Shown: positions 1-64,000 of the stretch, piece after piece
How positions within the stretch are numbered: the first letter of the stretch is position 1
Layout: each line of letters begins with the position of its first letter
IMG/VR virus record: IMGVR_UViG_3300029286_001043
Span: 28,228 to 92,227 of that record
From: a virus
Lineage: Duplodnaviria; Heunggongvirae; Uroviricota; Caudoviricetes
Reading direction: 5' to 3' (one strand)
Length of the DNA: 64,000 nucleotides
Made by a program: the position numbers and the translations under genes
The notes under the pieces: generated by a model
Told to the model about the DNA's origin: nothing
Database searches by the model: none
The model's input: the letters and a program-made list of their open reading frames with translations, nothing else

Positions 1-361
1 TTAAAGTATCGGTCAATGCAGTCTTGACATCGTTGATTGAATTGACTGTGAATGTACCGACTTCTTCATTCAACATTTGAGACAAATCTATTTTGTTCAA
101 TCCTTCGATCTGCAATACATTCTGATTAAATTCAGCATAGTCTTCTTTATTAATCCCAATCTTTAGAGAATTCTCGAAGGCTACTTCGTAGAGATCCCCT
201 TGATCTAATATCTTTATTCCCCATTCTTTCTTAACCTTGCTTAGTGCTGCTATTGCATTACGTACAGTAGTAAAACCGCCAGGAATATAGGAAATGTTTG
301 CTGAAGTAGTATCTTCATTCAGAACTCTTACTAATTTAGAAACAAATTCGCTTAGGTTCAT
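1..361 (-). CDS. hypothetical protein, 3' end truncated by window edge (N-terminus MNLSEFVSKLVRVLNEDTT...)
   Basis: Hand translation of the minus strand gives an open frame from ATG at 359-361 to position 2 with no stop. The ATG overlaps the TGA of the upstream gene (ATGA coupling). Not in the ORF track because it is incomplete. Confidence 0.45.
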   Translation of the reverse strand, partial: MNLSEFVSKLVRVLNEDTTSANISYIPGGFTTVRNAIAALSKVKKEWGIKILDQGDLYEVAFENSLKIGINKEDYAEFNQNVLQIEGLNKIDLSQMLNEEVGTFTVNSINDVKTALTDTL

Positions 362-1095
362 TCCTGTTCCTCTTCCTTTGGCTCTTCTACTTCAGGTTCT
401 TGTTCTATTTGACTCTTTCCTCGGGTATATGTATTTGCCTGTTCTTTTTCCTTTTTAGCTAAAGCCCCTGCTGCCTTCTTGACCGCCCCTACTTCTTTAT
501 TACTCATTGCTTCAGCTGCCTTGATTTCTTTACTATAGAAATCTCTTAAATACCCAGCAAAATCGCTAGTATATGCCGGTAATACTTTCCATACTGACTG
601 ACCGTGCTTGCACATTGCTCCATATTCTTTAGGATTGTTTCTCTTCGGCGGTCTGTTCTCAGGATTACCGAATTTAGCTTTACGCTGAGTACGAATATAC
701 TCAGATCCAGAGAAGGTGTCCGCCATACAGTCACAATCCTCTTCCATATCTACTCGGTTCAGTACTTCGGCCGCTAACAACTTATAATTTACACGACTTC
801 CATCTTCAAGCCAAATACTTCTATCTCTAACTGCCTTATTAATTACATCTACTATATTTTTAAATGCTACATACACATCATAATCGGCGCCAGGAGTTGT
901 ACCTGAAGCTACAGAAAATCTCCATACCCCAGGTTTCTTTTCTTTCAATCTAATCCCGCCATTTGCTGAAATATCTCTAATTCGTTGAGCAAACTTATCA
1001 GGATTGTACAAACGAGTAACTGAACGTTGTTTGTTTGCAATCTGACCAAACGTAACCTCATTTAATATATGACTAGCAAATTCAGTTATACTCAT
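358..1095 (-). CDS. hypothetical protein in head-gene neighbourhood; acidic Glu/Pro/Lys-rich C-terminal tail
   Basis: 245-aa ORF, same strand, translationally coupled to neighbours. No recognisable family motif. Confidence 0.5.
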   Translation of the reverse strand: MSITEFASHILNEVTFGQIANKQRSVTRLYNPDKFAQRIRDISANGGIRLKEKKPGVWRFSVASGTTPGADYDVYVAFKNIVDVINKAVRDRSIWLEDGSRVNYKLLAAEVLNRVDMEEDCDCMADTFSGSEYIRTQRKAKFGNPENRPPKRNNPKEYGAMCKHGQSVWKVLPAYTSDFAGYLRDFYSKEIKAAEAMSNKEVGAVKKAAGALAKKEKEQANTYTRGKSQIEQEPEVEEPKEEEQE

Positions 1096-1794
1096 TTATA
1101 TTCGGCTCGCTAAAGCAACCCAGCGCCCTTCATTCATCAGCTGTTCTTGAAGATCTTTCATTTCTTCCCGGCCTTCATTATATAAAGTCTGCCCATCATT
1201 GTTTACTCCTATTGCGCTAGACTTCCTTAAAGCATTCCCCTCGGCCTGTTTTACTAATGCCTTTACATATTCTAATATCCATCGTAAAGGTGCTTCATCT
1301 ATAATTTCATCCGTTTCGGTTGCAAGACTAAATCTTCTAGTCCCCAACACATAAATCTTTTGGATATTGCTTGCTTGATTAGAGAGATAAATATTTCCTC
1401 CTACGGTCGGGTCATTCGATCTTTCAAAATGCCATTTAAATCCAGAGGAAATATATCCCTTATAATTCTTAAAGGCTTCAGTCATCATAATCAAATCATT
1501 GTTCACGCCATCTAATATCGAAATACCTAATAGAGACCACTGTGGATAGTTCTGAGTTATCCATTCTTCTGGAGGCGAAGGCAGAACTTTGACCACTGTT
1601 TTAATATTTGCACTTACTTGTATTCGGGTTAATTCAGAAGTAATAGAAATCATTTCGGCATACTTGAATGCCGAGTGAGTATTCAGATAACGAACAGCAT
1701 TATCAATAAACTGGGAGATAGTCTCTTGCCCAGTAATTAATTGTATAGGTTTGAATTCACTTTGTACCCAATTTATTATATCAGTTCTAATCAT
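1096..1794 (-). CDS. hypothetical protein (possible virion/head-associated)
   Basis: 232-aa ORF abutting the next gene (stop/start adjacent). No motif recognised. Confidence 0.5.
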   Translation of the reverse strand: MIRTDIINWVQSEFKPIQLITGQETISQFIDNAVRYLNTHSAFKYAEMISITSELTRIQVSANIKTVVKVLPSPPEEWITQNYPQWSLLGISILDGVNNDLIMMTEAFKNYKGYISSGFKWHFERSNDPTVGGNIYLSNQASNIQKIYVLGTRRFSLATETDEIIDEAPLRWILEYVKALVKQAEGNALRKSSAIGVNNDGQTLYNEGREEMKDLQEQLMNEGRWVALASRI

Positions 1795-1968
1795 TCTCGT
1801 CCTTCTATAGTGTAGAGAGGATCTATTTATCTAATGACTTCAAATAATCTAGTGCTTCACGACCACTTAAAATTCTATTCAACGGCAGCGGATTAGTGTC
1901 CGCCTTCTTCTCTTCTTTCTTTACTTCTACTTCAGGTTTCGGATTTGCTATTCTCTTTTTCAGTCTCA

Positions 1969-2011
1969 TAATTTAAAACTCCAGGAACGGGGGATCGAAG
2001 GCCCCCGTTCC
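1969..2011 (-). terminator. Rho-independent terminator after the MCP/HEG unit
   Basis: GC-rich hairpin GGAACGGGGG(1984-1993)/CCCCCGTTCC(2002-2011), followed on the minus-strand RNA by UGGAGUUUUAAAUU. Confidence 0.5.
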
Positions 2012-2024
2012 ATAGAGTAATTTG

Positions 2025-3041
2025 TTAACTTAAACCAGAAATCGTTCCATGACAGAACGCGCCTGGATTAATTACCTTGTACGCAGCAGAAGAAAGAAAT
2101 CCCTTCTGAGCCTTCAAGTCTGTAGCAGTAATCAGCGTAGGTGTAGTGAACAGAGGAATATCATTTTTGTTACCATCACGAATGATGGGCTTAGTGATTT
2201 CTAGTTCTCCTAAGCTCCTAATATCGCTACTAGGATCAGACTGTACCATATTCTCTTTCGAGATTTGTCGATTACAGTCGTTGAACCTCTTGTCATTATG
2301 AAAATTAACAATCTTTGTTAACAAACTAACTCTATTAGAATCTACTAATTCGGATTCCCAAATAATAAGTAAATCATATCCGTGATCTTTAAAAAATTTT
2401 ATTCGATCAAATTCAGACATAATATTTGGAAATTTATTAGCATCATGCCAATAGTCGCCGAACATATCAATCATTTTGTTATTATTAATTGATATAATAT
2501 CCGGATGTCTATTACCGACTAACTTTCCGCCTTTCGGATAATTTAATTGATAACAGCCAGGTAAAATTGATTCCAAAATATTAATAAGATAAACTTCTTT
2601 ATCATTAGGGAAAGTCTTAGATGCCCGAATTACATTAGTAATACGGGTAGTATTTTTAGCAAGCTTGCTTTTAATCTTAGCACGTACTTCCGGCCTTTTA
2701 GCTGGATTCTTATCCCCAATCATCCTAAGAGGTGTATGTTCTGCACAATAAGTTGAATCACTATATGTTCTTATTTTGCAAACTGGACAATACTGCCAAG
2801 TATCTTTATACTCTTTCCCATCCCTATGTAATATCATATTTGTTATCATTTCTAAAGAATGTTTCTTACCATAAAATGGATTATTTTCACCTGTTAATTT
2901 GTTAACTCGATCATCTGATGTAAATTTAGTTATTCCATATAATTTAGTAGCTTCATCTTCAGTTATTTTATGTTTTCTTAACAAATGTATCTGCAAGAAA
3001 TCATATCTACTATCGCATATAGGACAACTTAATTTACCCAT
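2025..3041 (-). CDS. homing endonuclease-like protein (NUMOD3-like repeats + Vsr/DUF559-like PD-(D/E)xK nuclease domain) with C-terminal 44 aa duplicating the MCP C-terminus
   Basis: Motifs ENNPFYGKKHS and GDKNPAKRPEVRAKIKSKLAK (NUMOD3-like). HPDIISIN...MFGDYWHD...LLIIWESEL matches the PDF / IEVDGxxH / VLRFWE pattern of Vsr/DUF559 nucleases. The last 44 aa (IPLFTTPTLITATDLKAQKGFLSSAAYKVINPGAFCHGTISGLS) are 43/44 identical to the C-terminus of ORF 3183..4502. Confidence 0.7.
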   Translation of the reverse strand: MGKLSCPICDSRYDFLQIHLLRKHKITEDEATKLYGITKFTSDDRVNKLTGENNPFYGKKHSLEMITNMILHRDGKEYKDTWQYCPVCKIRTYSDSTYCAEHTPLRMIGDKNPAKRPEVRAKIKSKLAKNTTRITNVIRASKTFPNDKEVYLINILESILPGCYQLNYPKGGKLVGNRHPDIISINNNKMIDMFGDYWHDANKFPNIMSEFDRIKFFKDHGYDLLIIWESELVDSNRVSLLTKIVNFHNDKRFNDCNRQISKENMVQSDPSSDIRSLGELEITKPIIRDGNKNDIPLFTTPTLITATDLKAQKGFLSSAAYKVINPGAFCHGTISGLS

Positions 3042-3182
3042 TCATAACTCCAATTTGGCTGCTGATTGACCGCACTAAAACATTTTTACTATTTCTAGTA
3101 GTTTTAGATACTCGGTTATTCCAGCAAGTTTCGACATTTTCTATATAAATTTCTTTATATAGCCGCATATATATCCCTTCCT

Positions 3183-4502
3183 TTAGGATAATCCGCTTAT
3201 TGTTCCATGGCAAAACGCGCCTGGATTTATTACTTTATACGCTGCTGAACTTAAAAAACCCTTTTGGGCTTTAAGATCTGTAGCAGTAATTAAAGTACTT
3301 GTAGTAAAAAGTGGAATATACGGGCAGAATGCAAATGCGCCTTGAATAAAACTGTCACCTTTCCATCCAAAGATTATTTCAGCTGCAGATAAGAACGGAT
3401 CATGAACAACAACGCGACCGTCCAGTGTACCTAAAACATAAGGACCTGTAGGTGTAATACCGTCAAGACCGGGAGCGGCTTTAAAGTTCGGAGCCAACTG
3501 ACGAATAAGTCTTGATGTATCGTTACCGGCAATAATCCAAGAACATTGCATCCTTAATGTCTTAGCTAAGATGTTAACGTTTGCTTTTTCAACGAAATCA
3601 AGGAACTGATATTTCTTCCAAATCCATTCTGCGCCAGTAGCAACAGTAGCGGAGAAATCGCCTGGAGTAGTAGCACAGCCAGTACCAGTTGAAGCATCGT
3701 TGATCAAGTCGATACCTAAGTGGTCCATCGTAACACGAACTTCTCCACCTAAATATTTTACTACTTCGTCTTCAAGAGAAAGACCATGAGCCTTCTGAAG
3801 ATCAAATGCAGCAGCTAAGCTGTATTGAGCCATCAGAGGGAAATCCTCGGCAGTTACTGTCTCATAAGTTAAGTCGAAATTAACTGAAGGAACAGCAGCT
3901 GAGGTCTTTGTTTCGTAGTTGTATTTGTATGTTGCGCTACCAGATGTGATCGCGAGGTCATTTGTAATTTCAATTGCACCAGTTGTATAGTTGATTGTAC
4001 CAGCTTCAAGTAAAGAAGCATCGTCAGCAACCAATACATTCGCGCCATTATCTGTATATGTACGAGTACCACCTGCATCTACAATGGTAATAACTGCAGA
4101 ACCGGCAATTACAGGAATATAAGCTAATGTACCAGTTTTAATGTTCGCAGCTTGTCCGACTTTAGTTGTCAAAACAACAACTTCGTCCTGAACTCTCGTA
4201 GAAGCATACCTACGACCAGCCCTTGTTGTATTATGGCCAGTTTTTGCAGCCATCATATTTGAATCTGCAGCAATTGCGCCTTTAGCCTGACCATACTTCA
4301 CGTCAAGATAAAAAACTCCGCCAGATCGGCGGTCTAAAGCCTGAACAATCGCCAACTCGTTTAATACTGTGCTAGGAATAAGAGCAGCTATAATAGGTAA
4401 CTGTCGTTCTGTAATCTCTTCTTTAGAAGAGTGTCGGACTATATCATCATCCTCAAAATATTTACTAATTCTATTTTGGGAGCTGGGCGCTATTTGAAAC
4501 AT
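3183..4502 (-). CDS. gp23: major capsid protein, T4 gp23-like (HK97 fold)
   Basis: 439-aa ORF in the head module downstream of the prohead protease gene. Composition and length are typical of T4-type MCPs. The conserved C-terminal tail is duplicated in the adjacent HEG. Confidence 0.75.
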   Translation of the reverse strand: MFQIAPSSQNRISKYFEDDDIVRHSSKEEITERQLPIIAALIPSTVLNELAIVQALDRRSGGVFYLDVKYGQAKGAIAADSNMMAAKTGHNTTRAGRRYASTRVQDEVVVLTTKVGQAANIKTGTLAYIPVIAGSAVITIVDAGGTRTYTDNGANVLVADDASLLEAGTINYTTGAIEITNDLAITSGSATYKYNYETKTSAAVPSVNFDLTYETVTAEDFPLMAQYSLAAAFDLQKAHGLSLEDEVVKYLGGEVRVTMDHLGIDLINDASTGTGCATTPGDFSATVATGAEWIWKKYQFLDFVEKANVNILAKTLRMQCSWIIAGNDTSRLIRQLAPNFKAAPGLDGITPTGPYVLGTLDGRVVVHDPFLSAAEIIFGWKGDSFIQGAFAFCPYIPLFTTSTLITATDLKAQKGFLSSAAYKVINPGAFCHGTISGLS

Positions 4503-5448
4503 TATTAGACCTTTCGTCTTCAGTTTCTAGTCTCTGCACCTTACAATTACTTAATTTATTGTCCATATTATCTTGTAATTCAGACAATAGAAAGGGTAAC
4601 TGTCTTGGCTCAGGATTACCATAAAAATAATTAAAAATATCTTTAGTATATAAACCATACATTAATCCATTAACCTTGCAATAATCTCTAAGAGCATTTA
4701 ATTTCGTTATCGTTAACTTATCATTTAATAAATGTGAACCTTTTATTTCAATTATTGCAATAGTTTCATTATTCACATTTAAAATTTTAAAATCTGGATA
4801 AGTATTATGCCCGTCATATGGAATAGCAAGTTTACTGCGCTGAACTATTAATAGAGAACCTATTCGGCGTTTAAATCCATGCAAAAATTCAAGTTCTAAT
4901 CCAGAACCGTAGAATACATTATCAAAATATCCACGTTTAACCTTTCCATAAAGTGATAATGAACTTCTAAAATCAATACCTTCTTGTGATGAATTCCATT
5001 CGTTCATCTTTATGGCAGTTCTATCATGATATTCCGGATCTGACCAAATCTTTGTCATTGATTTAGACATTTTTTCTCGTTTTAATATTGCCTTTTCTAT
5101 TCCCATTTGCTCTTCATAAGATCGAGAACTCTTTTCACTTAATTGTTTTCTAATTTGCAAGGCCTTCTGGATACCGTATTGCTGTTCAAAAGTTTTACAG
5201 CGTCTTTTATCGCCAGACACTTTCCCACCAATCTTAGTAAATCCCGTTTCCATTACTGTTTTAATAAGACCGGCTCGTTGTTTAGCTATCTTCTTATTAG
5301 CGTGTTCTTCACCATATCTTTCAATATATGATACCCCAGCTAATAAATGATTCTGATAACTAATATGACAAGACCGACTACAAAACTCGCGTTTCGACGG
5401 TATTTCCTTTGAACATTGTCTACAAATATTTTTAACTTTATTTTCCAT
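4471..5448 (-). CDS. homing endonuclease-like protein (Zn finger, NUMOD-like repeats, PD-(D/E)xK domain)
   Basis: N-terminal CxxC...CxxxC. Repeats YGEEHANKKIAKQRAGLIKTV and YGIQKALQIRKQL. C-terminal YPDFKILNVNNETIAIIEIKGSHLL is a PD-(D/E)xK core. Overlaps the MCP start by 32 nt. Confidence 0.6.
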   Translation of the reverse strand: MENKVKNICRQCSKEIPSKREFCSRSCHISYQNHLLAGVSYIERYGEEHANKKIAKQRAGLIKTVMETGFTKIGGKVSGDKRRCKTFEQQYGIQKALQIRKQLSEKSSRSYEEQMGIEKAILKREKMSKSMTKIWSDPEYHDRTAIKMNEWNSSQEGIDFRSSLSLYGKVKRGYFDNVFYGSGLELEFLHGFKRRIGSLLIVQRSKLAIPYDGHNTYPDFKILNVNNETIAIIEIKGSHLLNDKLTITKLNALRDYCKVNGLMYGLYTKDIFNYFYGNPEPRQLPFLLSELQDNMDNKLSNCKVQRLETEDERSNNVSNSAQLPK

Positions 5449-5507
5449 TAGGCTTCCCTGAATTCACCCAGTTATTAAAATTGGATTACTCCAATTTGGG
5501 ACACAGT

Positions 5508-5768
5508 TTAATTACGCATCCCTAAGAAGTCGATGTTACTAGAATCAGTAGTTTCAAAAAGTTTCGAAACCCTTGATTTACCAGCATTTAACAGAGCGTT
5601 TTCTGCGCAACGAGATATGTTGTGCTTCATATTCTCTGTTAACTCTTTTCCTTGTTTCTTCATATAACCTTCAGCAGCTTTGATAATCGGTGCCCATGCT
5701 TCAGACAACGCGGTTCTCTCTGCATTCTGAGCGGCCATACGCGATTCTAATAATTCGTTGATCTTCAT
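5508..5768 (-). CDS. hypothetical small protein
   Basis: 86-aa ORF on the gene strand between the protease-scaffold gene and the HEG. Confidence 0.4.
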   Translation of the reverse strand: MKINELLESRMAAQNAERTALSEAWAPIIKAAEGYMKKQGKELTENMKHNISRCAENALLNAGKSRVSKLFETTDSSNIDFLGMRN

Positions 5769-5791
5769 TTAAATAATTCTCCTTTAATTTG

Positions 5792-8700
5792 TTATTGCCC
5801 CATTGCTCTAAAAGCGGAAGCAATTTGTTTAGATATTACTGATTCTTCAATCGGCTCGCCAACATTGATCTCGGTCACAGGATTAAAGTGTAATCCATTT
5901 CCTCTAATCATGTCTTGAACCATTTCAATAAGTTTATCTACTTCCGATACTGACTTACATGATTCGAAAAGTGTTCGAACATTGTCAGGAAGCTTCAAAC
6001 CCATTGTTTTGACCTTTGTTTCGGTATATGTCTTAACGAGCCCCATAGCGTGGGACTCTTTAAGCAATCTAATTTGCTTCTCATTTGATTCTTTAAGCTG
6101 CTTTATTTGATCTTCGATATTCTTCAATTGTTTTTCTAATTTAGATTTTATTTCTTCGGCTTTTGCTAATGCAGAAGATTTATCACCTAATTTTTCATTC
6201 AATTCTTTTATTGTCTTCTTCGATTCTTCTAATTCCCCATGCTCTTTATGAAAATTAGCAGAAACTTTCACCAATTCCGCTGTTTTTGCATCCAAATGGG
6301 CAGATACGTCTCTTAGCTTAGAAGACAAATCTGAAACATCATGCGTATAATTTGCGGATACTTCGTTAACTCTCTTCTCTAATACAGTACCTAATTCAAT
6401 TGCCTTATCCCGTTCGGCAATTAGGATTGCTTCAGAAACTTTTGTTTTAGACTCATTATTAAAACCGACCCTTAATAATTCTTTAAAAAATGCGGGGTTT
6501 TCTTTCATAATTCTCTGCATTTCTTCTTTATCTTTTTTATCTGATTCCTCATTCGCTTCCTTAGCCTCTACCGTAGTATTAACCGTCTTGATCTCGCCCT
6601 TACCGTCTTCCCTCTTCTCTTTGTACTCTTCGGCCTTCTTGTCTTTAATATCCTGTTTGTCGATAATATCTTGCTTGACAGTTTCAGGTGTTGTAATTGC
6701 CGCTTCATTCTTCTTTTCATTCATATAAGTCTCGGCTCTCTTTAACGATTCTTTATATTCCCAAACCATTGTTGAACACTCTATAATTTTTTCTTGCCGT
6801 AAATCAATAACTATATCTATCTTTTTGCCCATTTTCTTTTCTAAACTGTCAGTTATTTCAGATATTTGTCCTTGATAATCGGTAGTAAATACATTAGAAT
6901 CTATTGCAACAAAAACATAATTTTCAGGCATAAATATAATATACCCGCCTATTAAATACTTATCCTCTTTTTTATATCCTAATTCAATTAAATCCTTTTT
7001 GCCATCATAATATTCTAATTTAGCAGAGCCAGTATTATATACCCAAGTGCCAATAGGTAAAGCTCCACGTTGTACAATAGACCAGGACCTAGATAAAACG
7101 GTTTGTTTTTTCTGTTCATCAGTTAAGTCTTTAAAGTCTTCAGTTAATCCTACTATTTTAATATATGCTTGATTTAAAATCAGACTCTCACCTATCTTCA
7201 TGATCTCAGCTTCCAATCCACGTCTCTGAATTTCTTTCATCAGTGCATCGACTTCCTTGTTTAATTCTTGATGATCGTCAGAAGCCATTGATTTATACCT
7301 AGTTAATATCTCTTCATTGGACAATTTGGAAAGATCTGCAGATTCAGTAATATCCTTTTTCTCTCCCGGCCCGCCAAATTCATTCTCTAATTCAGCTTCA
7401 GTTTTATCCACCAATTTCTTAAATTCAGCAGGACTGATTCCCCTCTTATCCGCATATTTCTTGGCCAATTCCGGATCGTCTGAACCTGAATTAATATAGT
7501 CAAGAATATCAGCCGGAACTTTCTTACCTTCCACCACCTTCGATTCCTTCATCAATGAATCAGGATAATGTTTAGACATTTTATTTTTGTTATTGGCCCA
7601 GAATAAATCGGCTTGTTTACTATACTTGCCCTTCCACCAATTTGCAGCAGCAACATTCGCCTTATCTTCTGGCCATCCTAATTGAGATTGACATTCAGCA
7701 GATACTGAACCGAAATTATTACCGCCGACTCTACCTGCTATAACACTTATTTGCCAAGCTTCTTTATCGGTCAAAACTAAACTCGCCTCTTCTACCTTGG
7801 CTTCAGTTACTACCATAAAATCCTGAGCCGAATCGTCTGAATCTAATTCAACTATAACCTTATTACCGTCCGCTTTCATATGAATAATATGCTTATTGCG
7901 TAATTCCTTAAACGTAGTCTCATTTGTTTTAGCTTCATTCGACACCTTAGCTCCTATCCACTTTACCTTATTAGATTTGCAAGCCGGACAAATCATTCGA
8001 TCGTTTTGATCTACTGAAACTGCAAATATATCTCCATTCCATCCACAGTCAGGACAGAACATTTTGCAGCTTTCGTCTAACGATTCTTTCAATTCTTCTC
8101 TAGTTCGAGCAATAACCTTAGGCAATAACTCCTTCAGCAATAAAACATTGTTCTCAGGATATTTCTCCCCTATTACTTTAACTATCTCTTCATCAGTATT
8201 GCCATCTATCACCATGTCCTTTACGACCGCTTCAATATCGTCGTAAATACCTTCGTCTAACTCCTTTAATTCATCCTTTAAATCTTTGGTAATGGTTTTG
8301 ATCTTCTCAGTATCATTGTTAATCTTTTGAATATCATCTTTAATGGCCTCATCGACAATTGCAGCATCACAGCATGAACTCTTGTCATCGCCTTGAGTTA
8401 CTCGAGCCCCACATTTAGAACAGACTTTGCCATGGGCGATCTTGTTGTCGTCGTTCTGATAGTCTTCTTTTACTTCAATTTTATTCTTTAATTTCCATAA
8501 TTCACCCGATTCTAATTTAGAAATCTGACCATCGTTTTCAGCCTTTTCTATTTCATCCTCAATTACTGATAATGCCGGTCTATTTATATAATTAGGATTG
8601 GTAATCATATCTACTAATTCATCGTATCTTCTGCTTTCTTTTACTTCGACTTCGTTAGCATGCTCACATCCGCCACTACACTTCTTTTCCCCTAACTTAC

Positions 8701-9379
8701 ATTTACACTCTTTATGCTGCTTGTCTATAGAAATATCTTCTTTCAGCTTGAGTGCCTTCTTCGATCCGGCCTTTTCTAATAAAGCAATAGCAACATTTTT
8801 ATTTATAGCATGAGATTCATAATTAGTCCGTACCGCTTTAACAATATCTTCAGGTTCAGTTTTAGAACAACTAGGATCCCCAGTGTGATCAACTGTAATA
8901 AATTTATATGAATCAGGTATTACTCGACTATACTTCTCGCCCGATTCATCAACTTCTTCTGATAATTCACCATCGGCCCTAGTACTTGCTGGAACTTTTA
9001 CGCCTGCTTCATGTAAAATCCAAATGAACTTTCCAGAATCTGTAGGAAGTATATCAAAATCAGCTTTAACCTCATTAGTAGATTCATCTATAAACATATT
9101 ACTAATAACATGTGAAGTCCGATCTTTATCTAATTTAATTGAAGATTCGGCTGGATGCTCATGCTCGCCTAATATTTGTCTAGCCTTTAATTTACTTTGA
9201 AATTCGGGATCATTAAGAACATTATCCCAGACTTTCCGTCCATAAATCCGTTTATTAGCATTTTTTTCGTCAATTACACAAATAGTCCGACGAATTCTAG
9301 CCAAAATACCGGATGGCAATTTTTTAGGATCGTTCTCTAAAATTTGTGTTTCATCTAAAATTCGTTCATTTAAATTCAT
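5792..9379 (-). CDS. gp21: giant prohead protease-like protein: N-terminal T4 gp21-like prohead core protease domain fused to ~1000 aa of zinc-ribbon and acidic coiled-coil (scaffold-like) sequence
   Basis: N-terminus NANKRIYGRKVWDNVL...ILGEHEHP parallels T4 gp21 NRNKRLYPKRILEKAV...LGELNHP. Several CxxC zinc ribbons (CPDCGW...CPACK, CSKCGARV). Long Lys/Glu heptad-rich C-terminal region. Continuous 1195-codon ORF. Confidence 0.55.
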   Translation of the reverse strand: MNLNERILDETQILENDPKKLPSGILARIRRTICVIDEKNANKRIYGRKVWDNVLNDPEFQSKLKARQILGEHEHPAESSIKLDKDRTSHVISNMFIDESTNEVKADFDILPTDSGKFIWILHEAGVKVPASTRADGELSEEVDESGEKYSRVIPDSYKFITVDHTGDPSCSKTEPEDIVKAVRTNYESHAINKNVAIALLEKAGSKKALKLKEDISIDKQHKECKCKLGEKKCSGGCEHANEVEVKESRRYDELVDMITNPNYINRPALSVIEDEIEKAENDGQISKLESGELWKLKNKIEVKEDYQNDDNKIAHGKVCSKCGARVTQGDDKSSCCDAAIVDEAIKDDIQKINNDTEKIKTITKDLKDELKELDEGIYDDIEAVVKDMVIDGNTDEEIVKVIGEKYPENNVLLLKELLPKVIARTREELKESLDESCKMFCPDCGWNGDIFAVSVDQNDRMICPACKSNKVKWIGAKVSNEAKTNETTFKELRNKHIIHMKADGNKVIVELDSDDSAQDFMVVTEAKVEEASLVLTDKEAWQISVIAGRVGGNNFGSVSAECQSQLGWPEDKANVAAANWWKGKYSKQADLFWANNKNKMSKHYPDSLMKESKVVEGKKVPADILDYINSGSDDPELAKKYADKRGISPAEFKKLVDKTEAELENEFGGPGEKKDITESADLSKLSNEEILTRYKSMASDDHQELNKEVDALMKEIQRRGLEAEIMKIGESLILNQAYIKIVGLTEDFKDLTDEQKKQTVLSRSWSIVQRGALPIGTWVYNTGSAKLEYYDGKKDLIELGYKKEDKYLIGGYIIFMPENYVFVAIDSNVFTTDYQGQISEITDSLEKKMGKKIDIVIDLRQEKIIECSTMVWEYKESLKRAETYMNEKKNEAAITTPETVKQDIIDKQDIKDKKAEEYKEKREDGKGEIKTVNTTVEAKEANEESDKKDKEEMQRIMKENPAFFKELLRVGFNNESKTKVSEAILIAERDKAIELGTVLEKRVNEVSANYTHDVSDLSSKLRDVSAHLDAKTAELVKVSANFHKEHGELEESKKTIKELNEKLGDKSSALAKAEEIKSKLEKQLKNIEDQIKQLKESNEKQIRLLKESHAMGLVKTYTETKVKTMGLKLPDNVRTLFESCKSVSEVDKLIEMVQDMIRGNGLHFNPVTEINVGEPIEESVISKQIASAFRAMGQ

Positions 9380-10047
9380 GTTTTACTCCCAATTAAATTA
9401 TCTATTTCATCTTCCCAAATAAATATAACTTTATAACCGGCAGTTGTAAATGGTAGAGAATCTATCTTCTCAACTGACCGTTTATTTTCCTCAGTAATTT
9501 CTAAACCATATTTACGTAAATGCCAGTAAATACCGTGAAAAAGAGCAACGGTCTTCAATTCTTCAGAATAAGCATCCGGCGATCGACCATTTATTAAAAA
9601 CGTACAATCACCAGTATATTTAAATTTGTTATTATAAATGGTATTTAAATAATTTAAAGCTTTCCCCTCAAATATATTAGGTCTATAACTAGCTTTAAAA
9701 TATGATTGTTTTAACCATTTTTCAAGTCCGATCTTTTTTATTACCTTTTTCATACTAACAGATTTCTTTGCCTTCGAAATTATCGCCTTTTCTTCGCCAA
9801 ATCTTTTATCAAAAGACATTCCTGTTAGCCGTTTACTTTGTATTTCAGCTAATTCTTGTATTCTTTTATCCGTTTCTTTAGACAAGCCCTTATTCCATGG
9901 ATCATTTGGAAAATTATGTTTATTTGATTTCCGTTTTTTTGGACTTTGATTAAAACATATTATTCCACAAACTTGATTCTTTCGATCTTTAGGATGAACA
10001 TATTTTTTGCCACAGACAATGCATATTCGTTCATCTTTTGTGCTCAT
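9376..10047 (-). CDS. homing endonuclease-like protein (NUMOD3-like + Vsr/DUF559-like nuclease)
   Basis: CxxC...C N-terminus. DPWNKGLSKETDKRIQELAEIQSKRLTG and FGEEKAIISKAKKS repeats. C-terminal RSPDAYS...ALFHGIYWH...YKVIFIWEDEI is the same nuclease pattern as ORFs 2025..3041 and 12061..13026. Confidence 0.65.
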   Translation of the reverse strand: MSTKDERICIVCGKKYVHPKDRKNQVCGIICFNQSPKKRKSNKHNFPNDPWNKGLSKETDKRIQELAEIQSKRLTGMSFDKRFGEEKAIISKAKKSVSMKKVIKKIGLEKWLKQSYFKASYRPNIFEGKALNYLNTIYNNKFKYTGDCTFLINGRSPDAYSEELKTVALFHGIYWHLRKYGLEITEENKRSVEKIDSLPFTTAGYKVIFIWEDEIDNLIGSKT

Positions 10048-10069
10048 TTATGTTCTCCAAATTAGTTAC

Positions 10070-10288
10070 TTACTTTTCTACTGCTTTAACCTCAAGTACC
10101 TTAACTTCAGTCGCGACCTTACCCTTAGCACTTTCACCTGGAGTAAACTCAACAGCCTGTCCGTCTAATAGATTCTTGTAACCATCCATGACAATACTCG
10201 TGAAGTGAACAAAATAATCTAATTGATCCTCACCGTTTACAAAACCCCAACCTTTTTGCTTGCTGAACCATTTCACTGTACCGTACAT
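10070..10288 (-). CDS. csp: cold-shock protein (CspA family, cold-shock domain)
   Basis: MYGTVKWFSKQKGWGFV...DYFVHFTSI matches the CSD signature (GxVKWFNxxKGFGFI, RNP-1/RNP-2). 72 aa. Confidence 0.85.
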   Translation of the reverse strand: MYGTVKWFSKQKGWGFVNGEDQLDYFVHFTSIVMDGYKNLLDGQAVEFTPGESAKGKVATEVKVLEVKAVEK

Positions 10289-10314
10289 TGTTGTTTCTCC
10301 TTTACTTGCATATA

Positions 10315-10512
10315 CTACTTTCTAATTACTTCCCCGTTTTCATTTACTGTAAATTCAGTAGCCAATACTTCTCGCAAATTCTTGTACATGCCGAATTCTA
10401 CCATCTTCCTCCGAATGCTGACCGGACTATTGCCGGTCAGCTCAGAGATTTTAGTTACTGTCAACTTCTCATCTATATGTTTCTCGATTAAGTATTCTTT
10501 AGTAAGTTCCAT
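10315..10512 (-). CDS. small helix-turn-helix DNA-binding protein
   Basis: LTVTKISELTGNSPVSIRRKMVEFG is HTH-like. The track ORF runs 10315..10572. The start is placed at the internal Met (MELTKEY...) to avoid a 52-nt overlap with the repeat-protein gene. Confidence 0.4.
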   Translation of the reverse strand: MELTKEYLIEKHIDEKLTVTKISELTGNSPVSIRRKMVEFGMYKNLREVLATEFTVNENGEVIRK

Positions 10513-10520
10513 AGTTCTCC

Positions 10521-11627
10521 TTACGCCTTGGACTGAATCAGACCATTCACAACTGTTATTGTGAAATCCCATCCATCGATGAAGGTACCAGTAAACCCAC
10601 TTACTGCTCCAGAATATCCTGAGAATCCAGAGATTCCAGAGTAACCTGATTTGCCAGAGTACCCACTGAATCCAGAGATTCCTGAATAACCAGAAATACC
10701 TGAGTATCCTGAAATTCCAGAATACCCGCTGAATCCAGAAATACCAGAATAACCAGAGAATCCACTTATACCCGAATAGCCAGAGAATCCAGAGATACCT
10801 GAATAACCTGAAAATCCAGAGATACCAGAATAACCTGAGAATCCACTTATACCACTATACCCGCTATAACCTGAAATTCCTGAATAGCCAGAAAATCCTA
10901 ATGTAGTAGGTTCTCCTGAAATTCCAGAGTATCCGCTGAATCCTGAAATACCGCTATATCCAGAGATACCAGAATATCCTGAAATACCGGAATATCCACT
11001 ATACCCTGAGATACCTGAATAACCAGAATATCCTGAGATTCCTGAGTATCCGGAGATTCCACTATAGCCTGAATATCCTGAAATACCCGAGTAGCCAGAG
11101 TAACCAGAGATTCCAGAATAACCACTAAATCCGGAAATACCTGAGTAACCTGAAGTTCCCGGGCTATCTCCTGAATATCCTGAAGTTCCTACTCCTGAAT
11201 AACCAGAGATACCAGAATAACCTGAGTAACCAGAAATTCCGGAGTATCCACTGAATCCTGAAATACCGCTATATCCTGAATAGCCTGAGATTCCAGAATA
11301 TCCACTGAATCCTGAAATACCTGAGTATCCGGAAAATCCTGAAATACCAGAGTAACCAGAATAACCGCTGATTCCAGAGTAACCACTTATACCACTGTAA
11401 CCTGAAATTCCAGAGTAACCTGAGATACCGGAATAACCAGAAAATCCTGAAATGCCTGAGTAACCTGAAATACCTGAGTAACCTGAGATACCTGAGTAAC
11501 CTGAGATACCGGAATAACCTGAATATCCAGAGATACCTGAATATCCTGATTCCCCGCCGGCTTGACCAGAGATTCCAGAATAGCCGCTTGCTCCTGTACT
11601 GCCTCCACCACCGTGATATATACTCAT
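10521..11627 (-). CDS. hexapeptide-repeat fibrous protein, (G-Y/F-S-G-I-S)n ~55 repeats, with a short non-repetitive C-terminal domain
   Basis: 368-aa ORF made almost entirely of GYSGIS/GFSGYS units. C-terminus AVSGFTGTFIDGWDFTITVVNGLIQSKA. Open through a ~1-kb 18-nt tandem repeat. Other frames of the repeat are also open (the 75/65/74-aa shadow ORFs). Confidence 0.65.
   Translation of the reverse strand: MSIYHGGGGSTGASGYSGISGQAGGESGYSGISGYSGYSGISGYSGISGYSGISGYSGISGFSGYSGISGYSGISGYSGISGYSGISGYSGYSGISGFSGYSGISGFSGYSGISGYSGYSGISGFSGYSGISGYSGYSGISGYSGVGTSGYSGDSPGTSGYSGISGFSGYSGISGYSGYSGISGYSGYSGISGYSGISGYSGYSGISGYSGYSGISGYSGISGYSGISGFSGYSGISGEPTTLGFSGYSGISGYSGYSGISGFSGYSGISGFSGYSGISGFSGYSGISGFSGYSGISGFSGYSGISGYSGISGYSGISGFSGYSGKSGYSGISGFSGYSGAVSGFTGTFIDGWDFTITVVNGLIQSKA
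10575..11600. repeat. tandem 18-nt (hexapeptide-coding) repeat array
   Basis: Imperfect repetition of units such as cctgaaataccagaataa/cctgagtaaccagaaatt throughout. Confidence 0.8.
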
Positions 11628-11663
11628 AGTACTCTCCCTCTTAAGAAATTATATATAAGGCCG

Positions 11664-12107
11664 TTACGCTAATGTTAAATCTACAATCGTAGCATTTGCT
11701 GCATATACTAATATAATAGATGAAACTGCTGTAGCATCGATACACTGCTTGAACCCGTCTCCGGTAATCAAACTAGTTGCCGGAGTATTTGAAGCCGAAT
11801 TGAAGAATACGTCTACCCGCCCAGTTACACAATAAATATCCAGATCTAAAGTGAAGTTTCCAGTAGGTACTGTAATTGTGTCTACTTCAGTATCGTCTCC
11901 AGTATATGATTCTGAAACTATATTGCTATTACTTGCATATGGGGCATCTGAAGTCTTCGTTATCCCCGTAGGCAAAGGAGTTCTGATTGTCTCATATGTT
12001 TCCTTTGATTCCCCGGGTTCTATTCTTGTACTTCCGACTGTTACTACTGTTGCTGTACTGTTAAGATAGGTTGGACACATGTTCAACTCCTTCTTTATGA
12101 AATTCAA
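11664..12107 (-). CDS. hypothetical protein, Thr/Ser/Val-rich (possible structural/beta-rich)
   Basis: 147-aa ORF downstream of a HEG. The start may instead be the internal MCPTYLN Met at 12080. Confidence 0.4.
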   Translation of the reverse strand: MNFIKKELNMCPTYLNSTATVVTVGSTRIEPGESKETYETIRTPLPTGITKTSDAPYASNSNIVSESYTGDDTEVDTITVPTGNFTLDLDIYCVTGRVDVFFNSASNTPATSLITGDGFKQCIDATAVSSIILVYAANATIVDLTLA

Positions 12108-13026
12108 TTAATTTTTGTTTTAATAATATTTTATCTTTTAACTCTTTTTCCCAAACAACTAAAGTTTTATAGCCATACTCACTATATTTTTGTAATCTAT
12201 TATTATCTTTTTCTTCAGAACCTGATATATTATGCCAATAATCTCCATAAAGCTCAACAATCTTCTTTTGACCGTTAATATTTATAAAATCAGGAAAGAA
12301 TCCTCCTATCATAACTTCAAACCCACCTACAAATTTGTAGTTACTAGGAAATAAATTATTTAGTATATCTAATAATTTTTGTTCTGATTTATTAATTTTT
12401 TTATTATGAGAACTAGCTTTAGTCATCATTAACATATGTTCTTTAGAATTAACTTGATTTGTTTTAGCTTCTTCCTTTTTAATTCCAGACATATTTTTAC
12501 ACACTTCATCTCGTTTTTCGGTATGTGACCAATGAGATTTGTCCCTCTTTGCTCGATATTCAGGACTTTTCCACATATTTAATCTGGCAATACTTCTATT
12601 CTGTATAGCTTCAGGAGTAGCATTACCAATTTTTCTTTTCTCTAATAATTTATCTCTTCGGATAGGATCAGACCATATTTGTTTCCAACCGAATAATTTA
12701 TAATTTATAACACACAAATGAGAACAGAATTGTTGATCAGATCGCTTACCTATAAATATATTATTACATGTTAGACATTGCTTTTCTTTTATTTTAGATT
12801 TCACATTTTCTCTATAACATTTTCGAGAACACACTTGTTTATATCCTTTAATTATATGAACAAATTTTGTAGAATTACCACATATTATACAACACCCATC
12901 TAATTCTTTCTTTAAGTATTTATCATAATAAACCCTAGAAGAAAGTTTATGCGTTCTCCATACATGTTTAGATAACCCTATTATAGTATTAAATTGTCTA
13001 TTACATATTAAACATGTACAAATCAA
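12061..13026 (-). CDS. homing endonuclease-like protein (multiple Zn fingers + Vsr/DUF559-like nuclease)
   Basis: Cys-rich N-terminus (CxxC x4). FPDFININGQKKIVELYGDYWHN...YKTLVVWEKEL nuclease core. TTG start preceded by AAGGAGAAAAGG. Confidence 0.65.
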   Translation of the reverse strand: MICTCLICNRQFNTIIGLSKHVWRTHKLSSRVYYDKYLKKELDGCCIICGNSTKFVHIIKGYKQVCSRKCYRENVKSKIKEKQCLTCNNIFIGKRSDQQFCSHLCVINYKLFGWKQIWSDPIRRDKLLEKRKIGNATPEAIQNRSIARLNMWKSPEYRAKRDKSHWSHTEKRDEVCKNMSGIKKEEAKTNQVNSKEHMLMMTKASSHNKKINKSEQKLLDILNNLFPSNYKFVGGFEVMIGGFFPDFININGQKKIVELYGDYWHNISGSEEKDNNRLQKYSEYGYKTLVVWEKELKDKILLKQKLIEFHKEGVEHVSNLS

Positions 13027-13147
13027 CCTTTTCTCCTTGCTTAATTCCTAAAATTATGGGCGGCAAATAATTTGCTGGCGCGCCTTCATTACGAGTATCA
13101 GTCGTAGAAGAGCTGACGTCCTTTTATATAAAGGCCGCCCGAAACTA

Positions 13148-15424
13148 TTATTCTTTCATTGATTCCTGAATCGACTTCAGTATATCTTTATTCTCTACAT
13201 GAACTACTTTTCTCTTCGACTCATATGGCTTCTTGTCGATCTTCATATTCAAATCATTAGCTAATCTTCTGATTTCGCTATCAGCACCTTCCCATGTTTC
13301 CCAAGCTTCAGAAGGAAGATTGTCTACTACATAATCAGTTACTTCAGAATTCCCCTCTAATCCAGCCTTATGAGCCATTCTAACGAGCTCTTTGATCTTT
13401 CCTCTATACTGAGGGCCGATCGTGCGAGCTTCTTTGATCTTCTTTGAATCTCTTTCCTTCTTGCTTAATGGAGTATAAGGATAAAGTGTTCCGGTACCTT
13501 TGTCGCCATCATCCACTTTGTCTTCCTTCTTCGCTTCTTCAGTAACTATATCAGGTTCTACAACTGGAGCTACTTCCTCTTTCTTCTCTTCTCCAGGAAT
13601 ACCAGTTATAGTACGATCGATTGGTTGTACCTCAGGATTTACCGTCGTCACCTGAATTCCACCTTCTGTAGTAACGATGTTAGTTTCCTTATCCTCGTCC
13701 TTTATAATTACCTCGACATCTTCTTTCACCTGTGCTTCATTGGCCTTTTCGGCCTTGATCGGCTCTTGAACTTCTTCCTTTACCTTAGGATTATTTACAC
13801 CTGTTGATGTAATTTTGGCATGTGATAAAGCAGTCAAGACATCTAATATTCTTTTTGCTGGCATTCCAATACTTATAAGTGCTTGATTGATCTGACCCCA
13901 AGTATATGTTTCATTGTTGTCTTCAACAATCTTCTCTTCTCTTACTCCTTGCTGCATTAATACCTGACTTACATAAGGAACCAGTTCGTCATCAGCCTTC
14001 TGCTTTTCTTCAGGAGTAAGATCATTATACTTCCTCTTGAATAAATAATTAGCAATATCATCCATCAACTGCTCAGAAGTTACATTTTTTTCAATAACTA
14101 CCTCTTCTTCAATTTCTTTCTCTTCTGTCTCAGTAGGCTCGGTTGTCGGCTCTTGAGGATTCTTCTCGAGAGCTTCCTTGCGCCTAGTTAATGCGGCCTT
14201 CAACCTAGTCTCTTGTTCGGCAGTAATATCTCCCTTCGTTGCGGTCTTCTCGATTCGGTCCATTACTTCTTCGAGCGACACAGCATCTATAGCTTTGTGG
14301 ATCTTGCGAAGGATTGAAGTAGCAGTTCTAGTTACAGCTGCATTCGCTTCGTCTTCTTTCTTGCCTTCGACTATTGATTCATTAGGATTTACTAAATTAT
14401 TCACGTATTCCTCCGTCTCTCTATTCGACAAAGCACCAGAAACATTATCTAATACCTGTTGATAAATACTATTTGAATCCTTCATTCCGTTCTTCAAACA
14501 TTTATCTACAACTAATCTGATTGCATCCTTTACATTAGGGCTGATCGATTCACTAATCTTTATCTTCACTTTACCGCTCATCTCGGAATGCTCATCATTA
14601 TAATCCTTCAATGCAGCTTCAGCATTCTCTTTCTTTCTATAAGTAGCAATTACTTCTTCGCCTAATACAATCTGGAATACTTTCTCGTTTACTGACTCAT
14701 ATATCGTTAAAATCTTGGCTTCACGATTAAATTTAGCTACTTCCTCTCCTAATACTAAAAATAATATACTATTTCCAGTTTTAGAATCTTGAGTCTCTTC
14801 CCAAGTAATTCCCTTTTCCTTTAATATATCCTTTGCCTCAGCAAAATCATGACAGACTTCGGATTTAGATTCGTTTACTCTCGACTCATTTGGTACTTTC
14901 GGAGTTACTGTATTCTGAGTCGACGGTCCGGTACCTTCAGCCTTGATCTCATCCTTTACTTCAGGTACCTCTTCTTCAGGCTTTACTTCCTCTTCTTCTT
15001 TCAGGAAATACTTCTCGACTATGTCTACAGATACTGACGTCGCCTCGACCTTCTTCATCGCTGCCAATATAAATTCAGGAATGTTTGATATGTCTACACC
15101 GAGCTCAGCTGCATCGGCCAAGGTGTTCTCTGACGCGTCTATAAGTATCAGGTTGTTAACTGTACCACTTGCATCCATGTCCCGCTTCAGATAAAAATAT
15201 TGATCTGCCCCTTTTGCCCCTAAATATTCCTTCTCATCAGGAAGCTCTTCAGTAGGCTCGGTCTCAGGCTTTACTTCGTCAGTCGGCTTCTCGCCAGTAG
15301 GAGGAGTTGAACCTTGAGGATCTTCTGTCCCGCTGTCCTTTTCAAGTGGATCGACAGGCTGCTCGTCCTCAACTTCAAATAGACTCTTCATTTCCAATAT
15401 TAGATTCTTAGTTCGCTTAAACAT
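13148..15424 (-). CDS. large acidic protein (Glu/Lys/Pro/Thr-rich; candidate scaffold/internal head or decoration protein)
   Basis: 758-aa ORF with long E/K/P/T-rich low-complexity stretches in the head-gene block. No enzymatic motif. Confidence 0.5.
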   Translation of the reverse strand: MFKRTKNLILEMKSLFEVEDEQPVDPLEKDSGTEDPQGSTPPTGEKPTDEVKPETEPTEELPDEKEYLGAKGADQYFYLKRDMDASGTVNNLILIDASENTLADAAELGVDISNIPEFILAAMKKVEATSVSVDIVEKYFLKEEEEVKPEEEVPEVKDEIKAEGTGPSTQNTVTPKVPNESRVNESKSEVCHDFAEAKDILKEKGITWEETQDSKTGNSILFLVLGEEVAKFNREAKILTIYESVNEKVFQIVLGEEVIATYRKKENAEAALKDYNDEHSEMSGKVKIKISESISPNVKDAIRLVVDKCLKNGMKDSNSIYQQVLDNVSGALSNRETEEYVNNLVNPNESIVEGKKEDEANAAVTRTATSILRKIHKAIDAVSLEEVMDRIEKTATKGDITAEQETRLKAALTRRKEALEKNPQEPTTEPTETEEKEIEEEVVIEKNVTSEQLMDDIANYLFKRKYNDLTPEEKQKADDELVPYVSQVLMQQGVREEKIVEDNNETYTWGQINQALISIGMPAKRILDVLTALSHAKITSTGVNNPKVKEEVQEPIKAEKANEAQVKEDVEVIIKDEDKETNIVTTEGGIQVTTVNPEVQPIDRTITGIPGEEKKEEVAPVVEPDIVTEEAKKEDKVDDGDKGTGTLYPYTPLSKKERDSKKIKEARTIGPQYRGKIKELVRMAHKAGLEGNSEVTDYVVDNLPSEAWETWEGADSEIRRLANDLNMKIDKKPYESKRKVVHVENKDILKSIQESMKE

Positions 15425-15599
15425 TGTTAGAACCCCTTCTATATTTAATATGATTAGAACAGACGATCAAATCCCCTAATTCTGAATGCGATTCTATTAT
15501 ACAATTCACTAAATCTTCTTTCTTAAACTGTTTGCCACAGACAACACATTGCTCTTTAGCTTTACGATCTAGTAATATTTCCTTTAATACTGCGTCCAT
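15417..15599 (-). CDS. small Zn-ribbon protein (CxxC...CxxH)
   Basis: 60-aa ORF with CVVCGK...CSNH on the gene strand. Confidence 0.35.
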   Translation of the reverse strand: MDAVLKEILLDRKAKEQCVVCGKQFKKEDLVNCIIESHSELGDLIVCSNHIKYRRGSNNV

Positions 15600-15602
15600 A
15601 CT

Positions 15603-15839
15603 TTATTTTAAATCGTAAATTAATTGCCCCAACTTCTCATAAAGATTAGCGACTAAAATCTTGTATTCCTTATTTGTTTCTAATTCGATAAGTGCATGTG
15701 TACAGAGTGAACTGACTCCTATTACCTCTCGTATTGGATCCTTGCACTTACCCAACGAAATTGCTTTCAAGTTTTCGTAGACTGATTTACCCTTCAGTTT
15801 CTCTACCAGATTCTCTAATTGATTTTCAGCTACTATCAT
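15603..15839 (-). CDS. hypothetical small protein
   Basis: 78-aa ORF on the gene strand, tightly packed. Confidence 0.35.
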   Translation of the reverse strand: MIVAENQLENLVEKLKGKSVYENLKAISLGKCKDPIREVIGVSSLCTHALIELETNKEYKILVANLYEKLGQLIYDLK

Positions 15840-16102
15840 CTGAACAATTTCCCCATTAAATTTAAGTCTACACTCTCGATTATCTTAGTACGAACTGAAT
15901 CTTCGACTATCGTCTTCTCTTCCATGGTCTTCGCTCTATTGGTCAGGCATTGTTCGAGCAACGAGCCTTGTGGAGCAATGTCTGAAGTATCTACAATCTT
16001 CGTTTCGACTACGACCTTGGGTTTCAATTGACCGAGTATAGCATCCCGCATGTTCGGACTTGCTACTTCGCCGGTAATATCTCGTTCGTTAGGCGCTTCC
16101 AT
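15836..16102 (-). CDS. hypothetical small protein
   Basis: 88-aa ORF with a 4-nt overlap to its neighbour. Confidence 0.35.
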   Translation of the reverse strand: MEAPNERDITGEVASPNMRDAILGQLKPKVVVETKIVDTSDIAPQGSLLEQCLTNRAKTMEEKTIVEDSVRTKIIESVDLNLMGKLFR

Positions 16103-16198
16103 TCTTACTCCTTCTTACCTTAATACAATATCCACAGTCAGCCATTATGCCATTACTCCTTCACCATCTGAATTATACACTTTTTGTATTCTCCATAT

Positions 16199-16384
16199 CT
16201 ACTCCTTAGTATCATATCTGAAATGCCAAATCTTATCTTGTTTTACATGATGCCCAAAATCTAGTTCTACTGACTTCTTATTACATTTCGGACAACCCAT
16301 TTCATAAATCTTGTCTTGTACATCAATCGTTGCTACATATTGATAATTGCACTTCGTACAGCGAAGCCATAATGTTTCTTTCAT
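16199..16384 (-). CDS. small Zn-ribbon protein
   Basis: 61 aa with CTKCN...CPKCN. Confidence 0.35.
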   Translation of the reverse strand: MKETLWLRCTKCNYQYVATIDVQDKIYEMGCPKCNKKSVELDFGHHVKQDKIWHFRYDTKE

Positions 16385-17092
16385 CTGTTCTCCTTTAGGT
16401 TTGTACTGCGAGTTTCGGACTGCTCACCTAAAGTGTAGATGAGTTAATGGCTGAAATTTATAGGGGAAGGCGTATAGTTTTTTATACTAGGCGAAGACTT
16501 CCCCTGCGCGCTTTTCGATGAGCGCCTCTTTGTCGCCAAATTTATTGAAGTAATTACCTGGACAGGAAGCCTAAGAAGTTCTCGGTTGATAAAAGAAGAA
16601 ACATAACTTGTCTTAGGTCGTTCTCTCTAGTCTTTCGACCATCGAGGTTAGCCTTGCGCGCTTATCCCTTACTGCCTTGACGAATGTAGTTACTAGTTTG
16701 GCACTCAGCCCCACTACAATCTACATTCTTTTAATTGAGCCTATAATACCTTGACTCTTTAGACTTTAGACTTGAGGTTGCAGGCGGTTAAGCCCGAAGG
16801 AATTCAAATTGAGAATAATCTCAATTCTAGTTCTCGTATTTATCTATTATAGATAATCACCAATTCTCCCAAGTTTCGTCTGGCAGAAGTACGCTTCCTT
16901 TTTCCGATTTTTATCTCTGCACATTAATTACTTCTCAAAGAACGATTGAATATGAATATATCCTGTCTATACGGATACCCTAATAAGACATCTGATCCCA
17001 GATGGGTTAGTCTTCTGACTTCTCAGCATACTCACTAAATCTACTAATTGCTGAATATAATAATCTCTATAATACTCTTCTAGACTCTGCAC
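16385..17092. other. ORF-free, GC-elevated ~700-bp region with multiple hairpins (candidate structured RNA / regulatory or origin region)
   Basis: No ORF >=60 aa in any frame. Visibly higher GC than flanks. Duplicated motif cYtGCGCGCTT (16504, 16653). Perfect hairpins AATTGAGAataaTCTCAATT (16809-16828) and TTATCTAttaTAGATAA (16842-16858). Confidence 0.4.
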
Positions 17093-17656
17093 TTACTCTA
17101 GAAGATCTGTCACAGCGTTTACGACTTCCAATTTCCCGTCGATTAATGCTGGCTCGTTACTGAATATATCTAACTTATTGTCTCTTGCCTTAGGATCGTA
17201 ACACCTAACAATCTTTATCTCTGTTACCTGCCCGGTGGATTCTCTTAAACTTATCTCTTTCAATCCACGGTCAGTCAAACCTTTCCAGCTTACTTCTTCT
17301 AGCATTGCCAGATCCTTGCGTCTGTGAATCCATTCAGCAATACATTTTGTTACCTGAACTCCACCTATTTCAATTGTTACTGGAGTTGCTAGATTGGTCT
17401 TCTGAATCCTAATTCTTAGACTTAATAACTCTTTCAAAAGATCGGAGTGTGCTTGAAGCCATTCTGAAACCTGTTGTTTCTGATCTGTATATACAGGAGT
17501 CTCGTTACTTAAATGTGCTGAATGCTTCTGAATCTTTACTCTTATGTCTTCAGCCTTGCGAACTAATTCTTTGCTTGACTTCAACGCTTCAATTATCTTC
17601 ATTTGTCTCTCCTTTTGGTTTGGGTTAACTACTATGTAATCGGCTTCTTCTCCCAT
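17093..17656 (-). CDS. hypothetical protein immediately downstream of the portal gene
   Basis: 187-aa ORF, same strand. Confidence 0.5.
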   Translation of the reverse strand: MGEEADYIVVNPNQKERQMKIIEALKSSKELVRKAEDIRVKIQKHSAHLSNETPVYTDQKQQVSEWLQAHSDLLKELLSLRIRIQKTNLATPVTIEIGGVQVTKCIAEWIHRRKDLAMLEEVSWKGLTDRGLKEISLRESTGQVTEIKIVRCYDPKARDNKLDIFSNEPALIDGKLEVVNAVTDLLE

Positions 17657-17689
17657 TGGTCAAAAGTGTTGACAAATGAGCTACTAAAT

Positions 17690-20600
17690 CTATTTATTAA
17701 AACTTTCTGGAATTATCTTCGCTTTCCCATATTGCTCTTCCCACTTCGTATTCTTTCCTTCGTTCAGCGGTAGTGCCGCCTTCAAATCTGAATTGTCGAT
17801 CCTTGCATTTATACTTGCCTTGAATGGATTCTCTCCTGCACCGGCCGCCATTGGTGCTCCTCCTACTTCGCCCTCTTCTGGAATCTCTGGGGTAGTAAGA
17901 GGCCCTACTTGCTGTTCTACTTCTTTAACGACCTTGTCAAAATCAAAGTCAGACAAGTGCAAGATCTTCTCGTTGAAGTATTTCAGTACTTCTAATTTAT
18001 TGTACCCAGTCTCGCCTAATGTAGTATTCAAAATTTCAACCATCTTAGTAACTACATCGGCTCCACTCGACAGTCCTTCCATCAATTCAGCATTTTCGGC
18101 AGTAGACGTTTCTCCCATCTTTAATTCAAACATCTCTAGATCTGGATCTTTACCTTGATAGGCTAAATGAATCTGCACTAACCTAGTCAATCCTACAATT
18201 AGAGCTCTTTGAATTCTTCGGCATTGACGAGAGAACCTAATATCAAGACGTTCGAAGTTATTACTTCCTATTCCACTGGGTACATCCTTCTGATATCCAC
18301 CTAACAATTGTAACGGTACTCTTAAAGCACAAGAGAGTTGATCTCTCAACTCTTCAATATCCCTTATCCATTTTATATCTACCTCCCCACCTAATTTTTC
18401 TATTCGTACACTATTGACATCTCCCCATACAGGCAGGATTATATCTTCCACGGCTGAATTATGTAAAAATACGCCAGCAGCAACCGGAAAATTATGGTTA
18501 TGTTCTATTTGAATATCATAAGTATCTTCACGTTCAATTAATTGTTCAACTCTAATTACTTTGTGATTCTGAATTACGGCTAAATCAGATTGTACTTTCT
18601 GTTTTCTTTCTGTCCATATCTTTGTAATTGTTTCCCCGATAACTCGGTCATAATGTTCTCTATTTTTATATTTTTGAGTATGTGTTTTTATACATTCGAA
18701 AGTCTCTCCACAACCGCAAGCGCAAGTCCTCGTTTCACGCCGATTTTTATATTCAATTTTAAATTTAGGACCGGATGGACATGAATTGATGTGCGCACCT
18801 AATGATCCGGCAGTTCCTAACCATGTTATATAACATAGCGGACAGGTTAATTGTCTAAGTTTTTTTGCTGATTTTTTCTGTTTAGATTTTATTATTTTCG
18901 CTTTATCTTTACCGTAAATTTTATCGTAAGAACCTAATTTTTTACCTTTATTTTGTTGAATTTGACCGATATGACTAATTGATAACTGTTCCTTTATTTG
19001 TTTCGCTTTATTTTCGCCATATAATTCAATATATGTTTTATTTTTGCGTGTTTTACTAAATGAATGTTTTCGCTGTTTAACTTTTATCTGTTCAGCCTTT
19101 TCTTCCCCATATATCTCTTCATATGTTTTACCAGTACAATGCTCTTTCGACCATTGCCCGCCAAACTTACTATGATAGGCCCAATGATCAATATAATGCA
19201 TCAATTCAAAATTGGTAGGATCATTATTTAATTTATTAAAATCAATATGATGAATAGACATACCGCGTTTTGGCTTTTCGCTATTGCTTTTCTTAAAAAC
19301 TAATCTATGTTCATAATGATATTGATTATCGGCTGGATTATATACTAATCTATACCCAGGTAATCCAGGATTCGTTGCAATTTTAGTATACAATGGCATA
19401 AGACTTTCACTTTGTCCTAAATCCTTAGCCATTTTGTATTCCCCATTCCTCAGCATAAATCGATGATCCGGTGTACAATCTATATATTGTTCGTTGTCTA
19501 AATGGACTCGAATTAATTCGGCATTCAATCGAGTTTTACATACTCCTACTAGTTTATTAGGTTCTAATTCTAAAGTTTGTTCATTAATAGTCCATACTGA
19601 TTTTCCAATATATTCATTTGGTTTTTCTGCCATTTCTTCGATTGTTGGTTCAGTACCATCCAATAAACTTATTTTAGTATTTCCTCTAAGACATAAATTG
19701 TCCATTCTCTCTTTATATGGATTTGGACTAGTTGCTGAAATATCTAATGAATTGTGAACAAAAATACCATCAGTTAATCCAAAATTATGATTTCGTTCTG
19801 TGGTTATATCATAAGTATCTTCTCTAATAACTAATCTTTCTACTCTAACTACCTTATGATTAATAATTGCAGGTTCTAATTTTCTTCTTGCCCATGCCAG
19901 TTTTAGAGATTCAGATCTCCTTTTTAACGTCTCTGGTGACGGTTTAATTCCAAGGTGTCCTTCACTCATATGTTTTTTCGATTCGGCGGAATGAATTGTA
20001 CCTTTATTCTTTACCCCAATCTTTTGTTTATGTTCTTCAGTCATCGGCTTATTTTTTCTATTATGCCCAACTGCATATTGCCATAAAGACGTAATTATAA
20101 CTTCTTTGCTATAACCACATCCACATTTACAAAAACGAATTTCGTGCGGTAATCTTAAATACCGTTTTCCGGCTAAAAAATTGTTTCTGCGTGATTCTTT
20201 TTGTTTATTAATATTTTCAATTGGCCTTTTATATCCAGTTCGTGATTTAGAAATTTTAGCGCAAATATGACTATTCTCTTTAGTTAATCCCTTTGTTACA
20301 TGAGGCTTAACTAATCCTAGAGACTTCTTCACTAAATAGGTTTCAGCTTTCTTTGCTAATCTTTCATCCGTTTCCTTAGTTAATCCTTTACTCCACCCAA
20401 GCTTTAAAGATTTATTATATGTTTTGTATTTACCATCCTTAGAATTTTGAATATTATGTAAAGCTAAATGTCTCCCTCTAAGTTCAAATTTTAAATTAGA
20501 TGGATCATCATCGCATTTTCTAAAATTCTTATGATGAATAACATGTCCTTTCGGCGTTTTGCCGAATAAAAATTCGAATGCAGTTTTAAATACCAATTCA

Positions 20601-23125
20601 TATTTTCCGGATTTAGGATTAAATATATAATTTCGTTGATCCTTATTTCGTCTAGTATATAATGGCATAAGACTTTCACCTTCAATCAGATCTTTAGCTT
20701 CTTTATACTCCCCATCTCTCAGCATAAACCTATGATCCGGAGTACAATCAATATACAATTCGTTATCTAAATGGACTCTTACTAATTCAGCATTCAATCT
20801 AGTCTTCTGAACATTTATTATTTTATCCGGTTCAAAAGCTTTAGTTTCAGTATTAATACTATATACATATTTCCCAATATATTTATTAGGATCATCAGCC
20901 ATTTCCTTAATAGTAGGATTAGATCCACTTAGCAAACTTATTTTTGTATTTCCTCGAAGACATAAATTCTTCTTCAATACTGCGCCGTACTCGTCTAATA
21001 TTGCAGTAACAGCATCGGCATTTGAATTCTTGTCTACTCCAATCAGGAATACTCTCTGTCCCTGTCCTCGTACTACTCTGCTCATCAACAAAGAATCTTC
21101 CGCCATCTTCAATCGTTTGTAAGGAACTAATGCATTATTCAATACACTCGTTCCATATTTACTTGATACTCTTCGAGCATCTGGAGTTAGCATACTCATA
21201 GGGTTATATCCTTGTGTTGCCGAATCTCCAAATATAACTCTTCTCTTCTTCGTACCCAATAATCTGAAGTGGGCAAATGCATATGGAGGCAATAGAGTTT
21301 CAGCTGTATTCACTGACATTCCGGCTTGACCTGGCGTCTTAAAGAATCCGACCAATCTTCCGTCTACGTCTACTCTTGAATAATCTAATGGATGGGCCGA
21401 ATCTTCTACACTTACAATCCCTACTCCTGGAATTGCATTGATCTGGACGAACATATCACCATACAGACAATTATGAACAAATACCCCAGCCCCAACTGAA
21501 AAATTATGATTTTTAGTTGTAGTTATATCATATACATCTTCACGTTCAATTAATCGTTCAACTCTAACTACTTTATGATTCAAATATTCTTTGCGTTTAC
21601 TCAACATTACCAGACAATTAGCCGTTCTAGCTAATCTCTGCTTTTCAGTTATTTCTATTTTAATATGATTTTCTTTACGAAAAGAATTAATTAATGAATA
21701 AGTTGTATTTTGTTTAGTATTATGGCATTCCTCACAAAGTGTTATTCCATTACTTATATCCCAAAATGGTTTCCAAGTCATTGCTAACCTAACCAATATT
21801 TCCTTATCTTCAATAGGAGAAAATTGTGAATAATGTTTAAGAAATTCAGTTAATAATATAGAAAAAGGAATAATATGATGTGATCTAAGATGATGGCCTA
21901 TCTTTCCACATTCCTGACAGGTATAACTATCACGTTCAAAAACTTCCTTTCTCCAAAATTTATATTCTTCTAATTTATGGATAAGACCATATAAATTAAT
22001 ATGAATAAGACCTTTCCAACCGCTTTTCCGAATTGGTATATTAAATCTTCTTAAACGATCAGCTATAACCCCGCCGGGTACATTAATTATATTCGATATC
22101 TGTGGAATTGAAAACATTTGTTTTAAATATAAATCTTCTAAAAGTTCACGAGTAATAATATATTTATATTTTTTCTCTTTAACTATATTTCGGTTTTGAA
22201 CTATTTTTTGAGTTTCAGTCTTTGAACGAAGTGGAATACCGAATTTCCTTAAATAACAATCAACCGATGCACAGCCGATTAACTTGGTTATCCAAAGCAC
22301 AGAAAACTTTTTATTAACATAATTTTCGATCAAAAAATCCTTAGTTAAACTTAATTTTTGTTTTGAATACCAAAGGTTATCCTCAGGATTATAAACTCCA
22401 ATACCACCTTTATAGGCCTTAGTATACAACGGCATAAGACTTTCGCCTTCAACTAAATCCTTAGCTTCTTTGAACTGACCATCTCTCAGCATAAACCTAT
22501 GATTATTCGTACAATCGACATATTCACCATTGTCTAAATGAACGCGAACTAATTCAGCGTTCAGACGAGTTTTATAAACCCCAGCAATAGTATCTACTTC
22601 CAATCTCATAGTTTCAGGATTAACACTCCATAAATACTTCCCAACATATTCTTTCGAATTTTCAGCCATTTCTTTAATAGATGGCTGAGAACCGTCTAAA
22701 AGATTAATCTTCGTATTTCCCCGTAAACACATCGTGTACGCCCAATCGTATATTACTTCTTCTAAATTTATACTATCAAACAGCTTGTCAATCTGGTATT
22801 GATATTCCTTACTCTTTGCATCTGCCCATACAGTAACATTGTTTGTCGTACTCTTGCTCGTGCTGAAGTCTGAATACAGTTCTACAGCTGAACTCATCAA
22901 TGGGTGTTCTACGCTCGCCTTCTCCACTGCTACATATACCGATCGCCGGTCCGTAGCGACCTGGAGCATCTGTTGAATTGCCTTGTTCAGATCAGAGGTT
23001 ACAATCCCAATTCGCTTAAATTGCTCTTTCTCTACTTCTGATGTCTTGATTACTGGTAATTCCTTGGCAGGTATGACAGAAGTACTAGGACTTAACTTCT
23101 TACGCAGATAATTGATAATGTCCAA
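17690..23125 (-). CDS. gp20: portal protein (T4 gp20-like) interrupted by three inteins; 1811-aa precursor, ~575-aa spliced extein
   Basis: Extein segment ...DIKWIRDIEELRDQLSCALRVPLQLLGG... aligns with T4 gp20 ...[20 protein letters not shown].... Located just after TerL. Three insertions each start CLRGNTKI(N/S)LL, contain a TxxH block (DCT(N/P)(N/D)HRFM) and end (V/I)F(V/L)HN followed by C/S/S. TTG start with AAGGAG RBS. Confidence 0.8.
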   Translation of the reverse strand: MDIINYLRKKLSPSTSVIPAKELPVIKTSEVEKEQFKRIGIVTSDLNKAIQQMLQVATDRRSVYVAVEKASVEHPLMSSAVELYSDFSTSKSTTNNVTVWADAKSKEYQYQIDKLFDSINLEEVIYDWAYTMCLRGNTKINLLDGSQPSIKEMAENSKEYVGKYLWSVNPETMRLEVDTIAGVYKTRLNAELVRVHLDNGEYVDCTNNHRFMLRDGQFKEAKDLVEGESLMPLYTKAYKGGIGVYNPEDNLWYSKQKLSLTKDFLIENYVNKKFSVLWITKLIGCASVDCYLRKFGIPLRSKTETQKIVQNRNIVKEKKYKYIITRELLEDLYLKQMFSIPQISNIINVPGGVIADRLRRFNIPIRKSGWKGLIHINLYGLIHKLEEYKFWRKEVFERDSYTCQECGKIGHHLRSHHIIPFSILLTEFLKHYSQFSPIEDKEILVRLAMTWKPFWDISNGITLCEECHNTKQNTTYSLINSFRKENHIKIEITEKQRLARTANCLVMLSKRKEYLNHKVVRVERLIEREDVYDITTTKNHNFSVGAGVFVHNCLYGDMFVQINAIPGVGIVSVEDSAHPLDYSRVDVDGRLVGFFKTPGQAGMSVNTAETLLPPYAFAHFRLLGTKKRRVIFGDSATQGYNPMSMLTPDARRVSSKYGTSVLNNALVPYKRLKMAEDSLLMSRVVRGQGQRVFLIGVDKNSNADAVTAILDEYGAVLKKNLCLRGNTKISLLSGSNPTIKEMADDPNKYIGKYVYSINTETKAFEPDKIINVQKTRLNAELVRVHLDNELYIDCTPDHRFMLRDGEYKEAKDLIEGESLMPLYTRRNKDQRNYIFNPKSGKYELVFKTAFEFLFGKTPKGHVIHHKNFRKCDDDPSNLKFELRGRHLALHNIQNSKDGKYKTYNKSLKLGWSKGLTKETDERLAKKAETYLVKKSLGLVKPHVTKGLTKENSHICAKISKSRTGYKRPIENINKQKESRRNNFLAGKRYLRLPHEIRFCKCGCGYSKEVIITSLWQYAVGHNRKNKPMTEEHKQKIGVKNKGTIHSAESKKHMSEGHLGIKPSPETLKRRSESLKLAWARRKLEPAIINHKVVRVERLVIREDTYDITTERNHNFGLTDGIFVHNSLDISATSPNPYKERMDNLCLRGNTKISLLDGTEPTIEEMAEKPNEYIGKSVWTINEQTLELEPNKLVGVCKTRLNAELIRVHLDNEQYIDCTPDHRFMLRNGEYKMAKDLGQSESLMPLYTKIATNPGLPGYRLVYNPADNQYHYEHRLVFKKSNSEKPKRGMSIHHIDFNKLNNDPTNFELMHYIDHWAYHSKFGGQWSKEHCTGKTYEEIYGEEKAEQIKVKQRKHSFSKTRKNKTYIELYGENKAKQIKEQLSISHIGQIQQNKGKKLGSYDKIYGKDKAKIIKSKQKKSAKKLRQLTCPLCYITWLGTAGSLGAHINSCPSGPKFKIEYKNRRETRTCACGCGETFECIKTHTQKYKNREHYDRVIGETITKIWTERKQKVQSDLAVIQNHKVIRVEQLIEREDTYDIQIEHNHNFPVAAGVFLHNSAVEDIILPVWGDVNSVRIEKLGGEVDIKWIRDIEELRDQLSCALRVPLQLLGGYQKDVPSGIGSNNFERLDIRFSRQCRRIQRALIVGLTRLVQIHLAYQGKDPDLEMFELKMGETSTAENAELMEGLSSGADVVTKMVEILNTTLGETGYNKLEVLKYFNEKILHLSDFDFDKVVKEVEQQVGPLTTPEIPEEGEVGGAPMAAGAGENPFKASINARIDNSDLKAALPLNEGKNTKWEEQYGKAKIIPESFNK
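18458..19693 (-). other. intein 3 in portal (412 aa, HNH + NUMOD-like repeats + Zn fingers)
   Basis: CLRGNTKISLLDG...AAGVFLHN followed by SAVEDII. Contains MSIHHIDFNKLNNDPTNFELMHYIDHWAYH and YGEEKAEQIK / YGENKAKQIK / YGKDKAKIIK repeats. Only 19 extein residues separate it from intein 2. Confidence 0.75.
19751..20962 (-). other. intein 2 in portal (404 aa, HNH-like + NUMOD-like repeats)
   Basis: CLRGNTKISLLSG...GIFVHN followed by SLDISAT. Contains HVIHHKNFRKCDDDPSNLKFEL...HLALHN and WSKGLTKETDERLAKK repeats. Confidence 0.75.
21470..22729 (-). other. intein 1 in portal (420 aa, HNH endonuclease insert)
   Basis: Begins CLRGNTKINLLDG after extein ...YDWAYTM and ends ...GAGVFVHN before CLYGD. 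HNH motif YTCQECGKIGHHLRSHHIIPFS...NGITLCEECHN. Boundary checked at nucleotide level (aat at 21470-21472). Confidence 0.75.
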
Positions 23126-23208
23126 TGATTGATCTCCTTATAGGATTAGAGTGCCCAGATGCACGAAAAGGTCTTTCTGTACTGGTCTCTTAATAATAAA
23201 TAAAATGA

Positions 23209-23865
23209 TTATATTATTTTTTTTCTTAACTCTTTGCCTGCTAAATACTTTCTACATTTGTTTAATACTTCTTCTACCTTCTTTATCGACTTCCAATACG
23301 GAATCCCAATCTTCTTATATAGATCTTTGAATTTAACACGATTTAAGTACTTCTCTTCCAATATATTAAACCCATCTACCTCGGTTCTAAGATCTTCTAT
23401 CATCCTAATTTCATCCAATTTCTCCCTCAGGTCTTCCGTATAGTAGTTTACCGCATTCTTCTCCAACCACTCCATGTCTTCAATACTGATGTTTGACTGT
23501 TCTTTGATCTTTACTCGGTATGAAGCGAGGAGTTCGATCTTCAGATATGACCCAATCCGAAGACAGATCTGAGTTGAATCCCAAGTAACTGGCATTGAGA
23601 TCAGACTCTTATGAAGAGCAATTACACTGATATTGAAGAGTTCTCGGATATCCTCGTCGGCCAGAAAACTCTTGAATTTTCGCTTGAAATAGAAACACAT
23701 TTGAAGAAGGAAGTATTCAAACCGAAAAACTAGAAGACTGAATAATTCAGAACTCTTGGTTTCTTTATACTTCAGAATCAGTTCCTTGACTTCTACCATC
23801 GACAGGTTAAGGAGTATATGGAGTTCCTCGTTCCTAATTCGTGCTTCGTCAGGTCTATTGTCCAA
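23209..23865 (-). CDS. hypothetical protein between TerL and portal
   Basis: 218-aa ORF. The 5' half is noticeably more GC-rich than the very AT-rich 3' half. No confident motif. Confidence 0.4.
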   Translation of the reverse strand: MDNRPDEARIRNEELHILLNLSMVEVKELILKYKETKSSELFSLLVFRFEYFLLQMCFYFKRKFKSFLADEDIRELFNISVIALHKSLISMPVTWDSTQICLRIGSYLKIELLASYRVKIKEQSNISIEDMEWLEKNAVNYYTEDLREKLDEIRMIEDLRTEVDGFNILEEKYLNRVKFKDLYKKIGIPYWKSIKKVEEVLNKCRKYLAGKELRKKII

Positions 23866-25846
23866 TTCTGCGTTTCCTCATAATTTCTGCTAGGTTCTTC
23901 ATTCCTTCGCTAGTCTGAACTTGAATAATCTCTTGCCCATCAGGAGCAAACATCTTCAGATCTATCTTTTCAGTCTTACCTAATAGATTAGAATTCGACC
24001 TCCTGATCAGATCTACCATTAGCCCAGCCGGAATCTGAGGATTTGTATTCAATAGAGCTCGATATATCGACTGGGCAATCGCGTCAGCCATATCCTTGCT
24101 TCCTTCCATTATTACTTCCCTTGTTTCCCCACTATCTAAAAACTCGACATCAGCAATCGTCTCAGGGTGGTCGACCTTTCCGGTAGTTGGGTCCTTCTCT
24201 AAATTGGCTAGCTCGATCAATATCATCGGGTGACGATGGCAGATCCATCTCTTTTCATAAATAAGATTTATTAAATCTAGATATGGCTTCGGATCTTTGT
24301 CTACACTCTGGTACTCAGTCTTTACCCCGGCTGCTGAAAGCAATTGGAATGTATCTTCAGCAGCAAGAGGCAAATCAGATGAAAATTCGGCAATGATAAA
24401 TCCTACGGCTTTCAAATCCAATACTAGTTTCCTAATCTTATGGATCGGAATCCGATCTCCTTCTTTCGCCTTGATCCTCATTACAAAATCGGTTTCTATT
24501 ACCGGCATATTATATTTGACAAATGTCCCGTCTTCCTTTTGAGCTGTTATTTCTTTCCATTCTTTTACACACGACATTGCTAGCGCAGCAGCATCATGAG
24601 TAAAAGCAATGTCGAAACTGACAAACCGCTGAACTGTCCTCGGAACTCTGATCGCAGTCAAATCTAAATACCACATCAAATCTACTTCATCCTTCAGCCC
24701 TATACTTATAGTCTGAACTTTAACAGGATCTCGCTTAGTCTCGTCAAAACATTCTATAATCAGATTCTCAGAAGGAATCAGCTTCGACTTCCTCATTCCT
24801 TCTACGGTAATGCCAGCAGTATCGCGAAGTGATCCAATAATGTCCTGTTGAAATTCAGCTTTGAATTCAACCGGCACTTCAATTATATTGAACCCTTTGG
24901 CCTTATGCTCAACCGCTTCGGACTTATCTATTATCTTTGATGGATTAAAAGCATCGCCTATCGCTATCACAAACTTCTCTCCACAGAAAATATGCTTAGG
25001 TTTTGCTTCCCATAAAGGAATATCAAACACCTTTACCTGTGGGTCATTCTTCATCTTAGTAATAAAGTTATCAATGAAAGACTGTTCGCCTTGCCTAGAA
25101 GCAACCAAGAATAACTTTCCTAAACTATACCCAGTCGAAGCAAAGGTATTTTTAAACCTACGAGCGGTTGCGTCGTAGGCGGCAAGCACTCTAGCCTTCT
25201 GCTTTGCCCCTTCATTAGGAGAATCAACCTCGTCTAGAATTCCGCATACTACATCTGACCCTATAACTGCAAATCCTTTGGCGTAAGGAGAAGCTAGTAA
25301 ATATTCAAACAGACTAAATTCCAGCAGTTCTTCTCCTTTAGACTTAGAAACATAAGAAGCCTGTTTTATAAACCATGGAGATTTAGCAAGAAAAGACTGA
25401 AGTTTAGTAAATCCCCTTGAACTTCCTAGACTCTTAGTCAGATTGAAGAAACTGATTGACATCTTTCCGCCGATCGCCAATGAAAAGTATTTCCATGGAT
25501 CTCTAAGAAGAAGCAGTAGGTACATAATATAACAAATTGAATACAGCGCAATCGTAGATTTCCCAGTTCGAATACCGCCGGTAAATACGATATACAACTT
25601 CGAATTGTCCGAAAATATTTCCTTTAAGGCTTCTTTCCAAATAGGATATACAGCTTTGCCATTATCGGTAACTCTACCTAGATATCTATCATCCGAGATA
25701 AAGGTAATAATATCTACAGGAACTTCTTTATAAATCTTAAGAAGCTCCATCTCTCGGATGGTCCTCATTTCCTTTAATGATCTTTTCTTCTCGGTCATAA
25801 TAAAAAAGCGGCAGCCAAGAGAACAATTTACTGTTCCCTCAACCAC
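23855..25846 (-). CDS. gp17: terminase large subunit (T4 gp17-like ATPase/nuclease)
   Basis: Walker A FTGGIRTGKST, ~660 aa, immediately upstream of the portal. GTG start in the track; alternative Met (MTEKKRS) 16 codons in. Confidence 0.8.
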   Translation of the reverse strand: MVEGTVNCSLGCRFFIMTEKKRSLKEMRTIREMELLKIYKEVPVDIITFISDDRYLGRVTDNGKAVYPIWKEALKEIFSDNSKLYIVFTGGIRTGKSTIALYSICYIMYLLLLLRDPWKYFSLAIGGKMSISFFNLTKSLGSSRGFTKLQSFLAKSPWFIKQASYVSKSKGEELLEFSLFEYLLASPYAKGFAVIGSDVVCGILDEVDSPNEGAKQKARVLAAYDATARRFKNTFASTGYSLGKLFLVASRQGEQSFIDNFITKMKNDPQVKVFDIPLWEAKPKHIFCGEKFVIAIGDAFNPSKIIDKSEAVEHKAKGFNIIEVPVEFKAEFQQDIIGSLRDTAGITVEGMRKSKLIPSENLIIECFDETKRDPVKVQTISIGLKDEVDLMWYLDLTAIRVPRTVQRFVSFDIAFTHDAAALAMSCVKEWKEITAQKEDGTFVKYNMPVIETDFVMRIKAKEGDRIPIHKIRKLVLDLKAVGFIIAEFSSDLPLAAEDTFQLLSAAGVKTEYQSVDKDPKPYLDLINLIYEKRWICHRHPMILIELANLEKDPTTGKVDHPETIADVEFLDSGETREVIMEGSKDMADAIAQSIYRALLNTNPQIPAGLMVDLIRRSNSNLLGKTEKIDLKMFAPDGQEIIQVQTSEGMKNLAEIMRKRRIGQ

Positions 25847-25873
25847 CGCCTCCAGTAATTCTGGTCAGCTTAA

Positions 25874-26053
25874 ATTATTTTTTAATTTCTCTTACTTCCC
25901 ATCTAGCACGTTTAATATTTGGATCTCCTATTCCAGCTATTGCTGGAACTTCAGCTTTATTTAACATAAATTCAATTTCCTTTCCAGTAATACCATCATC
26001 ATAACCATCTGATAGATAAGAAAATCTATTTATTTCGAATTTTTTATTCTTCA
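25874..26053 (-). CDS. small hypothetical protein (59 aa) between putative TerS and TerL
   Basis: Hand-found ORF MKNKKFEINRFSYLSDGYDDGITGKEIEFMLNKAEVPAIAGIGDPNIKRARWEVREIKK with upstream AGGA. Below the track length cut-off. Confidence 0.3.
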
Positions 26054-26184
26054 TAATTTATCCTAACTTCTTTCTCTGTTCAATAATTTCGCCAGACACG
26101 ATCTTCCCATCCTGAACTTTAAGATCGGCAATCAGAGTACCAAATCCTAATTTCTCAGCCTCTTCACTTAACTGCTCAAATATT

Positions 26185-26874
26185 TTATTTTGCTTCAGGT
26201 TCTTGTCCTGGCTGTTCACTTTCAACCTCTAGTTGTTCTAGTTTTAATATTTCTTTAGTGAGATTATCTATAAACCGCTGCCTATCCATAGGAGATAACT
26301 TATCTAAATCCTTAGGCAATCCATCAACTTCATCCTTCCCTTTACCTGTCATTACAATTACATTCTGCTTTCTATTAATTACTACACTAGGATCTTGGGC
26401 TTTAGTATATCCCATCTCTTTAGCAAAAGCAATTAAATGCTTATCCTCTTCTCGAAGTTCAGTCAGCAACTCTTTCTTAATCCGATATATATCCATATAA
26501 CTAGCAATCTCGGTCTCAGCCTTCAAATGACAACCTAAACATTCATACCAATTATCTAATGAATCTTCATGTAATTTAACAGCTGAATGACAGCATACTG
26601 ATACTCGACCCTGTTCAGCACCATCCAGACTTCCTAACATTTCAAGTATTCTAATCCGACGAGCCTTATACCCAACACTGATAAAACTCATAATTGATTC
26701 AGCTACTGCATTTCGTTCAGGCGAAGTCTCGGTCTTCTTTATTTTAGCGATTCTACTTAACACATACTCTTCAGGCAACCCGACCTCTTGCAGTACTAAG
26801 CTTATATCCCCTAAATTACGAAGATATGACTTCTTTATCTGCTCGTCAACTCTAAACTTGTCAAGATTATTCAC
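26185..26874 (-). CDS. hypothetical protein, positional candidate for terminase small subunit
   Basis: 229-aa ORF just upstream of TerL with a CCHS...CLGCH metal-binding motif. No sequence support beyond position. Confidence 0.3.
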   Translation of the reverse strand: MNNLDKFRVDEQIKKSYLRNLGDISLVLQEVGLPEEYVLSRIAKIKKTETSPERNAVAESIMSFISVGYKARRIRILEMLGSLDGAEQGRVSVCCHSAVKLHEDSLDNWYECLGCHLKAETEIASYMDIYRIKKELLTELREEDKHLIAFAKEMGYTKAQDPSVVINRKQNVIVMTGKGKDEVDGLPKDLDKLSPMDRQRFIDNLTKEILKLEQLEVESEQPGQEPEAK

Positions 26875-27598
26875 TCAGATCCTCTCGATCAATAATGGCT
26901 AATACATCAACTTCATGCAAAATAAGTAACTTTTCACCATCCTTGTTTGTAATTGAATTAAACGAATTCTTACTAAATACTACCGTATCACCAACCTTTA
27001 CCGACATAGATGAAATAGTACCATCATCTAAAAGACGACCCTTCCCTACACTAATTACCTTACCCTTCGGCTGTTCTTGTTGAATTGATTCAGGTAAAGC
27101 TATTCCTCCTCGAGATTGCGTCTCAGGAGTCAATTGCTTAACTATAATACGATCCGCTAATGGTTCTATCTCCATATTCTCTCCCCTCGATACCCCCTTT
27201 ATATCCTGATACCCCATATATGGTATTCTATATGACTTGTTATCCGTTCCTTCAACATCATAGCGCCAAGGTATTCCTTTGTCATATACCACTATATCAC
27301 CGACTTCAATTTCAGGTTTAATAAATATCTTTCCGTTTCTAAGATATCCAGGCCCAACTGTTAATACCATACCACAATCACGTTCAATATTTGACTGAAC
27401 TGAATCAGGTATAATAATTAAACTTCGGCTCCTTCGAACATATAGCGGATATATAAATACAATATCCCTTACCGCTTGCAGCGGAAAATTAACGCCGCCA
27501 CACGCCGGACAAACAAATGGGACATTATACTTATTTACATTACCCTTTATCTGAGACTTTACTTTTTCTGAGTCGAGTCCACAAGTATTACAATTCAT
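26867..27598 (-). CDS. groES: co-chaperonin: N-terminal Zn ribbon + two tandem GroES (Cpn10) domains (gp31 functional analogue)
   Basis: C-terminal EIEPLADRIIVKQLTPETQSRGGIALPESIQQEQPKGKVISVGKG...VKVGDTVVFSK...GEKLLILHEVDVLAIID is a canonical GroES. The preceding ~100 aa (LIIIPDSVQSNIERDCGMVLTVGPGY...EIEVGDIVVYDKG) repeat the same pattern. N-terminus has CNTCG...CPACGG. Confidence 0.7.
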   Translation of the reverse strand: MNCNTCGLDSEKVKSQIKGNVNKYNVPFVCPACGGVNFPLQAVRDIVFIYPLYVRRSRSLIIIPDSVQSNIERDCGMVLTVGPGYLRNGKIFIKPEIEVGDIVVYDKGIPWRYDVEGTDNKSYRIPYMGYQDIKGVSRGENMEIEPLADRIIVKQLTPETQSRGGIALPESIQQEQPKGKVISVGKGRLLDDGTISSMSVKVGDTVVFSKNSFNSITNKDGEKLLILHEVDVLAIIDREDLSE

Positions 27599-27993
27599 TA
27601 TTTAGTCTCCGCTGGAGCTTCCATTGCTTTTTCAATATCTTCAACAAACTTCTCTAATACTAGTATATCATCGGCCGACATTCTCAAATTCTTGATATAA
27701 TCGAACTTAATCAGCGGCATATCAATTTCAACCTCAACCTGAAGAAGTTTAATATATTCTTCGTTAAACGCGGCCATATTTTCAGGAGGAACTTGAGACC
27801 CACCTTTTTCATCTTTCTTACCGTATTTATCAATCAAATTAATACGCGCATGCTCCATCGTATTCATTTCGCTATCTAATCTCTTGATCAACCTACTAAC
27901 CCAATATGCAGATTTAAATTCAGCCGGTATACCGGTAATCTTTTTCATTGCATTCTCTGCGCTCTTAATCTCTAATCTTGTAACCTTAATCAT
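27598..27993 (-). CDS. hypothetical protein
   Basis: 131-aa ORF. Confidence 0.4.
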   Translation of the reverse strand: MIKVTRLEIKSAENAMKKITGIPAEFKSAYWVSRLIKRLDSEMNTMEHARINLIDKYGKKDEKGGSQVPPENMAAFNEEYIKLLQVEVEIDMPLIKFDYIKNLRMSADDILVLEKFVEDIEKAMEAPAETK

Positions 27994-28004
27994 TTTAGTT
28001 CCTC

Positions 28005-28238
28005 CTATTTACTCGGTTTCTTTACCTGGTCAACATAAAAATCTACAGGTTTTAATTCTTTTCGCTTTACTGACAACTTATTATTTGGATTGATTACCTC
28101 CTTTTCTCGGCATTTAGTCAAATGACCGTGCCATTTTTTAATTCCTCGTACTTTCTTCTCATAAGCTTCAACCCCCCTCTTCTTCATTGGGGTTTCTCTA
28201 CGCCTTGTACTTGTTTTTACTGTCTTTTCTTTTCCCAC
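28005..28238 (-). CDS. small basic (Lys/Arg-rich) protein, paralogue of ORF 33436..33666
   Basis: 77 aa. C-terminal ...KRKELKPVDFYVDQVKK matches ...YRKELKPLDFYISKIRK in the paralogue. Similar size and charge. Confidence 0.45.
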   Translation of the reverse strand: MGKEKTVKTSTRRRETPMKKRGVEAYEKKVRGIKKWHGHLTKCREKEVINPNNKLSVKRKELKPVDFYVDQVKKPSK

Positions 28239-28247
28239 ATATCCTCC

Positions 28248-28748
28248 TTAATCCCACAAATTAAAATAATACTTCTGAAAGTTCTTCCACCCATCCTCGT
28301 ATTTCTGGACTTCTTCTAGCGTCATTACATATAGACAACTCTTAAATTGTTCCTTTCTTTTATTATATTCTTCAACAGTAAATTCAGAACTAGGAATATA
28401 ATACCAATCAGGATCACCATTTAAAATTTTATCAGCAACTTCAAAACTGTATATCATACTATCCAATATTTTATCCCATGCTTCAGAATTAGCTTTATCA
28501 TCAATATCGTTAGGATCCTGGCCTTCTTTATATACTGTAACTGGATAACCACATTTATTCTTTCTCAAATGTTTTAATCCGCCGAGAATAACGTCAGTTA
28601 AATAATAATCAAATCCCCAAGTATCTGAAACCGCCCAGCCACGCTTACCTCTCTGAATAAATGTTCTAATTGCTCTAGGCCGTTCTTCAACCCAGTTCCA
28701 AATACCATGCCGAAATAACCAATAAATGTGATCTATTCTATTTCCCAT
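28248..28748 (-). CDS. hypothetical protein (Trp-rich)
   Basis: 166-aa ORF. Confidence 0.45.
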   Translation of the reverse strand: MGNRIDHIYWLFRHGIWNWVEERPRAIRTFIQRGKRGWAVSDTWGFDYYLTDVILGGLKHLRKNKCGYPVTVYKEGQDPNDIDDKANSEAWDKILDSMIYSFEVADKILNGDPDWYYIPSSEFTVEEYNKRKEQFKSCLYVMTLEEVQKYEDGWKNFQKYYFNLWD

Positions 28749-29013
28749 TCTTATTCCGCCTCCGTATTTCTTTATCTAATACCCCAGGAGCAAGAAAAGC
28801 CAGCGCTGAATAAAGAGCTGAACAAATAAACAGTGCCTCTTTTACCGTCATCTCTAAATTAAATTTAGACAACATTCCGCGTGAACACAGCCAAATATTA
28901 TCCTTATGAAATTTAGTTGGAGTAATACAGATCCCGGAACAAATAAAATTACCTTGTTTACCCTTTACTATCATACACGACTGACAGTTCTTAATCATTT
29001 TCGGACATTTCAT
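28738..29013 (-). CDS. small Cys-rich protein with C-terminal hydrophobic segment
   Basis: 91 aa with CPKMIKNCQSC...CSGIC and a hydrophobic stretch. Confidence 0.35.
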   Translation of the reverse strand: MKCPKMIKNCQSCMIVKGKQGNFICSGICITPTKFHKDNIWLCSRGMLSKFNLEMTVKEALFICSALYSALAFLAPGVLDKEIRRRNKNGK

Positions 29014-29193
29014 ATTAACTCTGCAGCTCCTTTAAAGTAATAGCTTTAGTATTCGCCATATTATGATTTATAATCTCTTCAACTTTCTTATCTAATGCTT
29101 CAATAAAATCCTTAGAACATCTCTTCTCATTTGCTTTAATTAATTTCTTTACTGATGATACTTTTAAATAATTAGCCATTTTATTCCTCCTTT

Positions 29194-29580
29194 CTATTTT
29201 TTGTCATCAACTTTTACTTGACCACTATCACAAAGTTGCCTTAGTAATTTAGCTACTGCATCACCACAACTAGTAGGAAAATTCTTTATTTTATCCGGGT
29301 CATCTAATTTAGCTTTTGCTCTAGTACAAGCCGGACAAGTAATTAATGTTAATTGATCGATTATCTCCTCTAGAGGTATTTCATATCTAAAGGCTAAAGA
29401 TAATATTCTTCCTATAGATTCTTGATTCGCTCTGCATCCTCCGAGTTTAGAACCATTAAGAAATATCTCATGTATCTTCCCTTGATTATAACCAACGGCA
29501 ATAAATAATGTACCACATCCTACCTTTACTTTCTTTATCCCTCCATCTAACATGTCAGGTCTTGTATGTTTATTCGGCAT
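29194..29580 (-). CDS. TSCPD-domain protein
   Basis: VGCGTLFIAVGY...GGCRANQESIGRILSLAFR...FPTSCGDAV resembles the TSCPD domain, which is often associated with ribonucleotide reductases. Confidence 0.45.
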   Translation of the reverse strand: MPNKHTRPDMLDGGIKKVKVGCGTLFIAVGYNQGKIHEIFLNGSKLGGCRANQESIGRILSLAFRYEIPLEEIIDQLTLITCPACTRAKAKLDDPDKIKNFPTSCGDAVAKLLRQLCDSGQVKVDDKK

Positions 29581-29591
29581 TTTACACTCCT

Positions 29592-30248
29592 TTACAAATC
29601 AATAATTATTGGCTGATTAACTAGTTCATATGTTTCATCACAATTAGAAGCATTGATAAATTGTATGCCTTCTCTTTTAAATATTCCATAACATCCATGA
29701 ATATGTCCAAAACAGTGTACCTTTAATTGTTCTAATTGTTTTAATCTATTTAATAAATCAAAGCAGCCTACTGATTCTCCATTAACCTTTTGATGGTCAT
29801 AATCAAACCTGTCGGCAGTCTTATCTAATATGCCATAAGCTGGGCCATGTGTAATCAATACATCAGTGTCTTTAGGTATCATATTCCAATGTCTTTTAAT
29901 ATCATCCCCTCTATCAGCCATAAACCACCACTCACCAAATCTCGGAGTAAATGGAGAACCCCAAAACGTTATACCGTCAATTGAACACCCGGTGTTTTCT
30001 AAATATTCTGCATTATTTAATACTTTTCTATTCCAGTTATACGAAAACGCGTATAGCGGATAGTCATGATTCCCGGCAATTACTATCTTATGTTTAACTG
30101 GTAGTTCACCTAGCCAATTGTTAAAGTCTACAACTTCCTTTTCTACATTCATACCACACATATCGCCAGCAAAAATTAACACATCACAATCGGGAATTGT
30201 TAATTGCCGGTGTAGATTGTGAGTATCAGATATGACGCAAAGTCTCAT
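29592..30248 (-). CDS. calcineurin-like metallophosphoesterase
   Basis: Motifs ISDTHN, AGDM, AGNHD, GHIHG. Confidence 0.7.
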   Translation of the reverse strand: MRLCVISDTHNLHRQLTIPDCDVLIFAGDMCGMNVEKEVVDFNNWLGELPVKHKIVIAGNHDYPLYAFSYNWNRKVLNNAEYLENTGCSIDGITFWGSPFTPRFGEWWFMADRGDDIKRHWNMIPKDTDVLITHGPAYGILDKTADRFDYDHQKVNGESVGCFDLLNRLKQLEQLKVHCFGHIHGCYGIFKREGIQFINASNCDETYELVNQPIIIDL

Positions 30249-30427
30249 TCATTCTCCTTAATATAATTCTTTATACCTGTTAATATACAAGAATTTATAA
30301 ATTTGTTATCATATTTCTTATGGCGCTTCTTCGCTACTGATTTTAATATTGATTGATCGCTATCATTTAATTCATATACAATAGTAGCTGAACCATTTTT
30401 ATTTTCTTTGATTGATATTACACGCAT
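30245..30427 (-). CDS. hypothetical small protein
   Basis: 60-aa ORF, translationally coupled. Confidence 0.3.
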   Translation of the reverse strand: MRVISIKENKNGSATIVYELNDSDQSILKSVAKKRHKKYDNKFINSCILTGIKNYIKENE

Positions 30428-31005
30428 ATTAAATCTCCTAATTTAATATATTCTTTTTCATACCCCTTTTGCTTTAACCATAATGAATACTTACTAAATA
30501 ATTCTTCAAATGTTATCGGCATAAATTTATGTACATCTACTCCTATATTAATAGCGTCAGTAATCGCCGATCCATTTATAATCCGTTTAAATGCCCAGTT
30601 CTGATGAACATGACCTGTAAAATTAATATCATAATTGAAATCTACCATTTCAGGCTTATGAACTATATTAATCCTTTTACCACCATATCCTATTACTAAT
30701 CGTTCGACTATAGTCTTAAGCGAATTATTGCTATCGTGATTACCTTTAATAAATATCTTATTCCCATATAATTGATTTATATAAAACTCGGCTTTATTCT
30801 GTTCTCCTTCTCCGATCTTACCACCTGGACTATTCTTAAAACAGAAATCACCATTGAAAATTACTACATCTTCAGGTTTTACTCGGCTATTATGATTTCT
30901 AATTAATACCGCATCCATGTGATTTACATCTTTAAACGGCCGATCACAGTATTTAATTATGTTTGCGTGGCCATAATGAGTATCAGCAGTATAGAAGTAT
31001 TTCAT
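30418..31005 (-). CDS. calcineurin-like metallophosphoesterase (second copy)
   Basis: Motifs ADTHYGH, NGDF, GNHD, GHVH. Confidence 0.7.
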   Translation of the reverse strand: MKYFYTADTHYGHANIIKYCDRPFKDVNHMDAVLIRNHNSRVKPEDVVIFNGDFCFKNSPGGKIGEGEQNKAEFYINQLYGNKIFIKGNHDSNNSLKTIVERLVIGYGGKRINIVHKPEMVDFNYDINFTGHVHQNWAFKRIINGSAITDAINIGVDVHKFMPITFEELFSKYSLWLKQKGYEKEYIKLGDLICV

Positions 31006-31014
31006 TGTATAATC

Positions 31015-31224
31015 CTAATCACTTGATTTTATATCCTTATCTACAAATTTAATACATATATCACTCATAAATTGTTTTTGATAATTACTATATCTAATAC
31101 ATTCATCGCAAGTAGTCTTCCCTGTAGTTCCTATTCCACTAATAGCAATACCATAATCTCGAACTCGGCAATCGGATTTCATACAAAAATTTATATTCCA
31201 ACTACCTCTTGATTTATGACCCAT
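31015..31224 (-). CDS. small Cys-rich protein
   Basis: 69 aa with CxxxC...CDEC. Confidence 0.3.
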   Translation of the reverse strand: MGHKSRGSWNINFCMKSDCRVRDYGIAISGIGTTGKTTCDECIRYSNYQKQFMSDICIKFVDKDIKSSD

Positions 31225-31225
31225 T

Positions 31226-31441
31226 TTAGCTTCTAGTCCATACTAATAATTTAGCTTGACATAAAGATTTAGGACAACTATGTTTAATAGTTGACCTAAA
31301 ACACCCAGAAACTGAAGTCATTGGAAAAATCTCACCTTGTTTACCATAGGTCCATTCTAAAAGTTTATCATAGTCATCAATTTTCATACCACCTGCATCA
31401 CAATAATCACAATTAACAATTTCTTTATTAGTTATACTCAT
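31226..31441 (-). CDS. small Cys-rich protein
   Basis: 71 aa with CDYCD...C. Confidence 0.3.
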   Translation of the reverse strand: MSITNKEIVNCDYCDAGGMKIDDYDKLLEWTYGKQGEIFPMTSVSGCFRSTIKHSCPKSLCQAKLLVWTRS

Positions 31442-31672
31442 TTATCCTCCTCATTTAATAACAATCACACCATCTTTCAAATTCACCACAACATACACAA
31501 ACTACTTCACTCATTTTAACACCTCCCAAATATATGCTTAAATGTACTATTACTAATCTTGTACTCGTTTACTGATAACTTAGTTTTATCAACTTCATGA
31601 CCCCATATAATCCAAATATTATATCCTAAATTAGCTAAAAATTCCCGTTTTTGTTCATCATTAGGTAACATA

Positions 31673-32707
31673 TTACATCTCCAACCATTTCTTATTTTCT
31701 GGTTTTAATGACCATTCAATAGTCTTTTTTATAGATTCTTTTAAATCTAATTTCGGTCTAAACCCTAACTTCTTTAATTTACTACCATCTAGTGCATAAC
31801 GCAAATCGTGGCCTGGACGGCTTGAGTGGAAATCAACCATTTTGTAATTTAATTTTTTACCAACTACCTTGGCTATAAATTTAGCCAATTCTAAATTATC
31901 CATCTCTGGACCAACTATATTAATTTTATCACGAGTAACTGGATTTTTATTTAACATAAATAATAAAGCATCTGCTACAGTTCTAGCATGAATCCAACAA
32001 CGTGAACCGGCATGTTTCTTTGTCTTATCAGAATGAACTGACAACATTGTACCTTTAAGTACACAATTAATAACCTTCGGTATATACTTCTCAGGAAATT
32101 GCCGTTCCCCACAAACATTCATTGTGTGGCTAATTAACATTGGTATCTTATATGTATTAGCATAAGCTAAACACAATTCCTCCCCACCGGCTTTAGAAGC
32201 TGAATAAGGATTAGTACTATCATATCTATCCCATTCTTTATAAAACTTACCTCTAGGCGCTGGACCAAATACTTCATCTGTACTAAAGTATACAAATTGC
32301 TTAAATGTTTGAGTAATACCTGAACAACCAATAGAAGGAGAATAAGGTTGATTTAAATATTTAGCATACTCTAACATTCTCATTGTTCCTACTACATTAC
32401 TCATAACAAAGGGTACTGGATCTTCTATTGACCTATCAACATGTGTTTCAGCAGCCATATGTACTATGTAATTTATATCCCTACCTACTTCCTGCTTAAC
32501 ACCATCTGAAATACCAGTAACTAAATCTACATTAAATATCTTTATTCTTTTGTCATCAAAAACATTTATGTCTCTTAATCTATCATAGCCATTGGAGGCA
32601 TAAGTAAGCTTATCAAAAATAACAATATCCCAATCGGTATTCTTTATTAGATGTTCTATAAAGTGGTGCCCAATAAATCCACAGCCTCCAGTAACTATTA
32701 TTTTCAT
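31673..32707 (-). CDS. NAD-dependent NDP-sugar epimerase/dehydratase, dTDP-glucose 4,6-dehydratase (RmlB)-like
   Basis: N-terminal Rossmann IIVTGGCGFIGHH. Catalytic YSASKAGGEEL (YxxxK) as in RmlB PYSASKA. 344 aa. Confidence 0.7.
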   Translation of the reverse strand: MKIIVTGGCGFIGHHFIEHLIKNTDWDIVIFDKLTYASNGYDRLRDINVFDDKRIKIFNVDLVTGISDGVKQEVGRDINYIVHMAAETHVDRSIEDPVPFVMSNVVGTMRMLEYAKYLNQPYSPSIGCSGITQTFKQFVYFSTDEVFGPAPRGKFYKEWDRYDSTNPYSASKAGGEELCLAYANTYKIPMLISHTMNVCGERQFPEKYIPKVINCVLKGTMLSVHSDKTKKHAGSRCWIHARTVADALLFMLNKNPVTRDKINIVGPEMDNLELAKFIAKVVGKKLNYKMVDFHSSRPGHDLRYALDGSKLKKLGFRPKLDLKESIKKTIEWSLKPENKKWLEM

Positions 32708-32946
32708 TATGCCTCCTTAATAATGCTTTCTATATAATCAATAGCGTCTTTAACTGTAATCATTTTCTCAGCGACTTCATCTGATATTTCTATTGCATAT
32801 TCCTCTTCTAATCTCATTACTAATTCAACTGTGTCTAAAGAATCGGCACCTAAGTCCTCAATAAATTCTGCATCATCAGTTACTTTACTTATATCTACCC
32901 CTAAATGTTCAGCTACAATTTCCCGTATCTTTTCCTTTATACCCAT
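32707..32946 (-). CDS. acp: acyl carrier protein
   Basis: 79 aa. [19 protein letters not shown] carries the phosphopantetheine-attachment DSL motif. Confidence 0.8.
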
Positions 32947-32947
32947 A

Positions 32948-33265
32948 TTACCCTCCTAAATTATTTTCAATTAGTACTTGATATAATCCGCATTCTAATC
33001 GTTCAATGTTATCATGTTCTATATTAAGACATAAATGAGAATTAATTACTTCTATTATTTCATGTATAAAAGTACTCTCTACCATTTGTCTGGCAGCTTT
33101 ACGATCAAGAAATATAGTCAAACACTCAGAAACAAAATACCCGAAAAACTCTTTGTCTTTATCTTCTTCTAATAAGTAAGGTTTAATTGCGTTAACAAAA
33201 TCATCCGTTATTAATACCTTATAGTTAATTCCAAGTATCTTTATGTTTTCAGGTATATTTATCAT
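32948..33265 (-). CDS. hypothetical protein adjacent to ACP
   Basis: 105-aa ORF coupled to the acp gene. Confidence 0.4.
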
Positions 33266-33435
33266 AAATGTTTTTTAGCTAACCTATGTGGTTGTATCTT
33301 CATTAATTCATATCTAGTTTTGCTTGTTGCATCTACAAATTTATCTAACTTCTTCAATTGTTCTAATCGTTTCTTAATAATCTTTTCAGCTATTTTACGC
33401 CTTTTCTCTCTATCCATTATTACTCCTAAAGGTTA

Positions 33436-33666
33436 TTACTTTTCGTTTATCTTCCTTATCTTCGAAATGTAAAAATCTAATGGCTTTAATTCCTTTCGAT
33501 AGGATGGAACTTTAGTATTCTTATTTATTATAGCAGGAGTCTCTCTTATCTTTAAAACCCGATTATACCATTTAGTTATACGAGCTACTTTTTTATTGTA
33601 TACAGCAGAACTTCGTTTCTTAACTGGTGTTGACCTTCGTTTAACTAGCGTTTTTTCTTTTTTCAT
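33436..33666 (-). CDS. small basic protein, paralogue of ORF 28005..28238
   Basis: 76 aa, MKKEKTLVKRRSTPVKKRS...YRKELKPLDFYISKIRK. Confidence 0.45.
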   Translation of the reverse strand: MKKEKTLVKRRSTPVKKRSSAVYNKKVARITKWYNRVLKIRETPAIINKNTKVPSYRKELKPLDFYISKIRKINEK

Positions 33667-34165
33667 TCGATCTCCTTTTAAAATAGTTTTGCCAATATTC
33701 TCGTTTTTGATTAGTTTTTGAATGACAAGATTTACAAAGTGTAATTAAATTATCTGAATTACAATTCTCTTTATTATAATCAATATGATGACAACTTGTT
33801 GCCGGTTCTTTCTGGCATAATTGACAAGTATAATGATCTCTTTCACGAATACTTCTTTTAAGAGTTCCAACCCAATCAACAGAATAAAGATCTTTACTTA
33901 TCCCACCTTTCCAATTATAATGATCAGAACCTTTATTTTTATCGCTTAGTCTAACTCCTTCGCTAACTTGTTTTTTGTGATATTCAGAAAGAGATTTACC
34001 TAAATGTCCTTTAGCAATCTGTCTCTTATGATATTTAGAAAGAGGTTTACCAGTACGAGTTTTACTCATTTTCATCCTAGTTTCAGCCGAAGGAAGCAAT
34101 CCTTTATGCGATTCACTTATTTTTCTTCGTATAGCTTTAGTTCTAATATATTCGCCGGGTTTCAT
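33641..34165 (-). CDS. HNH homing endonuclease-like protein with NUMOD-like repeats
   Basis: RDHYTCQLCQKEPATSCHHIDYNKENCNSDNLITLCKSCH. Repeats KPLSKYHKRQIAKGHLGKSLSEYHKKQVSEG. Confidence 0.7.
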   Translation of the reverse strand: MKPGEYIRTKAIRRKISESHKGLLPSAETRMKMSKTRTGKPLSKYHKRQIAKGHLGKSLSEYHKKQVSEGVRLSDKNKGSDHYNWKGGISKDLYSVDWVGTLKRSIRERDHYTCQLCQKEPATSCHHIDYNKENCNSDNLITLCKSCHSKTNQKREYWQNYFKRRSNEKRKNAS

Positions 34166-34167
34166 AT

Positions 34168-34668
34168 TTAAATAGATTTATATTTATGAAAAATCTTTCT
34201 TAATTGATCAACAGTACTTATTCGAGCAATTGGATTTTTAACATGCCTATTGTATTTCCAATCGATCAAAATTATCTTCGAATAATCTTTGAACATTGGG
34301 TAATCTTCTACTAATACTACATCTTTCTTTCGGCATAGAGTCCTGAATTTTTCATGGTGCTTAAAATACTTTATACTAAAGTTCTTGAAATACTTCTTAA
34401 TCCACTTCTCGGTATGTACTTGCCAATCATCGGGTTGAGCTGACCAAAATTCTATATGATTATTATTGCCGTACTTCTGTATTATATCACAATATTTAGT
34501 AGGTTTAGCATTTATTAATACTGAATAATCCTCTCTAACATAATCAAAGATCGTCTTTCCTTTATGATGCCATACCCAATTCTTAACTGGCCGTAAACAA
34601 CCATATCTTTCCTTTATTATCCCCATCAAATCTCTTACTACCCCGTCGATGTCGAAGACAATCTTCAT
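34168..34668 (-). CDS. HAD-superfamily hydrolase, 5'(3')-deoxyribonucleotidase-like
   Basis: N-terminal MKIVFDIDGVV (DxDG motif I), ~165 aa, as in phage NT5C-type nucleotidases. Confidence 0.45.
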   Translation of the reverse strand: MKIVFDIDGVVRDLMGIIKERYGCLRPVKNWVWHHKGKTIFDYVREDYSVLINAKPTKYCDIIQKYGNNNHIEFWSAQPDDWQVHTEKWIKKYFKNFSIKYFKHHEKFRTLCRKKDVVLVEDYPMFKDYSKIILIDWKYNRHVKNPIARISTVDQLRKIFHKYKSI

Positions 34669-35384
34669 TTTCTATAAATTTCAGATATTTTATCCGAATA
34701 AAAATTTTGCCAATATTCTCGCCTATAATTAGCTTTCGAATTACAACTGACACATAGTGTAATTAAATTCGTCGGTTTAATATTCTTTTTATTATAATCT
34801 ATATGATGAACTGATAATCTTAAATTATTAATCAGAACAGATTTAAATTCTGAAATTTTACAATTTTGACAAATATAGACATCTCGTTTTTTAATTTTTC
34901 CAATTAATTCAGTATTAAATTTAACGGGATAATCAGAAATACCGCTACGTCCATCTATATATGTTGGCCATTTAGTAGGGTCTTTAAGATACCGTTTATG
35001 TGCCTTTAATGCTATTAATCTCCTAGTTTTTTCAGAATGCGGGGTATTATGAATATTATTATTCTGCATTCTAATACTCTGTTCTTTATTTTTCCGCCCG
35101 ATTAATGCCCTTTTAATCTTTCTAATCATGGCCTTAGTAATCTTCGGTTTTTTACCGAACATCCCATTAAATTTACCATTTCGAGCACATGACCCGCATC
35201 TTTTAGCCGATAAAGTTACTATCTTTTTATTGCAATCAAGACAATAAACATCTCTATTTAATTCAGGATTAAAATTCCAAGGTTTTCTGCCTTTAGGCGC
35301 GCCCATTTTTCCCTTCAATATAACAAATATGTGATAATAATACATAGTTAAATAGGTCAATAAAAGAATCCTGCACCGATTCAT
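34665..35384 (-). CDS. HNH homing endonuclease-like protein with N-terminal Zn fingers
   Basis: CLDCNKK...CGSCARNGK and SVHHIDYNKKNIKPTNLITLCVSCN. Confidence 0.65.
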   Translation of the reverse strand: MNRCRILLLTYLTMYYYHIFVILKGKMGAPKGRKPWNFNPELNRDVYCLDCNKKIVTLSAKRCGSCARNGKFNGMFGKKPKITKAMIRKIKRALIGRKNKEQSIRMQNNNIHNTPHSEKTRRLIALKAHKRYLKDPTKWPTYIDGRSGISDYPVKFNTELIGKIKKRDVYICQNCKISEFKSVLINNLRLSVHHIDYNKKNIKPTNLITLCVSCNSKANYRREYWQNFYSDKISEIYRK

Positions 35385-35628
35385 TATTCGGAGATTTATT
35401 TCCTTTAGTTAAATTCATTATTCTATCAATTTTTAATACGCACATAAATAGACCATATTCATGAAGATTTGAAAAATCAAACCTATACTCCTTAGCAATC
35501 TTAGTAACTCGCTTGAAATTAATAAGTACATCATCAATTTCAGCATAGTCATGAGACTTAGACTTTAATACATTAGCACTCTTTCCCATAAACTCATCTA
35601 CGATCTTATTGAACTCTTTTCTATCCAT
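35293..35628 (-). CDS. hypothetical protein
   Basis: 111-aa ORF. Its 3' part overlaps the HNH gene and may be shorter. Confidence 0.35.
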   Translation of the reverse strand: MDRKEFNKIVDEFMGKSANVLKSKSHDYAEIDDVLINFKRVTKIAKEYRFDFSNLHEYGLFMCVLKIDRIMNLTKGNKSPNNESVQDSFIDLFNYVLLSHICYIEGKNGRA

Positions 35629-35918
35629 TAGTCCTCCACTTTTTCATATGTCTGTTCAAATATATCAGGTTTACAAGGATAACATTCGCCTTTAACTCCT
35701 CTAATAATCCAATCATATGGCCGTGCTTCCATTACACCTTCAAGTGTTTCAATAAGCAAGGATGTATCATTTTGCTTTAATCTATACAGTCCTACAAACT
35801 CCGCCATTTCCAGTACATTTTGACAATTCCACTGAATAGCTTCTATTACTACAGGTTTCTTCCGGTATTTCATACTATTGCCCAAATTAATGAACCTAAC
35901 CACCCAATAAACGTCCAT
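35628..35918 (-). CDS. hypothetical protein
   Basis: 96-aa ORF. Confidence 0.35.
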   Translation of the reverse strand: MDVYWVVRFINLGNSMKYRKKPVVIEAIQWNCQNVLEMAEFVGLYRLKQNDTSLLIETLEGVMEARPYDWIIRGVKGECYPCKPDIFEQTYEKVED

Positions 35919-36070
35919 CCTGTAAATAGATTAACTAAAAATATTGCTAATGTATCTATATGACACTTTGACATTGCCACTAGTGTAGGAAGGAAATACA
36001 ATCCAATAAGAAAAGCTATAAATCCTACCGCTAAAACTAATAAAAGTATTGTTTCAATAGTACCTTTCAT
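35870..36070 (-). CDS. small two-TM membrane protein, superinfection-immunity (Imm)-like
   Basis: 66 aa. YFLPTLVAMS...LFTGWTFIGWLGSLIWAIV resembles the FLPTIIA...LLGWTGIGWIIALIWA pattern of the Imm_superinfect family. Confidence 0.4.
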   Translation of the reverse strand: MKGTIETILLLVLAVGFIAFLIGLYFLPTLVAMSKCHIDTLAIFLVNLFTGWTFIGWLGSLIWAIV

Positions 36071-36071
36071 C

Positions 36072-36566
36072 CTACCCCTCCTTAACTGCTTCTATTGCAT
36101 TATTAATATGTACAGCAGTACTATCTTTCTTCTCGGCAGTAGTAGCAATCCTATGTGCTTTCCAGAATGGCGATCCCTTTTCCATCTCTTTAAATTCCGC
36201 TATTTCATGAGTAACTACCGCATTAAAGAATGCTGGAGATACTTTACCACTTTTCCGGTTACACCCGCAATCATAATTAGAATTTCGATAATGATGAGTA
36301 CTGACCCATATTTCATGTATCGGAATAAATTCATGAACATATCCATGTCCACCATGTCCATATAGAACACTTAAATTATTTCTAACCCATTCTCCATCAA
36401 CCGCAAATATAGTGAATCCATCTTGCTGTCTAAGATATTTCTTCCAAATACCGTTGACAGAAAAGGTAGTATCTTTATAGTCCGCCCTCTTCTGGACATC
36501 CTTCTCTAATGTTTCACAAAAATTATATCGTTTTACTTTTTTATACGTGCCCATAGTAAGAATCAA
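36072..36566 (-). CDS. hypothetical protein (His-rich, possible metal-binding)
   Basis: 164 aa with HGGHGYVHEF and THEIAEF. Confidence 0.4.
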   Translation of the reverse strand: MILTMGTYKKVKRYNFCETLEKDVQKRADYKDTTFSVNGIWKKYLRQQDGFTIFAVDGEWVRNNLSVLYGHGGHGYVHEFIPIHEIWVSTHHYRNSNYDCGCNRKSGKVSPAFFNAVVTHEIAEFKEMEKGSPFWKAHRIATTAEKKDSTAVHINNAIEAVKEG

Positions 36567-36831
36567 AAGCTCTATATCTTCGTTTAGTTAATTTAACACT
36601 AATATAATTTCCTATTGCACAACTTATACAGTAGAAAAATATCATCCAGGCAGTATCATTACTCTTTATCGCCCAAGCCACAACCGTCAGATTAATTGCT
36701 AAACATAAGAACCCCATTAAAGAAGATAATACAGCTTTACCATCAACCGCGAACAGCGTCCAATTAGTAGCAATATATTGCTCGATCGTCCCAACAAATA
36801 AAACTATAATATAATTAACATAATTTGGCAT
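36541..36831 (-). CDS. small membrane protein
   Basis: 96 aa, three hydrophobic segments. Confidence 0.35.
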   Translation of the reverse strand: MPNYVNYIIVLFVGTIEQYIATNWTLFAVDGKAVLSSLMGFLCLAINLTVVAWAIKSNDTAWMIFFYCISCAIGNYISVKLTKRRYRAFDSYYGHV

Positions 36832-37006
36832 TTTTTATTTTGATCTGCATAAACATAATGTATTAACTATACAGGTATTACAGCTTATCTTACTCGCTTT
36901 AACGCATCCTCTAATATATCCTTTTTCGTACCATACATGATAAAATGGAAATTCTTTACTTATCTGCTTATTAACATCTACTTCAAATCCGTCCTCTTCC
37001 ATTTTA

Positions 37007-38122
37007 CTAATTCTTACTTTTTAAATCAACAGCATAAAAAAATGTTTGCACTCTATTTTCATTAACGCCCCAAACGAGTTGTATAGGATTAGAATATTTA
37101 GCCATACTCTCCGATAACCCATCACCGCCAACAGTAGATGGACCTCTAAACACGCGTATTCCATCGACATCATATAATCCAAAATGGTGCCAATGCCCAT
37201 AAACTATAGCTTTTGCACAATGCTCTTTAGCCCACGCACTAAATTTTACTCGGCCGGACGGAGTATCCGGCTGTTCAGGTGCTAAATGCCGAATAAGATA
37301 ACAGTGTCCTCGGATATCAAACGTCATATAATCTGTCTCAACATATTTAATTTTAAATTTACTATTTTTTAATTCAGCTTTTGACCAGTATTCTAATATC
37401 ATATATATCATTAAATCCCAATTAGCTGTAGGATCAGTATCTTTACCCGTCCGACCGTGATTCCCTTTGACTCCGTAAAAAGTAACTGGTAATTTCCGGG
37501 CTAATAACGCTTTTATCAATTTACCAACAACCTTAACTACTAACATAACTTGTTTAGGCGGCGCTAATTCCTGTTCATAAGCTTGAGTAGCATAAATATC
37601 TTCGCCATTAGCCTGATCCCCGGTTGATATTATCACAACATCAGTAATCGGTACACCTTTACTAATATTATTATCAAGTAACTTTAATATCTGCTTACAT
37701 AATTTATCTAATCGTTCTATAAAAATATTCTCATCATAAATAATCCTGCCCTCTTGATCCTTTACAATTTTTCCGGCATGGAGATCTGACAATTGTATTA
37801 CTAAAGTATCGCCAGACTTAGAAATTTTAAATTCCTTATCGGCATACTGTTCTATTTTACTCAATTCAATCTCTAATAGTTTTATAATAATTTTTGAGCG
37901 GTCAGATGATTTTACTGAAGGATTCGGAGAAAATATATTAGAACCAATAACTTTATTTTTCCGAGTAATGCCAAATCGCCCTAAAGTATGTTCAACTGCG
38001 CTAACAGTAGAACTTAAAGTTTCGGCAATCTTAAAATTATTAAACCCTAAATCAACTAATTCTCTCAATCTCTTTACACGTTCAGGAGGCCACTTACAGC
38101 GGGAATCTTTTTTCTTAATCAT
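37007..38122 (-). CDS. metallophosphoesterase with N-terminal sigma-r4/LuxR-like HTH
   Basis: HTH RVKRLRELVDLGFNNFKIAETL. Phosphoesterase motifs LSDLHAG, GDQANGED, GNHG, GHWHH. Confidence 0.6.
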   Translation of the reverse strand: MIKKKDSRCKWPPERVKRLRELVDLGFNNFKIAETLSSTVSAVEHTLGRFGITRKNKVIGSNIFSPNPSVKSSDRSKIIIKLLEIELSKIEQYADKEFKISKSGDTLVIQLSDLHAGKIVKDQEGRIIYDENIFIERLDKLCKQILKLLDNNISKGVPITDVVIISTGDQANGEDIYATQAYEQELAPPKQVMLVVKVVGKLIKALLARKLPVTFYGVKGNHGRTGKDTDPTANWDLMIYMILEYWSKAELKNSKFKIKYVETDYMTFDIRGHCYLIRHLAPEQPDTPSGRVKFSAWAKEHCAKAIVYGHWHHFGLYDVDGIRVFRGPSTVGGDGLSESMAKYSNPIQLVWGVNENRVQTFFYAVDLKSKN

Positions 38123-38397
38123 TAAAATACCCTTAAGTTATAAAAAGCTTTTGATAATAAGGTTTGAATGCCTGAAAGTTTTGAACCTTTAAGCCTTTTA
38201 TTACTTCTATACCCCAATTTATATAGCACTACAACAAATTTATTAAGTCGGTCTGAATACAACTTACTCAAAGTATCTAACTCTAATTTTTTACACCCGA
38301 TAGACATAGCAGCAAGAAAATTCATTATTTTAATAATATCATCGGTATCGTTAGCAGTAACTTCCGAAATTGCAATTAATATTGAATCATCTTCCAT
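38122..38397 (-). CDS. hypothetical small protein
   Basis: 91-aa ORF. Confidence 0.3.
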   Translation of the reverse strand: MEDDSILIAISEVTANDTDDIIKIMNFLAAMSIGCKKLELDTLSKLYSDRLNKFVVVLYKLGYRSNKRLKGSKLSGIQTLLSKAFYNLRVF

Positions 38398-38895
38398 TTA
38401 TTTACTCCCAGTTTTTATCCTTCGGCAATACTCAGCAATAAGTAATCCATCCGCATCTTTAAACCCTTTAAATTCCACTTTAGGAAATAATCTTTTAGCC
38501 ACATCAAGAGAGGCAATCTTCAATTCCTCTTTATGCAATCCATGTGGGAGTAATTCCTTTTGCCACTCCTTGCTATCCGTAACTTCATATCCAATTTCGG
38601 TTTCTTCTAATGCCAGTATTGTTGCTTCATAAGCCCGTAATGCCGAGGCTGTCGCATTAAACATCGAGGGATTAACAAGTGGTCGTTCAATTAAAGCATT
38701 AATTTTGCAAGCTGAATAACTACACAATAATTCAAATAATTCTTTATAATCTATACGGTTTAAAAACTTCTTTTCTTTAGTATAATTCAAACACTTCTTT
38801 ATCGGAGTATGCAGAAATTTAACTTCTTCATCAGAAGTTATTATCCCAATAGAACCTGAAACTCCGTTATCTATCCCGATCCAAACTGTTATCAT
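38398..38895 (-). CDS. RuvC-like Holliday junction resolvase
   Basis: N-terminal WIGIDNGVSGSIGI (RuvC GIDPG-type catalytic Asp). C-terminal DADGLLIAEY. Confidence 0.55.
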   Translation of the reverse strand: MITVWIGIDNGVSGSIGIITSDEEVKFLHTPIKKCLNYTKEKKFLNRIDYKELFELLCSYSACKINALIERPLVNPSMFNATASALRAYEATILALEETEIGYEVTDSKEWQKELLPHGLHKEELKIASLDVAKRLFPKVEFKGFKDADGLLIAEYCRRIKTGSK

Positions 38896-39509
38896 TCGAA
38901 TAATCTCCGGTGTTCACGGCCAGAATATCTTAGTTCATTAGTTAAACAGTAATTCCAAACATCTCGACATTCAATTTTGTTAAAAGATCCATTTACATCT
39001 GACGGCATAACAATGATTCTAGAGTATTTGGCCGCTTTAAACATATCAATGTTAGTTATATCAAAGAACGTATTAATATGAAGCTGGGTGTCCCGCTCAC
39101 TACCCTGCCATTCAAATTTATAATACCCATTAGAAAATCTATAATTTCTCATCCACCGATAGTTATCATGATTTAAATGTTCTTTATTCGGCTTTATAAC
39201 CAGTGTTGTTTTATCGACCAATGGAATTAAAATCGTTCGATCTAAATCGAGATCAGTCATACGACCTGAGGTTTCAATAATAACATTCTTATTCCCGATT
39301 TTTGTAATCAACTCACAAAGATCTTTTAATTGCCTAAACGGCTTTCCGGTTATAGTAATTACTTCGCCAACACCCTGATGCAATATATCTGCTAATTCAA
39401 ATAAATCAGTAACTTTACCTGCTTCATCCAATTCTAAAACTACAGTAGGAATCCCGGACTTCGGAGACTCTCCTCTTAGAGTAGACTCAATCTTGGCGAT
39501 CTTTAACAT
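38892..39509 (-). CDS. hypothetical protein
   Basis: 205-aa ORF. Confidence 0.4.
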   Translation of the reverse strand: MLKIAKIESTLRGESPKSGIPTVVLELDEAGKVTDLFELADILHQGVGEVITITGKPFRQLKDLCELITKIGNKNVIIETSGRMTDLDLDRTILIPLVDKTTLVIKPNKEHLNHDNYRWMRNYRFSNGYYKFEWQGSERDTQLHINTFFDITNIDMFKAAKYSRIIVMPSDVNGSFNKIECRDVWNYCLTNELRYSGREHRRLFE

Positions 39510-39683
39510 TGTACTCTCTCTTTCATTTTAGTACAGAAGAAATTAACGTATAAGTTTCCCAACCTTCTAAATATTTTTAATTGTTTTCCCCGTATTCCTT
39601 TTACCCCCGATATTCCCTGTATTTCCTTTAGTATTTCGTCCTTACATTTTCTACTCTCGCTCATCATAATCCTCCTGGTGAAA

Positions 39684-42608
39684 TTAAGAATATAAACTAC
39701 TTACTCCGGATCTTTTTATAATGTTTAAAGTCGAATCAGAATACGAACTCAATTCGGGCGTATGGGATATTACAAGAACAACCTTGTCTTGTCCTTCACT
39801 ATGTAACATTGCCCCGATATTTTCTTCGCCTTGACGATCCAAATATGAAAACAATTCATCAAATATTAATAAACCTAAAACCCCAGTCTTTAATCCATGT
39901 CGATTCGCTAACCATTTGTTCAAAGCTAAACAGAGAGATACGTCGCATCGTCTCTTTTCTCCACCACTGAGCGCATCGTATTTTCGGGTATTCCCGTCTA
40001 TATTTATTTCTAGATTTAATTTATTACGATCTTCTCCTGATTTTAAAACCTTAGTAGGACTTACAACGATACTCATATCGCCATTTGACGCACTAGACAA
40101 ATAAGCATTAACTAATAAATTGAACTGATTGCAAAAGCGATCCAATAATAAACCACGAATACCCTTCGAAGAAAAGGCGTGTTTCCAGAAATTAAATATT
40201 TCAATATCACTATTTAAATTATTAACATCTTTTTCTATATTAGAAGATTCTATGACCTGTTCAGCTAAAACCGCAATAATAACTTTCTGATCTCGAACTA
40301 CTTTATCCGCACGATTATTAACATCGGCTATAGTATTTTTGCATTCTCGTATTAACGATAGATAATTATCAATTTGAGAATCGATTGAATTTTTTCTTAA
40401 CTGATTTTCTTGTATTAATTTATCCTGATTCATTTTATCCAGTATTAAGAAATTCTTTTCGTTTTTAATTTCCTTTATTACTTGAGTATAGTTTATTCTA
40501 TTTAGGTTAAAAATTGCAAGTTTATCCTCAAGTTGTTTCTTATTTCCATATAATATAGTTAAGTGATTATGAAGGTCTTTATTGCTATTTCCTAATAATT
40601 GTATCTCTTTATTCTTGTCCTCAACAAACAAAGAAATATTATGCTTTTCAATTGTTGACCCACATTTATCACACCGACTTCCTAAATGACTATTATTCAA
40701 TGAATTAATTTCGCGGTTTAATTCTTCAATTTGATTAGTATTAAATTTAAGTGTATGTTCTAATTCAGTTATCTCAGCCGAAAATTCCTCTTTTTCGGTT
40801 CTAATAACATCTAATTCTTTACTAACGTCTTCAATCATAATTTCATATTTATCTTCACGTTCTTTTAATCCTGATAATTTAACATCAAAATCAATAATTT
40901 TAATCTCTTCTACCGTAACACTGCTCGCCTTTAACTCAGTTATCTTACCTTTATATTCTTCTAACTTAGTATTGTGATCTTTAATCCAATCGTTCATAGT
41001 ATCTAACTCGTTATTGAGAAGTTCAATCTTATTCTTATTATTAGATATTTCATTGTCTACTGTTTGCTTCTGTAATTTTAACTCTTCTTGTAAATCTCCA
41101 TTGTTATTGATCTTATCCACTATTATATCATGTAAATCATCATACGTTTCAAATCCTAATAAATTTGTAATCATATTAGTCTTCTCGGCATCAGAAAAAC
41201 TAGTCAAGGCTTTCAAATTCTCTTGACTAAAATAACAAGAAGATAGGAAAGTATTCTTATCAAATCCTAATATACTATTTAAAATTGCCTGCCTGTCATT
41301 CTGTTTAAGTCCTTCAGTAAGTTCTTGTTCAAATCGGTTCGAAGATATTAATGAAGATTTAAAAATACTTAATCCCCGCTCCCGAGATCTACAAATAAGA
41401 TAATAGTTTTCCGCATCATTAATATCTAAAATAACCTGACAATCCTTTTCACCCCGTCGTATTACGTCGTCGCCAGTTAATCCCTTGGTTGTTTCACCGA
41501 ATAAGCACCAAAATAACGAATCTACAAAACTGGTCTTACCGGACCCGTTACTATCTTTATCTTCATTGTTTCCGGTAATTAAAGTAAACCCATCTTTAAA
41601 GGTATATTTTATTTCACCGATTGACATAAAATCTTTAATACTACACCGAACAATTTTACCTGTAAATATTTTACTTCCTAAATTAGATTTATTTATTAAA
41701 ATTGGTTTTACGATATTAAAATATTCTTCAGATTTATTATTTAATACTATCCATTCCTTTAATATACTTTCAAAATCCTCAGATTTCAATCTCTCATCAA
41801 AAGTCTTAGGAACTATCATACTAACAACATTAGGCAGATTACTCTTCTTATCTGCCCCAACAATCCGGTAATAATTGTAATCGTCGACTACTTCTTCAGC
41901 AGAAACAACGGTTCTGAACTCTGGGTATTTAAGTGGCAGGAAGGTTATTGAATTATCATCGGTGTCTATTAAGTACACACCGCGCGTCCCAGTATCACCG
42001 AAATTTAAATGCATAGGTGATCCAACAATAAAACAATTGTCTGCTAACTTTTCTCTTTGATGAATATGGCCAAAAAATACCATCTTGTTTTGAAGAGATA
42101 ATAATTTCCAATTTACTCCATCCTCAAATGTATAATTGTTTACCTTCGCTCCGATAGGAGTCTGATGAACAACTACTATATCATAATCCTTTATCCTATC
42201 ATAATCTATTTTCTCATTAAACCCGATTAACCTAATTTTTATATCTAAATTTTCGGTAACCGGAACTCGGTCAAAAACATTAGTAGAGAAATGAAACCAC
42301 TCAGGATCAATGCGATTTATCATATCATGATTACCTGGAACAAAGAAGCACGGTACTTTAGACTGATCTAAAGAATTATAAAATTGATGAGCTATATTGA
42401 GTGCTTCGACAGGAATAGAACCTACAGAATGAAAAAGGTCTCCGCCATTAATGAAGACCTTTACCTTATTCTTTACAATTATATCGGTTATTTGTGACAG
42501 AACTTGCTGCTGATCAAATAATCTCTTAGGAAGTAGAGTATCTGAATGCAACCCAAAATTGTTCCATCGATGCAAATGTATATCTGATGCTATACAAATT
42601 TTACTCAT
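39684..42608 (-). CDS. fused Mre11-Rad50 recombination nuclease/ATPase (T4 gp47+gp46 equivalents in one polypeptide)
   Basis: N-terminal phosphoesterase motifs ASDIHLH, GGDLFH, PGNHD, VVHQ, GHIH. Then Rad50 Walker A GNNEDKDSNGSGKTSF, long coiled coil with CDKCGS zinc hook, signature LSGGEKRR, Walker B LLIFDE, H-loop VISHT. 974 aa. Confidence 0.75.
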   Translation of the reverse strand: MSKICIASDIHLHRWNNFGLHSDTLLPKRLFDQQQVLSQITDIIVKNKVKVFINGGDLFHSVGSIPVEALNIAHQFYNSLDQSKVPCFFVPGNHDMINRIDPEWFHFSTNVFDRVPVTENLDIKIRLIGFNEKIDYDRIKDYDIVVVHQTPIGAKVNNYTFEDGVNWKLLSLQNKMVFFGHIHQREKLADNCFIVGSPMHLNFGDTGTRGVYLIDTDDNSITFLPLKYPEFRTVVSAEEVVDDYNYYRIVGADKKSNLPNVVSMIVPKTFDERLKSEDFESILKEWIVLNNKSEEYFNIVKPILINKSNLGSKIFTGKIVRCSIKDFMSIGEIKYTFKDGFTLITGNNEDKDSNGSGKTSFVDSLFWCLFGETTKGLTGDDVIRRGEKDCQVILDINDAENYYLICRSRERGLSIFKSSLISSNRFEQELTEGLKQNDRQAILNSILGFDKNTFLSSCYFSQENLKALTSFSDAEKTNMITNLLGFETYDDLHDIIVDKINNNGDLQEELKLQKQTVDNEISNNKNKIELLNNELDTMNDWIKDHNTKLEEYKGKITELKASSVTVEEIKIIDFDVKLSGLKEREDKYEIMIEDVSKELDVIRTEKEEFSAEITELEHTLKFNTNQIEELNREINSLNNSHLGSRCDKCGSTIEKHNISLFVEDKNKEIQLLGNSNKDLHNHLTILYGNKKQLEDKLAIFNLNRINYTQVIKEIKNEKNFLILDKMNQDKLIQENQLRKNSIDSQIDNYLSLIRECKNTIADVNNRADKVVRDQKVIIAVLAEQVIESSNIEKDVNNLNSDIEIFNFWKHAFSSKGIRGLLLDRFCNQFNLLVNAYLSSASNGDMSIVVSPTKVLKSGEDRNKLNLEINIDGNTRKYDALSGGEKRRCDVSLCLALNKWLANRHGLKTGVLGLLIFDELFSYLDRQGEENIGAMLHSEGQDKVVLVISHTPELSSYSDSTLNIIKRSGVSSLYS

Positions 42609-43356
42609 CTAATTCATTTTCTGTCCATATTAAATATTTCATCGAATTTTCTCGACAGTATTGTTCTCCAGCATTAAACTTTAAAATATTTATAATAGTA
42701 TTTAATTTTTTAGATGGTTTAACTTCAATCAATACTTTACGTTTATCATTATACTCAACTAAAATATCCGGGACATAAATCCGCGCTTCTCCTTTATAAA
42801 TATACGGAATACTAAAATAGCATCGGCCGTACCGCGTAACAGTATAATCATGTTCTAATTTAATGTAAGCTTTTAATTCATACGAAGATTGAAATCTAAT
42901 TTCGCAATTATTTTTATATGATTTAAAATAGCCAGCAATATAACCAATCATTTGATGTTTTTCAACTTTAGATATATATTTAGGATCAGACCAGCATTTT
43001 AAACTACTTATTTTTCTATTTATCTTTAATTTTTTAGCTTTCTTTTTTCCGTGAATATTTTCATATGATCGGTCTTTAAGCTTACTAATTTGATTTAATA
43101 ATAAAATTTTTCGTAAATTATGATATTCTTTAGCGCGTTCAGAACCGTAAATATCTTCATATGTTCTGCCTCGAGTAGGATGATTAGTTGAAAGATTGTG
43201 CCCTAAAAAATATCTCCAAGAATCCTTAGTTTTAACAATTTTAGATTTACCACAGCCGCATAAACAAAAACGGGTCTCTCTCGGCAGCATATGAGTACCC
43301 TTCTTTGCTTTGCTTATATTTCGGCAATGTTTAGCCGTAAATATTATTTTGCCCAT
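42601..43356 (-). CDS. homing endonuclease-like protein (Zn finger + PD-(D/E)xK)
   Basis: CLCGCGK N-terminus. YGSERAKEYHNLRK repeat. VPDILVEYNDKRKVLIEVKPSKKLN core. Confidence 0.6.
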   Translation of the reverse strand: MGKIIFTAKHCRNISKAKKGTHMLPRETRFCLCGCGKSKIVKTKDSWRYFLGHNLSTNHPTRGRTYEDIYGSERAKEYHNLRKILLLNQISKLKDRSYENIHGKKKAKKLKINRKISSLKCWSDPKYISKVEKHQMIGYIAGYFKSYKNNCEIRFQSSYELKAYIKLEHDYTVTRYGRCYFSIPYIYKGEARIYVPDILVEYNDKRKVLIEVKPSKKLNTIINILKFNAGEQYCRENSMKYLIWTENELDE

Positions 43357-43368
43357 TAACCGTATTCC

Positions 43369-43875
43369 TTAATCTATATTAAAATCCTTTAAAAGTAATC
43401 CTGAATCCCGGCCAACAGAATAAACGGATAATACATTTATAATTGGATTAACATTTGCGGTCTCAGCTAATTTTAAATCCAAAATATATCCTTTAACTTC
43501 AAATTTCTCAATTGATTTATCTAATATTTTGATAATACGTAATCTTTTCTTAACATACTTATTCAATACCACCCCATCGACACTATCCTTACATTTATCA
43601 ATTGATTCGCCATATAAATCAGTAACTACAATAGAATCGTCATCAGTCAAATATGCTATAGCAATATACATTGATTCGTTAAAATATTTAAGCATATCAA
43701 CAATTGTTCCATTTTTAAATCCATCCCAGTCCGCAGGAAGATCAACCGTTAACCGGCCTTCATCTTCAGAAACTTTATATTCATTAAATATTTCTAAGTA
43801 AGATGGTGGGGCAGAAACCAGATCAGTCTGCTTTTTCCTAATAACTAATTCAATCTTAAACAATTCTAAAGCCAC
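43369..43875 (-). CDS. hypothetical protein
   Basis: 168-aa ORF. Confidence 0.35.
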   Translation of the reverse strand: MALELFKIELVIRKKQTDLVSAPPSYLEIFNEYKVSEDEGRLTVDLPADWDGFKNGTIVDMLKYFNESMYIAIAYLTDDDSIVVTDLYGESIDKCKDSVDGVVLNKYVKKRLRIIKILDKSIEKFEVKGYILDLKLAETANVNPIINVLSVYSVGRDSGLLLKDFNID

Positions 43876-43883
43876 AACGCCTC

Positions 43884-44186
43884 CTATCTATTCGTCCAGA
43901 TGAAAAGAATATTATCCTTAATCGCAAATTTTATATACGTCTTAATCCCTAAATGCTTAGCAGCAGTCCGGATACCGATCTTTATAGTATTGATCTTGCC
44001 TTTATTCGCGCCAGTAATATCCATTTGAACGCACTTAGAAGAATCAATTATTTTTAGAGTATCGATTATCGGATTGTATTTACTCTTGCTCCTCTGTAAC
44101 ATCTCCAATTCGGCAGTTCTGTCAACTACACATATTCCATCAGGAAGAATCGGTAAAACATTATCTAATTTCTGGCCTTTTCTCAT
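43884..44186 (-). CDS. hypothetical protein
   Basis: 100-aa ORF. Confidence 0.35.
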   Translation of the reverse strand: MRKGQKLDNVLPILPDGICVVDRTAELEMLQRSKSKYNPIIDTLKIIDSSKCVQMDITGANKGKINTIKIGIRTAAKHLGIKTYIKFAIKDNILFIWTNR

Positions 44187-44890
44187 TTCTTCCCCCCGGT
44201 CGTATAAAATTCAATTGTCATGCTCTTACAATTTTCCTTTAATTCACAAGCAATACAGTCTGGGTTAATTGGGTTAAATTTCTGCCCGAAACATTCCTTT
44301 TTAACCGCTGGTTTATCTTCCTTTTTATCAACTTTATTTTGGCCAGTCGGTTCAGAACTTGCACCACTCATCATATCATTAATCCTGGTGGCAGTAGGAA
44401 TTTCAAACTTTGTTTCAAGATCGATAAAATTATCAATCATCTTCTTTTTTAAATCTTCGCTAATCACTTTGCTTTCCTTCATCGGAAGTACTTCATAAGT
44501 AGTATCGAGCTTAGTACCCTTTCTAGTAATTACTATATCATACTCAGTAATCTCGCCGTATTTCTGAACTAAATTCTGAAACTTGCGCTTCAAAGTTATT
44601 CCAAACTTCAAGATCTTAATATTCTCATCCTTTCGGTCAAGAATGTTAATGTAATAATGCAATTTAGGCATATTACCTGCCGCGCATAATGGACAGCCGT
44701 CTCCCATACATAATATATATTTCATCTTCGCTTCAGGAACATAATGAACATTCCTAAATATATATTGGCCTAATAACCGAATTAAATTATCACCCTCATC
44801 GAGAGTTTTAAATTCGTCTTTACCGAAAATCTCTTTCTCCTGTGCTGAATCTTCCCAGGTCTTTGCTTTAAACATATTCTGCTCTGCCAT
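44183..44890 (-). CDS. putative single-stranded DNA-binding protein (T4 gp32-like) with Zn motif and acidic C-terminal region
   Basis: GDNLIRLLGQ...HY...CMGDGCPLC parallels gp32 GQAVIRFLP...H...C...C..C. Weak. Confidence 0.4.
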   Translation of the reverse strand: MAEQNMFKAKTWEDSAQEKEIFGKDEFKTLDEGDNLIRLLGQYIFRNVHYVPEAKMKYILCMGDGCPLCAAGNMPKLHYYINILDRKDENIKILKFGITLKRKFQNLVQKYGEITEYDIVITRKGTKLDTTYEVLPMKESKVISEDLKKKMIDNFIDLETKFEIPTATRINDMMSGASSEPTGQNKVDKKEDKPAVKKECFGQKFNPINPDCIACELKENCKSMTIEFYTTGGKK

Positions 44891-44891
44891 T

Positions 44892-45305
44892 TTACTCCTC
44901 CTTAGTTAATAATTCTGGGTTTTCGTAAATATTACCAATAACTTCGCCATTGTTCGCTATTTCTGAAATATATTTAGTAAAAGGAATCGGAATAAATCTT
45001 CCTTCTTGAAATTCAATAAAAAATATCTTCTTTATTTTTAGTACATCACTTGTAAATTTAATCACATCACCCTCGTAAATCTCCTTGCCATTCTTATCAA
45101 GCAAGCCAGTGAATTGCATAAGTTCTATTTCGTCTAATTTACAGAAATGACCGTTATTATTATCTAACTGAACGACAAAATCTCCTTGAATAGAAACTTC
45201 AGTAGGGGCACTTCCGACAAGAAAAGCACCGAGCCGGGTTAAAACGTCTACTACCCCCAGTATCTTTTCGGTTTTATGCCAAGCTCTAAATTTGATCTCT
45301 CTCAT
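44892..45305 (-). CDS. YopX-family protein
   Basis: N-terminal MREIKFRAW, 137 aa. Confidence 0.6.
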   Translation of the reverse strand: MREIKFRAWHKTEKILGVVDVLTRLGAFLVGSAPTEVSIQGDFVVQLDNNNGHFCKLDEIELMQFTGLLDKNGKEIYEGDVIKFTSDVLKIKKIFFIEFQEGRFIPIPFTKYISEIANNGEVIGNIYENPELLTKEE

Positions 45306-45306
45306 T

Positions 45307-45753
45307 TTAATTATCCGTTTTTGGCGTCGCTAAAAATATATCGACATCGCGCTCAAATATGCTCTTCATAATATAATGACCTGCCATTATATCTTCTCGA
45401 ATATTCCTTAAATAATTGCGATACAACTCACCCTTACGTAATTCATCGCCGATTAAGATATATTCAGTATTGTTCTCAGCAACGCGCTTCTTCCCGGCTT
45501 CAGATGTTTCATTAGATTCACTTAATAATTTTGAATAATTCAATTTCATTTTAGTCTCTATTTCGCGATTATGATTATCAGTACCCATTATACACTCGTC
45601 AATAGAAGATACTAGAGACCAGTACTTAACTGCTAATTTTCGGGCAGATTCATATCCTGAACATTTATCAGTATCTACATCCAGTTCTCTTTTGATATTC
45701 AAAAGACCATTTACTATACTAATTATCTCGTCTAACGGTTTTGTCTTTAACAT
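45307..45753 (-). CDS. hypothetical protein
   Basis: 148-aa ORF. Confidence 0.35.
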   Translation of the reverse strand: MLKTKPLDEIISIVNGLLNIKRELDVDTDKCSGYESARKLAVKYWSLVSSIDECIMGTDNHNREIETKMKLNYSKLLSESNETSEAGKKRVAENNTEYILIGDELRKGELYRNYLRNIREDIMAGHYIMKSIFERDVDIFLATPKTDN

Positions 45754-45800
45754 ATTGTCTCCTCTATTATAGGATATTCTTATTTATAGTATTTTTGCAA

Positions 45801-47108
45801 CTATTTTTTGTCTTCGTTATCAAGAAGCCAGATCGTAAACTTATAGTTTTCAGGCACGGTATCAAAATTACCAGCTCTTAAATAATCAACCTCAGCTTTT
45901 GAAGAGATCTTCGGGCAATAAACCATAGCATAAGTAGTTCGCCTATTTATTAATGCCTTTAACATTTCATAGTGTCTTTCGTAAATATGGAAAGAATCCA
46001 CAAAATGATAATATTCGCCGTACTCTAATTCCGGATATGTATACTTAAGACTAATAAACATCATTTCATGTATAAATGAAAAAGTTGGTAAATCACTACC
46101 TAATCCGAGTATACTGTCTTGGGATCTCATTTTCACAGTCATATTTAATTTATTATTTCGTATTCTAAAACTAATGTTATACGTGCATGGTATTTCCTTC
46201 ATCTTCTCATTCCTAGTATGATAAGGTTGAAGAATAATAATCGCAGCTCTTCTAGAATCTTTATCTTTAATAAGAGCTTTTAAAACATAATCAAATTGGT
46301 TTTCTTGCCCGAAAATATATTGTCCATAATTAGAATTTATCGACCCGTCTTCATTAATAAATTCTTTCCACATTTTAGCATATTCACAAATAGAAATATC
46401 AAATTTATCGCCTTTAAGATACCATAAAAATTCCTTTTTAATATAATTAATATTTAATTTTCGCGGTTCAAAATTAGTAAATCTTACATATGGTGGAAAT
46501 ATATATGAAAAATTCTCAATTTCTTTGACTTTCAATCCTCTAGGAGCAGATTCTTTTCCATATTTATTCAGTACTCTATATATTTTTAATAATAAATTTC
46601 GATGATGTTTTTCGCCATGTAAAAATCCCCATTCTTCATTTTTTCTTTTAACTGTTTCTTTTTGTTTATTAATTGTAAATTCTGATTTTCTTTTACCGAA
46701 CATAGGATTACCCTCCCCAATATTCATTTCTCTAACCTTTATTCGTCCTTCTTCTGTTTTCATCCATGATTTTTCGCCAATTTTCTGTTTACTTTCATCA
46801 GTATGAGTTTTACCGAACATACCATTTTTCGGACCTAATAATGTCGCGCCGAATGCTTCATTCTTAATATTATAAGATTTTATATCGTCAGCCGCATTAC
46901 ATTCCTTTAATAACCGTTCTTCTTCCGTCCTATAGTTTTCCCCAAAATATAAGATCTCTCTTCGGTATTTATCAATTCCATGTTTCTTAATTGCATGATT
47001 AAAAATCCGGCTAGAACTAATATATCCGTCTTCAGGATTGCCGCCATGAGACCCTATATAATATTTGCATGTTTCTATATTAACCCATTTATAAACAAAC
47101 CCAATCAT
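45801..47108 (-). CDS. in-frame fusion: GIY-YIG/NUMOD3 homing-endonuclease module (aa 1-~160) + complete thymidylate-synthase-family domain (TS or dCMP hydroxymethylase-like)
   Basis: GFVYKW...KYYIGS (GIY-YIG). GPKNGMFGKTHTDESKQKIGEKS and GEGNPMFGKRKSEF (NUMOD3). Then LLKIYRVLNKYG..., EFLWYLKGDKF, YGQYIFGQ, DSRRAAIIILQPYH, IPCTYN, RSQDSILGLGSDLPTFSFIHEMM match TS blocks (ELLWFLKGDTN, YGFQWR, SRR, PCH, RSxD..LGxPFN). No in-frame start codon between the modules. Confidence 0.7.
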   Translation of the reverse strand: MIGFVYKWVNIETCKYYIGSHGGNPEDGYISSSRIFNHAIKKHGIDKYRREILYFGENYRTEEERLLKECNAADDIKSYNIKNEAFGATLLGPKNGMFGKTHTDESKQKIGEKSWMKTEEGRIKVREMNIGEGNPMFGKRKSEFTINKQKETVKRKNEEWGFLHGEKHHRNLLLKIYRVLNKYGKESAPRGLKVKEIENFSYIFPPYVRFTNFEPRKLNINYIKKEFLWYLKGDKFDISICEYAKMWKEFINEDGSINSNYGQYIFGQENQFDYVLKALIKDKDSRRAAIIILQPYHTRNEKMKEIPCTYNISFRIRNNKLNMTVKMRSQDSILGLGSDLPTFSFIHEMMFISLKYTYPELEYGEYYHFVDSFHIYERHYEMLKALINRRTTYAMVYCPKISSKAEVDYLRAGNFDTVPENYKFTIWLLDNEDKK

Positions 47109-47390
47109 TTAATCTCCTTTTTCATTTTTTGACCACGCTAATACTTGATACATTGAAAATATATCGTTTTCAGATAACCCAGCAATCTTAGCTAATTTTA
47201 ATAATCTACCCATCATTTCAACTAATTCGTACTTTCGATCTAAATTATCTAATCCACCGGGATTAATACAATCATGATCGAAATTATCACAATTTTGAAA
47301 CATTACTTCCAATTTATTTGTAAAATCACGGTTATCCCAATTAGTTACTGTACTTTTTCGTTCCGCTTCTAATTTGTCAACATCTAACAT
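47109..47390 (-). CDS. hypothetical protein
   Basis: 93-aa ORF abutting the fusion gene. Confidence 0.35.
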   Translation of the reverse strand: MLDVDKLEAERKSTVTNWDNRDFTNKLEVMFQNCDNFDHDCINPGGLDNLDRKYELVEMMGRLLKLAKIAGLSENDIFSMYQVLAWSKNEKGD

Positions 47391-47561
47391 CTAAGAGACT
47401 CCATCTAAAAGGTTATAATAATTACCATTAATCTTATTTATACTCGGCCTAAGCTTCTCAAGTTGTTCAATTGACAACTCTTTAACTATGTCGTCTACAT
47501 TAACTGCTATTTGAACTAATAATTCTCGTTCCTTCAAATTCACTTTAGCCTCGTCAGTTAT

Positions 47562-47598
47562 ATCCTAAATATAAAACTGGGGAGAAATCCCCAGTTTC
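47562..47598 (-). terminator. Rho-independent terminator after the SPFH gene
   Basis: AAACTGGGGAgaaaTCCCCAGTTT perfect 10-bp stem (47573-47596), followed on the minus-strand RNA by UUUUAUAUUU, just 3' of the stop at 47602. Confidence 0.6.
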
Positions 47599-47601
47599 GG
47601 C

Positions 47602-48654
47602 TTATTTACTATCAGATGAAACTAAAACTCCTCCAGCTTGGCCAATTTGAGCAAACGTCTTTTCAGGCAATACTGTAATTCTATTTACTAATTGCGCCAT
47701 CATATCAGCTTTATATTTAGCTACTTCTACTTCAGCACGTCTTCCACCTGATTCACCATCATAAAGAGAAACAGATTCTAATTTCTTAACTTCAGCTCTT
47801 GCTTTACCTACAGCAAGTTCACCACTTGCACGAGCTAAGTTAGAATCTCTTTCTGCTTCTGCATCAAGTACTGTCTTACGCGCTTTAGCTTCTGCATCTG
47901 TAACTTGAGTAATTTTAGACGCTTCAGCAGTTTGTCTTGCTTCTTCTACTTTAGCCTGGCTCATAGCAAAGATACGCTTAGCTTCTTCTTGCGCGGCAAG
48001 GGTTTCTTCAACTTTACGTAATTTTTGCTGCATTGCTATCTGTTTACCTGCTATTTCTTGTTCATATTGAGGATCAAGATAAACTTTGTAAATGATAGTA
48101 TTCTCGATAACTAATCCTCTATCAACTAACACGAGGTTAGATTTAAGAGAATCTTCAATATCATTCTTGAATTTAACAAATCCTTCACCAGAATAGATGT
48201 TTAAGGCTGTTCTGGGCCGCGCAATCTCATTCACTACATCAATAATTTCTCTTTTAAGTACAACTGATTCGTATGTCTTACCAATACCCTGCTTATGAAT
48301 TGTTACTGCTTTATCTGGATTTAAGTGGTAATTGACTGACATTGCTATCCAAGCTTTTTGTCCACCGTTTTCACCAATATCAAGTAAGATTCTCGGATAT
48401 TCTGCTTCCGGGTTAGTAGCAGCATCATCAAAAGTTATCTTTTGAGTACCGATGTTGTAGGTATGTACATCATCAACGAAGTTATTATAGAAGTGCATAC
48501 CCGGTAATAACAATTCGTTCTTAACACCAGCCCAATTCTGTACTACACCTACTTCATTACCTTCTAACTTTACTGCGCCAAAAAACCCAAATAAAATAAA
48601 TAATAGGATTACACCTCCAATGCATACTGCAATTAATTTGCCTAAACTCCTCAT
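47602..48654 (-). CDS. SPFH/Band-7 (stomatin/prohibitin/HflK-like) membrane protein
   Basis: N-terminal TM (LIAVCIGGVILLFILFGFF), SPFH core, then Ala/Glu-rich coiled coil (AQEEAKRIFAMSQAKVEEARQTAEASK...). Strong RBS GGAGGTG. Confidence 0.7.
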   Translation of the reverse strand: MRSLGKLIAVCIGGVILLFILFGFFGAVKLEGNEVGVVQNWAGVKNELLLPGMHFYNNFVDDVHTYNIGTQKITFDDAATNPEAEYPRILLDIGENGGQKAWIAMSVNYHLNPDKAVTIHKQGIGKTYESVVLKREIIDVVNEIARPRTALNIYSGEGFVKFKNDIEDSLKSNLVLVDRGLVIENTIIYKVYLDPQYEQEIAGKQIAMQQKLRKVEETLAAQEEAKRIFAMSQAKVEEARQTAEASKITQVTDAEAKARKTVLDAEAERDSNLARASGELAVGKARAEVKKLESVSLYDGESGGRRAEVEVAKYKADMMAQLVNRITVLPEKTFAQIGQAGGVLVSSDSK

Positions 48655-48711
48655 CTCACACCTCCTGTTTCGGTTTCGCTTCTTGTGTATAGACTCTATA
48701 ATCTTTCATTT

Positions 48712-48816
48712 CTACTCCTTGTTAATTTTCTTTACTATCTTTGTTACAATTTTGTAGATTATCCATAAAAAGAATATTAATATGGCTAAATCTACAAGTA
48801 CTATAAGTCTTCCCAT
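48712..48816 (-). CDS. very small single-TM membrane protein upstream of the SPFH gene
   Basis: Hand-found 34-aa ORF MGRLIVLVDLAILIFFLWIIYKIVTKIVKKINKE with RBS GGAGGGAAAG. Below the track cut-off. Confidence 0.3.
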   Translation of the reverse strand: MGRLIVLVDLAILIFFLWIIYKIVTKIVKKINKE

Positions 48817-48851
48817 CTTTCCCTCCTTTATTTACTTATTCTGTTCTCCTA

Positions 48852-49325
48852 TTATAGTATATTCTTTTTGTCTATCTTTTTGCCAGTCTTTTTTACGTAT
48901 CCTAGTTTCGGGTCTTCTTGTCGTTTTATATTCAGCATCTGTTTCGACTTTACATAATCATAAAAATCCTCAGCTGTCATTCCCCATACTAGAGCCAAGT
49001 CCATAAGGAAACACATCATGTCGGCAATTTCAAATCTACCTTCTACCAAATCGTGCTTAAAGTCTTTAGGATATTGCTTCCATGTTTTCCACCGAATCTC
49101 CTGCCTTAATTCAGCTAACTCATCTGAAAGAGCGATCAGATAGATGTTAGTCCATTTATCACGATCTTCTGGTGAAATATTATCTAAATTATGGAAGCGC
49201 GAAGCAAACCCTTTCTGCAGCGCAAACAATTCATCCAACTTCGGACCTACATTATAATAATGAGATAAATGCTCTTTACACTCCTGCTTCAGTATTGACA
49301 TCTTTCCTCCTCTGATATTTGACAA
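48852..49325 (-). CDS. all-alpha NTP pyrophosphohydrolase (MazG/dimeric-dUTPase-like; candidate dCTPase/dUTPase)
   Basis: LSDELAELRQEI and EIADMMCFLMDLA resemble the paired EExxE motifs of MazG-type NTP-PPases. The true start may be an internal Met. Confidence 0.45.
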   Translation of the reverse strand: MSNIRGGKMSILKQECKEHLSHYYNVGPKLDELFALQKGFASRFHNLDNISPEDRDKWTNIYLIALSDELAELRQEIRWKTWKQYPKDFKHDLVEGRFEIADMMCFLMDLALVWGMTAEDFYDYVKSKQMLNIKRQEDPKLGYVKKTGKKIDKKNIL

Positions 49326-49761
49326 CTTGTATACCGGCTTTAATTAATAATTCAATTCCATCATAATCAACTTTTTCATATACCACCTTCTTTATCCCAG
49401 CTGAAATAATATTTCTGGCACACATTCTGCAGCATCCTTTATTTACATATAACTCTGCCCCAGCCGTTGATATTCCATTCTTGGCGGCCTGAAGTATCGC
49501 GTTATTTTCCGCGTGCTGACAGTCTCCAATCTCATATTTAGTACCAGAAGGAACGTTCCATCGTGAACAATCTTCAGGTTTTTCGCAATGTGAGAATTTA
49601 GGAAGAGTACCATTATACCCGGAACTTATAATCCGGCCTTCTTTAACTAAAACACAGCCGACCTGACTTTTAATACATGAAGATCTTTTCGCTACAACAT
49701 CACAAATTTCTAACATCATTTCATCAATACTAATTCGGTCATCCATTACAGAATTCCTCAA
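49276..49761 (-). CDS. cd: dCMP deaminase (zinc-dependent CMP/dCMP deaminase family)
   Basis: SSCIKSQVGCVLV, CQHAENNAI (H-A-E) and GCCRMCARNI (C..C) zinc-ligand motifs. Confidence 0.8.
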   Translation of the reverse strand: MRNSVMDDRISIDEMMLEICDVVAKRSSCIKSQVGCVLVKEGRIISSGYNGTLPKFSHCEKPEDCSRWNVPSGTKYEIGDCQHAENNAILQAAKNGISTAGAELYVNKGCCRMCARNIISAGIKKVVYEKVDYDGIELLIKAGIQVVKYQRRKDVNTEAGV

Positions 49762-50392
49762 CTTGTGCTAGTGTATTGATAGCTTTGCCATACTTAGCAT
49801 GAAATTCATCATGACATTCTGAACAGAATGTAATACCTTTCTTTAAAAACCAAAAAGGTTTATAATTAATCGCTAATTTAATCAAATGTTGGATATTATA
49901 ATTAAATTTAGAATATTTATTTAGAAAGTTATCTATTAATATTGATAAAGATATTATATGATGTGCTACCAAATAACCAGACTTTCTCTTACATTTTTGG
50001 CAAGTATAATGATCACGTTTAAAAACTGATTTAATCCATTCCTTATTTTGTAATAAATTCCTAATTTTATTTCCTAATGGAGTAATTCCGCCTTTCCAGT
50101 GTGGAGTATTTTTTCCAGTTAAACCCCTTGTCCAACCACATTCAGGCCGGCCCTTTTGGTTTAAACCGTTCAATCTGCATGTTTCTAATTGTTTTTTAGT
50201 TTTAGGCGCCGTCCCCATTCGGCGAACCTGATCAAGTTGTTTCTTAGTCTTAGGCATAGCATTCATTTTCCGGCAGTTGATTAATGAGGCTTCAAGTTGT
50301 TTTTTGGTTCGAGGCAATTTACTAGCATATTCAATAACTTTCAACATATGCTTTCTCCGCCAAACTTTAAGTGATTTAGATCCCTTTTTCAT
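49739..50392 (-). CDS. HNH homing endonuclease-like protein with TKKQLE repeats
   Basis: Triplicated ..PKTKKQLE.. repeats. RDHYTCQKCKRKSGYLVAHHIISLS...KGITFCSECHDEFH. Confidence 0.65.
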   Translation of the reverse strand: MKKGSKSLKVWRRKHMLKVIEYASKLPRTKKQLEASLINCRKMNAMPKTKKQLDQVRRMGTAPKTKKQLETCRLNGLNQKGRPECGWTRGLTGKNTPHWKGGITPLGNKIRNLLQNKEWIKSVFKRDHYTCQKCKRKSGYLVAHHIISLSILIDNFLNKYSKFNYNIQHLIKLAINYKPFWFLKKGITFCSECHDEFHAKYGKAINTLAQVEEFCNG

Positions 50393-52559
50393 CTTTTATC
50401 GGCTTATTAAATACCGTAAACAAATCTTCTAATTTATTAATAAAAAAGAATTCAAAATATTTATCATAATTAACTTCAATTCCATCAGGCAACTTATTAA
50501 TATTTTCATCTATAACTACGGCATCTAATTTTTCTTTTTTTCCTAATCCAAACTTCTCACGATCATTTACAACGACGAATAGCATTTTAACTAAATTACT
50601 TTGCCGGGTATCTTCAGTTATAGGAAGAAATTTTTCAGAGAAATTTAAAGCCCTAAGATGTTGAGGCATTACTTTATACGAATCTTTACTTTTATTGAAT
50701 TTCTTTACCATCGCTAAATCTAATAATGACATATTCCGTAATTCTTTATTATAATATTCAAGATCCACAGGTTTATTATTAAACAGATCCCTAATTATAT
50801 CACGATATTGTTTTCTAATCTTCTTCGGTGTACTATAGACTTCTGTACCGAATCCTTTAATATAGAACTTATCGCTATTCTTCAGTTTAGCAATATAGAT
50901 CTTCTTCTTGCCGAATAGTGCAATACGATCATATTCGTCTTTTAATTCAATCTTTAAATAATTATTTTGTATTTTATATAATTTAATATAATTTACAATT
51001 ATCTCATCGTTAATCTTTCGAATCATTTCTTTCGAATCCATCGCGGTCTGAATAAATAAAGAATCGGTATCTCCGTATATTACGGTTCCATATCCTAATC
51101 GCTCTATTTCTGATTTAAGAACTTTAATAAGCTTTCTTCCCATACTAGTAATACTTTTAGCTATATCCAGATCATATAACCTGAATTTCCTAAAAGCCAT
51201 TACACCATAGAAAGAATTCAATATTGTTTTATATGCGGATTGAACTGTATCTAAATTAATATATTCAATAGAATTTTCATCTTTAATATTTTTTAATTCC
51301 GCTTTCAATCTTAAACGTTCATCGTATAAGAATTTAATAGTCTCAGTAAGAATACCTAACGGCTGAGCTTTAAATCCTACCCCGTCTATAGTATAATCGG
51401 GATTGACTGAAGTCTTAGTATCTGGAGACATATTAAAAGTTAAAATTATACTAGGATAAAGAGAAGCGAAGTCCACCGATATTACATTCTCAAATACTCC
51501 TTTCGGAGGAGAGAATACATATCCTCCTTCATATTCTTCTATTTCAATCTGGTCTTCTAATTTCTTAGATGGGAATACATAATTGTTATATCTCTTTATT
51601 ACCATGGTATCTATTACGGCTGAATTAAAGAATGTATCTCTCATCAATACACCTGAGACATCTTGAATCTTCTTTAAAAATTCAATCATCTGTAACTTCT
51701 CATCTAATTCATGAACTAAATCTACGTCGTTTCTATTATACTTAATCCCTAAAGCCGGATCCTTTTTAAATAACTTGCCGAAGGTCATACCGACCTCAGT
51801 TTTGCCGCGTCCTAAGAAATGAGAAGCTACATTCTGAAGACTCATTCCACCCGTATCTTTCATTACGCTATACCCGATCTTTTTAATTATAATATCCATT
51901 CCATTAATAAACTCAATCATACTGAATTTATCTCTATCATAATTAACACCTAAATTCTTAGCTCTATTAAGTATATAGGTTAAGTCGTAATTAATTACAT
52001 TCCATCCTAATACAATATCTGGAAATACTACATCATTAATAAACTTAAAGAACTCCCGAAGAAAAACCTTTTCAGTAAGATAATCTTGAATATTAAAAGT
52101 CTTTGTAATCCAAACTCCATTATCTTTATATTTCAATGATATTAATAATATAGGAGCAAGAGCTAATTCAGCATTCAAACTATCATCTGTTTCAATATCC
52201 AAATAAGCAACATTATATTCAGTAGACAATTTAACATCCTGAGAATAAAACAAGTATTGATACTCAGCATGATACGAAGATAAATCGTATAAGTATACCA
52301 AATCTGGTCTAGTATTTACTAATTTGTCAAATAAATCATTATGTCTAGGGTCCAATATAGTTACTTTATCTACGGGCTCTTTAGTAAAGAAATGACATTT
52401 ACCGGCATCAGTTACTTCCATTATTCTAGGAACCGACCGCTGAAATCCTTTCTTAACAAAGAATATTCGTTTTAATATCTCACGGTCTATCTCTTTACTT
52501 CCATACCGTTTTATACGTATTTCGCTAGTCTTATAAGTATATTTAAGATTTGTTATCAA
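50376..52559 (-). CDS. gp43: DNA polymerase, family B (T4 gp43-like; exonuclease + polymerase domains)
   Basis: Exo I YLDIETD, Exo II GWNVINYDLTYI, Exo III YNRNDVDLV. Pol motif A VDFASLYPSII, motif B KTILNSFYGVMAF, motif C YGDTDSLFI. Confidence 0.85.
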   Translation of the reverse strand: MITNLKYTYKTSEIRIKRYGSKEIDREILKRIFFVKKGFQRSVPRIMEVTDAGKCHFFTKEPVDKVTILDPRHNDLFDKLVNTRPDLVYLYDLSSYHAEYQYLFYSQDVKLSTEYNVAYLDIETDDSLNAELALAPILLISLKYKDNGVWITKTFNIQDYLTEKVFLREFFKFINDVVFPDIVLGWNVINYDLTYILNRAKNLGVNYDRDKFSMIEFINGMDIIIKKIGYSVMKDTGGMSLQNVASHFLGRGKTEVGMTFGKLFKKDPALGIKYNRNDVDLVHELDEKLQMIEFLKKIQDVSGVLMRDTFFNSAVIDTMVIKRYNNYVFPSKKLEDQIEIEEYEGGYVFSPPKGVFENVISVDFASLYPSIILTFNMSPDTKTSVNPDYTIDGVGFKAQPLGILTETIKFLYDERLRLKAELKNIKDENSIEYINLDTVQSAYKTILNSFYGVMAFRKFRLYDLDIAKSITSMGRKLIKVLKSEIERLGYGTVIYGDTDSLFIQTAMDSKEMIRKINDEIIVNYIKLYKIQNNYLKIELKDEYDRIALFGKKKIYIAKLKNSDKFYIKGFGTEVYSTPKKIRKQYRDIIRDLFNNKPVDLEYYNKELRNMSLLDLAMVKKFNKSKDSYKVMPQHLRALNFSEKFLPITEDTRQSNLVKMLFVVVNDREKFGLGKKEKLDAVVIDENINKLPDGIEVNYDKYFEFFFINKLEDLFTVFNKPIKDEKGI

Positions 52560-53523
52560 GGTTTTTATACAGCTCTTTAACTTCGGTTATTAATATCTTC
52601 TTATATTCGTCTTCGTTTATCTCATCGAGAAATTTCATCTTCTCAGATAATTCTAAAAGATCTGTAAACTTACTGAATTTAGGCATGAAAGAATTCTGAC
52701 TAAATATGATAGTTCCTAGCAAAAGAGATTCAAATATTCTAGGAGCTAAGAAATCAGATTTCAAATATACTGGTTTACTAATCTGTACAGTATAAGGAGA
52801 AGAAGCTAATTGCTCGTATCCATATGCTCGATCTTTCCGTGATATTACTTCATAAATAAATGGATGCTTAATCCAAGTACCCTGAACCTTAATCATCAAT
52901 TCAGGATAATACTTCTTTAACTCTGCAAAACTATCTTGAATACCTTCCTTGAAATATTCATTACCTATATAAGTAAGTTGAAAGGTTAGTTTGGACTTAA
53001 AATAACTATCTATACAGGCTAGAACATCCTCTTCTAATACTGGAATGATTTTAGTTACATCCCCCGTGCCCTTAGGATAATCATATTTGCCATTGAAATA
53101 AGTTACTATATGTTCGTATGGCTTCTTAACCTGTTCATCGGTATCAATTATGATACATTTATCTTTGAACTTATTATATATTTGTTCAAAATCATACGTA
53201 TCGAGACTTCCATCTTTTAATCTACTATAATTTCTAAATCTATTCTTCAAAAACAATATATCGTAATCGGTATCTAACACCTCTTCTAATGATACATTAT
53301 CTTTATCAACTAATTTATCATATAAGTCTTCGCGTATCTCAGGAAGGACATGATATTTAGGAGTCTTATAATCATAAACTGTATCATAATAATGAATATC
53401 AAATTTATCGATCTTATATTCTTTAGCTAACGAATGAAGAAGGAATAATTGATACAGCGGATGAGATGGAATATTTACATCATGGTCGAACATGCGACCG
53501 AAATATCCGAAAAGGGCTTTCAT
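52543..53523 (-). CDS. hypothetical protein (speculative: DNA-modifying glycosyltransferase candidate)
   Basis: 326-aa ORF coupled to the DNA polymerase gene. No confident motif. Confidence 0.35.
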   Translation of the reverse strand: MKALFGYFGRMFDHDVNIPSHPLYQLFLLHSLAKEYKIDKFDIHYYDTVYDYKTPKYHVLPEIREDLYDKLVDKDNVSLEEVLDTDYDILFLKNRFRNYSRLKDGSLDTYDFEQIYNKFKDKCIIIDTDEQVKKPYEHIVTYFNGKYDYPKGTGDVTKIIPVLEEDVLACIDSYFKSKLTFQLTYIGNEYFKEGIQDSFAELKKYYPELMIKVQGTWIKHPFIYEVISRKDRAYGYEQLASSPYTVQISKPVYLKSDFLAPRIFESLLLGTIIFSQNSFMPKFSKFTDLLELSEKMKFLDEINEDEYKKILITEVKELYKNLDNKS

Positions 53524-54176
53524 TTACAAAATTCCTTTATTTTATCCTTCAATGCCATAAACTCCTCAGTCCTTAAATATCGAGTAGCTGATGGATGTGT
53601 TACCTTTATATAGTTCTTAAGTTCTAACCCGTCAATTATCTTATCATATATAGGATAGCTTCCTAAGAAGATTATTCTCTGTCCATCAAAGAATTGCAAC
53701 TCCTTTATAATATCAGGATAATATTGTTTAACCATCTCAACATTATACAAATTTTTAAAGAAATATTCTTTACAGACATTTGTAAAGTACCATTTATAAT
53801 CAAAGCTTAACATCTCATGTAAAGTCTTGCTTGATGGACCGTATTGCCAATTGCTTTCCCCGAAACTGCTCATTGAAAATCCGGGAGCAATTCCTACTAT
53901 AATAATCGACTCTTTACTTACATATCCTCTAGGAGGAGTCATAACCGTTTCATATAATGGTTTATAAATCTTCTCCATATACTTATATACAAAAGTATCA
54001 TTTGAATGTACTATCCCTGGGTATTTAAGAACTAAAGGAATGCGAACATCCTCTTCATTAGGAAGATAAAAGGTTGTCTGCTTATTATTCCTAACAAACA
54101 GTTTATCTTCATCAGATACTTTTGTCAGATCATATTGATGCTGAAATATATATGTAAGTATTGCCTTATCTATCAT
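53520..54176 (-). CDS. uracil-DNA glycosylase superfamily protein (family 4/5-like)
   Basis: IIIVGIAPG...FGESNWQYGP (GEAPG-type motif A with I in place of E) and C-terminal KVTHPSATRYL (HPS motif B). Confidence 0.45.
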   Translation of the reverse strand: MIDKAILTYIFQHQYDLTKVSDEDKLFVRNNKQTTFYLPNEEDVRIPLVLKYPGIVHSNDTFVYKYMEKIYKPLYETVMTPPRGYVSKESIIIVGIAPGFSMSSFGESNWQYGPSSKTLHEMLSFDYKWYFTNVCKEYFFKNLYNVEMVKQYYPDIIKELQFFDGQRIIFLGSYPIYDKIIDGLELKNYIKVTHPSATRYLRTEEFMALKDKIKEFCK

Positions 54177-55132
54177 TAGACTTTATGGCTGCACGTCGGG
54201 CAACAGCCAACTGTCTCCATATTCTGTACATGTAATCCTGCTTCCAATAACTTATATCGAAATCCACCTAATGTCCGATTAGCCATTGAAGTAAGATCGT
54301 TGATTACGTCAAAGAATGTTAATGTCTTGAGCTCTACCTTTTCAGACCATTCCTTCCACTTCTTATTTAATACGCCTTTAGGATATATATGTCCAAAGGC
54401 GCTTGAAATCTCGCGAACATTCTCGATTGGCTGATTTGCTTTAGTAGAAAACCAGCTAGACAATTCCATACCTTGACGGAATATTGAATCAGACTTCAGA
54501 AAATCGAAATCGTCATTATTCCATAGTTCAAATTTCTTAGTTAACCCATTAAGACAAACTAGTCGATTAACCCCACAGCTGATCTTTACACTACCGTTCA
54601 AACTAACAAATACTCCAGCATCAAGGAAATCTCCTTTACGTGCTTCAATCCTTCCTTTAATAGTAGAAAGGAACTGAATCTCGGCATGATCGCCTTCTCC
54701 ACCGATTACCAATTCGTCATAGTCTTTATAGTCGTCTAATTTAACCTTATCAAAAAAATCCTTCAACGTAATATCCTTTTTGTTTGCTTTAAATACAATT
54801 TTATTTCTAAGCGTCAAATCTCCTTCATCAGTATTTATTACATCGAATAAGAATTTAGGATCTGGATTGCCGCTTTCAAGCCAATACGTTTTAATTATAT
54901 CTTTAACTACGTCTATTCTATTATTCTTAATTAACATCCGGCCGATTCGTCCCATCGGGGCAACGATCTCTTTCATGTTTAACTCCGCACTATAATTTTC
55001 GTCGTGAATCAAAATATTCGGTTTTTCATAAATATCAGAATTCAAAAATGTTAATACTCTAGAACCTTTAATTTCAATCGTTGAAAGTCTATCTGTTATT
55101 TCGCTACTTTTACCACGCCACCAATTAACCAT
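54176..55132 (-). CDS. hypothetical protein (C-terminal CCPTCSH)
   Basis: 318-aa ORF. Confidence 0.4.
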   Translation of the reverse strand: MVNWWRGKSSEITDRLSTIEIKGSRVLTFLNSDIYEKPNILIHDENYSAELNMKEIVAPMGRIGRMLIKNNRIDVVKDIIKTYWLESGNPDPKFLFDVINTDEGDLTLRNKIVFKANKKDITLKDFFDKVKLDDYKDYDELVIGGEGDHAEIQFLSTIKGRIEARKGDFLDAGVFVSLNGSVKISCGVNRLVCLNGLTKKFELWNNDDFDFLKSDSIFRQGMELSSWFSTKANQPIENVREISSAFGHIYPKGVLNKKWKEWSEKVELKTLTFFDVINDLTSMANRTLGGFRYKLLEAGLHVQNMETVGCCPTCSHKV

Positions 55133-55697
55133 TTAACACCCCTCCTTTATTTTTAAAATACTCGATCCAATATTCTCTATTAAAATTCGTTTTAACATGA
55201 CATCCATCACATAGGGTAATCAGATTATCAGGATTACAGTTCTTCTTATTATAATCAATATGGTGAACATCAGTCGCTGGCTCTTTACCACAGATCTGAC
55301 AAGTATAATGATCTCGTTCTCTAATACTTCGGCGCAAAGTTTCCGTCCAATCAACCGAATATGGCTCAAATGATATGCCACCTCGCCAACTTGAATTTTT
55401 ATCTCCTCTAGGACATACACGTTTACAAGTTTCACTTATTTTTTTCTTTATTTCATCAGAAAGATATTTTCCTTTATGCGAAATACTTAATTTTAATTTC
55501 GTTTCAGGAGAAACAATCTTTCCCTTATGAATTTTACTTACCATATCTTTATAAGATTTAGTATTACATCTAATTTTATTTTTTTCACTTATTTTGTGTC
55601 TTGTTTCATTAGAACATAAATTACCAATATGCGATAACTTCATATTCTTTAGATGTATTTCAGAAAATTGTTTTCGTTTATAAACTCCACTAGGCAT
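55125..55697 (-). CDS. HNH homing endonuclease-like protein with NUMOD-like repeats
   Basis: RDHYTCQICGKEPATDVHHIDYNKKNCNPDNLITLCDGCH. Repeats SPETKLKLSISHKGKYLSDEIKKKISE. Confidence 0.7.
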   Translation of the reverse strand: MPSGVYKRKQFSEIHLKNMKLSHIGNLCSNETRHKISEKNKIRCNTKSYKDMVSKIHKGKIVSPETKLKLSISHKGKYLSDEIKKKISETCKRVCPRGDKNSSWRGGISFEPYSVDWTETLRRSIRERDHYTCQICGKEPATDVHHIDYNKKNCNPDNLITLCDGCHVKTNFNREYWIEYFKNKGGVLNG

Positions 55698-56739
55698 TTC
55701 TATTTACCTCAAATATGTTTAACTCTCCTAATTTAATATATTCTCTTTTGTATAAATGTTGCATAACATCTTCTCTATCGTCTAAATAAGTAAAAGGTAT
55801 CTTTAAATCAGTTATCATATCAATACAGTATTCCTTGAGTACTTTAGACGATAACCCGATATTCTTGTTATTCCATATATAATAGATAGGCCGGTCAATA
55901 ACACTAACTAACTTTAAGTGTATATAGTCTTCAATTTTTTCTCGGCCAGTTATAATCAGCAATGGTTCATTCAAATTGCCGAGAGAATTAATATAGTTAA
56001 CAACTTCGATTCTCAACTCAGCATTCTTCATTTCGGGATAACCTAACTTCAGAATTGTCCCATCCAAATCTGAAATTATAATACCGTTCTTCTTTTCAAA
56101 TATACTAAGAGTATTCAAATGTTTCGTAAGATACTTTTTTATTCGGCTATCATAATAGTAACAATCAAATCTGCATTCGGCTATCTCGGTACATAAATCA
56201 GAAAAATCGGAAGTACTAAACTTCATACCGTCATCTCGATAGAAAATTTTAACCTCACAACCTGCTAATCTTAATCTGGCTACCAAACATTTAAACTCCT
56301 CATTCACATCTTTTTCCCATTGCTCCTTCATCCCAGAATCCCGCCGAATGAAGATCCAGAACTCCGACATAGGTTTAAACATCTCTAGATAGGCTTCAAG
56401 GTAGGTGTCCATGGTCACATGCCTGATTACCTTAGAATATACGTAACTGGATAGAAAACCACGATCTACGAATAGTATTTTGGAAAGATCTGAAGTCTGA
56501 TTTATGAAGTCAAATAGAATTCTCCAGTCGTGTTTAAGGCTCTCGTCTAAATTAACTTTCTCTCCGGCAAAATCAGAACCCATTTGATAGTTAGAACGAA
56601 AGTAAACGAATGAATTAGGATCGGCATTAATAACTTGCTTTATTTTGGTTGTCTTACCTGCACCATCTGTTCCCGAACAAAAAAGTATCTTACGAAACAT
56701 TTGAATACTCCTTAAATTTTTGTAAATATATTTTATCAA
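55690..56739 (-). CDS. bifunctional P-loop kinase / HAD phosphatase, T4 polynucleotide kinase-phosphatase (PseT)-like
   Basis: N-terminal Walker A FCSGTDGAGKTT. C-terminal IISDLDGTI (DxDGT) and IITGREK (HAD motif II/III region). Confidence 0.5.
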   Translation of the reverse strand: MIKYIYKNLRSIQMFRKILFCSGTDGAGKTTKIKQVINADPNSFVYFRSNYQMGSDFAGEKVNLDESLKHDWRILFDFINQTSDLSKILFVDRGFLSSYVYSKVIRHVTMDTYLEAYLEMFKPMSEFWIFIRRDSGMKEQWEKDVNEEFKCLVARLRLAGCEVKIFYRDDGMKFSTSDFSDLCTEIAECRFDCYYYDSRIKKYLTKHLNTLSIFEKKNGIIISDLDGTILKLGYPEMKNAELRIEVVNYINSLGNLNEPLLIITGREKIEDYIHLKLVSVIDRPIYYIWNNKNIGLSSKVLKEYCIDMITDLKIPFTYLDDREDVMQHLYKREYIKLGELNIFEVNRNA

Positions 56740-57616
56740 AGATTATTAATCCTTTATCTATATATTCTTTAATGACGGCAGAACTATAATTAGGAATATC
56801 TTTCTCAATTATTATAATAAATCGTTTTCCAAATCGTTCTTTCGCCGCATTAAATTTAGCTTTATTATAGGTTGTATTTATTAGTTTTTCAGGTTTTACT
56901 TCTGCTATTTGATCGGTTTTAGGTAAATAAAAATCAGGAGAATAAGTTCTTTTATTTCCAGAAATAGGATCAATATAATCAATTCTATATTTTATAATTT
57001 CAGCTTTATTAAATTGTATTTGTGACTCAGTTAAAAACATCATATATTTCAGCTCTAAAATACTCCTAAAATAAATCCCATTAAATCTTCCCTTCCAACC
57101 GTTCCCCGATTTTTTAGGCGAAGGCTTACCGAACATTGGATTATTTTCGCCGGAAGACGAAATACTTAATTTATGTTTAATCTTATTCGCCTTATCAATA
57201 CCGAATCTCTGTTCCCAAGTTTTACCCTTAGCATCTTCATGACATTTTTCAAACTTACAATATTTACCACCATAATTTGGATTATTTTTCCCACTACTAT
57301 TTTTACTAAATTTTTCTTTAACTAATTTAGCCTTTTCAACACCTAATATTTGTTCAAGAGTTTTCCCGCTTTGCTTTCTACTCCAAATCTGAATACAGGA
57401 AGTTCTTAATCCTAACGTATACGCTATTTCTTGTTTACACCCTCGACATAAATCTTTATTATATTGTCTATAGCCGCTAATGACATTGTAATATTTTCGT
57501 CTATATATCTTCCCACAAGTATCGCACTTCACATCACATGACTGAGTAACGATTATAGTTCCATTACGTATTTTTCCTGTTTCACACTTATTCTTCTTTA
57601 ATTTAGATAATATCAT
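56690..57616 (-). CDS. homing endonuclease-like protein (Zn finger, NUMOD3, PD-(D/E)xK)
   Basis: CDVKCDTCGK. GKNNPNYGGKY and GENNPMFGKPSPKK repeats. YSPDFYLPKTDQIAEVKPEKL core. Confidence 0.6.
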   Translation of the reverse strand: MILSKLKKNKCETGKIRNGTIIVTQSCDVKCDTCGKIYRRKYYNVISGYRQYNKDLCRGCKQEIAYTLGLRTSCIQIWSRKQSGKTLEQILGVEKAKLVKEKFSKNSSGKNNPNYGGKYCKFEKCHEDAKGKTWEQRFGIDKANKIKHKLSISSSGENNPMFGKPSPKKSGNGWKGRFNGIYFRSILELKYMMFLTESQIQFNKAEIIKYRIDYIDPISGNKRTYSPDFYLPKTDQIAEVKPEKLINTTYNKAKFNAAKERFGKRFIIIIEKDIPNYSSAVIKEYIDKGLIIFDKIYLQKFKEYSNVS

Positions 57617-57718
57617 AAAATTTAGGTGGGACTCTCAGTGCCTGCATCTTACACCGTGTCTCGCTTACGCGATTGCCCGCACGATACGCTGTTTCTGGTT
57701 TTCCCGATTTAATTACTG

Positions 57719-57964
57719 TTAAGCCGTTGCCTCTTCTGCAACAACCTTCTTCACTTTCTTTACCTTTACTTCTTTTACCAGTTTAACTTCTGCCGCTGGC
57801 GCACCACCTTTATGTCGATCATAGATAATCTTTAAAGACGCGATCTTGCGATCTACTTTAAATTCAGTTTTAATTCCGGCCGCTACCTCTTCGAAAGTCT
57901 TACCTTCATTCTTCAATACCACAATCTTCGCTATCTCCGCTTCGCTGTACCTTTTCCCTGCCAT
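57719..57964 (-). CDS. hypothetical small protein in a GC-richer island
   Basis: 81 aa with Lys/Val-rich C-terminus. Strong RBS AAGGAGGAAG. Flanking UTRs are GC-elevated with an 11-bp inverted repeat. Confidence 0.4.
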   Translation of the reverse strand: MAGKRYSEAEIAKIVVLKNEGKTFEEVAAGIKTEFKVDRKIASLKIIYDRHKGGAPAAEVKLVKEVKVKKVKKVVAEEATA

Positions 57965-58112
57965 TTTACTTCCTCCTTAGTATTGGTATAAGATCCTAGT
58001 TGTAGTCATTCCAACCCTGCTACAATATCCCTGGGTAGACGATCTTATACCTTGGTTAATTGTTTTCAATATAGTATATTCTGAACTCTGAATTTTTTGC
58101 AACTAAATTTAA

Positions 58113-58331
58113 TTACCCACCGTTTGGATAATCCGAAAATTCTTTAACATATATTACCTTTTTACATTCAGAACAGGTAATTACAACCTTGCCTGTAATT
58201 TCCTGTCCATAACCACACGTTTCACAGCCTTCAGAAGCGGATAGCTCCTCTACTGCTATCATATCGTCAGTCCATTCAGCTTTACAGTATGGACATAATG
58301 GTTTACTCATTTTCGGCTCCATTTCTCGCAT
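58113..58331 (-). CDS. small Zn-ribbon protein
   Basis: 72 aa with CPYC...CETCG...CSEC. Confidence 0.35.
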   Translation of the reverse strand: MREMEPKMSKPLCPYCKAEWTDDMIAVEELSASEGCETCGYGQEITGKVVITCSECKKVIYVKEFSDYPNGG

Positions 58332-58726
58332 AATTCTAAATGTCCTCTATGTGCGTCTTCAGCAGTATTATAACTACCGCTATCAACTGCTTTTGGCACT
58401 TCAATTTCCCATGGACAGCATTTATGTTCAGATTTTTTAGCCATAAATACCATAGTCTCATACTTTCGGCCTAATCCAATATCTTCAAAACCGAATCTTT
58501 TGAAATAAACAGAATCGAACATGTCTCCTAACAAATGTTTATTATTTATTAACCAATCTGGATCGTAAACCTTAGCATGTATTTCTCGGGCCACTCTCTC
58601 TGGCCATAATTCTCCAACTGTTGATACTATATATTTGCCGACATAGGTATTCAAATGAAATCGGCATTTATGACTTAAACAAAAATGTCCAGCATGACCC
58701 ATTTCAATCCATTTATCTTTCTTCAT
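58307..58726 (-). CDS. hypothetical protein (His/Cys-rich)
   Basis: 139-aa ORF. Confidence 0.35.
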   Translation of the reverse strand: MKKDKWIEMGHAGHFCLSHKCRFHLNTYVGKYIVSTVGELWPERVAREIHAKVYDPDWLINNKHLLGDMFDSVYFKRFGFEDIGLGRKYETMVFMAKKSEHKCCPWEIEVPKAVDSGSYNTAEDAHRGHLELCEKWSRK

Positions 58727-58881
58727 CTTACCACCTCCAAATCTTCTTTATTCCAATAGCTATAGCCACCTAATCTCTTATCTAACTTAACACCGCCTTC
58801 AATACCGTCTGCATCAAGCAAGGCTACTATTTCAGCAGTTCGACACTTACCTTTTAATCTTACTATATCACCTTTCTTCAT

Positions 58882-59466
58882 TTAACCCTCCATGATCAAG
58901 TCTAATAATTCTTTAGTAAGTATACTTTTGTGATAATTACCAGAACTAGCATGTTCAGATTCCCACTGACTTATACACTTGATCAGTCCAATGAGATCAT
59001 CCTCATCAGACATTTTATTATTGAGCAACGCATATTGAATAAAGTACGGCAATCCATTACTAGTACTTAATTTGCCTGAAATATTCTCAAGATTACAGTC
59101 ACAGTCGGACTCTTCAAGGACGCCACCTAAAACAGCAGCAATAGCTCGCATAATCATAATTGACTCTTCATTATGACCTAAACTCATCCAAGTTGTCGGT
59201 CCAATAGGATTATCATCGTTATTAGTAATAACAAACATTCGACGTGTACCATGACTGCTTCCATTAATCTCAAAGAAAAAGTTGTAACAATTAGGTTGGT
59301 TGTCGGTAGGTTGAATATCGACTTTCCGTTTTATAGTGTAAAATTTGCCAGCGATATTCTTCTTACGTTTTTTTGTTTCCTTAAGATCAAGATAACTTTC
59401 CATAACATCTTTAATTTGATCTAAACTCCATTTACTGCTTACTACTAGGTGGGTATCAATACTCAT
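58882..59466 (-). CDS. hypothetical protein
   Basis: 194-aa ORF. Confidence 0.35.
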   Translation of the reverse strand: MSIDTHLVVSSKWSLDQIKDVMESYLDLKETKKRKKNIAGKFYTIKRKVDIQPTDNQPNCYNFFFEINGSSHGTRRMFVITNNDDNPIGPTTWMSLGHNEESIMIMRAIAAVLGGVLEESDCDCNLENISGKLSTSNGLPYFIQYALLNNKMSDEDDLIGLIKCISQWESEHASSGNYHKSILTKELLDLIMEG

Positions 59467-59496
59467 CTGCTCCTCCTTCGTTTAGGTCGTCCGACC

Positions 59497-59874
59497 TTAC
59501 TTCTTTAGTTTCTCCAAAACATCCCCAGCTCTAAAACAAAATTTCTTATTATCTACTAGTCTAATTCCTAAAATAGGATATGCTCGACGATTAATTACCA
59601 AACCGCATATTCTATGTACTTCACCTTTCCACATAAACTCTCGGTTCAAATCCTCAGGAGTAAAACCAAAAGTAGTAGCATACTTCTTAAAATCAACAAT
59701 TTTCTTATCTTCAGCTTTACCTTCGGCATTCGGCAAACTTATTTCTACTTTCATAGTTAAAGTAGTATCTAAAAAATTAGCACCACCATAACCGAAACTC
59801 CATTTAGGAAACTTTTCTTTTAAAACAGTTATAACGTCCTGTGTAACTTGTCTTGCTTCCATCTTATCCATCAC
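59497..59874 (-). CDS. hypothetical protein
   Basis: 125-aa ORF. Confidence 0.35.
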   Translation of the reverse strand: MMDKMEARQVTQDVITVLKEKFPKWSFGYGGANFLDTTLTMKVEISLPNAEGKAEDKKIVDFKKYATTFGFTPEDLNREFMWKGEVHRICGLVINRRAYPILGIRLVDNKKFCFRAGDVLEKLKK

Positions 59875-59905
59875 TCCTCCTTTGTTAGGCCATCCAGCCG
59901 TTTAC

Positions 59906-60466
59906 CTATATTAGTATATTCTCTTGTTCTGTGACTTCTGCAAGTTCTTTTTTGAAGTCATCATAACGCTCTTGTGCGTGAAATCTAGAAATCTTAAGTT
60001 TCCTAGCAATCAACCAACGGGTTATCTTACCCTCTTTCATAAACAGATCGTAAAGCCGCTGACTTTTGTTTGAAAGTAAAGGCCGAAGTCTTCGTGGATT
60101 AGTTTCCTTACTTTTATTAACTAGATAATTGAAAGATGGTTTGCTAGAGTCTTCATCATCAGTTTCTTTAACCTCAACAGTTCTCTGAGCGATGTTTACA
60201 GCATGAAAGTATGAATAATAATATCTCGACATCATACGTTCTACCGCAGATTTAAAATAGGTAACAAAACTAGATTTCGTTTTGTCATACTTCATTAAGC
60301 AACGATATAAGCAGATAGTTACTTCTTGTTTTGCATCATTGAAATCTAATACTGAGTGATAACGTCCGTAGAATTGATAGGCAAGCTTTGTTACGAGTGG
60401 ATTGTATTTCTTTAAAATCTCTTCGGTGTTTGATACTTTAAACTTTACTTCAGCCTTTTGCTTCAT
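59906..60466 (-). CDS. putative sigma-factor-like transcription protein (gp55-like late sigma candidate)
   Basis: SSFVTYFKSAVERMM resembles sigma region 2 (T4 gp55 HAYITQACFNAFVQRI). C-terminal basic helix region. Weak. Confidence 0.3.
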   Translation of the reverse strand: MKQKAEVKFKVSNTEEILKKYNPLVTKLAYQFYGRYHSVLDFNDAKQEVTICLYRCLMKYDKTKSSFVTYFKSAVERMMSRYYYSYFHAVNIAQRTVEVKETDDEDSSKPSFNYLVNKSKETNPRRLRPLLSNKSQRLYDLFMKEGKITRWLIARKLKISRFHAQERYDDFKKELAEVTEQENILI

Positions 60467-60604
60467 CTTAACCCTCCATCCTAAAACTGTTTATTAAAAT
60501 TCGTCCGTTTGTTACTCGATCCTGTTACCTCCTTCCATATTACCTCTAACTAAAAGCATTATATACCTAAAACTGCAGTGTGTAAACAGTTATTTTACTT
60601 ATTT

Positions 60605-61165
60605 TCAGTGACACGCAGCAATTTTAGGGGGGTGAGTTTTTTCAAAATAATTAGCCAGACAACATTCAAGCTCGGACTCTATATTAAATATCTCAGTTTC
60701 TAACCTATGATACTTAATTTCATATTCAGAGAATATCTCGAGCACCTTCATTTTATCATAGTATATTTTTAATACTGAATATTTGACTTCTAATAAAAAT
60801 TGCAGATCATCTATATACTGTTTATCAGGATCTATCGGGTCCTCTATTACTTTAATATATTCCTCATATTCCTTTAATGTCTTAGGGAATTCATGAAGAG
60901 CCGAATATTCCTCAATTACCGAGTCTACCGGAATCTTCTTTATATGAGCAATAAAATAAATTAAATCGCCGGATTTCTGGCACGCAAAACAGTGGAATAA
61001 CTTTTTATTTGAATTTATAAAACACGACGGATTTTTGTCAGCATGAAATGGGCAAAGAACTTTATATTCATCACCACCATTGCTATACTGTATCCCTAAT
61101 TGTTTTAATACTGTAGGAACGCTCAGCTTAGAATTTACAAATTTACGTAACTGATTCTTTATCAT
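60605..61165 (-). CDS. DNA primase zinc-binding domain protein (gp61-like ZBD, no TOPRIM domain)
   Basis: CPFHADKNPSCFIN...HCFACQKSGD is a CHC2 primase zinc finger. The remaining ~100 aa lack TOPRIM motifs. Confidence 0.55.
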   Translation of the reverse strand: MIKNQLRKFVNSKLSVPTVLKQLGIQYSNGGDEYKVLCPFHADKNPSCFINSNKKLFHCFACQKSGDLIYFIAHIKKIPVDSVIEEYSALHEFPKTLKEYEEYIKVIEDPIDPDKQYIDDLQFLLEVKYSVLKIYYDKMKVLEIFSEYEIKYHRLETEIFNIESELECCLANYFEKTHPPKIAACH

Positions 61166-61745
61166 TTAGAAATTTAGCTATTTTTATATGTTCATTAATC
61201 GTACCGTCACTTTTTAATCGGTTTGCTCGCCAGGATAAAATTTGTATATTATTTTTAACATAGCCCTTATTATTGTTTATTCGATCAATAGAAACTGAAT
61301 TATCTTTTCGTGAAGTATTAAAATAGTTTAATTTTATCCCTAAAATAGGACAATGTGTTGGATATTTAAGATCTGAAAATTTAAGTGTTATTCTAGATCC
61401 TCTAGCCTTTAAAATACCTCGTAACATTTTAAACTTTCGTAAAATAGCATTTGAAAATCGATCACTTGATATTTTCTTCATTTCATCATAACTAATTCCG
61501 AAACTATGTAAATATTTGCGATTCCGATTTATTTTATTTCTTAATGTATTCTTTTTACATTTATTTCTATGTTTCATATATTTAGTAGTATCAATACCGT
61601 GCCGATTACAAATATTCCAAATGGCCTGTCTACTTACACAATAATGATTAGCGATACTCTGAATTGATTTATGAACCTTGAGTAATTTTTTTATTTTAGG
61701 TATTTGTAAATCCCATTTTCGATATCTTCGTTTATTATGTCTCAT
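61143..61745 (-). CDS. HNH (HNH_3/I-HmuI-like) homing endonuclease-like protein with N-terminal HTH
   Basis: SIDRINNNKGYVKNNIQILSWRANRLKSDG core. N-terminal IQSIANHYCVSRQAIWNI HTH. Confidence 0.65.
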   Translation of the reverse strand: MRHNKRRYRKWDLQIPKIKKLLKVHKSIQSIANHYCVSRQAIWNICNRHGIDTTKYMKHRNKCKKNTLRNKINRNRKYLHSFGISYDEMKKISSDRFSNAILRKFKMLRGILKARGSRITLKFSDLKYPTHCPILGIKLNYFNTSRKDNSVSIDRINNNKGYVKNNIQILSWRANRLKSDGTINEHIKIAKFLNDKESVT

Positions 61746-61783
61746 AGATTAATTATAATCTATAAATTATGAAATGTACATAA

Positions 61784-63070
61784 TTATTTAGCAATCTCAT
61801 ATAAGTGGCATCTTTCTGGAGTAATAAATAACGAAAAATTGAATGGAGCACCATCACGCGATTTAACCGAATTAAAATTCATTAATTTAAGATTAACATC
61901 ATAATGCAATCCTAAAACTAGATCTGCATGATCTGAAATTGATTTACTACCGGCTACATCATAAGAATTAAATCCATCTATTGACGTATCTTTACGCTTC
62001 ATGGCATCCGCTGTAATTTGAGAAGCAGTAATAACACTAATTTGATATCTCTTAGCTATATATTTTAAAGCTAAAGCTACCTCATCTAATACTTCCCAGC
62101 GATCTATATTTCGTTTTAGATGGCTACCGAGTAAACCGATATAGTCAACAATAACAACGTCAGGCTTTACTATAGAAGATAATATATATTCCTCAATCTT
62201 AGTAACCGCCGTTCGTGGAGGAATGTCAATTACTTTAAACATTGTAGTACTTGATTCAATTTCTTTAATCATTGTATCATTAGGCTTTGAATATCCACAC
62301 TTTCTTAATACTTCATAATCGATATTAAGTATTCGGGAATCTAGCCGTCTAAATATCTGCGAAGTTGGCATTTCAAGGGAAAAGAACATTATATTCGTTT
62401 TTGAGGTTATCCAGAGCTGGTAAGCTAAATTTAAAAGAAGAGTAGTTTTGCCAGATCCTGTAGCCCCCATAATTACGGCTAAAGCCGAAGATGAGAACCC
62501 ACCTAATACATTGTCAAAAGCTTTATACCCAGTAATAAATCTTTTCTGATCATCAGCAACTTCCCCGCTATAAATCTTTAACCGCGCTCTAATATCCTTT
62601 ATTTCGGCTTCAGTCTTAACCTGAATTTGAGTCTTACCTAATAACATAGATATAGTTTCGCCGATCACATTAATTGGCCGCAATATATCTATTTCATTCC
62701 CGGATTTTAATATACTCTCATATTCGGTAAGTAATACAGGAATCAGTCTGGACTTTACGTATTCAGTTTTAATCTGATCAGCCAACACCCAGAAATCATT
62801 TCGATTTACCTCGATAGTATTAACTTCATCCACTAGTAAAGATAAATATAGAGAATCAATGCCGAGCGATTTAGCACTTTCTTGTATATAATGCAAATCA
62901 ATCTTATTTCCGGCGAAATATTGAATATCATACATCTTCCGAAGTATCTTCTCGAGATCCGAAGATATAAATCTCAACAGATCAGTAGATAAAAACGTTT
63001 CTCTTAAATCTGGATATTCAATAGTAAGCTTTATCAGCTTTACAATATTATCATTAAAATGTTTACCCAC
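61784..63070 (-). CDS. gp41: replicative DNA helicase, DnaB family (T4 gp41-like)
   Basis: Walker A VIMGATGSGKTT, FFSLEMP, VVIVDYIGLL, ITASQIT motifs. Confidence 0.75.
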   Translation of the reverse strand: MGKHFNDNIVKLIKLTIEYPDLRETFLSTDLLRFISSDLEKILRKMYDIQYFAGNKIDLHYIQESAKSLGIDSLYLSLLVDEVNTIEVNRNDFWVLADQIKTEYVKSRLIPVLLTEYESILKSGNEIDILRPINVIGETISMLLGKTQIQVKTEAEIKDIRARLKIYSGEVADDQKRFITGYKAFDNVLGGFSSSALAVIMGATGSGKTTLLLNLAYQLWITSKTNIMFFSLEMPTSQIFRRLDSRILNIDYEVLRKCGYSKPNDTMIKEIESSTTMFKVIDIPPRTAVTKIEEYILSSIVKPDVVIVDYIGLLGSHLKRNIDRWEVLDEVALALKYIAKRYQISVITASQITADAMKRKDTSIDGFNSYDVAGSKSISDHADLVLGLHYDVNLKLMNFNSVKSRDGAPFNFSLFITPERCHLYEIAK

Positions 63071-63575
63071 CGAGTTCCTCTATTCTTTTCTTTATAAAAT
63101 CTAAATAATAATTAGTAAGACTTTCCTTTTTTACCGCAAATGAGAATATAGCAACCAATCCACGATCTTCAGCTTCTTTTATTATTCTATATAATACTAA
63201 TGAGTTATTCTGAAAGGTTTCTAATCCTAAATTATACACCATTATCCCATCTACCCCGTCATAATTATTTAATGTAAACATATTCACAGAATCTTTTAAC
63301 ACCATATTCTTTCCGTCTTCAACCTCAGACATGAAACGATTAAAAGCCAATGAATCATTCTGAAATATAAAATGTGTTTTCTGACTATATGAAAGTTTAC
63401 AAAAAGAAAAGATATACGAAATCGGAACTCCCAATTCAGTCATTTTGATAATAAAAATATATTGCTTCATACAATTGCAGAATTGAACTTCGGTAGGAGA
63501 CAACACAACAGTACCAGTGCCAGAACAGATTTTACACCCCTTGACAATGTTATCGTACATCAAATCATATCGCAC
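63063..63575 (-). CDS. hypothetical protein upstream of the helicase (positional helicase-loader candidate)
   Basis: 170-aa ORF with CKICSG...CNC. No motif. Confidence 0.3.
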   Translation of the reverse strand: MRYDLMYDNIVKGCKICSGTGTVVLSPTEVQFCNCMKQYIFIIKMTELGVPISYIFSFCKLSYSQKTHFIFQNDSLAFNRFMSEVEDGKNMVLKDSVNMFTLNNYDGVDGIMVYNLGLETFQNNSLVLYRIIKEAEDRGLVAIFSFAVKKESLTNYYLDFIKKRIEELGG

Positions 63576-63581
63576 GATTTA

Positions 63582-63782
63582 TTAGCCCTCAGTCTCTATG
63601 TCGTTTAGTAAATCTTTGAATTCTTGAAGATTACCTAATATAAATCGACTTTCAACTTCTATTAAACATAAATTCGGCTGCATCTTCAAAAAATCAAAAA
63701 TCTCCTGAAGATCGTCCATACACTGGGCATAAACTTCAAAGCACTCATCCTTCTCGGTATCTTTAATATATACTAAATACAT
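63582..63782 (-). CDS. hypothetical small acidic protein
   Basis: 66-aa ORF. Confidence 0.3.
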   Translation of the reverse strand: MYLVYIKDTEKDECFEVYAQCMDDLQEIFDFLKMQPNLCLIEVESRFILGNLQEFKDLLNDIETEG

Positions 63783-63784
63783 AG

Positions 63785-63988
63785 TTACTCCTTCCGTATA
63801 TCTGTCACTTTTGAAACTAACCGCCTATGTCCGTCAATATCTTTTACTACAAATTGTCCTTCTAAATCGCCGGTTACTTTTGTCTCGCAATTATATATTA
63901 CTTTATATCTTTTCCATCCTATTTTAAATATATAACAAAATCTATTTTTAATAATATCCCACAAAGAGGGAACCCAAATTTCAACCAA
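63785..63988 (-). CDS. hypothetical small protein
   Basis: 67-aa ORF. Confidence 0.3.
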   Translation of the reverse strand: MVEIWVPSLWDIIKNRFCYIFKIGWKRYKVIYNCETKVTGDLEGQFVVKDIDGHRRLVSKVTDIRKE

Positions 63989-64000
63989 CCCTTTTGAGTA

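Follow-up and report, generated by a model that had tools for sequence, protein, structure and literature searches.

The gene at positions 10521..11627 (minus strand) of the window, the 64,000-nucleotide stretch of viral DNA analysed here, probably codes for a collagen-like fibre protein that forms part of the phage particle. The assignment as a collagen-like protein gene was obtained from the list of open reading frames, the composition of the product and matches to Pfam PF01391 and PHROG families. The reading frame is intact, with an ATG start and 368 codons followed by a TAA stop at 10521-10523. Thus, the repeat protein proposed for this interval in the initial annotation is real and exactly placed, but its unit is a triplet rather than a hexapeptide. 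The product (368 aa, 35.1 kDa, pI 4.4) consists of 32% Gly, 30% Ser, 14% Tyr and 11% Ile, with only two Gln and one Asn. Its charged residues are limited to five acidic residues (Asp/Glu) and two Lys, at positions 326 and 367, and both Arg and Cys are absent.

A ribosome-binding site, GAGGGAG, was read from the sequence at 11634..11640 (minus strand), 6 nt upstream of the ATG codon. The 36-nt spacer between the upstream gene and the collagen gene contains a TTATATATAA box at 11649..11658 (minus strand), a possible late-promoter-like element. The exact T4 late consensus, TATAAATA, was not enriched across the window (10 found versus 16.7 expected), and no tRNAs for Gly, Ser or Tyr were found within it.

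Repeat architecture of the protein and its DNA

The basic period of the repeat is 3 aa (9 nt) with the form Gly-X-Ser, and X is Tyr in 49, Ile in 36 and Phe in 14 of the 106 triplets counted. In one triplet register, 104 of 123 positions are Gly, as compared with 4 and 10 in the other two, a bias far beyond chance. The triplets are combined into 16 hexapeptide units (GYS-GIS) and 22 nonapeptide units (G[YF]S-GYS-GIS). Exact GYSGIS hexapeptides number 36 and GFSGIS does not occur; the earlier figure of ∼55 such hexapeptides was therefore an overcount.

The translated N-terminal residues 1-24 (11556..11627, minus strand) lead from MSIYH through a Gly run and GAS GYS GIS GQA to an extra Gly that shifts the register. 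An N-terminal or virion-attachment domain is absent, with just five residues preceding the Gly-rich sequence. Three collagen-like blocks follow on the minus strand, comprising 40 uninterrupted G-X-S triplets (residues 25-144, 11196..11555), 27 triplets (residues 157-237, 10917..11159) and 32 triplets (residues 244-339, 10611..10898). Three collagen-type interruptions were identified in the repeat. Interruption 1 (residues 145-156, 11160..11195, minus strand; GV, GTS GYS GDS, P) is a double register break and probably a kink or hinge, and interruption 2 (residues 238-243, GEPTTL, 10899..10916, minus strand) lacks the Gly of one triplet. Such long uninterrupted runs with Gly at every third residue are the mark of a collagen. 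The features that stabilise collagens (high Pro/Hyp, charge pairs, Thr that may be glycosylated) were not found in the repeats, where X is Tyr, Ile or Phe and Y is Ser; the two Pro residues of the protein both lie inside interruptions.

At the DNA level, the near-perfect 18-nt array described initially was not recovered. Analysis with TRF gave no single 18-nt array and revealed overlapping periods of 18, 27, 36, 45, 63, 81 and 99 nt with 62-85% matches. In-register nucleotide identity between repeat units was 54-63% and the longest exact direct repeat in the gene was 26 nt, so that the repeat is near-perfect at the protein level only. In simulations with randomly chosen synonymous codons, the longest repeat averaged 23.5 nt and was ≥26 nt in 80 of 300 runs; unit identity and longest repeat are thus indistinguishable from random synonymous codon choice. 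Repeated 15-mers slightly exceeded the random expectation (104 versus 62, a value reached in 2 of 300 simulations), as did similarity at an 81-nt shift, and both excesses are traces of old block duplications. Ser is encoded by both AGY and TCN codons. Given that a near-perfect amino acid repeat is retained over randomised synonymous sites, long-standing purifying selection on the protein is implied.

The other frames of the repeat had also been described as open. Four shadow open reading frames of 54, 75, 65 and 74 aa do exist, but all four share a single alternative same-strand frame; this frame contains 10 stops, the third same-strand frame 8, and the plus-strand frames 12-44 each. With synonymous sites scrambled and the alternative same-strand frames closed by 8-10 stops, the slippage and frame switching anticipated from the array are not borne out. 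Neither SNPs nor indels were observed in the gene across assemblies from four metagenome samples, and hence the suggested comparison of repeat number gave no length variation, a test of low power since the genomes from the four samples are 99.97-100% identical. In SRR8536341, two Logan contigs break within the array at ∼11394-11400. Collapse of the assembly, raised at the outset as a possible source of mis-sizing, is improbable, given that the gene contains no exact repeat longer than 26 nt and that three independently obtained full-length assemblies are in agreement.

Relatives and known collagen-like systems

The Pfam Collagen family (PF01391) matched with 154.1 bits against a cut-off of 27.2 (E = 7.9e-46) and was the sole Pfam family found in the 368-aa protein. 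Matches to phrog_6320 (2e-54), phrog_5073 (4e-49) and phrog_1806 (5e-32), which carry tail fibre or collagen-like minor tail annotation, span the collagen part of the protein only. Together with the Gly periodicity, these results uphold the collagen-like comparison and the fibre-type character put forward in the initial annotation. The profile matches derive from Gly periodicity alone. When the whole protein was searched against PDB sequences, only animal collagens and BclA were found, and the animal collagens share just the Gly positions with the phage protein.

Relatives among metagenomic proteins numbered 987 at E ≤ 1e-5. In the best 120 of these 987, Ser occupies 79% of Y positions, aromatic residues 45% of X positions and Pro ∼1%, and no protein short at both ends was present among them. 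At least 493 viral loci in IMG/VR encode Gly-aromatic-Ser relatives, mostly as long fibre-type open reading frames with C-terminal domains. The endosialidase-chaperone type domain PF13884 was found in several metagenomic relatives, and the ‘SDxRLK’ sequence present in the C-terminal domains of some relatives is presumably of this type. The proteins from uncultured phages share the G-[YF]-S / G-[ILV]-S chemistry at ≤82% identity over the repeat. Most are 500-3000 aa long, contain 100-800 triplets and carry a C-terminal domain of 50-250 aa or more, whereas the 368-aa copy is a minimal stand-alone stalk. No match to positions 9000-14000 was obtained by megablast against known phage records, nor any by tblastn with the whole protein, which is masked by the low-complexity filter, and no paper containing Gly-aromatic-Ser repeat strings was found in the literature searched. 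By these similarities, the gene can be assigned to a type already well represented among uncultured phages.

‘Bacteriophage collagen’ is attributed to Smith et al. 1998, as cited in PMC1079782, and triplets rich in Ser/Thr are known from orf028 of the T4-like cyanophage P-SSM2 (PMC1079782). Collagen triple helices of phage origin have been established experimentally for EPclA of an E. coli prophage (PMC3368898). With phage collagen-like tail fibres (EPclA, P-SSM2 orf028 and PHROG 6320/5073/1806) the present protein has in common its Gly-X-Y runs, structural-gene context, profile matches and expected trimeric rod, and with P-SSM2 orf028 the Ser/Thr-rich triplets and a T4-like phage. EPclA has Pro at nearly half of its X positions, charge pairs, and PfN/PCoil/PfC capping and trimerisation domains (PMC3368898), and those bacterial and phage collagens that have been characterised depend on Pro, charge pairs or Thr (PMC3368898, PMC8968730). 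By contrast, the 368-aa protein has neither Pro nor charge pairs in its repeats, no N-terminal domain and a tail of 29 aa and, unlike the phage tail fibres, is encoded in a head-gene rather than a tail cluster.

BclA (PDB 1wck), of the Bacillus anthracis exosporium hair, gave a weak sequence match (E = 4e-4) and resembles the phage protein in its collagen-like filament and, through its GPT repeats, in a hydroxyl residue at position Y. Two features of BclA are lacking in the phage protein: Pro at X and a trimerising, C1q-like head of 134 aa. BclA is glycosylated on its repeat (PMC8968730) and, by analogy, glycosylation of the 106 Ser residues would be chemically possible. No glycosyltransferase, but only a sugar epimerase/dehydratase, was found among the scanned open reading frames of the window.

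Genomic setting and C-terminal tail

The gene belongs to the genome of a very divergent T4-like phage and lies in a head-gene cluster (gp23, Portal_T4, Peptidase_S77, gp13), as the initial annotation had recognised in placing it in a T4-like head/neck region. It is situated between the portal gene (17690-23125) and the genes for the prohead protease (5792-9379) and gp23 (3183-4502), on the same strand as the late cluster; a gp13-like gene lies 9 kb away, past gp23. The location is thus the head-gene cluster and not a tail/baseplate module. A query with gp23 for close phage relatives returned one distant locus. Endonuclease-like open reading frames flank the collagen gene (9376-10047 and 12061-13026), the surrounding stretch is variable and rich in homing endonucleases, and the syntenic position is occupied by other genes in related phages. 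The collagen gene appears to be a lineage-specific addition.

The upstream neighbour (11664..12080, minus strand) encodes a jelly-roll/cupin-like all-beta protein of 138 aa that is conserved in the head-gene cluster of related phages and is, hypothetically, a possible virion anchor for the fibre. Modelling of this protein required an alignment, the single-sequence fold reaching a pLDDT of 38. A role as a separately encoded C1q/TNF-like head was rejected, given that the model matches cupins and Ena jelly-rolls and not C1q/TNF. A fusion (Rosetta-stone) link to the collagen was likewise rejected: the fused family members P0135 and P0164 carry a beta-rich extension, not collagen, and the only connection between them and the downstream gene in L016 is a short ISIGAVEIKD-type motif (E = 0.18). 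The 138-aa protein and two of its homologues gave no matches in IMG/VR or in a scan of metagenome contigs. Downstream of the collagen gene lies a helix-turn-helix-like open reading frame of 65 aa (10315..10512, minus strand), for which no Pfam or PHROG match was found. Since the AAGGAG site of this 65-aa frame overlaps the collagen stop codon, the two genes are translationally close-packed; with the 85-aa version, from 10572, there is a 52-nt overlap with the collagen gene.

The C-terminal non-collagen tail (residues 340-368, 10524..10610, minus strand) has the translated sequence GAVSGFTGTFIDGWDFTITVVNGLIQSKA, which is of beta-strand type. These 29 residues are too few to make up, as a monomer, the small globular C-terminal domain postulated earlier, and neither a receptor-binding nor a chaperone domain follows the repeats. 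A search among related proteins, proposed as a check on this domain, revealed no significant similarity between the tail and 168 of their C-terminal domains. No match was obtained for the tail in PHROG or for the C-terminal 33 aa in a tblastn search of phage records; a word-index search with the C-terminal 41 aa gave one candidate and no match, and the back-translated GWDFTITVV pattern was not found in IMG/VR. A look-alike tail in P0019, TGTFTTVDSKTVTVTSGIIVSIV, scored 42-46, and homology is not established because shuffled queries reach the same score. The similarity of the tail to an ‘FxIVYNGLI’ motif in some 220-aa C-terminal domains was not significant.

The tail may act in trimerisation/registration or attachment. 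In type IX collagen, a non-collagenous domain of 35 residues is able to fix the trimer register (PMC8968730), so a 29-residue tail is not implausibly small for such a role. A likeness to T4 fibritin (wac) is found in the long trimeric fibre proposed here and in the size and position of the foldon, which match those of the tail. The foldon is a C-terminal beta-type element of ∼27-30 residues that nucleates trimerisation; by eye, its sequence bears no similarity to the tail. Fibritin forms an alpha-helical coiled coil, binds the neck through an N-terminal domain and is encoded beside gp12/gp13. A fibritin-type whisker is not indicated for the present protein, with a shaft that is Gly-X-Ser throughout and a gp13-like gene 9 kb distant.

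The proposed fibre and its alternatives

In the collagen-like fibre that we favour, three chains would wind 328 Gly-X-Ser-type residues into a triple helix, forming a rod of up to ∼94 nm at 0.286 nm per residue. The two interruptions would act as flexible kinks in this rod, and the 29-residue beta-type tail would serve to align the chains in register or to attach the fibre to another virion protein. The X and Y side chains would face outward, presenting an uncharged surface lattice of Tyr/Phe/Ile side chains and Ser hydroxyls that may suit weak multivalent adhesion to polysaccharide-rich surfaces; such adhesion, rather than specific receptor recognition, is proposed because the protein has no receptor-binding head. 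The triplet periodicity, the profile matches, the conservation of the repeat over scrambled codons, the same-strand position in the late cluster with a separate ribosome-binding site, and the kinship with many other phage proteins bearing Gly-aromatic-Ser repeats are observed. From these we infer that the chains form a trimer and a triple helix, that the protein is carried on the virion, where it attaches, and that it is adhesive. Against this reading stand repeats without proline and nearly without charge, the missing N-terminal attachment domain and C-terminal head, a tail with no detectable homologue, and a position outside the tail/baseplate cluster that is held by other genes in related phages. 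Aromatic residues at X and Ser at Y are reportedly of low propensity in the host-guest peptides described by Persikov et al. in 2000, and the stability of the triple helix is for that reason unproven.

An unlikely but more far-reaching version is that the proline-free, charge-pair-free Gly-(Tyr/Phe/Ile)-Ser repeat forms a stable triple helix or polyproline-II rod outside the known stability rules, and stands as a ∼94-nm bare stalk on the capsid or neck via the upstream jelly-roll protein, which would give this T4-like phage a head fibre of collagen. What holds the helix could then be a ladder of inter-chain Tyr/Ser hydrogen bonds or of aromatic residues, or O-glycosylated Ser. Also unlikely is the absence of any triple helix, with a disordered or cross-beta/condensate (FUS-like, silk-like) Gly/Ser/Tyr protein that is intracellular or internal to the head. 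The composition does resemble [G/S]Y[G/S] low-complexity regions, proline is lacking from the repeats as are terminal folded domains, and the gene occupies the position at which, in the T4 gene order, the prohead core proteins gp67/gp68 are encoded. However, silk has a repeat of period two, (GA)n/GAGAGS, and prion-like regions are aperiodic Q/N/G/S/Y sequences. Neither fits a strict period of three that is kept through 106 triplets, in which Ile/Phe and Tyr alternate, with collagen-type interruptions, and the prion-like or silk-like description first given to the protein is not sustained. Relatives with the same repeat bear fibre-type C-terminal domains, and no T4-type L/I-x-E protease site was seen by eye near the N-terminus.

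A comparably small chance is accorded to a remnant, truncated or in decay, of what was once a longer collagen-like tail-fibre gene, moved into or cut down in the homing-endonuclease-rich island and now without function. The absence of the N- and C-terminal domains present in relatives, the endonuclease-like frames on both sides and the other genes at the syntenic position would all be explained, but the 368-codon frame is intact while neighbouring frames contain 8-10 stops, a strong ribosome-binding site is kept, the sequence is identical across four samples, and near-perfect protein repeats in the face of synonymous saturation require sustained purifying selection. Very unlikely is a hypervariable contingency locus, as proposed in the initial annotation, in which slipped-strand mispairing alters repeat number or frame and thereby fibre length or an on/off state. 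A protein built of tandem units could tolerate in-frame gains and losses of 9, 18 or 27 nt, the 15-mer and 81-nt-shift excesses are in keeping with such events, and the contig breaks in SRR8536341 could mean local heterogeneity. Nevertheless, the longest exact repeat and the unit identity are as for random synonymous codons, the four samples contain no indel or SNP, and the alternative frames close within ≤75 codons.

Collagen-like fibres have been known in phages since the 1990s, and the gene itself is therefore no surprise. Gly-aromatic-Ser repeats are abundant in uncultured phages (≥493 IMG/VR loci, 987 protein clusters), none of which has been characterised, and their chemistry runs counter to what a stable triple helix usually requires. 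A perfect protein repeat built from scrambled codons cautions against reading genetic instability into a repetitive translation. With its 35-kDa size and few flanking residues, the protein would be a convenient minimal test of proline-free, uncharged collagen folding, a question relevant to collagen biophysics and biomaterials.

Repeat structure of the collagen-like protein

The collagen-like ORF (10521..11627, minus strand) begins with ATG, encodes 368 aa and is preceded by a ribosome-binding site (GAGGGAG) 6 nt upstream of its start, within a 36-nt spacer from the preceding gene. The protein contains 118 Gly, 109 Ser, 50 Tyr, 40 Ile and 17 Phe residues, with five acidic and two basic residues (pI 4.4). 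Of the three triplet registers, one has Gly at 104 of 123 positions and the remaining two at only 4 and 10, which makes the repeat period three residues, not six. The initial annotation, which described a hexapeptide-repeat ORF, was therefore confirmed in part: the ORF is real, but its period is not six residues. Exact GYSGIS hexapeptides number only 36, and the repeat grammar consists of 16 GYS-GIS units and 22 G[YF]S-GYS-GIS units. Among the 106 G-X-S triplets, X is Tyr in 49, Ile in 36, Phe in 14 and another residue in seven. Blocks of 40, 27 and 32 triplets are separated by interruptions at residues 145-156 (GV...GDS-P) and 238-243 (GEPTTL), register breaks of the kinds seen in non-fibrillar and bacterial collagens. 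At the N-terminus, Gly-rich sequence begins after only five residues, and the C-terminal tail after the repeats comprises only 29 residues, GAVSGFTGTFIDGWDFTITVVNGLIQSKA. No second Gly-X-Y run of at least five triplets was found elsewhere in the 64-kb window.

Codon usage and length of the array

The Tandem Repeats Finder output comprised 18 rows that overlap one another, at periods of 18, 27, 36, 45, 63, 81 and 99 nt and 62-85% matches. Nucleotide identity in register was 0.54-0.63, the longest exact direct repeat in the gene was 26 nt, and Ser was encoded by 87 TCN and 22 AGY codons. For comparison, the gene's own synonymous codons were randomly re-dealt over the same protein 300 times. The longest simulated repeat averaged 23.5 nt, with 80 of 300 simulations reaching the observed 26 nt, and identities at 18- and 27-nt shifts were indistinguishable from the simulation. 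The near-perfect DNA array described previously was thus not borne out, the repeat units being no more alike than random synonymous codon choice would make them. Small excesses of repeated 15-mers (104 versus 62 simulated; reached by 2/300 simulations) and of identity at an 81-nt shift (reached by 6/300) are faint remains of old block duplications. Given that the units are synonymously saturated while the amino acid repeat is almost perfect, long purifying selection on the protein, not recent slippage, is indicated. Shadow ORFs do exist, as had been noted, but the four found (54-75 aa) share a single alternative frame that carries 10 stops; the third same-strand frame has 8, and the plus strand 12-44 per frame.

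An identical protein is encoded on six contigs. Using neighboring genes as anchors, the region was recovered from ERZ27250635, ERZ27250570, JGI 3300028581 and SRR8536341. All copies were 99.97-100% identical to the window, without indels, and the four SNPs (13697, 13706, 13721 and 16106) fell outside the gene. Predicted repeat-length variation was accordingly not observed among the four samples, although genomes this close to clonal give the comparison little power. Assembly collapse is unlikely, given the agreement among three independent full-length assemblies and the absence of any exact repeat above 26 nt. In SRR8536341, two Logan contigs (the end of L008 and the start of L011) meet inside the array at ∼11394-11400 with only a 7-nt overlap; no exact repeat there reaches 31 nt, and low coverage or local heterogeneity could account for the break.

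Head-gene neighborhood

The window derives from a very divergent T4-type phage (34% G+C), whose gp23-like capsid protein shows ≤30% identity to that of any deposited phage. In the direction of transcription, the portal gene (17690-23125, minus; 1811 aa including intein and HNH insertions) is followed by a 187-aa protein and small ORFs, an acidic 758-aa protein (13148-15424, minus), a DUF559-type endonuclease-like ORF (12061-13026, minus) and, directly before the collagen-like gene, a 138-aa protein (11664-12080, minus). Directly after it comes a 65-aa helix-turn-helix-like ORF, then a cold-shock-domain protein inside the head cluster (10070-10288, minus), a 223-aa ORF (9376-10047, minus) that faintly resembles Vsr-type endonucleases (E = 0.086, short of the Pfam threshold), a 1195-aa protein (5792-9379, minus), gp23 (3183-4502) and gp13 (1096-1794). 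The 1195-aa protein starts with Peptidase_S77 (the T4 gp21-type prohead protease) and ends in a long coiled coil, an arrangement suggestive of a protease fused to a scaffold, with large inserts that include zinc-ribbon-like Cys clusters.

Three stretches of the portal product match intein splicing domains, and HNH/homing-endonuclease domains occur in it as well, with the Portal_T4 match limited to residues ∼1557-1736; an intein is also present in the portal of a relative. Free-standing homing-endonuclease-like ORFs (NUMOD3, DUF559/Vsr-like, HNH and TnsA-like) are unusually dense, lying on the minus strand at 2025-3041, 4471-5448, 9376-10047, 12061-13026, 33641-35384, 42601-43356 and 56690-57616, interspersed with essential head and replication genes. 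A thymidylate synthase ORF (45801-47108) also carries a NUMOD3 motif, and the C-terminal half of a 243-aa protein (26867-27598, minus) is a GroES/Cpn10 domain. In the contig from ERZ27250570, the first 553 bases of the locus (L002), inside the gene for the 758-aa protein, have no alignment with the window, the remainder being 99.98% identical, and three SNPs (13697-13721) cluster directly at this junction. A recombinant or mosaic segment in that gene is suggested.

The 138-aa "MPTYxNS..." protein belongs to a family of jelly-roll/cupin-like proteins of ∼130-145 aa, without a Pfam or PHROG entry, that is conserved in the head-gene cluster of divergent T4-like phages. Its role is probably structural, since it has no conserved His; two members are fused to β-rich extensions (∼320 aa). 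Family members occupy the corresponding position in other T4-like contigs: one has the order portal ... 854 aa - 132 aa - 705 aa ... gp23, the 132-aa protein being a family member, and in another a member lies upstream of an S77 protease. Given that the following gene differs in each T4-like contig compared, and that no collagen-like ORF was found at the compared loci carrying a family member, the collagen-like gene seems to be an addition specific to this lineage, made in a part of the head cluster that varies. In one relative, ORFs with tail-fiber PHROG matches also occur in this stretch.

Relatives and the proposed fiber

The protein matched Pfam Collagen (E = 7.9e-46; 154 bits, the cut-off being 27.2). 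The best PHROG matches (phrog_6320, 2e-54; phrog_5073, 4e-49; phrog_819, 1e-36; phrog_1806, 5e-32) are to families annotated as tail fiber protein, tail protein or collagen-like minor tail. PDB sequence matches were to animal collagens and BclA, and alignments to the three best-scoring chains had Gly positions alone in common. A large protein database yielded 987 proteins at E ≤ 1e-5, several with the endosialidase-chaperone domain PF13884; in collagen runs of the best 120 of these, Y is Ser in 79%, X is Tyr, Phe or Trp in 45% and Ile in 11%, and Pro amounts to ∼1%. Relatives are encoded at at least 493 IMG/VR loci, and the 80 examined mostly carry ORFs 500-3000 aa long, with 100-800 triplets and C-terminal domains that measure 50-250 aa or more, several containing an "SDxRLK" sequence that we take to be of the endosialidase-chaperone type. 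A C-terminal domain of ∼220 aa recurs among relatives. Their contexts include tail-fiber-like examples: a siphovirus-type contig carries two adjacent collagen-like genes past the tail genes, and several paralogues occur in very large phage contigs. A 170-kb phage contig (L012; 1-5661 and 12052-17854) encodes a collagen-like protein of >2500 aa built of GFS-GY[SI]-G[LT]S blocks, with a second collagen-like gene adjoining and, 2 kb off, a 2990-aa protein rich in glycosyltransferase and methyltransferase domains. This neighborhood hints that Ser-rich phage collagens may be glycosylated.

A homotrimeric collagen-like fiber is the best-supported reading. That the gene is a decaying remnant is contradicted by the intact frame, ribosome-binding site and selection signature, and the contingency locus implied by the hypervariable, unstable array of the initial annotation is contradicted by scrambled codons, closed alternative frames and invariant length. 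The silk- or prion-like character also proposed there gives way to a strict register of three. That register, together with the fiber-type domains of relatives, is left unexplained by a disordered or cross-β low-complexity protein, which we consider improbable. By contrast, the earlier proposal of a collagen-like fiber in a T4-like head region was upheld by the Pfam Collagen and PHROG fiber matches and the head-gene context.

The main objection to a triple helix is chemical. In characterized phage and bacterial collagens, between one fifth and one half of X residues are Pro, accompanied by charge pairs or Thr (PMC3368898, PMC8968730). The protein described here lacks Pro in X, and charge pairs or Thr of that kind. 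In host-guest peptides, aromatic X and Ser Y residues form the helix poorly. Ser O-glycosylation could compensate, by analogy with BclA; one relative of the gene lies 2 kb from a giant multi-glycosyltransferase gene, and no glycosyltransferase was found among the window ORFs scanned. The phage also encodes an NAD-dependent sugar epimerase/dehydratase (GDP-mannose 4,6-dehydratase-like; 31673-32707, minus).

If all 328 triplet-register residues were helical, the homotrimeric rod would extend up to ∼94 nm, with kinks at the interruptions and an uncharged surface of Tyr/Phe/Ile and Ser at the outward X and Y positions. The 29-aa tail, for which no homologue was found, would be the sole candidate registration or docking element. 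In size it resembles the T4 foldon and the 35-residue NC2 domain, by which register is set in type IX collagen (PMC8968730). Because a receptor-binding head is absent, the fiber would more plausibly mediate weak multivalent adhesion, or act as a spacer or decoration, than recognize a specific receptor. A head or neck fiber is attractive given the head-cluster position and the adjoining conserved jelly-roll protein, the link to which is adjacency alone.

The protein is thus an unusually minimal member of an already known kind of phage collagen-like fiber. Its repeat strings occur in no paper of the literature searched and, judging from the number and tail-fiber-like contexts of its relatives, the Gly-aromatic-Ser repeat is a common, uncharacterized building block of phage fibers.

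Follow-up and report, generated by a model that had tools for sequence, protein, structure and literature searches.

The central 388 nt of an ORF-free island in a phage genome constitute the gene of a structured non-coding RNA, and not a replication origin, a pseudogene or the remnant of an insertion. As shown by comparison of genome sequences, in uncultivated phages this RNA is coupled one-to-one to a neighbouring DUF6847 gene. We are highly confident that it represents a real, previously uncatalogued family of structured RNA. The best overall explanation, which we consider reasonably probable from the sequence comparisons, is that the island RNA is a stable molecule that would form an RNA-protein particle with DUF6847.

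The ORF-free island

The window, i.e. the whole 64,000-nt stretch of DNA that was analysed, carries all its long ORFs on the minus strand. The longest gap on this gene strand without an ORF of at least 60 aa is the 708-nt island at positions 16385-17092, bordered on one side by a 187-aa ORF (17093-17656), which ends there, and on the other by a zinc-ribbon ORF of 61 aa (16199-16384), which begins there. The island described in the initial annotation is real, since the longest ORF inside it, on either strand, is 41 aa, and stops occur throughout all six frames. The statement that the rest of the window is tightly packed with coding sequence was roughly right but not absolute, the next longest gaps being 357 and 338 nt. 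The GC content of the island, 0.394, exceeds that of the window (0.342) and of most other gaps (0.27-0.35), with a local peak of 0.445 at 16500-16699. The reported GC elevation is genuine but modest; values up to 0.48 occur in coding stretches nearby.

In transcription order, the 187-aa ORF, which encodes the DUF6847 protein, comes after a T4-type portal gene (17690-23125), which lies upstream and into which three intein-like elements carrying HNH endonucleases are inserted. Selfish elements abound in the window, the three portal inteins being accompanied by a homing-endonuclease-like ORF. Comparison of the window with 50,697 deposited phage genomes by blastn and megablast gave no nucleotide match.

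The sequence motifs listed in the initial annotation were all found in the island. The hairpin AATTGAGA/TCTCAATT, read directly from the letters, lies at 16807-16826, TTATCTA/TAGATAA at 16840-16856, GGGGAAG/CTTCCCC at 16463-16504, and the EcoRI site at 16800-16805, while the duplicated GC-rich motif GCGCGCTT has its copies at 16503-13 and 16652-63. The three hairpins that had been stressed are mostly not defining for the RNA, because two of them lie in a lineage-variable insert and the third in the 3' flank. One copy of the duplicated motif consists of two units of the AAG array described below (AAGCGCGCAAGG), the other lies in the non-conserved 3' flank, and no connection between the two copies was seen. 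The closing stem, the AGAUAAAAA strand, the pseudoknot, the AAG array, the CCU..AGG hairpin and the DUF6847 link had not been noticed.

The absence of a tRNA was borne out by ARAGORN, which detected neither tRNA nor tmRNA in the window, and by the Rfam tRNA model, which gave no match at E<=10 in 16100-17400. Likewise, no Rfam group I or group II intron matched, either at gathering score or at E<=10. In the Rfam search that had been recommended (Rfam 15), nothing reached the gathering score in the whole window, and a permissive search of 16100-17400 (E up to 10) returned nothing meaningful. Both strands of the island folded better than shuffled sequences (z -3.8 and -4.3). Among the candidates initially put forward for this region, the structured non-coding RNA proved to be the correct one. 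The RNA makes up about 55% of the island, and the remainder is lineage-specific spacer.

The RNA is coupled to a DUF6847 gene

A search of IMG/VR with the DUF6847 protein of the window gave four loci, in which the DNA past the DUF6847 gene was non-coding and alignable to the minus strand of the island. Three further loci were obtained with a pattern from the most conserved stretch, and a profile of eight DUF6847 proteins yielded 80 viral loci, chosen by the protein alone. In all, relatives of the RNA were found at more than 100 loci of uncultivated phages, with GC contents from 0.26 to 0.65. The synteny comparison proposed in the initial annotation thus revealed non-coding homologues of the island RNA in more than 100 loci, with DUF6847 as the sole conserved neighbour.

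The coupling was examined from both sides. Starting from the protein, a covariance model of the 118-nt 3' core (R1) found the core in 73 of the 81 sources (the window plus the 80 loci), on the gene strand except for one weak match. The match in the window covers 16545-16667 (91.8 bits, E 3e-20). The R1 core was also present on all nine MAG contigs (9/9) with a DUF6847 protein at 46-64% identity over the best aligned segment. Starting from the RNA, DUF6847 was adjacent and on the same strand for 30 of 31 matches to the RNA-only pattern; the single exception is poor in AAG triplets and seems to match by chance. The RNA usually begins a few tens of nt past the DUF6847 stop; the opposite order, with the end of the RNA directly ahead of the DUF6847 start, is found in about eight loci. 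Across 89 compared loci, no neighbour family besides DUF6847 was shared, beyond near-identical contigs. This shared adjacency within unrelated surroundings indicates that the RNA and DUF6847 make up a tight module. The RNA of the window displays every defining feature of the family, namely the R1 core, box A, the closing stem, the pseudoknot, the AAG array and the adjacent DUF6847 gene.

The DUF6847 gene of the window (17093..17656, minus strand) was assigned by Pfam PF20935 (E 5.9e-8), and the conserved protein starts from M19, at 17602. In a 90%-identity database, DUF6847 has at least 959 homologues; at 50% identity the number of clusters is 590, and the protein invariably consists of one domain of about 170 aa. 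The names given by the sources are all 'hypothetical protein', and most entries are unnamed. A tblastn search of the 50,697 deposited phage records with DUF6847 returned nothing, and in species-representative genomes its occurrence is confined to 19 MAG contigs, which belong to many phyla. The AlphaFold model (pLDDT 84) has four long helices, arranged as a helical bundle, and a small sheet, a predicted fold that resembles no known RNA-binding protein. The family is not basic (median pI 7.8). A HEPN motif, R-x5-H, was considered and rejected, as it is present in the protein of the window but not conserved in the family. A literature search found no mention of DUF6847, nor of AAG repeats in such a context.

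Architecture of the RNA and covariation

The RNA gene spans 16547..16934 on the minus strand, as do all parts described here, and was delimited by the R1 match, the covariation of P1 and of the pseudoknot, and the alignment with the close relatives L143, L144 and L146, to which it can be aligned over its full length. From 5' to 3', it contains the 5' strands of the closing stem (P1a and P1b), the AGAUAAAAA strand, the first pseudoknot strand, an H-type pseudoknot, an insert, the AAG array, hairpin Pa, GAAYG, hairpin P2, CUUC and the 3' side of the closing stem. The whole RNA has a median length of 344 nt in the family (range 257-444).

Helices were evaluated by counting 31 pairs in four helices on a MAFFT alignment (A6), which comprised 50 distinct sequences and was made without fitting to the structure. 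In these 50 sequences, 86.6% of the cells were paired, vs 64.4 ± 0.8% after shuffling and 33-50% after sliding. Cells changed on both sides numbered 401, vs 139 in shuffled alignments, and the covariation score was 0.637 vs 0.225, a value reached by 0 of 500 shuffles. By helix, the paired cells amounted to 78.6% (P1a), 94.6% (P1b), 77.7% (PK) and 92.7% (P2). The covariation analysis therefore lends support to the closing stem, P2 and the long-range pseudoknot. There were 112 G-U pairs vs 36 A-C pairs, an excess which indicates that the structure belongs to an RNA of the gene strand and which speaks against a DNA element.

In the window, the ends of the RNA are joined by P1a, whose 5' strand (GAAGUAAUUA, 16925..16934) is the perfect 10-bp complement of the 3' strand at 16556-16547 (UAAUUACUUC, 16547..16556), the latter being placed by the covariation of the closing stem. 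Throughout the family, the 5' strand of P1a consists of the 8-12 nt ending 7 nt before box A, and its partner follows a conserved RGG at the 3' end, in a register that is constant in nearly all loci. Native P1a duplexes had a mean of -11.3 kcal/mol vs -6.5 for cross-locus pairings (Mann-Whitney p=8e-19). P1b is formed by the hexanucleotide directly preceding AGAUAAAAA and by CUNNNN, which stands behind a conserved GGCUUC, so that the closing stem is prolonged over a small conserved internal loop (AY opposite RGG). In the window, these strands are GUGCAG (16917..16922) and CUGUCC (16560..16565), the conserved loop between P1b and P1a is AU / AGG, and the 3' strand comes after the conserved single-stranded CUUC at 16569-16566. 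Changes on both sides were seen in 10 of 10 pairs of P1a and 6 of 6 pairs of P1b. A 3-bp hairpin, CCY-GUNN-RGG, suggested by RNAalifold was dropped for P1b, because both use the same bases and P1b is far better supported.

Box A is single-stranded and nearly invariant in A6; in the window it reads AGAUAAAAA and lies at 16908..16916, the box A match covering 16917-16908. About 50 of 63 loci have it, in the form GAGAUAAAAA, at a distance of 120-300 nt on the 5' side of the 3' core. Box A moves with the RNA and not with the DUF6847 stop, as seen in some loci in which additional tRNAs intervene between it and the DUF6847 gene. Moreover, the covarying P1 strands upstream of it place box A inside the RNA. 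Its reading as a promoter was rejected, GAGATAAAAAT and TATAAATW not being enriched in the window.

The pseudoknot PK arises from pairing of the four bases past box A with a tetranucleotide on the 3' side of the P2 loop. In the window, the 5' strand is UCGG (16904..16907) and the 3' strand, located by covariation in the U-rich loop of P2, is CCGA (16585-16582). A 4-bp complement was found in 38 of 49 native pairings, vs 26% of non-native ones, and more than 12 pair combinations occur, among them UCGG/CCGA, CUGG/CCAG, UUGG/CCAA, UUGA/UCAA, CUGC/GCAG, UUGC/GCAA and CCAC/GUGG. P2 itself (16570..16617 in the window) is composed of P2a, CCUNNNN with NNNNAGG in the family and CCUAAGA/UCUUAGG in the window, and P2b, AGUU with AACU; its middle pairs take GC, CG, AU and UA. 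Two other pairings were tried and discarded: GAUAAAA with UUUUAUC, from box A to the P2 loop, pairs in the window but is not kept in relatives, and neither is a P4-like pairing of GGAAGC with GCUUCC.

On the 3' side of the A-rich tract, an H-type pseudoknot is present in 23 of 50 loci, including the window (16864..16893), with S1 (CGY/RCG), AUA and then S2. In the window, S1 is CGU/ACG and S2 is formed by the loop UUCUGCCAG with CUUGGGAGAA. Native S2 duplexes averaged -5.6 kcal vs -2.1 for non-native ones (p=4.5e-9), and the copy in the window reaches -8.9 kcal. Between the AAG array and P2, a hairpin of variable sequence (Pa) occupies the same position in all aligned cores, its pairs being judged by eye; in the window it extends over 16625..16646 as CUC..GGUC-GAAA-GACU..GAG, with pairs likewise judged by eye, and is followed by the conserved GAACG.

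The gene is surrounded by two non-conserved flanks. The 5' flank (17092-16935, 158 nt) extends from the DUF6847 stop to P1a and contains a terminator-like hairpin at 16989..17004, between the DUF6847 stop and the RNA. In the 3' flank (16385..16546, 162 nt), the GGGGAAG..CUUCCCC hairpin (16504-16463) is found, and the zinc-ribbon ORF has its ribosome-binding site there. Both flanks are missing even in the closest relatives L143, L144 and L146, where the next gene is located 20-30 nt past the RNA.

A periodic AAG array

The 5' domain and the 3' core are separated by an array of AAG triplets. The most frequent spacings between successive triplets in 64 elements were 7 nt (171 occurrences) and 8 nt (129 occurrences), vs about 10 cases each expected, with harmonics at 14-16 and 22-24 nt, and the local consensus is K-H-A-A-G-G. 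The median span of 72 nt corresponds to about 10-12 slots, usually arranged in two sets with a spacer or a hairpin in between. In the window, the array (16653..16773) contains five AAG and then four AAG, and the sets are split by an inserted hairpin at 16728-16682. Two-set arrays were also found just downstream of DUF6847 homologues of 27-35% identity that have no R1 match (L108, L110, L112 and L113). Since arrays are kept beside such distant DUF6847 genes, no other feature is as deeply tied to the protein as the array.

Embedded tRNAs and the variable insert

About half of the loci carry a tRNA, or a module resembling one, that was detected by ARAGORN or Rfam and follows the 5' domain, ahead of the AAG array. 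Unusual anticodons (aat, att, act, agg, tta, tca), or anticodons of 2 nt or 4 nt, occur in many of these embedded tRNAs. In L032, L045, L047, L050, L062 and L085, a further tRNA starts no more than about 10 nt from the P1 3' strand, and L032 runs on into a 17-tRNA array. In the window, the corresponding lineage-variable insert (16776..16863, minus strand) holds three hairpins instead of a tRNA, including those at 16840-16856 and 16807-16826, and these hairpins stay in place with compensatory changes in L143, L144 and L146. The insert of L025 (3112-3177) scored 34.5 bits to the tRNA-like part of the YrlA model, whose gathering score is 69 bits. When 16 related loci were searched with Rfam, only tRNAs, this single sub-threshold YrlA match and noise were obtained.

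Comparison with known systems and alternative explanations

By analogy of pattern, HutP would be the nearest mechanistic precedent, followed by TRAP. As described in PMC2425495, HutP binds two XAG-rich sites connected by a linker of 12-17 nt; each site has three XAG with spacers of 4 nt, and only the A and G of XAG are recognised. The island family resembles this pattern in that two sets, each of 4-6 (N)AAG spaced by 4-5 nt, are connected by a linker or hairpin. Such a two-set layout was observed in the window, L112 and L113, and the gene of the candidate binding protein, here DUF6847, is adjacent as in the case of HutP. The targets of TRAP are (G/U)AG triplets separated by 2-3 nt, a spacing not seen in the island family, where spacers of 4-5 nt give a period of 7-8. 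Both systems differ from the island family in the number of repeats, which is larger here (about 10-12), and in the placement of the array, which lies in a closed pseudoknotted RNA and not in a terminator/antiterminator leader.

The RNA could thus be conceived as a cis-acting leader, on whose array DUF6847 or a host protein would control downstream termination or translation, as in HutP/TRAP, lambda N-nut or HK022 put. The two NAG sets, with their 4-5 nt spacers and linker, fit the HutP target pattern (PMC2425495), a candidate regulator gene is adjacent, and in relatives the element is often located 1-4 kb upstream of terminase genes. We nevertheless regard this as rather unlikely. The covarying end-joining stem and the tRNAs abutting both ends point to an excised stable RNA, there is no U-tract terminator behind the array, the downstream genes are not conserved, and the RNA occurs on either side of DUF6847. 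In HutP targets the second set overlaps an intrinsic terminator; here, no terminator-like site was found on the minus strand past the array, and Pa and the P2 core are found instead. Furthermore, DUF6847 has neither a HutP nor a TRAP domain, and its predicted helical bundle looks like neither protein.

GOLLD (RF01998) and ROOL (RF03087) may be considered the nearest biological precedent, an analogy based on setting: they too are phage-encoded, elaborately pseudoknotted, and located in or next to tRNA islands. According to PMC12286853, GOLLD can hold tRNAs in the linker between its variable 5' part and its conserved 3' part, many of its members exceed 800 nt, and neither for GOLLD nor for ROOL is a protein partner known. 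The tRNA of the island family is similarly placed, between the 5' domain and the array with the 3' core. ROOL is also larger than the island RNA family (about 340-390 nt). It is therefore conceivable that the RNA belongs to the same kind of RNA-only machine, self-assembling and acting on or with tRNAs, with DUF6847 as a mere genomic companion. The niche in common and the tRNA embedded in about half of the members favour this idea, yet we hold it to be quite unlikely: the GOLLD and ROOL models matched neither the window nor 16 related loci, even at E up to 5-10, the RNA is much smaller (median 344 nt), and its strict two-way coupling to one protein is unlike GOLLD/ROOL. The periodic AAG array, the obligate link to one protein gene and the occurrence so far only in uncultivated phages further set the island family apart.

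Like bacterial RNase P RNA, the island family has a closing helix and, beside a conserved A-rich strand, a long-range pseudoknot, and it occurs in the company of tRNAs. These points, together with the tRNA-array setting, in which tRNAs are tethered in cis, would speak for a ribozyme that processes tRNAs, either a very divergent relative of RNase P or one of another kind, for which DUF6847 would serve as protein cofactor. Moreover, GAGAUAAAAACYGG, GAAUGAC and GAAC..GGCUU superficially recall what we take to be CR-I, CR-IV and CR-V of E. coli M1 RNA. This alternative is nonetheless very unlikely, as no RNase P family matched at E up to 10, the topology is different, with the 3' strand of the pseudoknot in the hairpin loop of P2 and not beside the 3' strand of P1, no equivalent of the specificity domain was recognised by eye, and the AAG array is without counterpart in RNase P.

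Two further systems show partial likeness. The Y RNAs of bacteria and phages (YrlA), which are associated with Ro60/Rsr, have an end-joining stem, an internal tRNA-like module and a dedicated protein encoded next door. The island RNA differs in being about three times larger, with an AAG array and a different core, no Ro60/TROVE gene lies near the island-family loci, and the YrlA match of L025 is below the gathering score and restricted to the insert. The phi29 pRNA is likewise a phage-encoded structured RNA that works with proteins, a role that is putative here for DUF6847, and in the window, as in L143, the island RNA closely follows the portal gene. In most relatives, however, the module is not beside the portal gene; there is no similarity of sequence or structure to pRNA, and no sign of a packaging role for the island RNA.

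A DNA-level element, such as the replication origin or pac-like site proposed in the initial annotation, a cos site or an iteron array, might be suspected from the short periodic repeats, the hairpins and the position in the window between packaging and head genes, but is extremely unlikely, because helices are kept by G-U pairs on one strand (112 G-U vs 36 A-C), compensatory changes extend over more than 300 nt, the period of 7-8 bp is off the DNA helical repeat, and the suggested GC-skew analysis revealed only a brief local reversal at about 16300-16600, the skew being uniformly negative otherwise. Equally improbable, even in a window rich in selfish elements (three inteins with HNH, a homing-endonuclease-like ORF), is a frameshifted pseudogene or the decayed mobile insertion that had been listed as a candidate, since stops are present in all six frames, the region is non-coding in more than 100 loci where base pairs and not codons are conserved, and tblastx matches are short and at the nucleotide level only.

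A possible RNA-protein particle and its significance

The explanation we prefer is a stable RNA in a particle with DUF6847. The RNA would be co-transcribed with DUF6847, and in most relatives also with tRNAs, and would be released as a stable molecule. In loci with embedded or abutting tRNAs, cleavage by RNase P and RNase Z would set the RNA free, and excision of an embedded tRNA might leave two RNA pieces joined by P1 and the pseudoknot. Several copies of DUF6847 would then bind along the putatively unstructured AAG array, reading NAG triplets in the style of TRAP/HutP, while the pseudoknotted core would act as a specific anchor or as the active part. The array is thus most likely a multi-site protein platform, HutP/TRAP-like in pattern only.

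That the RNA works as a particle with DUF6847 is somewhat favoured by the genomic coupling. Several points weigh against it: DUF6847 is not basic (median pI 7.8), its predicted fold is unlike known RNA-binding proteins, the adjacency could mean co-regulation and not physical binding, and the AAG array could bind a host factor instead. More tentatively, the module might be a phage ribonucleoprotein machine of a hitherto undescribed type, in which a ring or filament of about 10-12 DUF6847 copies would sit on the array, the core would be the active or target site, and the embedded tRNA would split the RNA in two. If so, the core might act, for example, on tRNAs, the translation apparatus or capsid assembly.

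Large pseudoknotted RNAs of bacteria and phages with strong covariation are rare, and the examples described are ribozymes, riboswitch-like sensors or unusual assemblies (RNase P, OLE, GOLLD, ROOL). The family reported here matched nothing in Rfam 15, at gathering or permissive thresholds. A 2023 survey of IMG/VR (PMC10690425) compiled 8,495 candidate structured RNAs, unnamed and 29-151 nt in length, among which a fragment of this RNA may be included.

The obligate protein partner, which is missing in GOLLD/ROOL, provides a direct experimental handle, and the link to the RNA gives the unannotated DUF6847 family its first context. The periodic triplets suggest that the recognition mode of TRAP/HutP arose again on an unrelated protein fold. 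Finally, after GOLLD, the family provides a second case of a larger phage RNA that harbours tRNAs.

Coding sequences and gaps around the RNA in the window

The window carries a T4-type portal gene (17690-23125, minus strand) whose predicted product reaches 1811 amino acids because it contains three intein-splicing stretches that bear HNH endonuclease domains. Pfam searches matched Intein_splicing (1.8e-65) in these three stretches as well as HNH_3, and confined the Portal_T4 match to residues 1557-1736. The portal homologue of L143, a close relative of the window, is intein-free and has 591 amino acids. Another minus-strand ORF located among the head genes (12061-13026, 321 amino acids) has DUF559 and endonuclease matches and resembles a free-standing homing endonuclease.

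Downstream of the RNA, the minus-strand region 13148-15424 encodes a potential 758-aa polypeptide for which no match was found in Pfam or PHROG, and a 720-aa ORF occupies the syntenic position in locus L003. The product of a 368-aa ORF (10521-11627, minus strand) starts at its N-terminus with long GYSGIS-type, collagen-like repeats. After the island containing the RNA, the ORF-free gaps next in size on the gene strand are those at 1-357 (357 nt) and at 25847-26184 (338 nt), the latter directly upstream of the putative large terminase gene.

Conserved motif beside the closing stem

Immediately 5' of the closing stem P1, the window bears the motif UCUUUGA (about 16941-16935, minus strand), which is conserved at this place across many loci. 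Some of the loci with the conserved motif have a complementary UCAAAG at the 3' end, and pairing of the two lengthens P1, an extension that is only partial in the window. The motif may mark the 5' end of the RNA or a processing site.

Genes, carriers and tRNAs associated with the module in relatives

Among the window's closest relatives, L143 (5928-6140) and L144 (978-1208) each have a gene encoding a cold-shock domain less than 1.5 kb from the module formed by the DUF6847 gene and the RNA. A distant DUF6847 homologue (32% identity) is found on contig WJMJ01000060.1 (L105), which was binned with the MAG of a Promethearchaeota (Asgard archaeon); the contig could have been binned wrongly, or it could come from an archaeal virus.

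The phage contig L036 possesses both the module and a tmRNA (1866-2221, tag peptide ANPDLALQAA), which precedes the DUF6847 gene by about 300 nt. At locus L032, an array of 17 tRNAs (3094-5126) encloses the RNA: one tRNA (3465-3541) is embedded in it, a tRNA-His begins 8 nt beyond its core, and a tRNA-Ala (3094-3169) lies far upstream of its 5' end. The insert of the L025 RNA (3112-3177), where ARAGORN called no tRNA, scored 34.5 bits (E 0.001) against YrlA, the Y RNA-like model of Rfam, in the portion of that model that resembles a tRNA. Suppressor-type tRNAs accompany the RNA at L047 (3418-3493, anticodon tta), starting 8 nt past the core, and at L044 (2406-2478, anticodon tca), within the RNA itself. 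These two tRNAs hint at stop-codon recoding in some of the phages that bear the module.

Follow-up and report, generated by a model that had tools for sequence, protein, structure and literature searches.

What does a portal gene of 1,811 codons encode, and how did three related inserts come to lie within it? The gene occupies positions 17690..23125 (minus strand, as are all of its parts described below) of the 64-kb stretch of viral DNA analysed here, which we refer to as the window. We conclude that it probably encodes the 208-kDa portal precursor of an uncultivated large tailed phage, with three self-excising, homing HNH inteins of separate lineages.

The open reading frame specifies 1,811 amino acids from a TTG start codon, has a Shine–Dalgarno sequence (AAGGAG) 8 nt upstream and is open throughout its 5.4 kb. 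An initial, sequence-only reading had divided it into a gp20-like extein of about 575 amino acids and inserts of 420, 404 and 412 amino acids, and this division is borne out almost to the residue. The precursor consists of a 575-amino-acid portal resembling T4 gp20 and P1 Prt, in four extein segments of 132, 169, 19 and 255 amino acids, and three class-1 inteins of the lengths given. The first segment (portal residues 1–132; 22730..23125) aligns collinearly with positions 3–141 of the portal profile, and its N terminus is aligned with that of the homologue P0123. The second (residues 133–301; 20963..21469) covers profile positions 134–301 (domain E = 2.4e-71) and the fourth (residues 321–575 and the stop codon; 17690..18457) covers positions 314–564 (domain E = 3.8e-96). 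Between inteins 2 and 3 lies the third segment, a spacer of 19 residues, as first described, with the sequence SLDISATSPNPYKERMDNL (19694..19750); it is a variable loop with low confidence in the extein model (pLDDT of around 58–67). The fourth segment holds both the PF07230 match and the ALRVPL stretch noticed in the sequence-only reading, which belongs to a motif (ALRVPLxLLGGY in the consensus of homologues) that is nearly invariant.

The concatenated segments align collinearly with PF07230 (Portal_T4; E = 3.4e-28, 99 bits compared with a cut-off of 22.9), and the portal profile is broken exactly at all three intein junctions. PHROG scans assigned the spliced extein to portal families phrog_213 and phrog_1497 (around 2e-22), and a PDB profile search retrieved P1 Prt (3.6e-28) and T4 gp20 (5.5e-11). 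The AF2 model of the extein (pLDDT of 75.7) has as its top Foldseek matches 9ums (P1 connector), 9mkb, 6uzc and 3ja7 (T4 portal), with E values from 1e-13 to 3e-10. The gene sits in a head-morphogenesis module with genes for a major head protein (3183..4502), an S77-type prohead protease domain (5792..9379) and, two genes upstream of the portal, an intein-free homologue of TerL (23855..25846, minus strand; 30–32% identity to phage TerL by tblastn). On the basis of the profile match, the modelled portal fold and this location, the spliced extein is a full-length gp20/Prt-like portal.

The portal is distant from characterized relatives. Extein identity to 102 intein-free homologues (473–666 amino acids in length) is 37–52%, with no relative above 52% found in the homologue searches, and none of 50,697 phage records matched the gene by megablast. 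The nearest cultured portal, that of Bacillus phage SP-15, is only 26% identical, so no annotated relative could be used for comparison.

All three inserts are bona fide class-1 inteins, as established by their motifs, their matches to PF14890 (Intein_splicing) and their in-frame insertion relative to the 102 intein-free homologues. Intein 1 (protein residues 133–552; 22729..21470) is 420 amino acids long (49.3 kDa) and comprises an N-terminal Hint part (22415..22729), a nuclease module (21590..22414) and a C-terminal Hint part (21470..21589). The corresponding parts of intein 2 (residues 722–1125; 20962..19751; 404 amino acids, 46.9 kDa) are at 20648..20962, 19871..20647 and 19751..19870, and those of intein 3 (residues 1145–1556; 19693..18458; 412 amino acids, 47.9 kDa) at 19379..19693, 18578..19378 and 18458..18577. 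The motifs reported from the sequence alone are present in every case. Each intein starts with Cys1 in the context CLRGNTKI(N/S)LL, contains the block B TxxH motif as DCT(NN/PD)HRFMLR and ends in HN, as VFVHN followed by Cys at position +1 (intein 1), IFVHN followed by Ser (intein 2) or VFLHN followed by Ser (intein 3); Cys1, T74 and H77 are invariant in alignment A3. PF14890 matches inteins 1, 2 and 3 with E values of 4.4e-25, 3.4e-21 and 3.6e-24, at 76–89 bits per intein compared with a gathering score of 35.8. The predicted junction peptides after splicing are LFDSINLEEVIYDWAYTMCLYGDMFVQ... (junction 1), NLSLDISATSPNPYK (junction 2) and MDNLSAVEDIILPVWGDVNSVR (junction 3).

The same signatures extend across the family: [TS]xxH occurs in this region in 81 of 81 members, and all 78 homologous portal inteins have C1, a terminal HN (76) or SN (2) and Ser, Cys or Thr at +1. 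All three inteins start with Cys and bear class-1 signatures, which excludes assignment to class 3. Intein 3, the only one modelled, has Hint and HNH parts with pLDDT values of 84–97, and Foldseek places the Ssp and Npu DnaB mini-inteins on top (E = 2e-7, r.m.s.d. of 1.5–2.5 Å). At sites 1 and 2, the window protein has Cys and Ser at the +1 position, where intein-free homologues mostly have Ala or Gly, a sign of selection for splicing. The inteins also have a GC3 of 18–20%, compared with 36% for the extein, which is a mobile-element signature. Rfam and tRNA scans of the window returned nothing and thus gave no indication that group I introns accompany the inteins.

All three nuclease modules belong to HNH families, as had been proposed, and no LAGLIDADG family was detected when the three were scanned against Pfam and PHROG. 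They also differ from one another, again in keeping with the sequence-only reading: HNH and HNH_2 profiles match intein 1, whereas inteins 2 and 3 have a common HNH_3 core with distinct downstream DNA-binding regions. The intein 1 module combines two HTH-like repeats with a zinc-type HNH at around 21722..21919 (PF01844, 21.9 bits compared with a cut-off of 21.4; PF13391, 21.5 compared with 21; phrog_8446 HNH endonuclease, 6.5e-19), and its motif CQECG...HH...N...C..CH is kept, as CxxC...HH...N...CxxCH, in the same-site orthologues P0123.1 and P0218.1. In intein 2, an HNH_3 domain at around 20492..20581 (PF13392, 24.8 bits, equal to the cut-off of 24.8) is followed by NUMOD3-like repeats and a CxCGCG zinc motif; PHROG matches are to phrog_7545 and phrog_314 (HNH and homing endonuclease). 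Its variant motif, HHxN..DDDPSNL...H...H, is common to the site-299 orthologues P0121.4 and P0141.2, and DD in this lineage replaces the NN of most relatives, which makes nuclease activity of intein 2 uncertain. Intein 3 has HNH_3 at around 19199..19315 (PF13392, 30.4 bits compared with 24.8), three basic repeats of the KTYEEIYGxxKA type and two Cys-rich motifs; its DNA-binding part was modelled largely at low confidence, with 104 residues below a pLDDT of 50. Inteins 2 and 3 have in common the pattern HHxD/N...N(L)...H...H, of which H148, H149, N161, H170 and H174 are invariant in alignment A3. Catalytic nuclease motifs are kept in same-site orthologues that are only around 40% identical.

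Of the 120 portal homologues that the extein search listed, 18 contain a single intein of the Hint subfamily seen here and 102 are intein-free; of 152 sampled, 102 are intein-free. When 1.8 billion proteins were searched exhaustively with an intein profile, portals with 2–4 clean inteins emerged, and Portal_T4 and PolA proteins gave as many as six intein matches (candidates P0129, a portal, and P0150, a PolA). A word-indexed protein search with an artificial mini-intein of 149 amino acids, made from the N and C blocks of intein 2, gave seven candidates and no match, probably owing to an index limit for so short a query. The early impression that three inteins in one portal are highly unusual does not hold. 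Many metagenomic portals carry 2–4 or more of the subfamily, and portal inteins, in-frame HNH inteins and proteins with up to five inteins have already been published; the window gene is a clean case of a phenomenon that is common among its metagenomic relatives.

Across this portal family, inteins are inserted at approximately 28 different points, without enrichment at conserved positions (flank conservation of 0.61 compared with a core background of 0.64), and among the portals sampled the window protein alone fills both the 299/301 and the 316–322 site groups. The same Hint subfamily occurs in TerL, PolA, GyrA and GyrB genes, including homologues of the TerL found here. Across viruses, nuclease type tracks the insertion site, which lends indirect support to site-specific cleavage and homing: each module has orthologues in inteins at the corresponding site (±2 amino acids) of portals with exteins that are only 40–50% identical. 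We consider it likely that the three inteins are separate, long-established and site-specific lineages of one Hint subfamily. An unlikely alternative is that a single Hint scaffold radiated within the portal family, and into TerL, PolA and GyrA/B, by repeated swaps of nuclease and DNA-binding modules, with the Hint domains of this gene (66–70% identical) kept unusually alike by intragenic gene conversion or by selection for folding without interference in a single precursor. Evidence for gene conversion among the three is unconvincing; the longest identical DNA run is 25 nt, between inteins 1 and 2.

The analysis shows the anatomy of the sequence, the folds, the orthology by site and the distribution; from here on we infer splicing, nuclease activity and homing. 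The inteins would excise themselves after translation. In each, an N–S acyl shift at Cys1 would be followed by transesterification onto the +1 Cys or Ser; the terminal Asn would then cyclize, and a further acyl shift would restore the peptide bond. The predicted product is a 64-kDa gp20/Prt-like portal of 575 amino acids, able to form a dodecameric ring, and the by-products would be three free basic proteins of 47–49 kDa, each a putative HNH-family nuclease with its own DNA-binding modules. On co-infection with an intein-less relative, the nuclease would introduce a cut or nick at the unoccupied portal site, and repair from the occupied allele would copy the intein into it. The subfamily has apparently spread through the combination of a conserved splicing scaffold with various nuclease modules. 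It is reasonable to suppose that virion assembly depends on splicing of all three inteins. Mis-pairing or interference is conceivable between Hint domains that are this similar, two of which are separated by only 19 residues.

We regard it as improbable that one or more of the inteins is dead for splicing or homing, either as a crippled allele or because the nucleases are decaying passengers. The HNH scores of inteins 1 and 2 are marginal and only reach or narrowly exceed the gathering thresholds, intein 2 has the DD variant, and 17 of the 78 related portal inteins are mini-inteins without a nuclease, which indicates that nuclease decay occurs in this family. However, the splicing residues are intact in all three inteins, the 5.4-kb frame is uninterrupted, and the identical 1,811-amino-acid protein recurs on five contigs (up to 92 kb in length) from at least three samples. 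The DD variant is kept throughout the site-299/301 lineage, which argues for constraint, and the window contains no second, uninterrupted portal gene that could compensate.

The resemblance of the three inteins could instead mean that one intein recently duplicated into ectopic positions inside the same portal gene, as the sequence-only reading had suggested on the basis of near-identical Hint blocks with approximately 75–80% DNA identity. The measured values are lower: 70.5–74% for the N-terminal Hint blocks of around 310 nt and 69–76% for the C-terminal blocks, with many synonymous differences (around 35–40% of codons at identical residues differ). The similarity is nevertheless far above chance (blastn E values of 1e-43 to 1e-57). 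Protein identity among the Hint domains (66–70%) reaches or exceeds the 95th percentile (68%) of identities to 78 other portal inteins (mean of 56%), the three rank 1st to 8th of 80 in each other's lists of nearest relatives, and the 25-nt run links inteins 1 and 2. However, other genomes have equally close inteins at different sites (P0001.1 at position 215, for instance, is 75% identical to intein 2), and other portals carry inteins at each of the three window sites. The nuclease modules each have their best matches at the same site elsewhere: P0123.1 and P0218.1 for intein 1 (205 bits), P0121.4 and P0141.2 for intein 2 (117–126 bits) and P0123.2 and P0250.1 for intein 3 (114–132 bits). In neighbour-joining analyses, a clade of the three inteins was recovered in 0 of 100 bootstraps and a pair of inteins 2 and 3 in 23 of 100, and inteins 1 and 2 were placed beside their same-site groups. 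Duplication within the gene is accordingly a poor explanation, and one that we give little credence.

It is very improbable that the inteins have been co-opted as regulators, with conditional splicing in response to redox, metal or assembly state timing the supply of portal. Conditional splicing is reported for other inteins, one case being the inhibition of DnaB splicing by zinc; Cys1 and the +1 Cys at site 1 could form a redox trap, and intein occupancy in the portal family is high. Against this, most homologues are intein-free, the insertion points are scattered irrespective of conservation, and the nucleases are retained and site-specific, as for selfish homing elements.

A metagenomic chimaera of intein-bearing fragments from different viruses can be dismissed: repeated 300-nt blocks with around 72% identity within one gene could in principle confuse an assembler, but this identity is too low for collapse or cross-joining of k-mer graphs, frame and extein collinearity are perfect across the three inteins, and the exact product with the same neighbours is present in independent assemblies (ENA ERZ27250635; Logan SRR8536341 and SRR8536342; JGI). 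An archaeal virus was also considered, following the record of PF27249 ('MJ0330_N') on the TerL homologue of the window, one Thorarchaeota-labelled homologue and a magrovirus paper. This assignment was not adopted, given the bacterial-type Shine–Dalgarno sequence, the DnaB-like helicase and the T4-like head genes, and because the terminase and capsid match bacteriophages best.

The locus represents a clean natural precursor in which three related class-1 HNH inteins are all predicted to splice to yield a working portal. It is a possible source of co-functional inteins for protein engineering, and the spacing of inteins 2 and 3 makes it a test case for interference between inteins. Its main value lies in the family-wide pattern: one Hint subfamily sits at approximately 28 positions in a single portal family, nuclease modules follow the insertion site and not the genome, and some metagenomic portals and polymerases seem to contain more than five inteins, the highest number published. 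We found no description of this pattern in the literature searched; it bears on how inteins gain new sites. If the scaffold-radiation reading is true, the portal family would be a natural system for the acquisition of new target sites by inteins, and would also show how near-identical neighbouring inteins avoid cross-splicing. For annotation, viral-metagenome portals of 1,000–2,800 amino acids should be interpreted as precursors laden with inteins.

Known systems have parts of this arrangement. Mycobacteriophage and actinobacteriophage portal inteins (Kelley et al. 2016, PMC5050341; bioRxiv 10.1101/2025.01.02.630785) also lie in frame in the portal genes of tailed phages. They are polyphyletic, with five groups in actinophages, and their presumed route of spread is homing during co-infection; in those surveys 712 of 784 inteins have canonical LAGLIDADG nucleases, and in-frame HNH is among the rare non-canonical types. 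The phrases 'two inteins', 'three inteins' and 'multiple inteins' are absent from both of these reports. Unlike the actinophage examples, the window gene has three inteins, each with an HNH nuclease, and encodes an unrelated gp20/Prt-like portal; its phage is uncultivated and low in GC. The in-frame HNH inteins of Dalgaard et al. 1997, as cited in both reports, similarly have an HNH nuclease between N- and C-terminal splicing blocks, and GyrA and GyrB genes were found here with inteins related to those of the window. The window inteins differ in that they have two kinds of HNH module, one zinc-type and joined to HTH repeats, the other HNH_3 and joined to NUMOD3-like or basic repeats, and in that their host is a virion structural gene.

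The Ssp and Npu DnaB mini-inteins (PDB 1MI8, 6FRG and 4O1R) are the best match to the splicing domain in both structure and sequence (24–27% identity) and have the same class-1 chemistry; unlike the window inteins, they reside in cellular helicases, were solved in forms without a nuclease and are distant in sequence. In haloarchaeal MCM (Turgeman-Grott et al. 2023, PMC10643990), inteins also occupy adjoining sites in one gene, and an intein already in place can influence homing of its neighbour. By contrast, window inteins 2 and 3 are 19 codons (57 bp) apart, have HNH nucleases and are viral. Trichodesmium ribonucleotide reductase (4), archaeal MCM (4) and Anaeramoeba Prp8 (5) are likewise essential proteins with several inteins at separate sites, every one of which needs to splice (PMC10710043). 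The three inteins described here fall within that published range, and differ from those cases in that the host is a viral portal and all belong to one Hint subfamily with 66–70% identity.

The 1,811-codon open reading frame (ORF) at 17690..23125 on the minus strand encodes a portal protein that is interrupted by three in-frame inteins. It opens with a TTG codon, has AAGGAG 8 nt upstream and has an N terminus that aligns with that of a homologue. In the translation, pattern matching delimited intein 1 at protein residues 133–552 (420 amino acids, ending VFVHN before a +1 Cys), intein 2 at residues 722–1125 (404 amino acids, ending IFVHN before Ser) and intein 3 at residues 1145–1556 (412 amino acids, ending VFLHN before Ser); all three begin CLRGNTKI. 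The remaining portal segments (exteins) total 575 residues (132 + 169 + 19 + 255), which places the inteins at extein positions 132, 301 and 320 (sites 1–3). ORF, extein, insert lengths and motifs, together with the 19-residue extein spacer between inteins 2 and 3, reproduce those of the sequence-only reading, in which the spacer was quoted identically. The Pfam family Intein_splicing was matched three times (E values of 3e-21 to 4e-25 per insert) and Portal_T4 matched the extein once spliced (E value of 3.4e-28, 99 bits; cut-off, 22.9); PHROGs portal families likewise fell on the extein, and HNH and homing-endonuclease families on the inserts. The exact 1,811-amino-acid product occurs on five contigs from independent assemblies and at least three samples, with unchanged neighbours, which for practical purposes rules out an assembly artefact. 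Base composition marks the inserts as foreign to their host gene: GC content is 40.8% in the extein versus 32% in the parts that encode the splicing (Hint) domains and 31% in the nuclease parts, and GC3 is 36%, 18% and 20%, respectively.

Identification of the host protein as a portal, for which an alignment of the concatenated extein with portal models had been proposed as a check, is also borne out beyond Pfam. A large protein collection contains 241 homologues of the spliced extein at E ≤ 1e-10; those among the matches listed are 38–52% identical, mostly 473–666 amino acids in length and intein-free. A profile built from 68 intein-free homologues and the query extein matched the ORF in three collinear pieces (profile positions 3–141, 134–301 and 314–564), the breaks of which coincide exactly with the intein boundaries, and also matched the solved portals P1 Prt and T4 gp20. 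The AlphaFold model of the extein (pLDDT 75.7) found P1 connector and T4 portal structures as its best Foldseek matches (E about 1e-13). The portal profile detected no second portal gene in the 64-kb window. The ORF is part of a head module: a TerL homologue is encoded two genes upstream, and downstream are genes for a T4-type major head protein and for a protein with an S77 prohead-protease domain. TerL, capsid and portal share at most 32% identity with those of cultured phages; the source virus is an uncultivated tailed phage.

All three inserts carry blocks A, B, F and G, with the full class-1 set of Cys1, T74xxH77 in block B, the F/G motif YDI...NHNF...G(V/I)F(V/L)HN and a +1 nucleophile. 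The AlphaFold model of intein 3 reaches a pLDDT of 84–97 across its splicing and HNH parts, and superposes on the Ssp and Npu DnaB mini-inteins at 1.5–2.5 Å. Among intein-free homologues, the +1 position is Ala or Gly in 59 of 69 at site 1 (Cys in the window) and in 54 of 69 at site 2 (Ser in the window), an indirect sign of selection for splicing. Across 78 homologous portal inteins, Cys1 is invariant, the terminal residues are HN (76) or SN (2) and the +1 residue is always Ser, Cys or Thr.

Each insert bears a different HNH-type nuclease, as had been proposed. Intein 1 (Pfam HNH/HNH_2) has a zinc-type HNH (CQECG...HH...N...CEECH) preceded by two helix-turn-helix-like repeats. In intein 2, an HNH_3 core directly adjoins the N-terminal splicing blocks and precedes NUMOD3-like repeats and a CxCGCG motif; intein 3 has an HNH_3 core in the same position, followed by three basic repeats of the KTYEEIYGxxKA type and two Cys-rich motifs. 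Catalytic motifs are kept in orthologues that are only about 40% identical, and a DD-for-NN variant in intein 2 is common to the whole site-299/301 lineage. Nuclease activity is graded as plausible only, because the Pfam HNH scores of inteins 1 and 2 sit at threshold.

The sequence-only reading attributed the trio to duplication of one intein within the portal gene, and described the Hint DNA as near-identical (about 75–80%). This figure was its sole numerical overstatement: the parts of the Hint domain on either side of the nuclease module are 70.5–74% (N-blocks, 315 nt) and 69–76% (C-blocks, 120 nt) identical, which is still far above chance (blastn E values of 1e-43 to 1e-57). The three Hint domains are 66–70% identical to one another, which ranks at the 95th percentile when set against their similarity to all the other portal inteins, and comparable mutual likeness is absent from other multi-intein portals. 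Recent duplication is nevertheless not supported. Nuclease modules track the insertion site across viruses: that of intein 1 matches only inteins at sites 131/132 (205 bits), that of intein 2 is closest to site-299 inteins (117–126 bits) and that of intein 3 to site-322 inteins (114–132 bits). Across the family, the Hint domain most similar to a given one comes from the same site in 41 of 76 cases and from the same protein in only 4 of 53. In a neighbour-joining tree of 81 Hint domains, the trio formed a clade in 0 of 100 bootstraps and inteins 2 and 3 paired in 23 of 100; inteins 1 and 2 were placed beside their own same-site groups. Synonymous sites have also diverged: positions with the same residue use the same codon in only 59–66% of cases in N-blocks and 59–85% in the short C-blocks, and the longest identical DNA run is 25 nt. 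The pattern is that of one subfamily that spread ectopically over the portal gene long ago and exchanged its nuclease modules. We read the window inteins as part of the slowly evolving core of a star-like radiation; weak concerted evolution among the three may also have acted.

The subfamily is widespread. Of the best 120 of the 241 extein homologues, 18 carry exactly one such intein (N-block E values of 1e-15 to 1e-58), at many and varied portal positions. An exhaustive search of 1.84 billion representative proteins with a profile of the N-terminal Hint block returned 216 proteins at E ≤ 1e-30; the best 150 are mostly multi-intein. Among 147 newly retrieved proteins, the best window match was the portal extein for 103 (strong in roughly a third, weak in the rest) and the terminase for 6; those with weaker matches include family A DNA polymerases as well as several genuine Portal_T4 proteins in which three to five inteins were matched. 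Some relatives carry the automatic JGI labels 'intein/homing endonuclease' or 'capsid assembly protein Gp20/intein-like protein'. In 152 portal-family members, a sample enriched for intein carriers by the manner of its collection, 102 are intein-free; one intein is present in 28, two in 17, three in 4 and four in 1, at about 28 distinct insertion points on the window extein numbering. All three window sites are occupied in other retrieved proteins: site 132 in P0218 (one residue off in P0123 and P0198), site 301 in P0003 and P0122, and site 320 in P0124, P0130, P0134 and P0261. Related portals hold two to four inteins, and the trio is not the highly unusual arrangement that the sequence-only reading took it for.

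Three groups of retrieved proteins extend this range. P0150 (3,009 amino acids, DNA_pol_A) and P0129 (2,818 amino acids, Portal_T4) each have six Intein_splicing matches; the six N-terminal Hint blocks of P0150 all begin with Cys, and several of those of P0129 begin with Pro and have unclear boundaries. If all six are true inteins, these proteins surpass the highest published number per protein, five (PMC10710043). In P0161 (1,361 amino acids), two apparent inteins (residues 522–852 and 853–995) have no extein residue between them, and a single Cys serves both as the +1 residue of intein one (FVHN|C) and as Cys1 of the next (CLRE...). Related inteins also occur in GyrA of Candidatus Uhrbacteria (CPR bacteria) and GyrB of a Planctomycetales metagenome-assembled genome (P0308, P0310 and P0317), and may hint at a cellular pool, or hosts, exchanging this subfamily.

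Beyond the observed anatomy, folds, conserved catalytic residues, collinear extein, site–nuclease correlation and compositional contrast, established intein and homing-endonuclease biology suggests how the system would work. A 208-kDa precursor would undergo three autocatalytic splicing reactions to yield a 64.0-kDa portal together with three free, basic inteins (49.3, 46.9 and 47.9 kDa). The HNH domains, excised or precursor-borne, would cut intein-less alleles in co-infecting relatives, and recombinational repair would then copy the intein into the empty site. In the extein model, site 1 lies in a confidently modelled core helix (pLDDT about 95), and sites 2 and 3 lie on either side of a variable loop that joins a long helix to a β-hairpin; it is difficult to see how a ring could assemble with inserts of about 47 kDa left unspliced at these sites. 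Inteins 2 and 3 are 57 bp apart. Neighbouring inteins of haloarchaeal MCM can interfere with each other's homing (PMC10643990), and by analogy such interference is conceivable here.

Elsewhere in the window, the genome seems rich in selfish nucleases. A 435-amino-acid ORF (45801..47108, minus strand) has a GIY-YIG-type homing endonuclease across its first ~165–200 residues (MIGFVYKW...YYIGS, a NUMOD3 motif, phrog_314) in frame with a thymidylate-synthase domain (Pfam, residues 215–394). It may be a nuclease–ThyA fusion, or thyA may be reached by read-through from a free-standing homing gene; no group I intron was detected with Rfam. Two more putative free-standing nucleases lie in the structural module (4471..5448 and 12061..13026, both minus strand): one, phrog_15427 'endonuclease', is between the major head protein and protease-domain genes, and the other is a DUF559/Vsr-like protein. 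A 974-amino-acid ORF (39684..42608, minus strand) joins an N-terminal Mre11-type metallophosphatase to a Rad50/SbcC-type ATPase (AAA_23, SMC_N, SbcC Walker B), subunits that are as a rule encoded by separate genes. The 1,195-amino-acid protein at 5792..9379 (minus strand) matches an S77 prohead protease only weakly, at its N terminus (23.8 bits, where the cut-off is 27), and Pfam hits of the Laminin_II and Nuf2 types in its long C-terminal region are likewise weak and below threshold; a 368-amino-acid protein (10521..11627, minus strand) has four collagen triple-helix repeat matches. The minus strand holds 49 of the 50 ORFs of at least 150 amino acids, and GC skew is negative in all 1-kb bins (1..64000). 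Scans for tRNA genes and Rfam families returned none in the 64-kb window.

The three-intein portal is real, and the sequence-only interpretation is mostly correct. We found no description of multi-intein gp20-like portals, or of their many-site distribution, in the open-access texts searched, and the chief interest of the find is the family-wide intein pattern that it opens up. The portal itself belongs to a known phenomenon. Portal inteins are known from mycobacteriophages and other actinophages, and HNH inteins in frame with their host gene, though rare, are an accepted architecture (PMC5050341; bioRxiv 10.1101/2025.01.02.630785). The crAss-like phages, with 'up to 3 inteins per genome' and a two-intein TerL, have been credited with an unprecedented density, and proteins with several inteins include Trichodesmium RNR and archaeal MCM, with four each, and Anaeramoeba Prp8, with five (PMC10710043).
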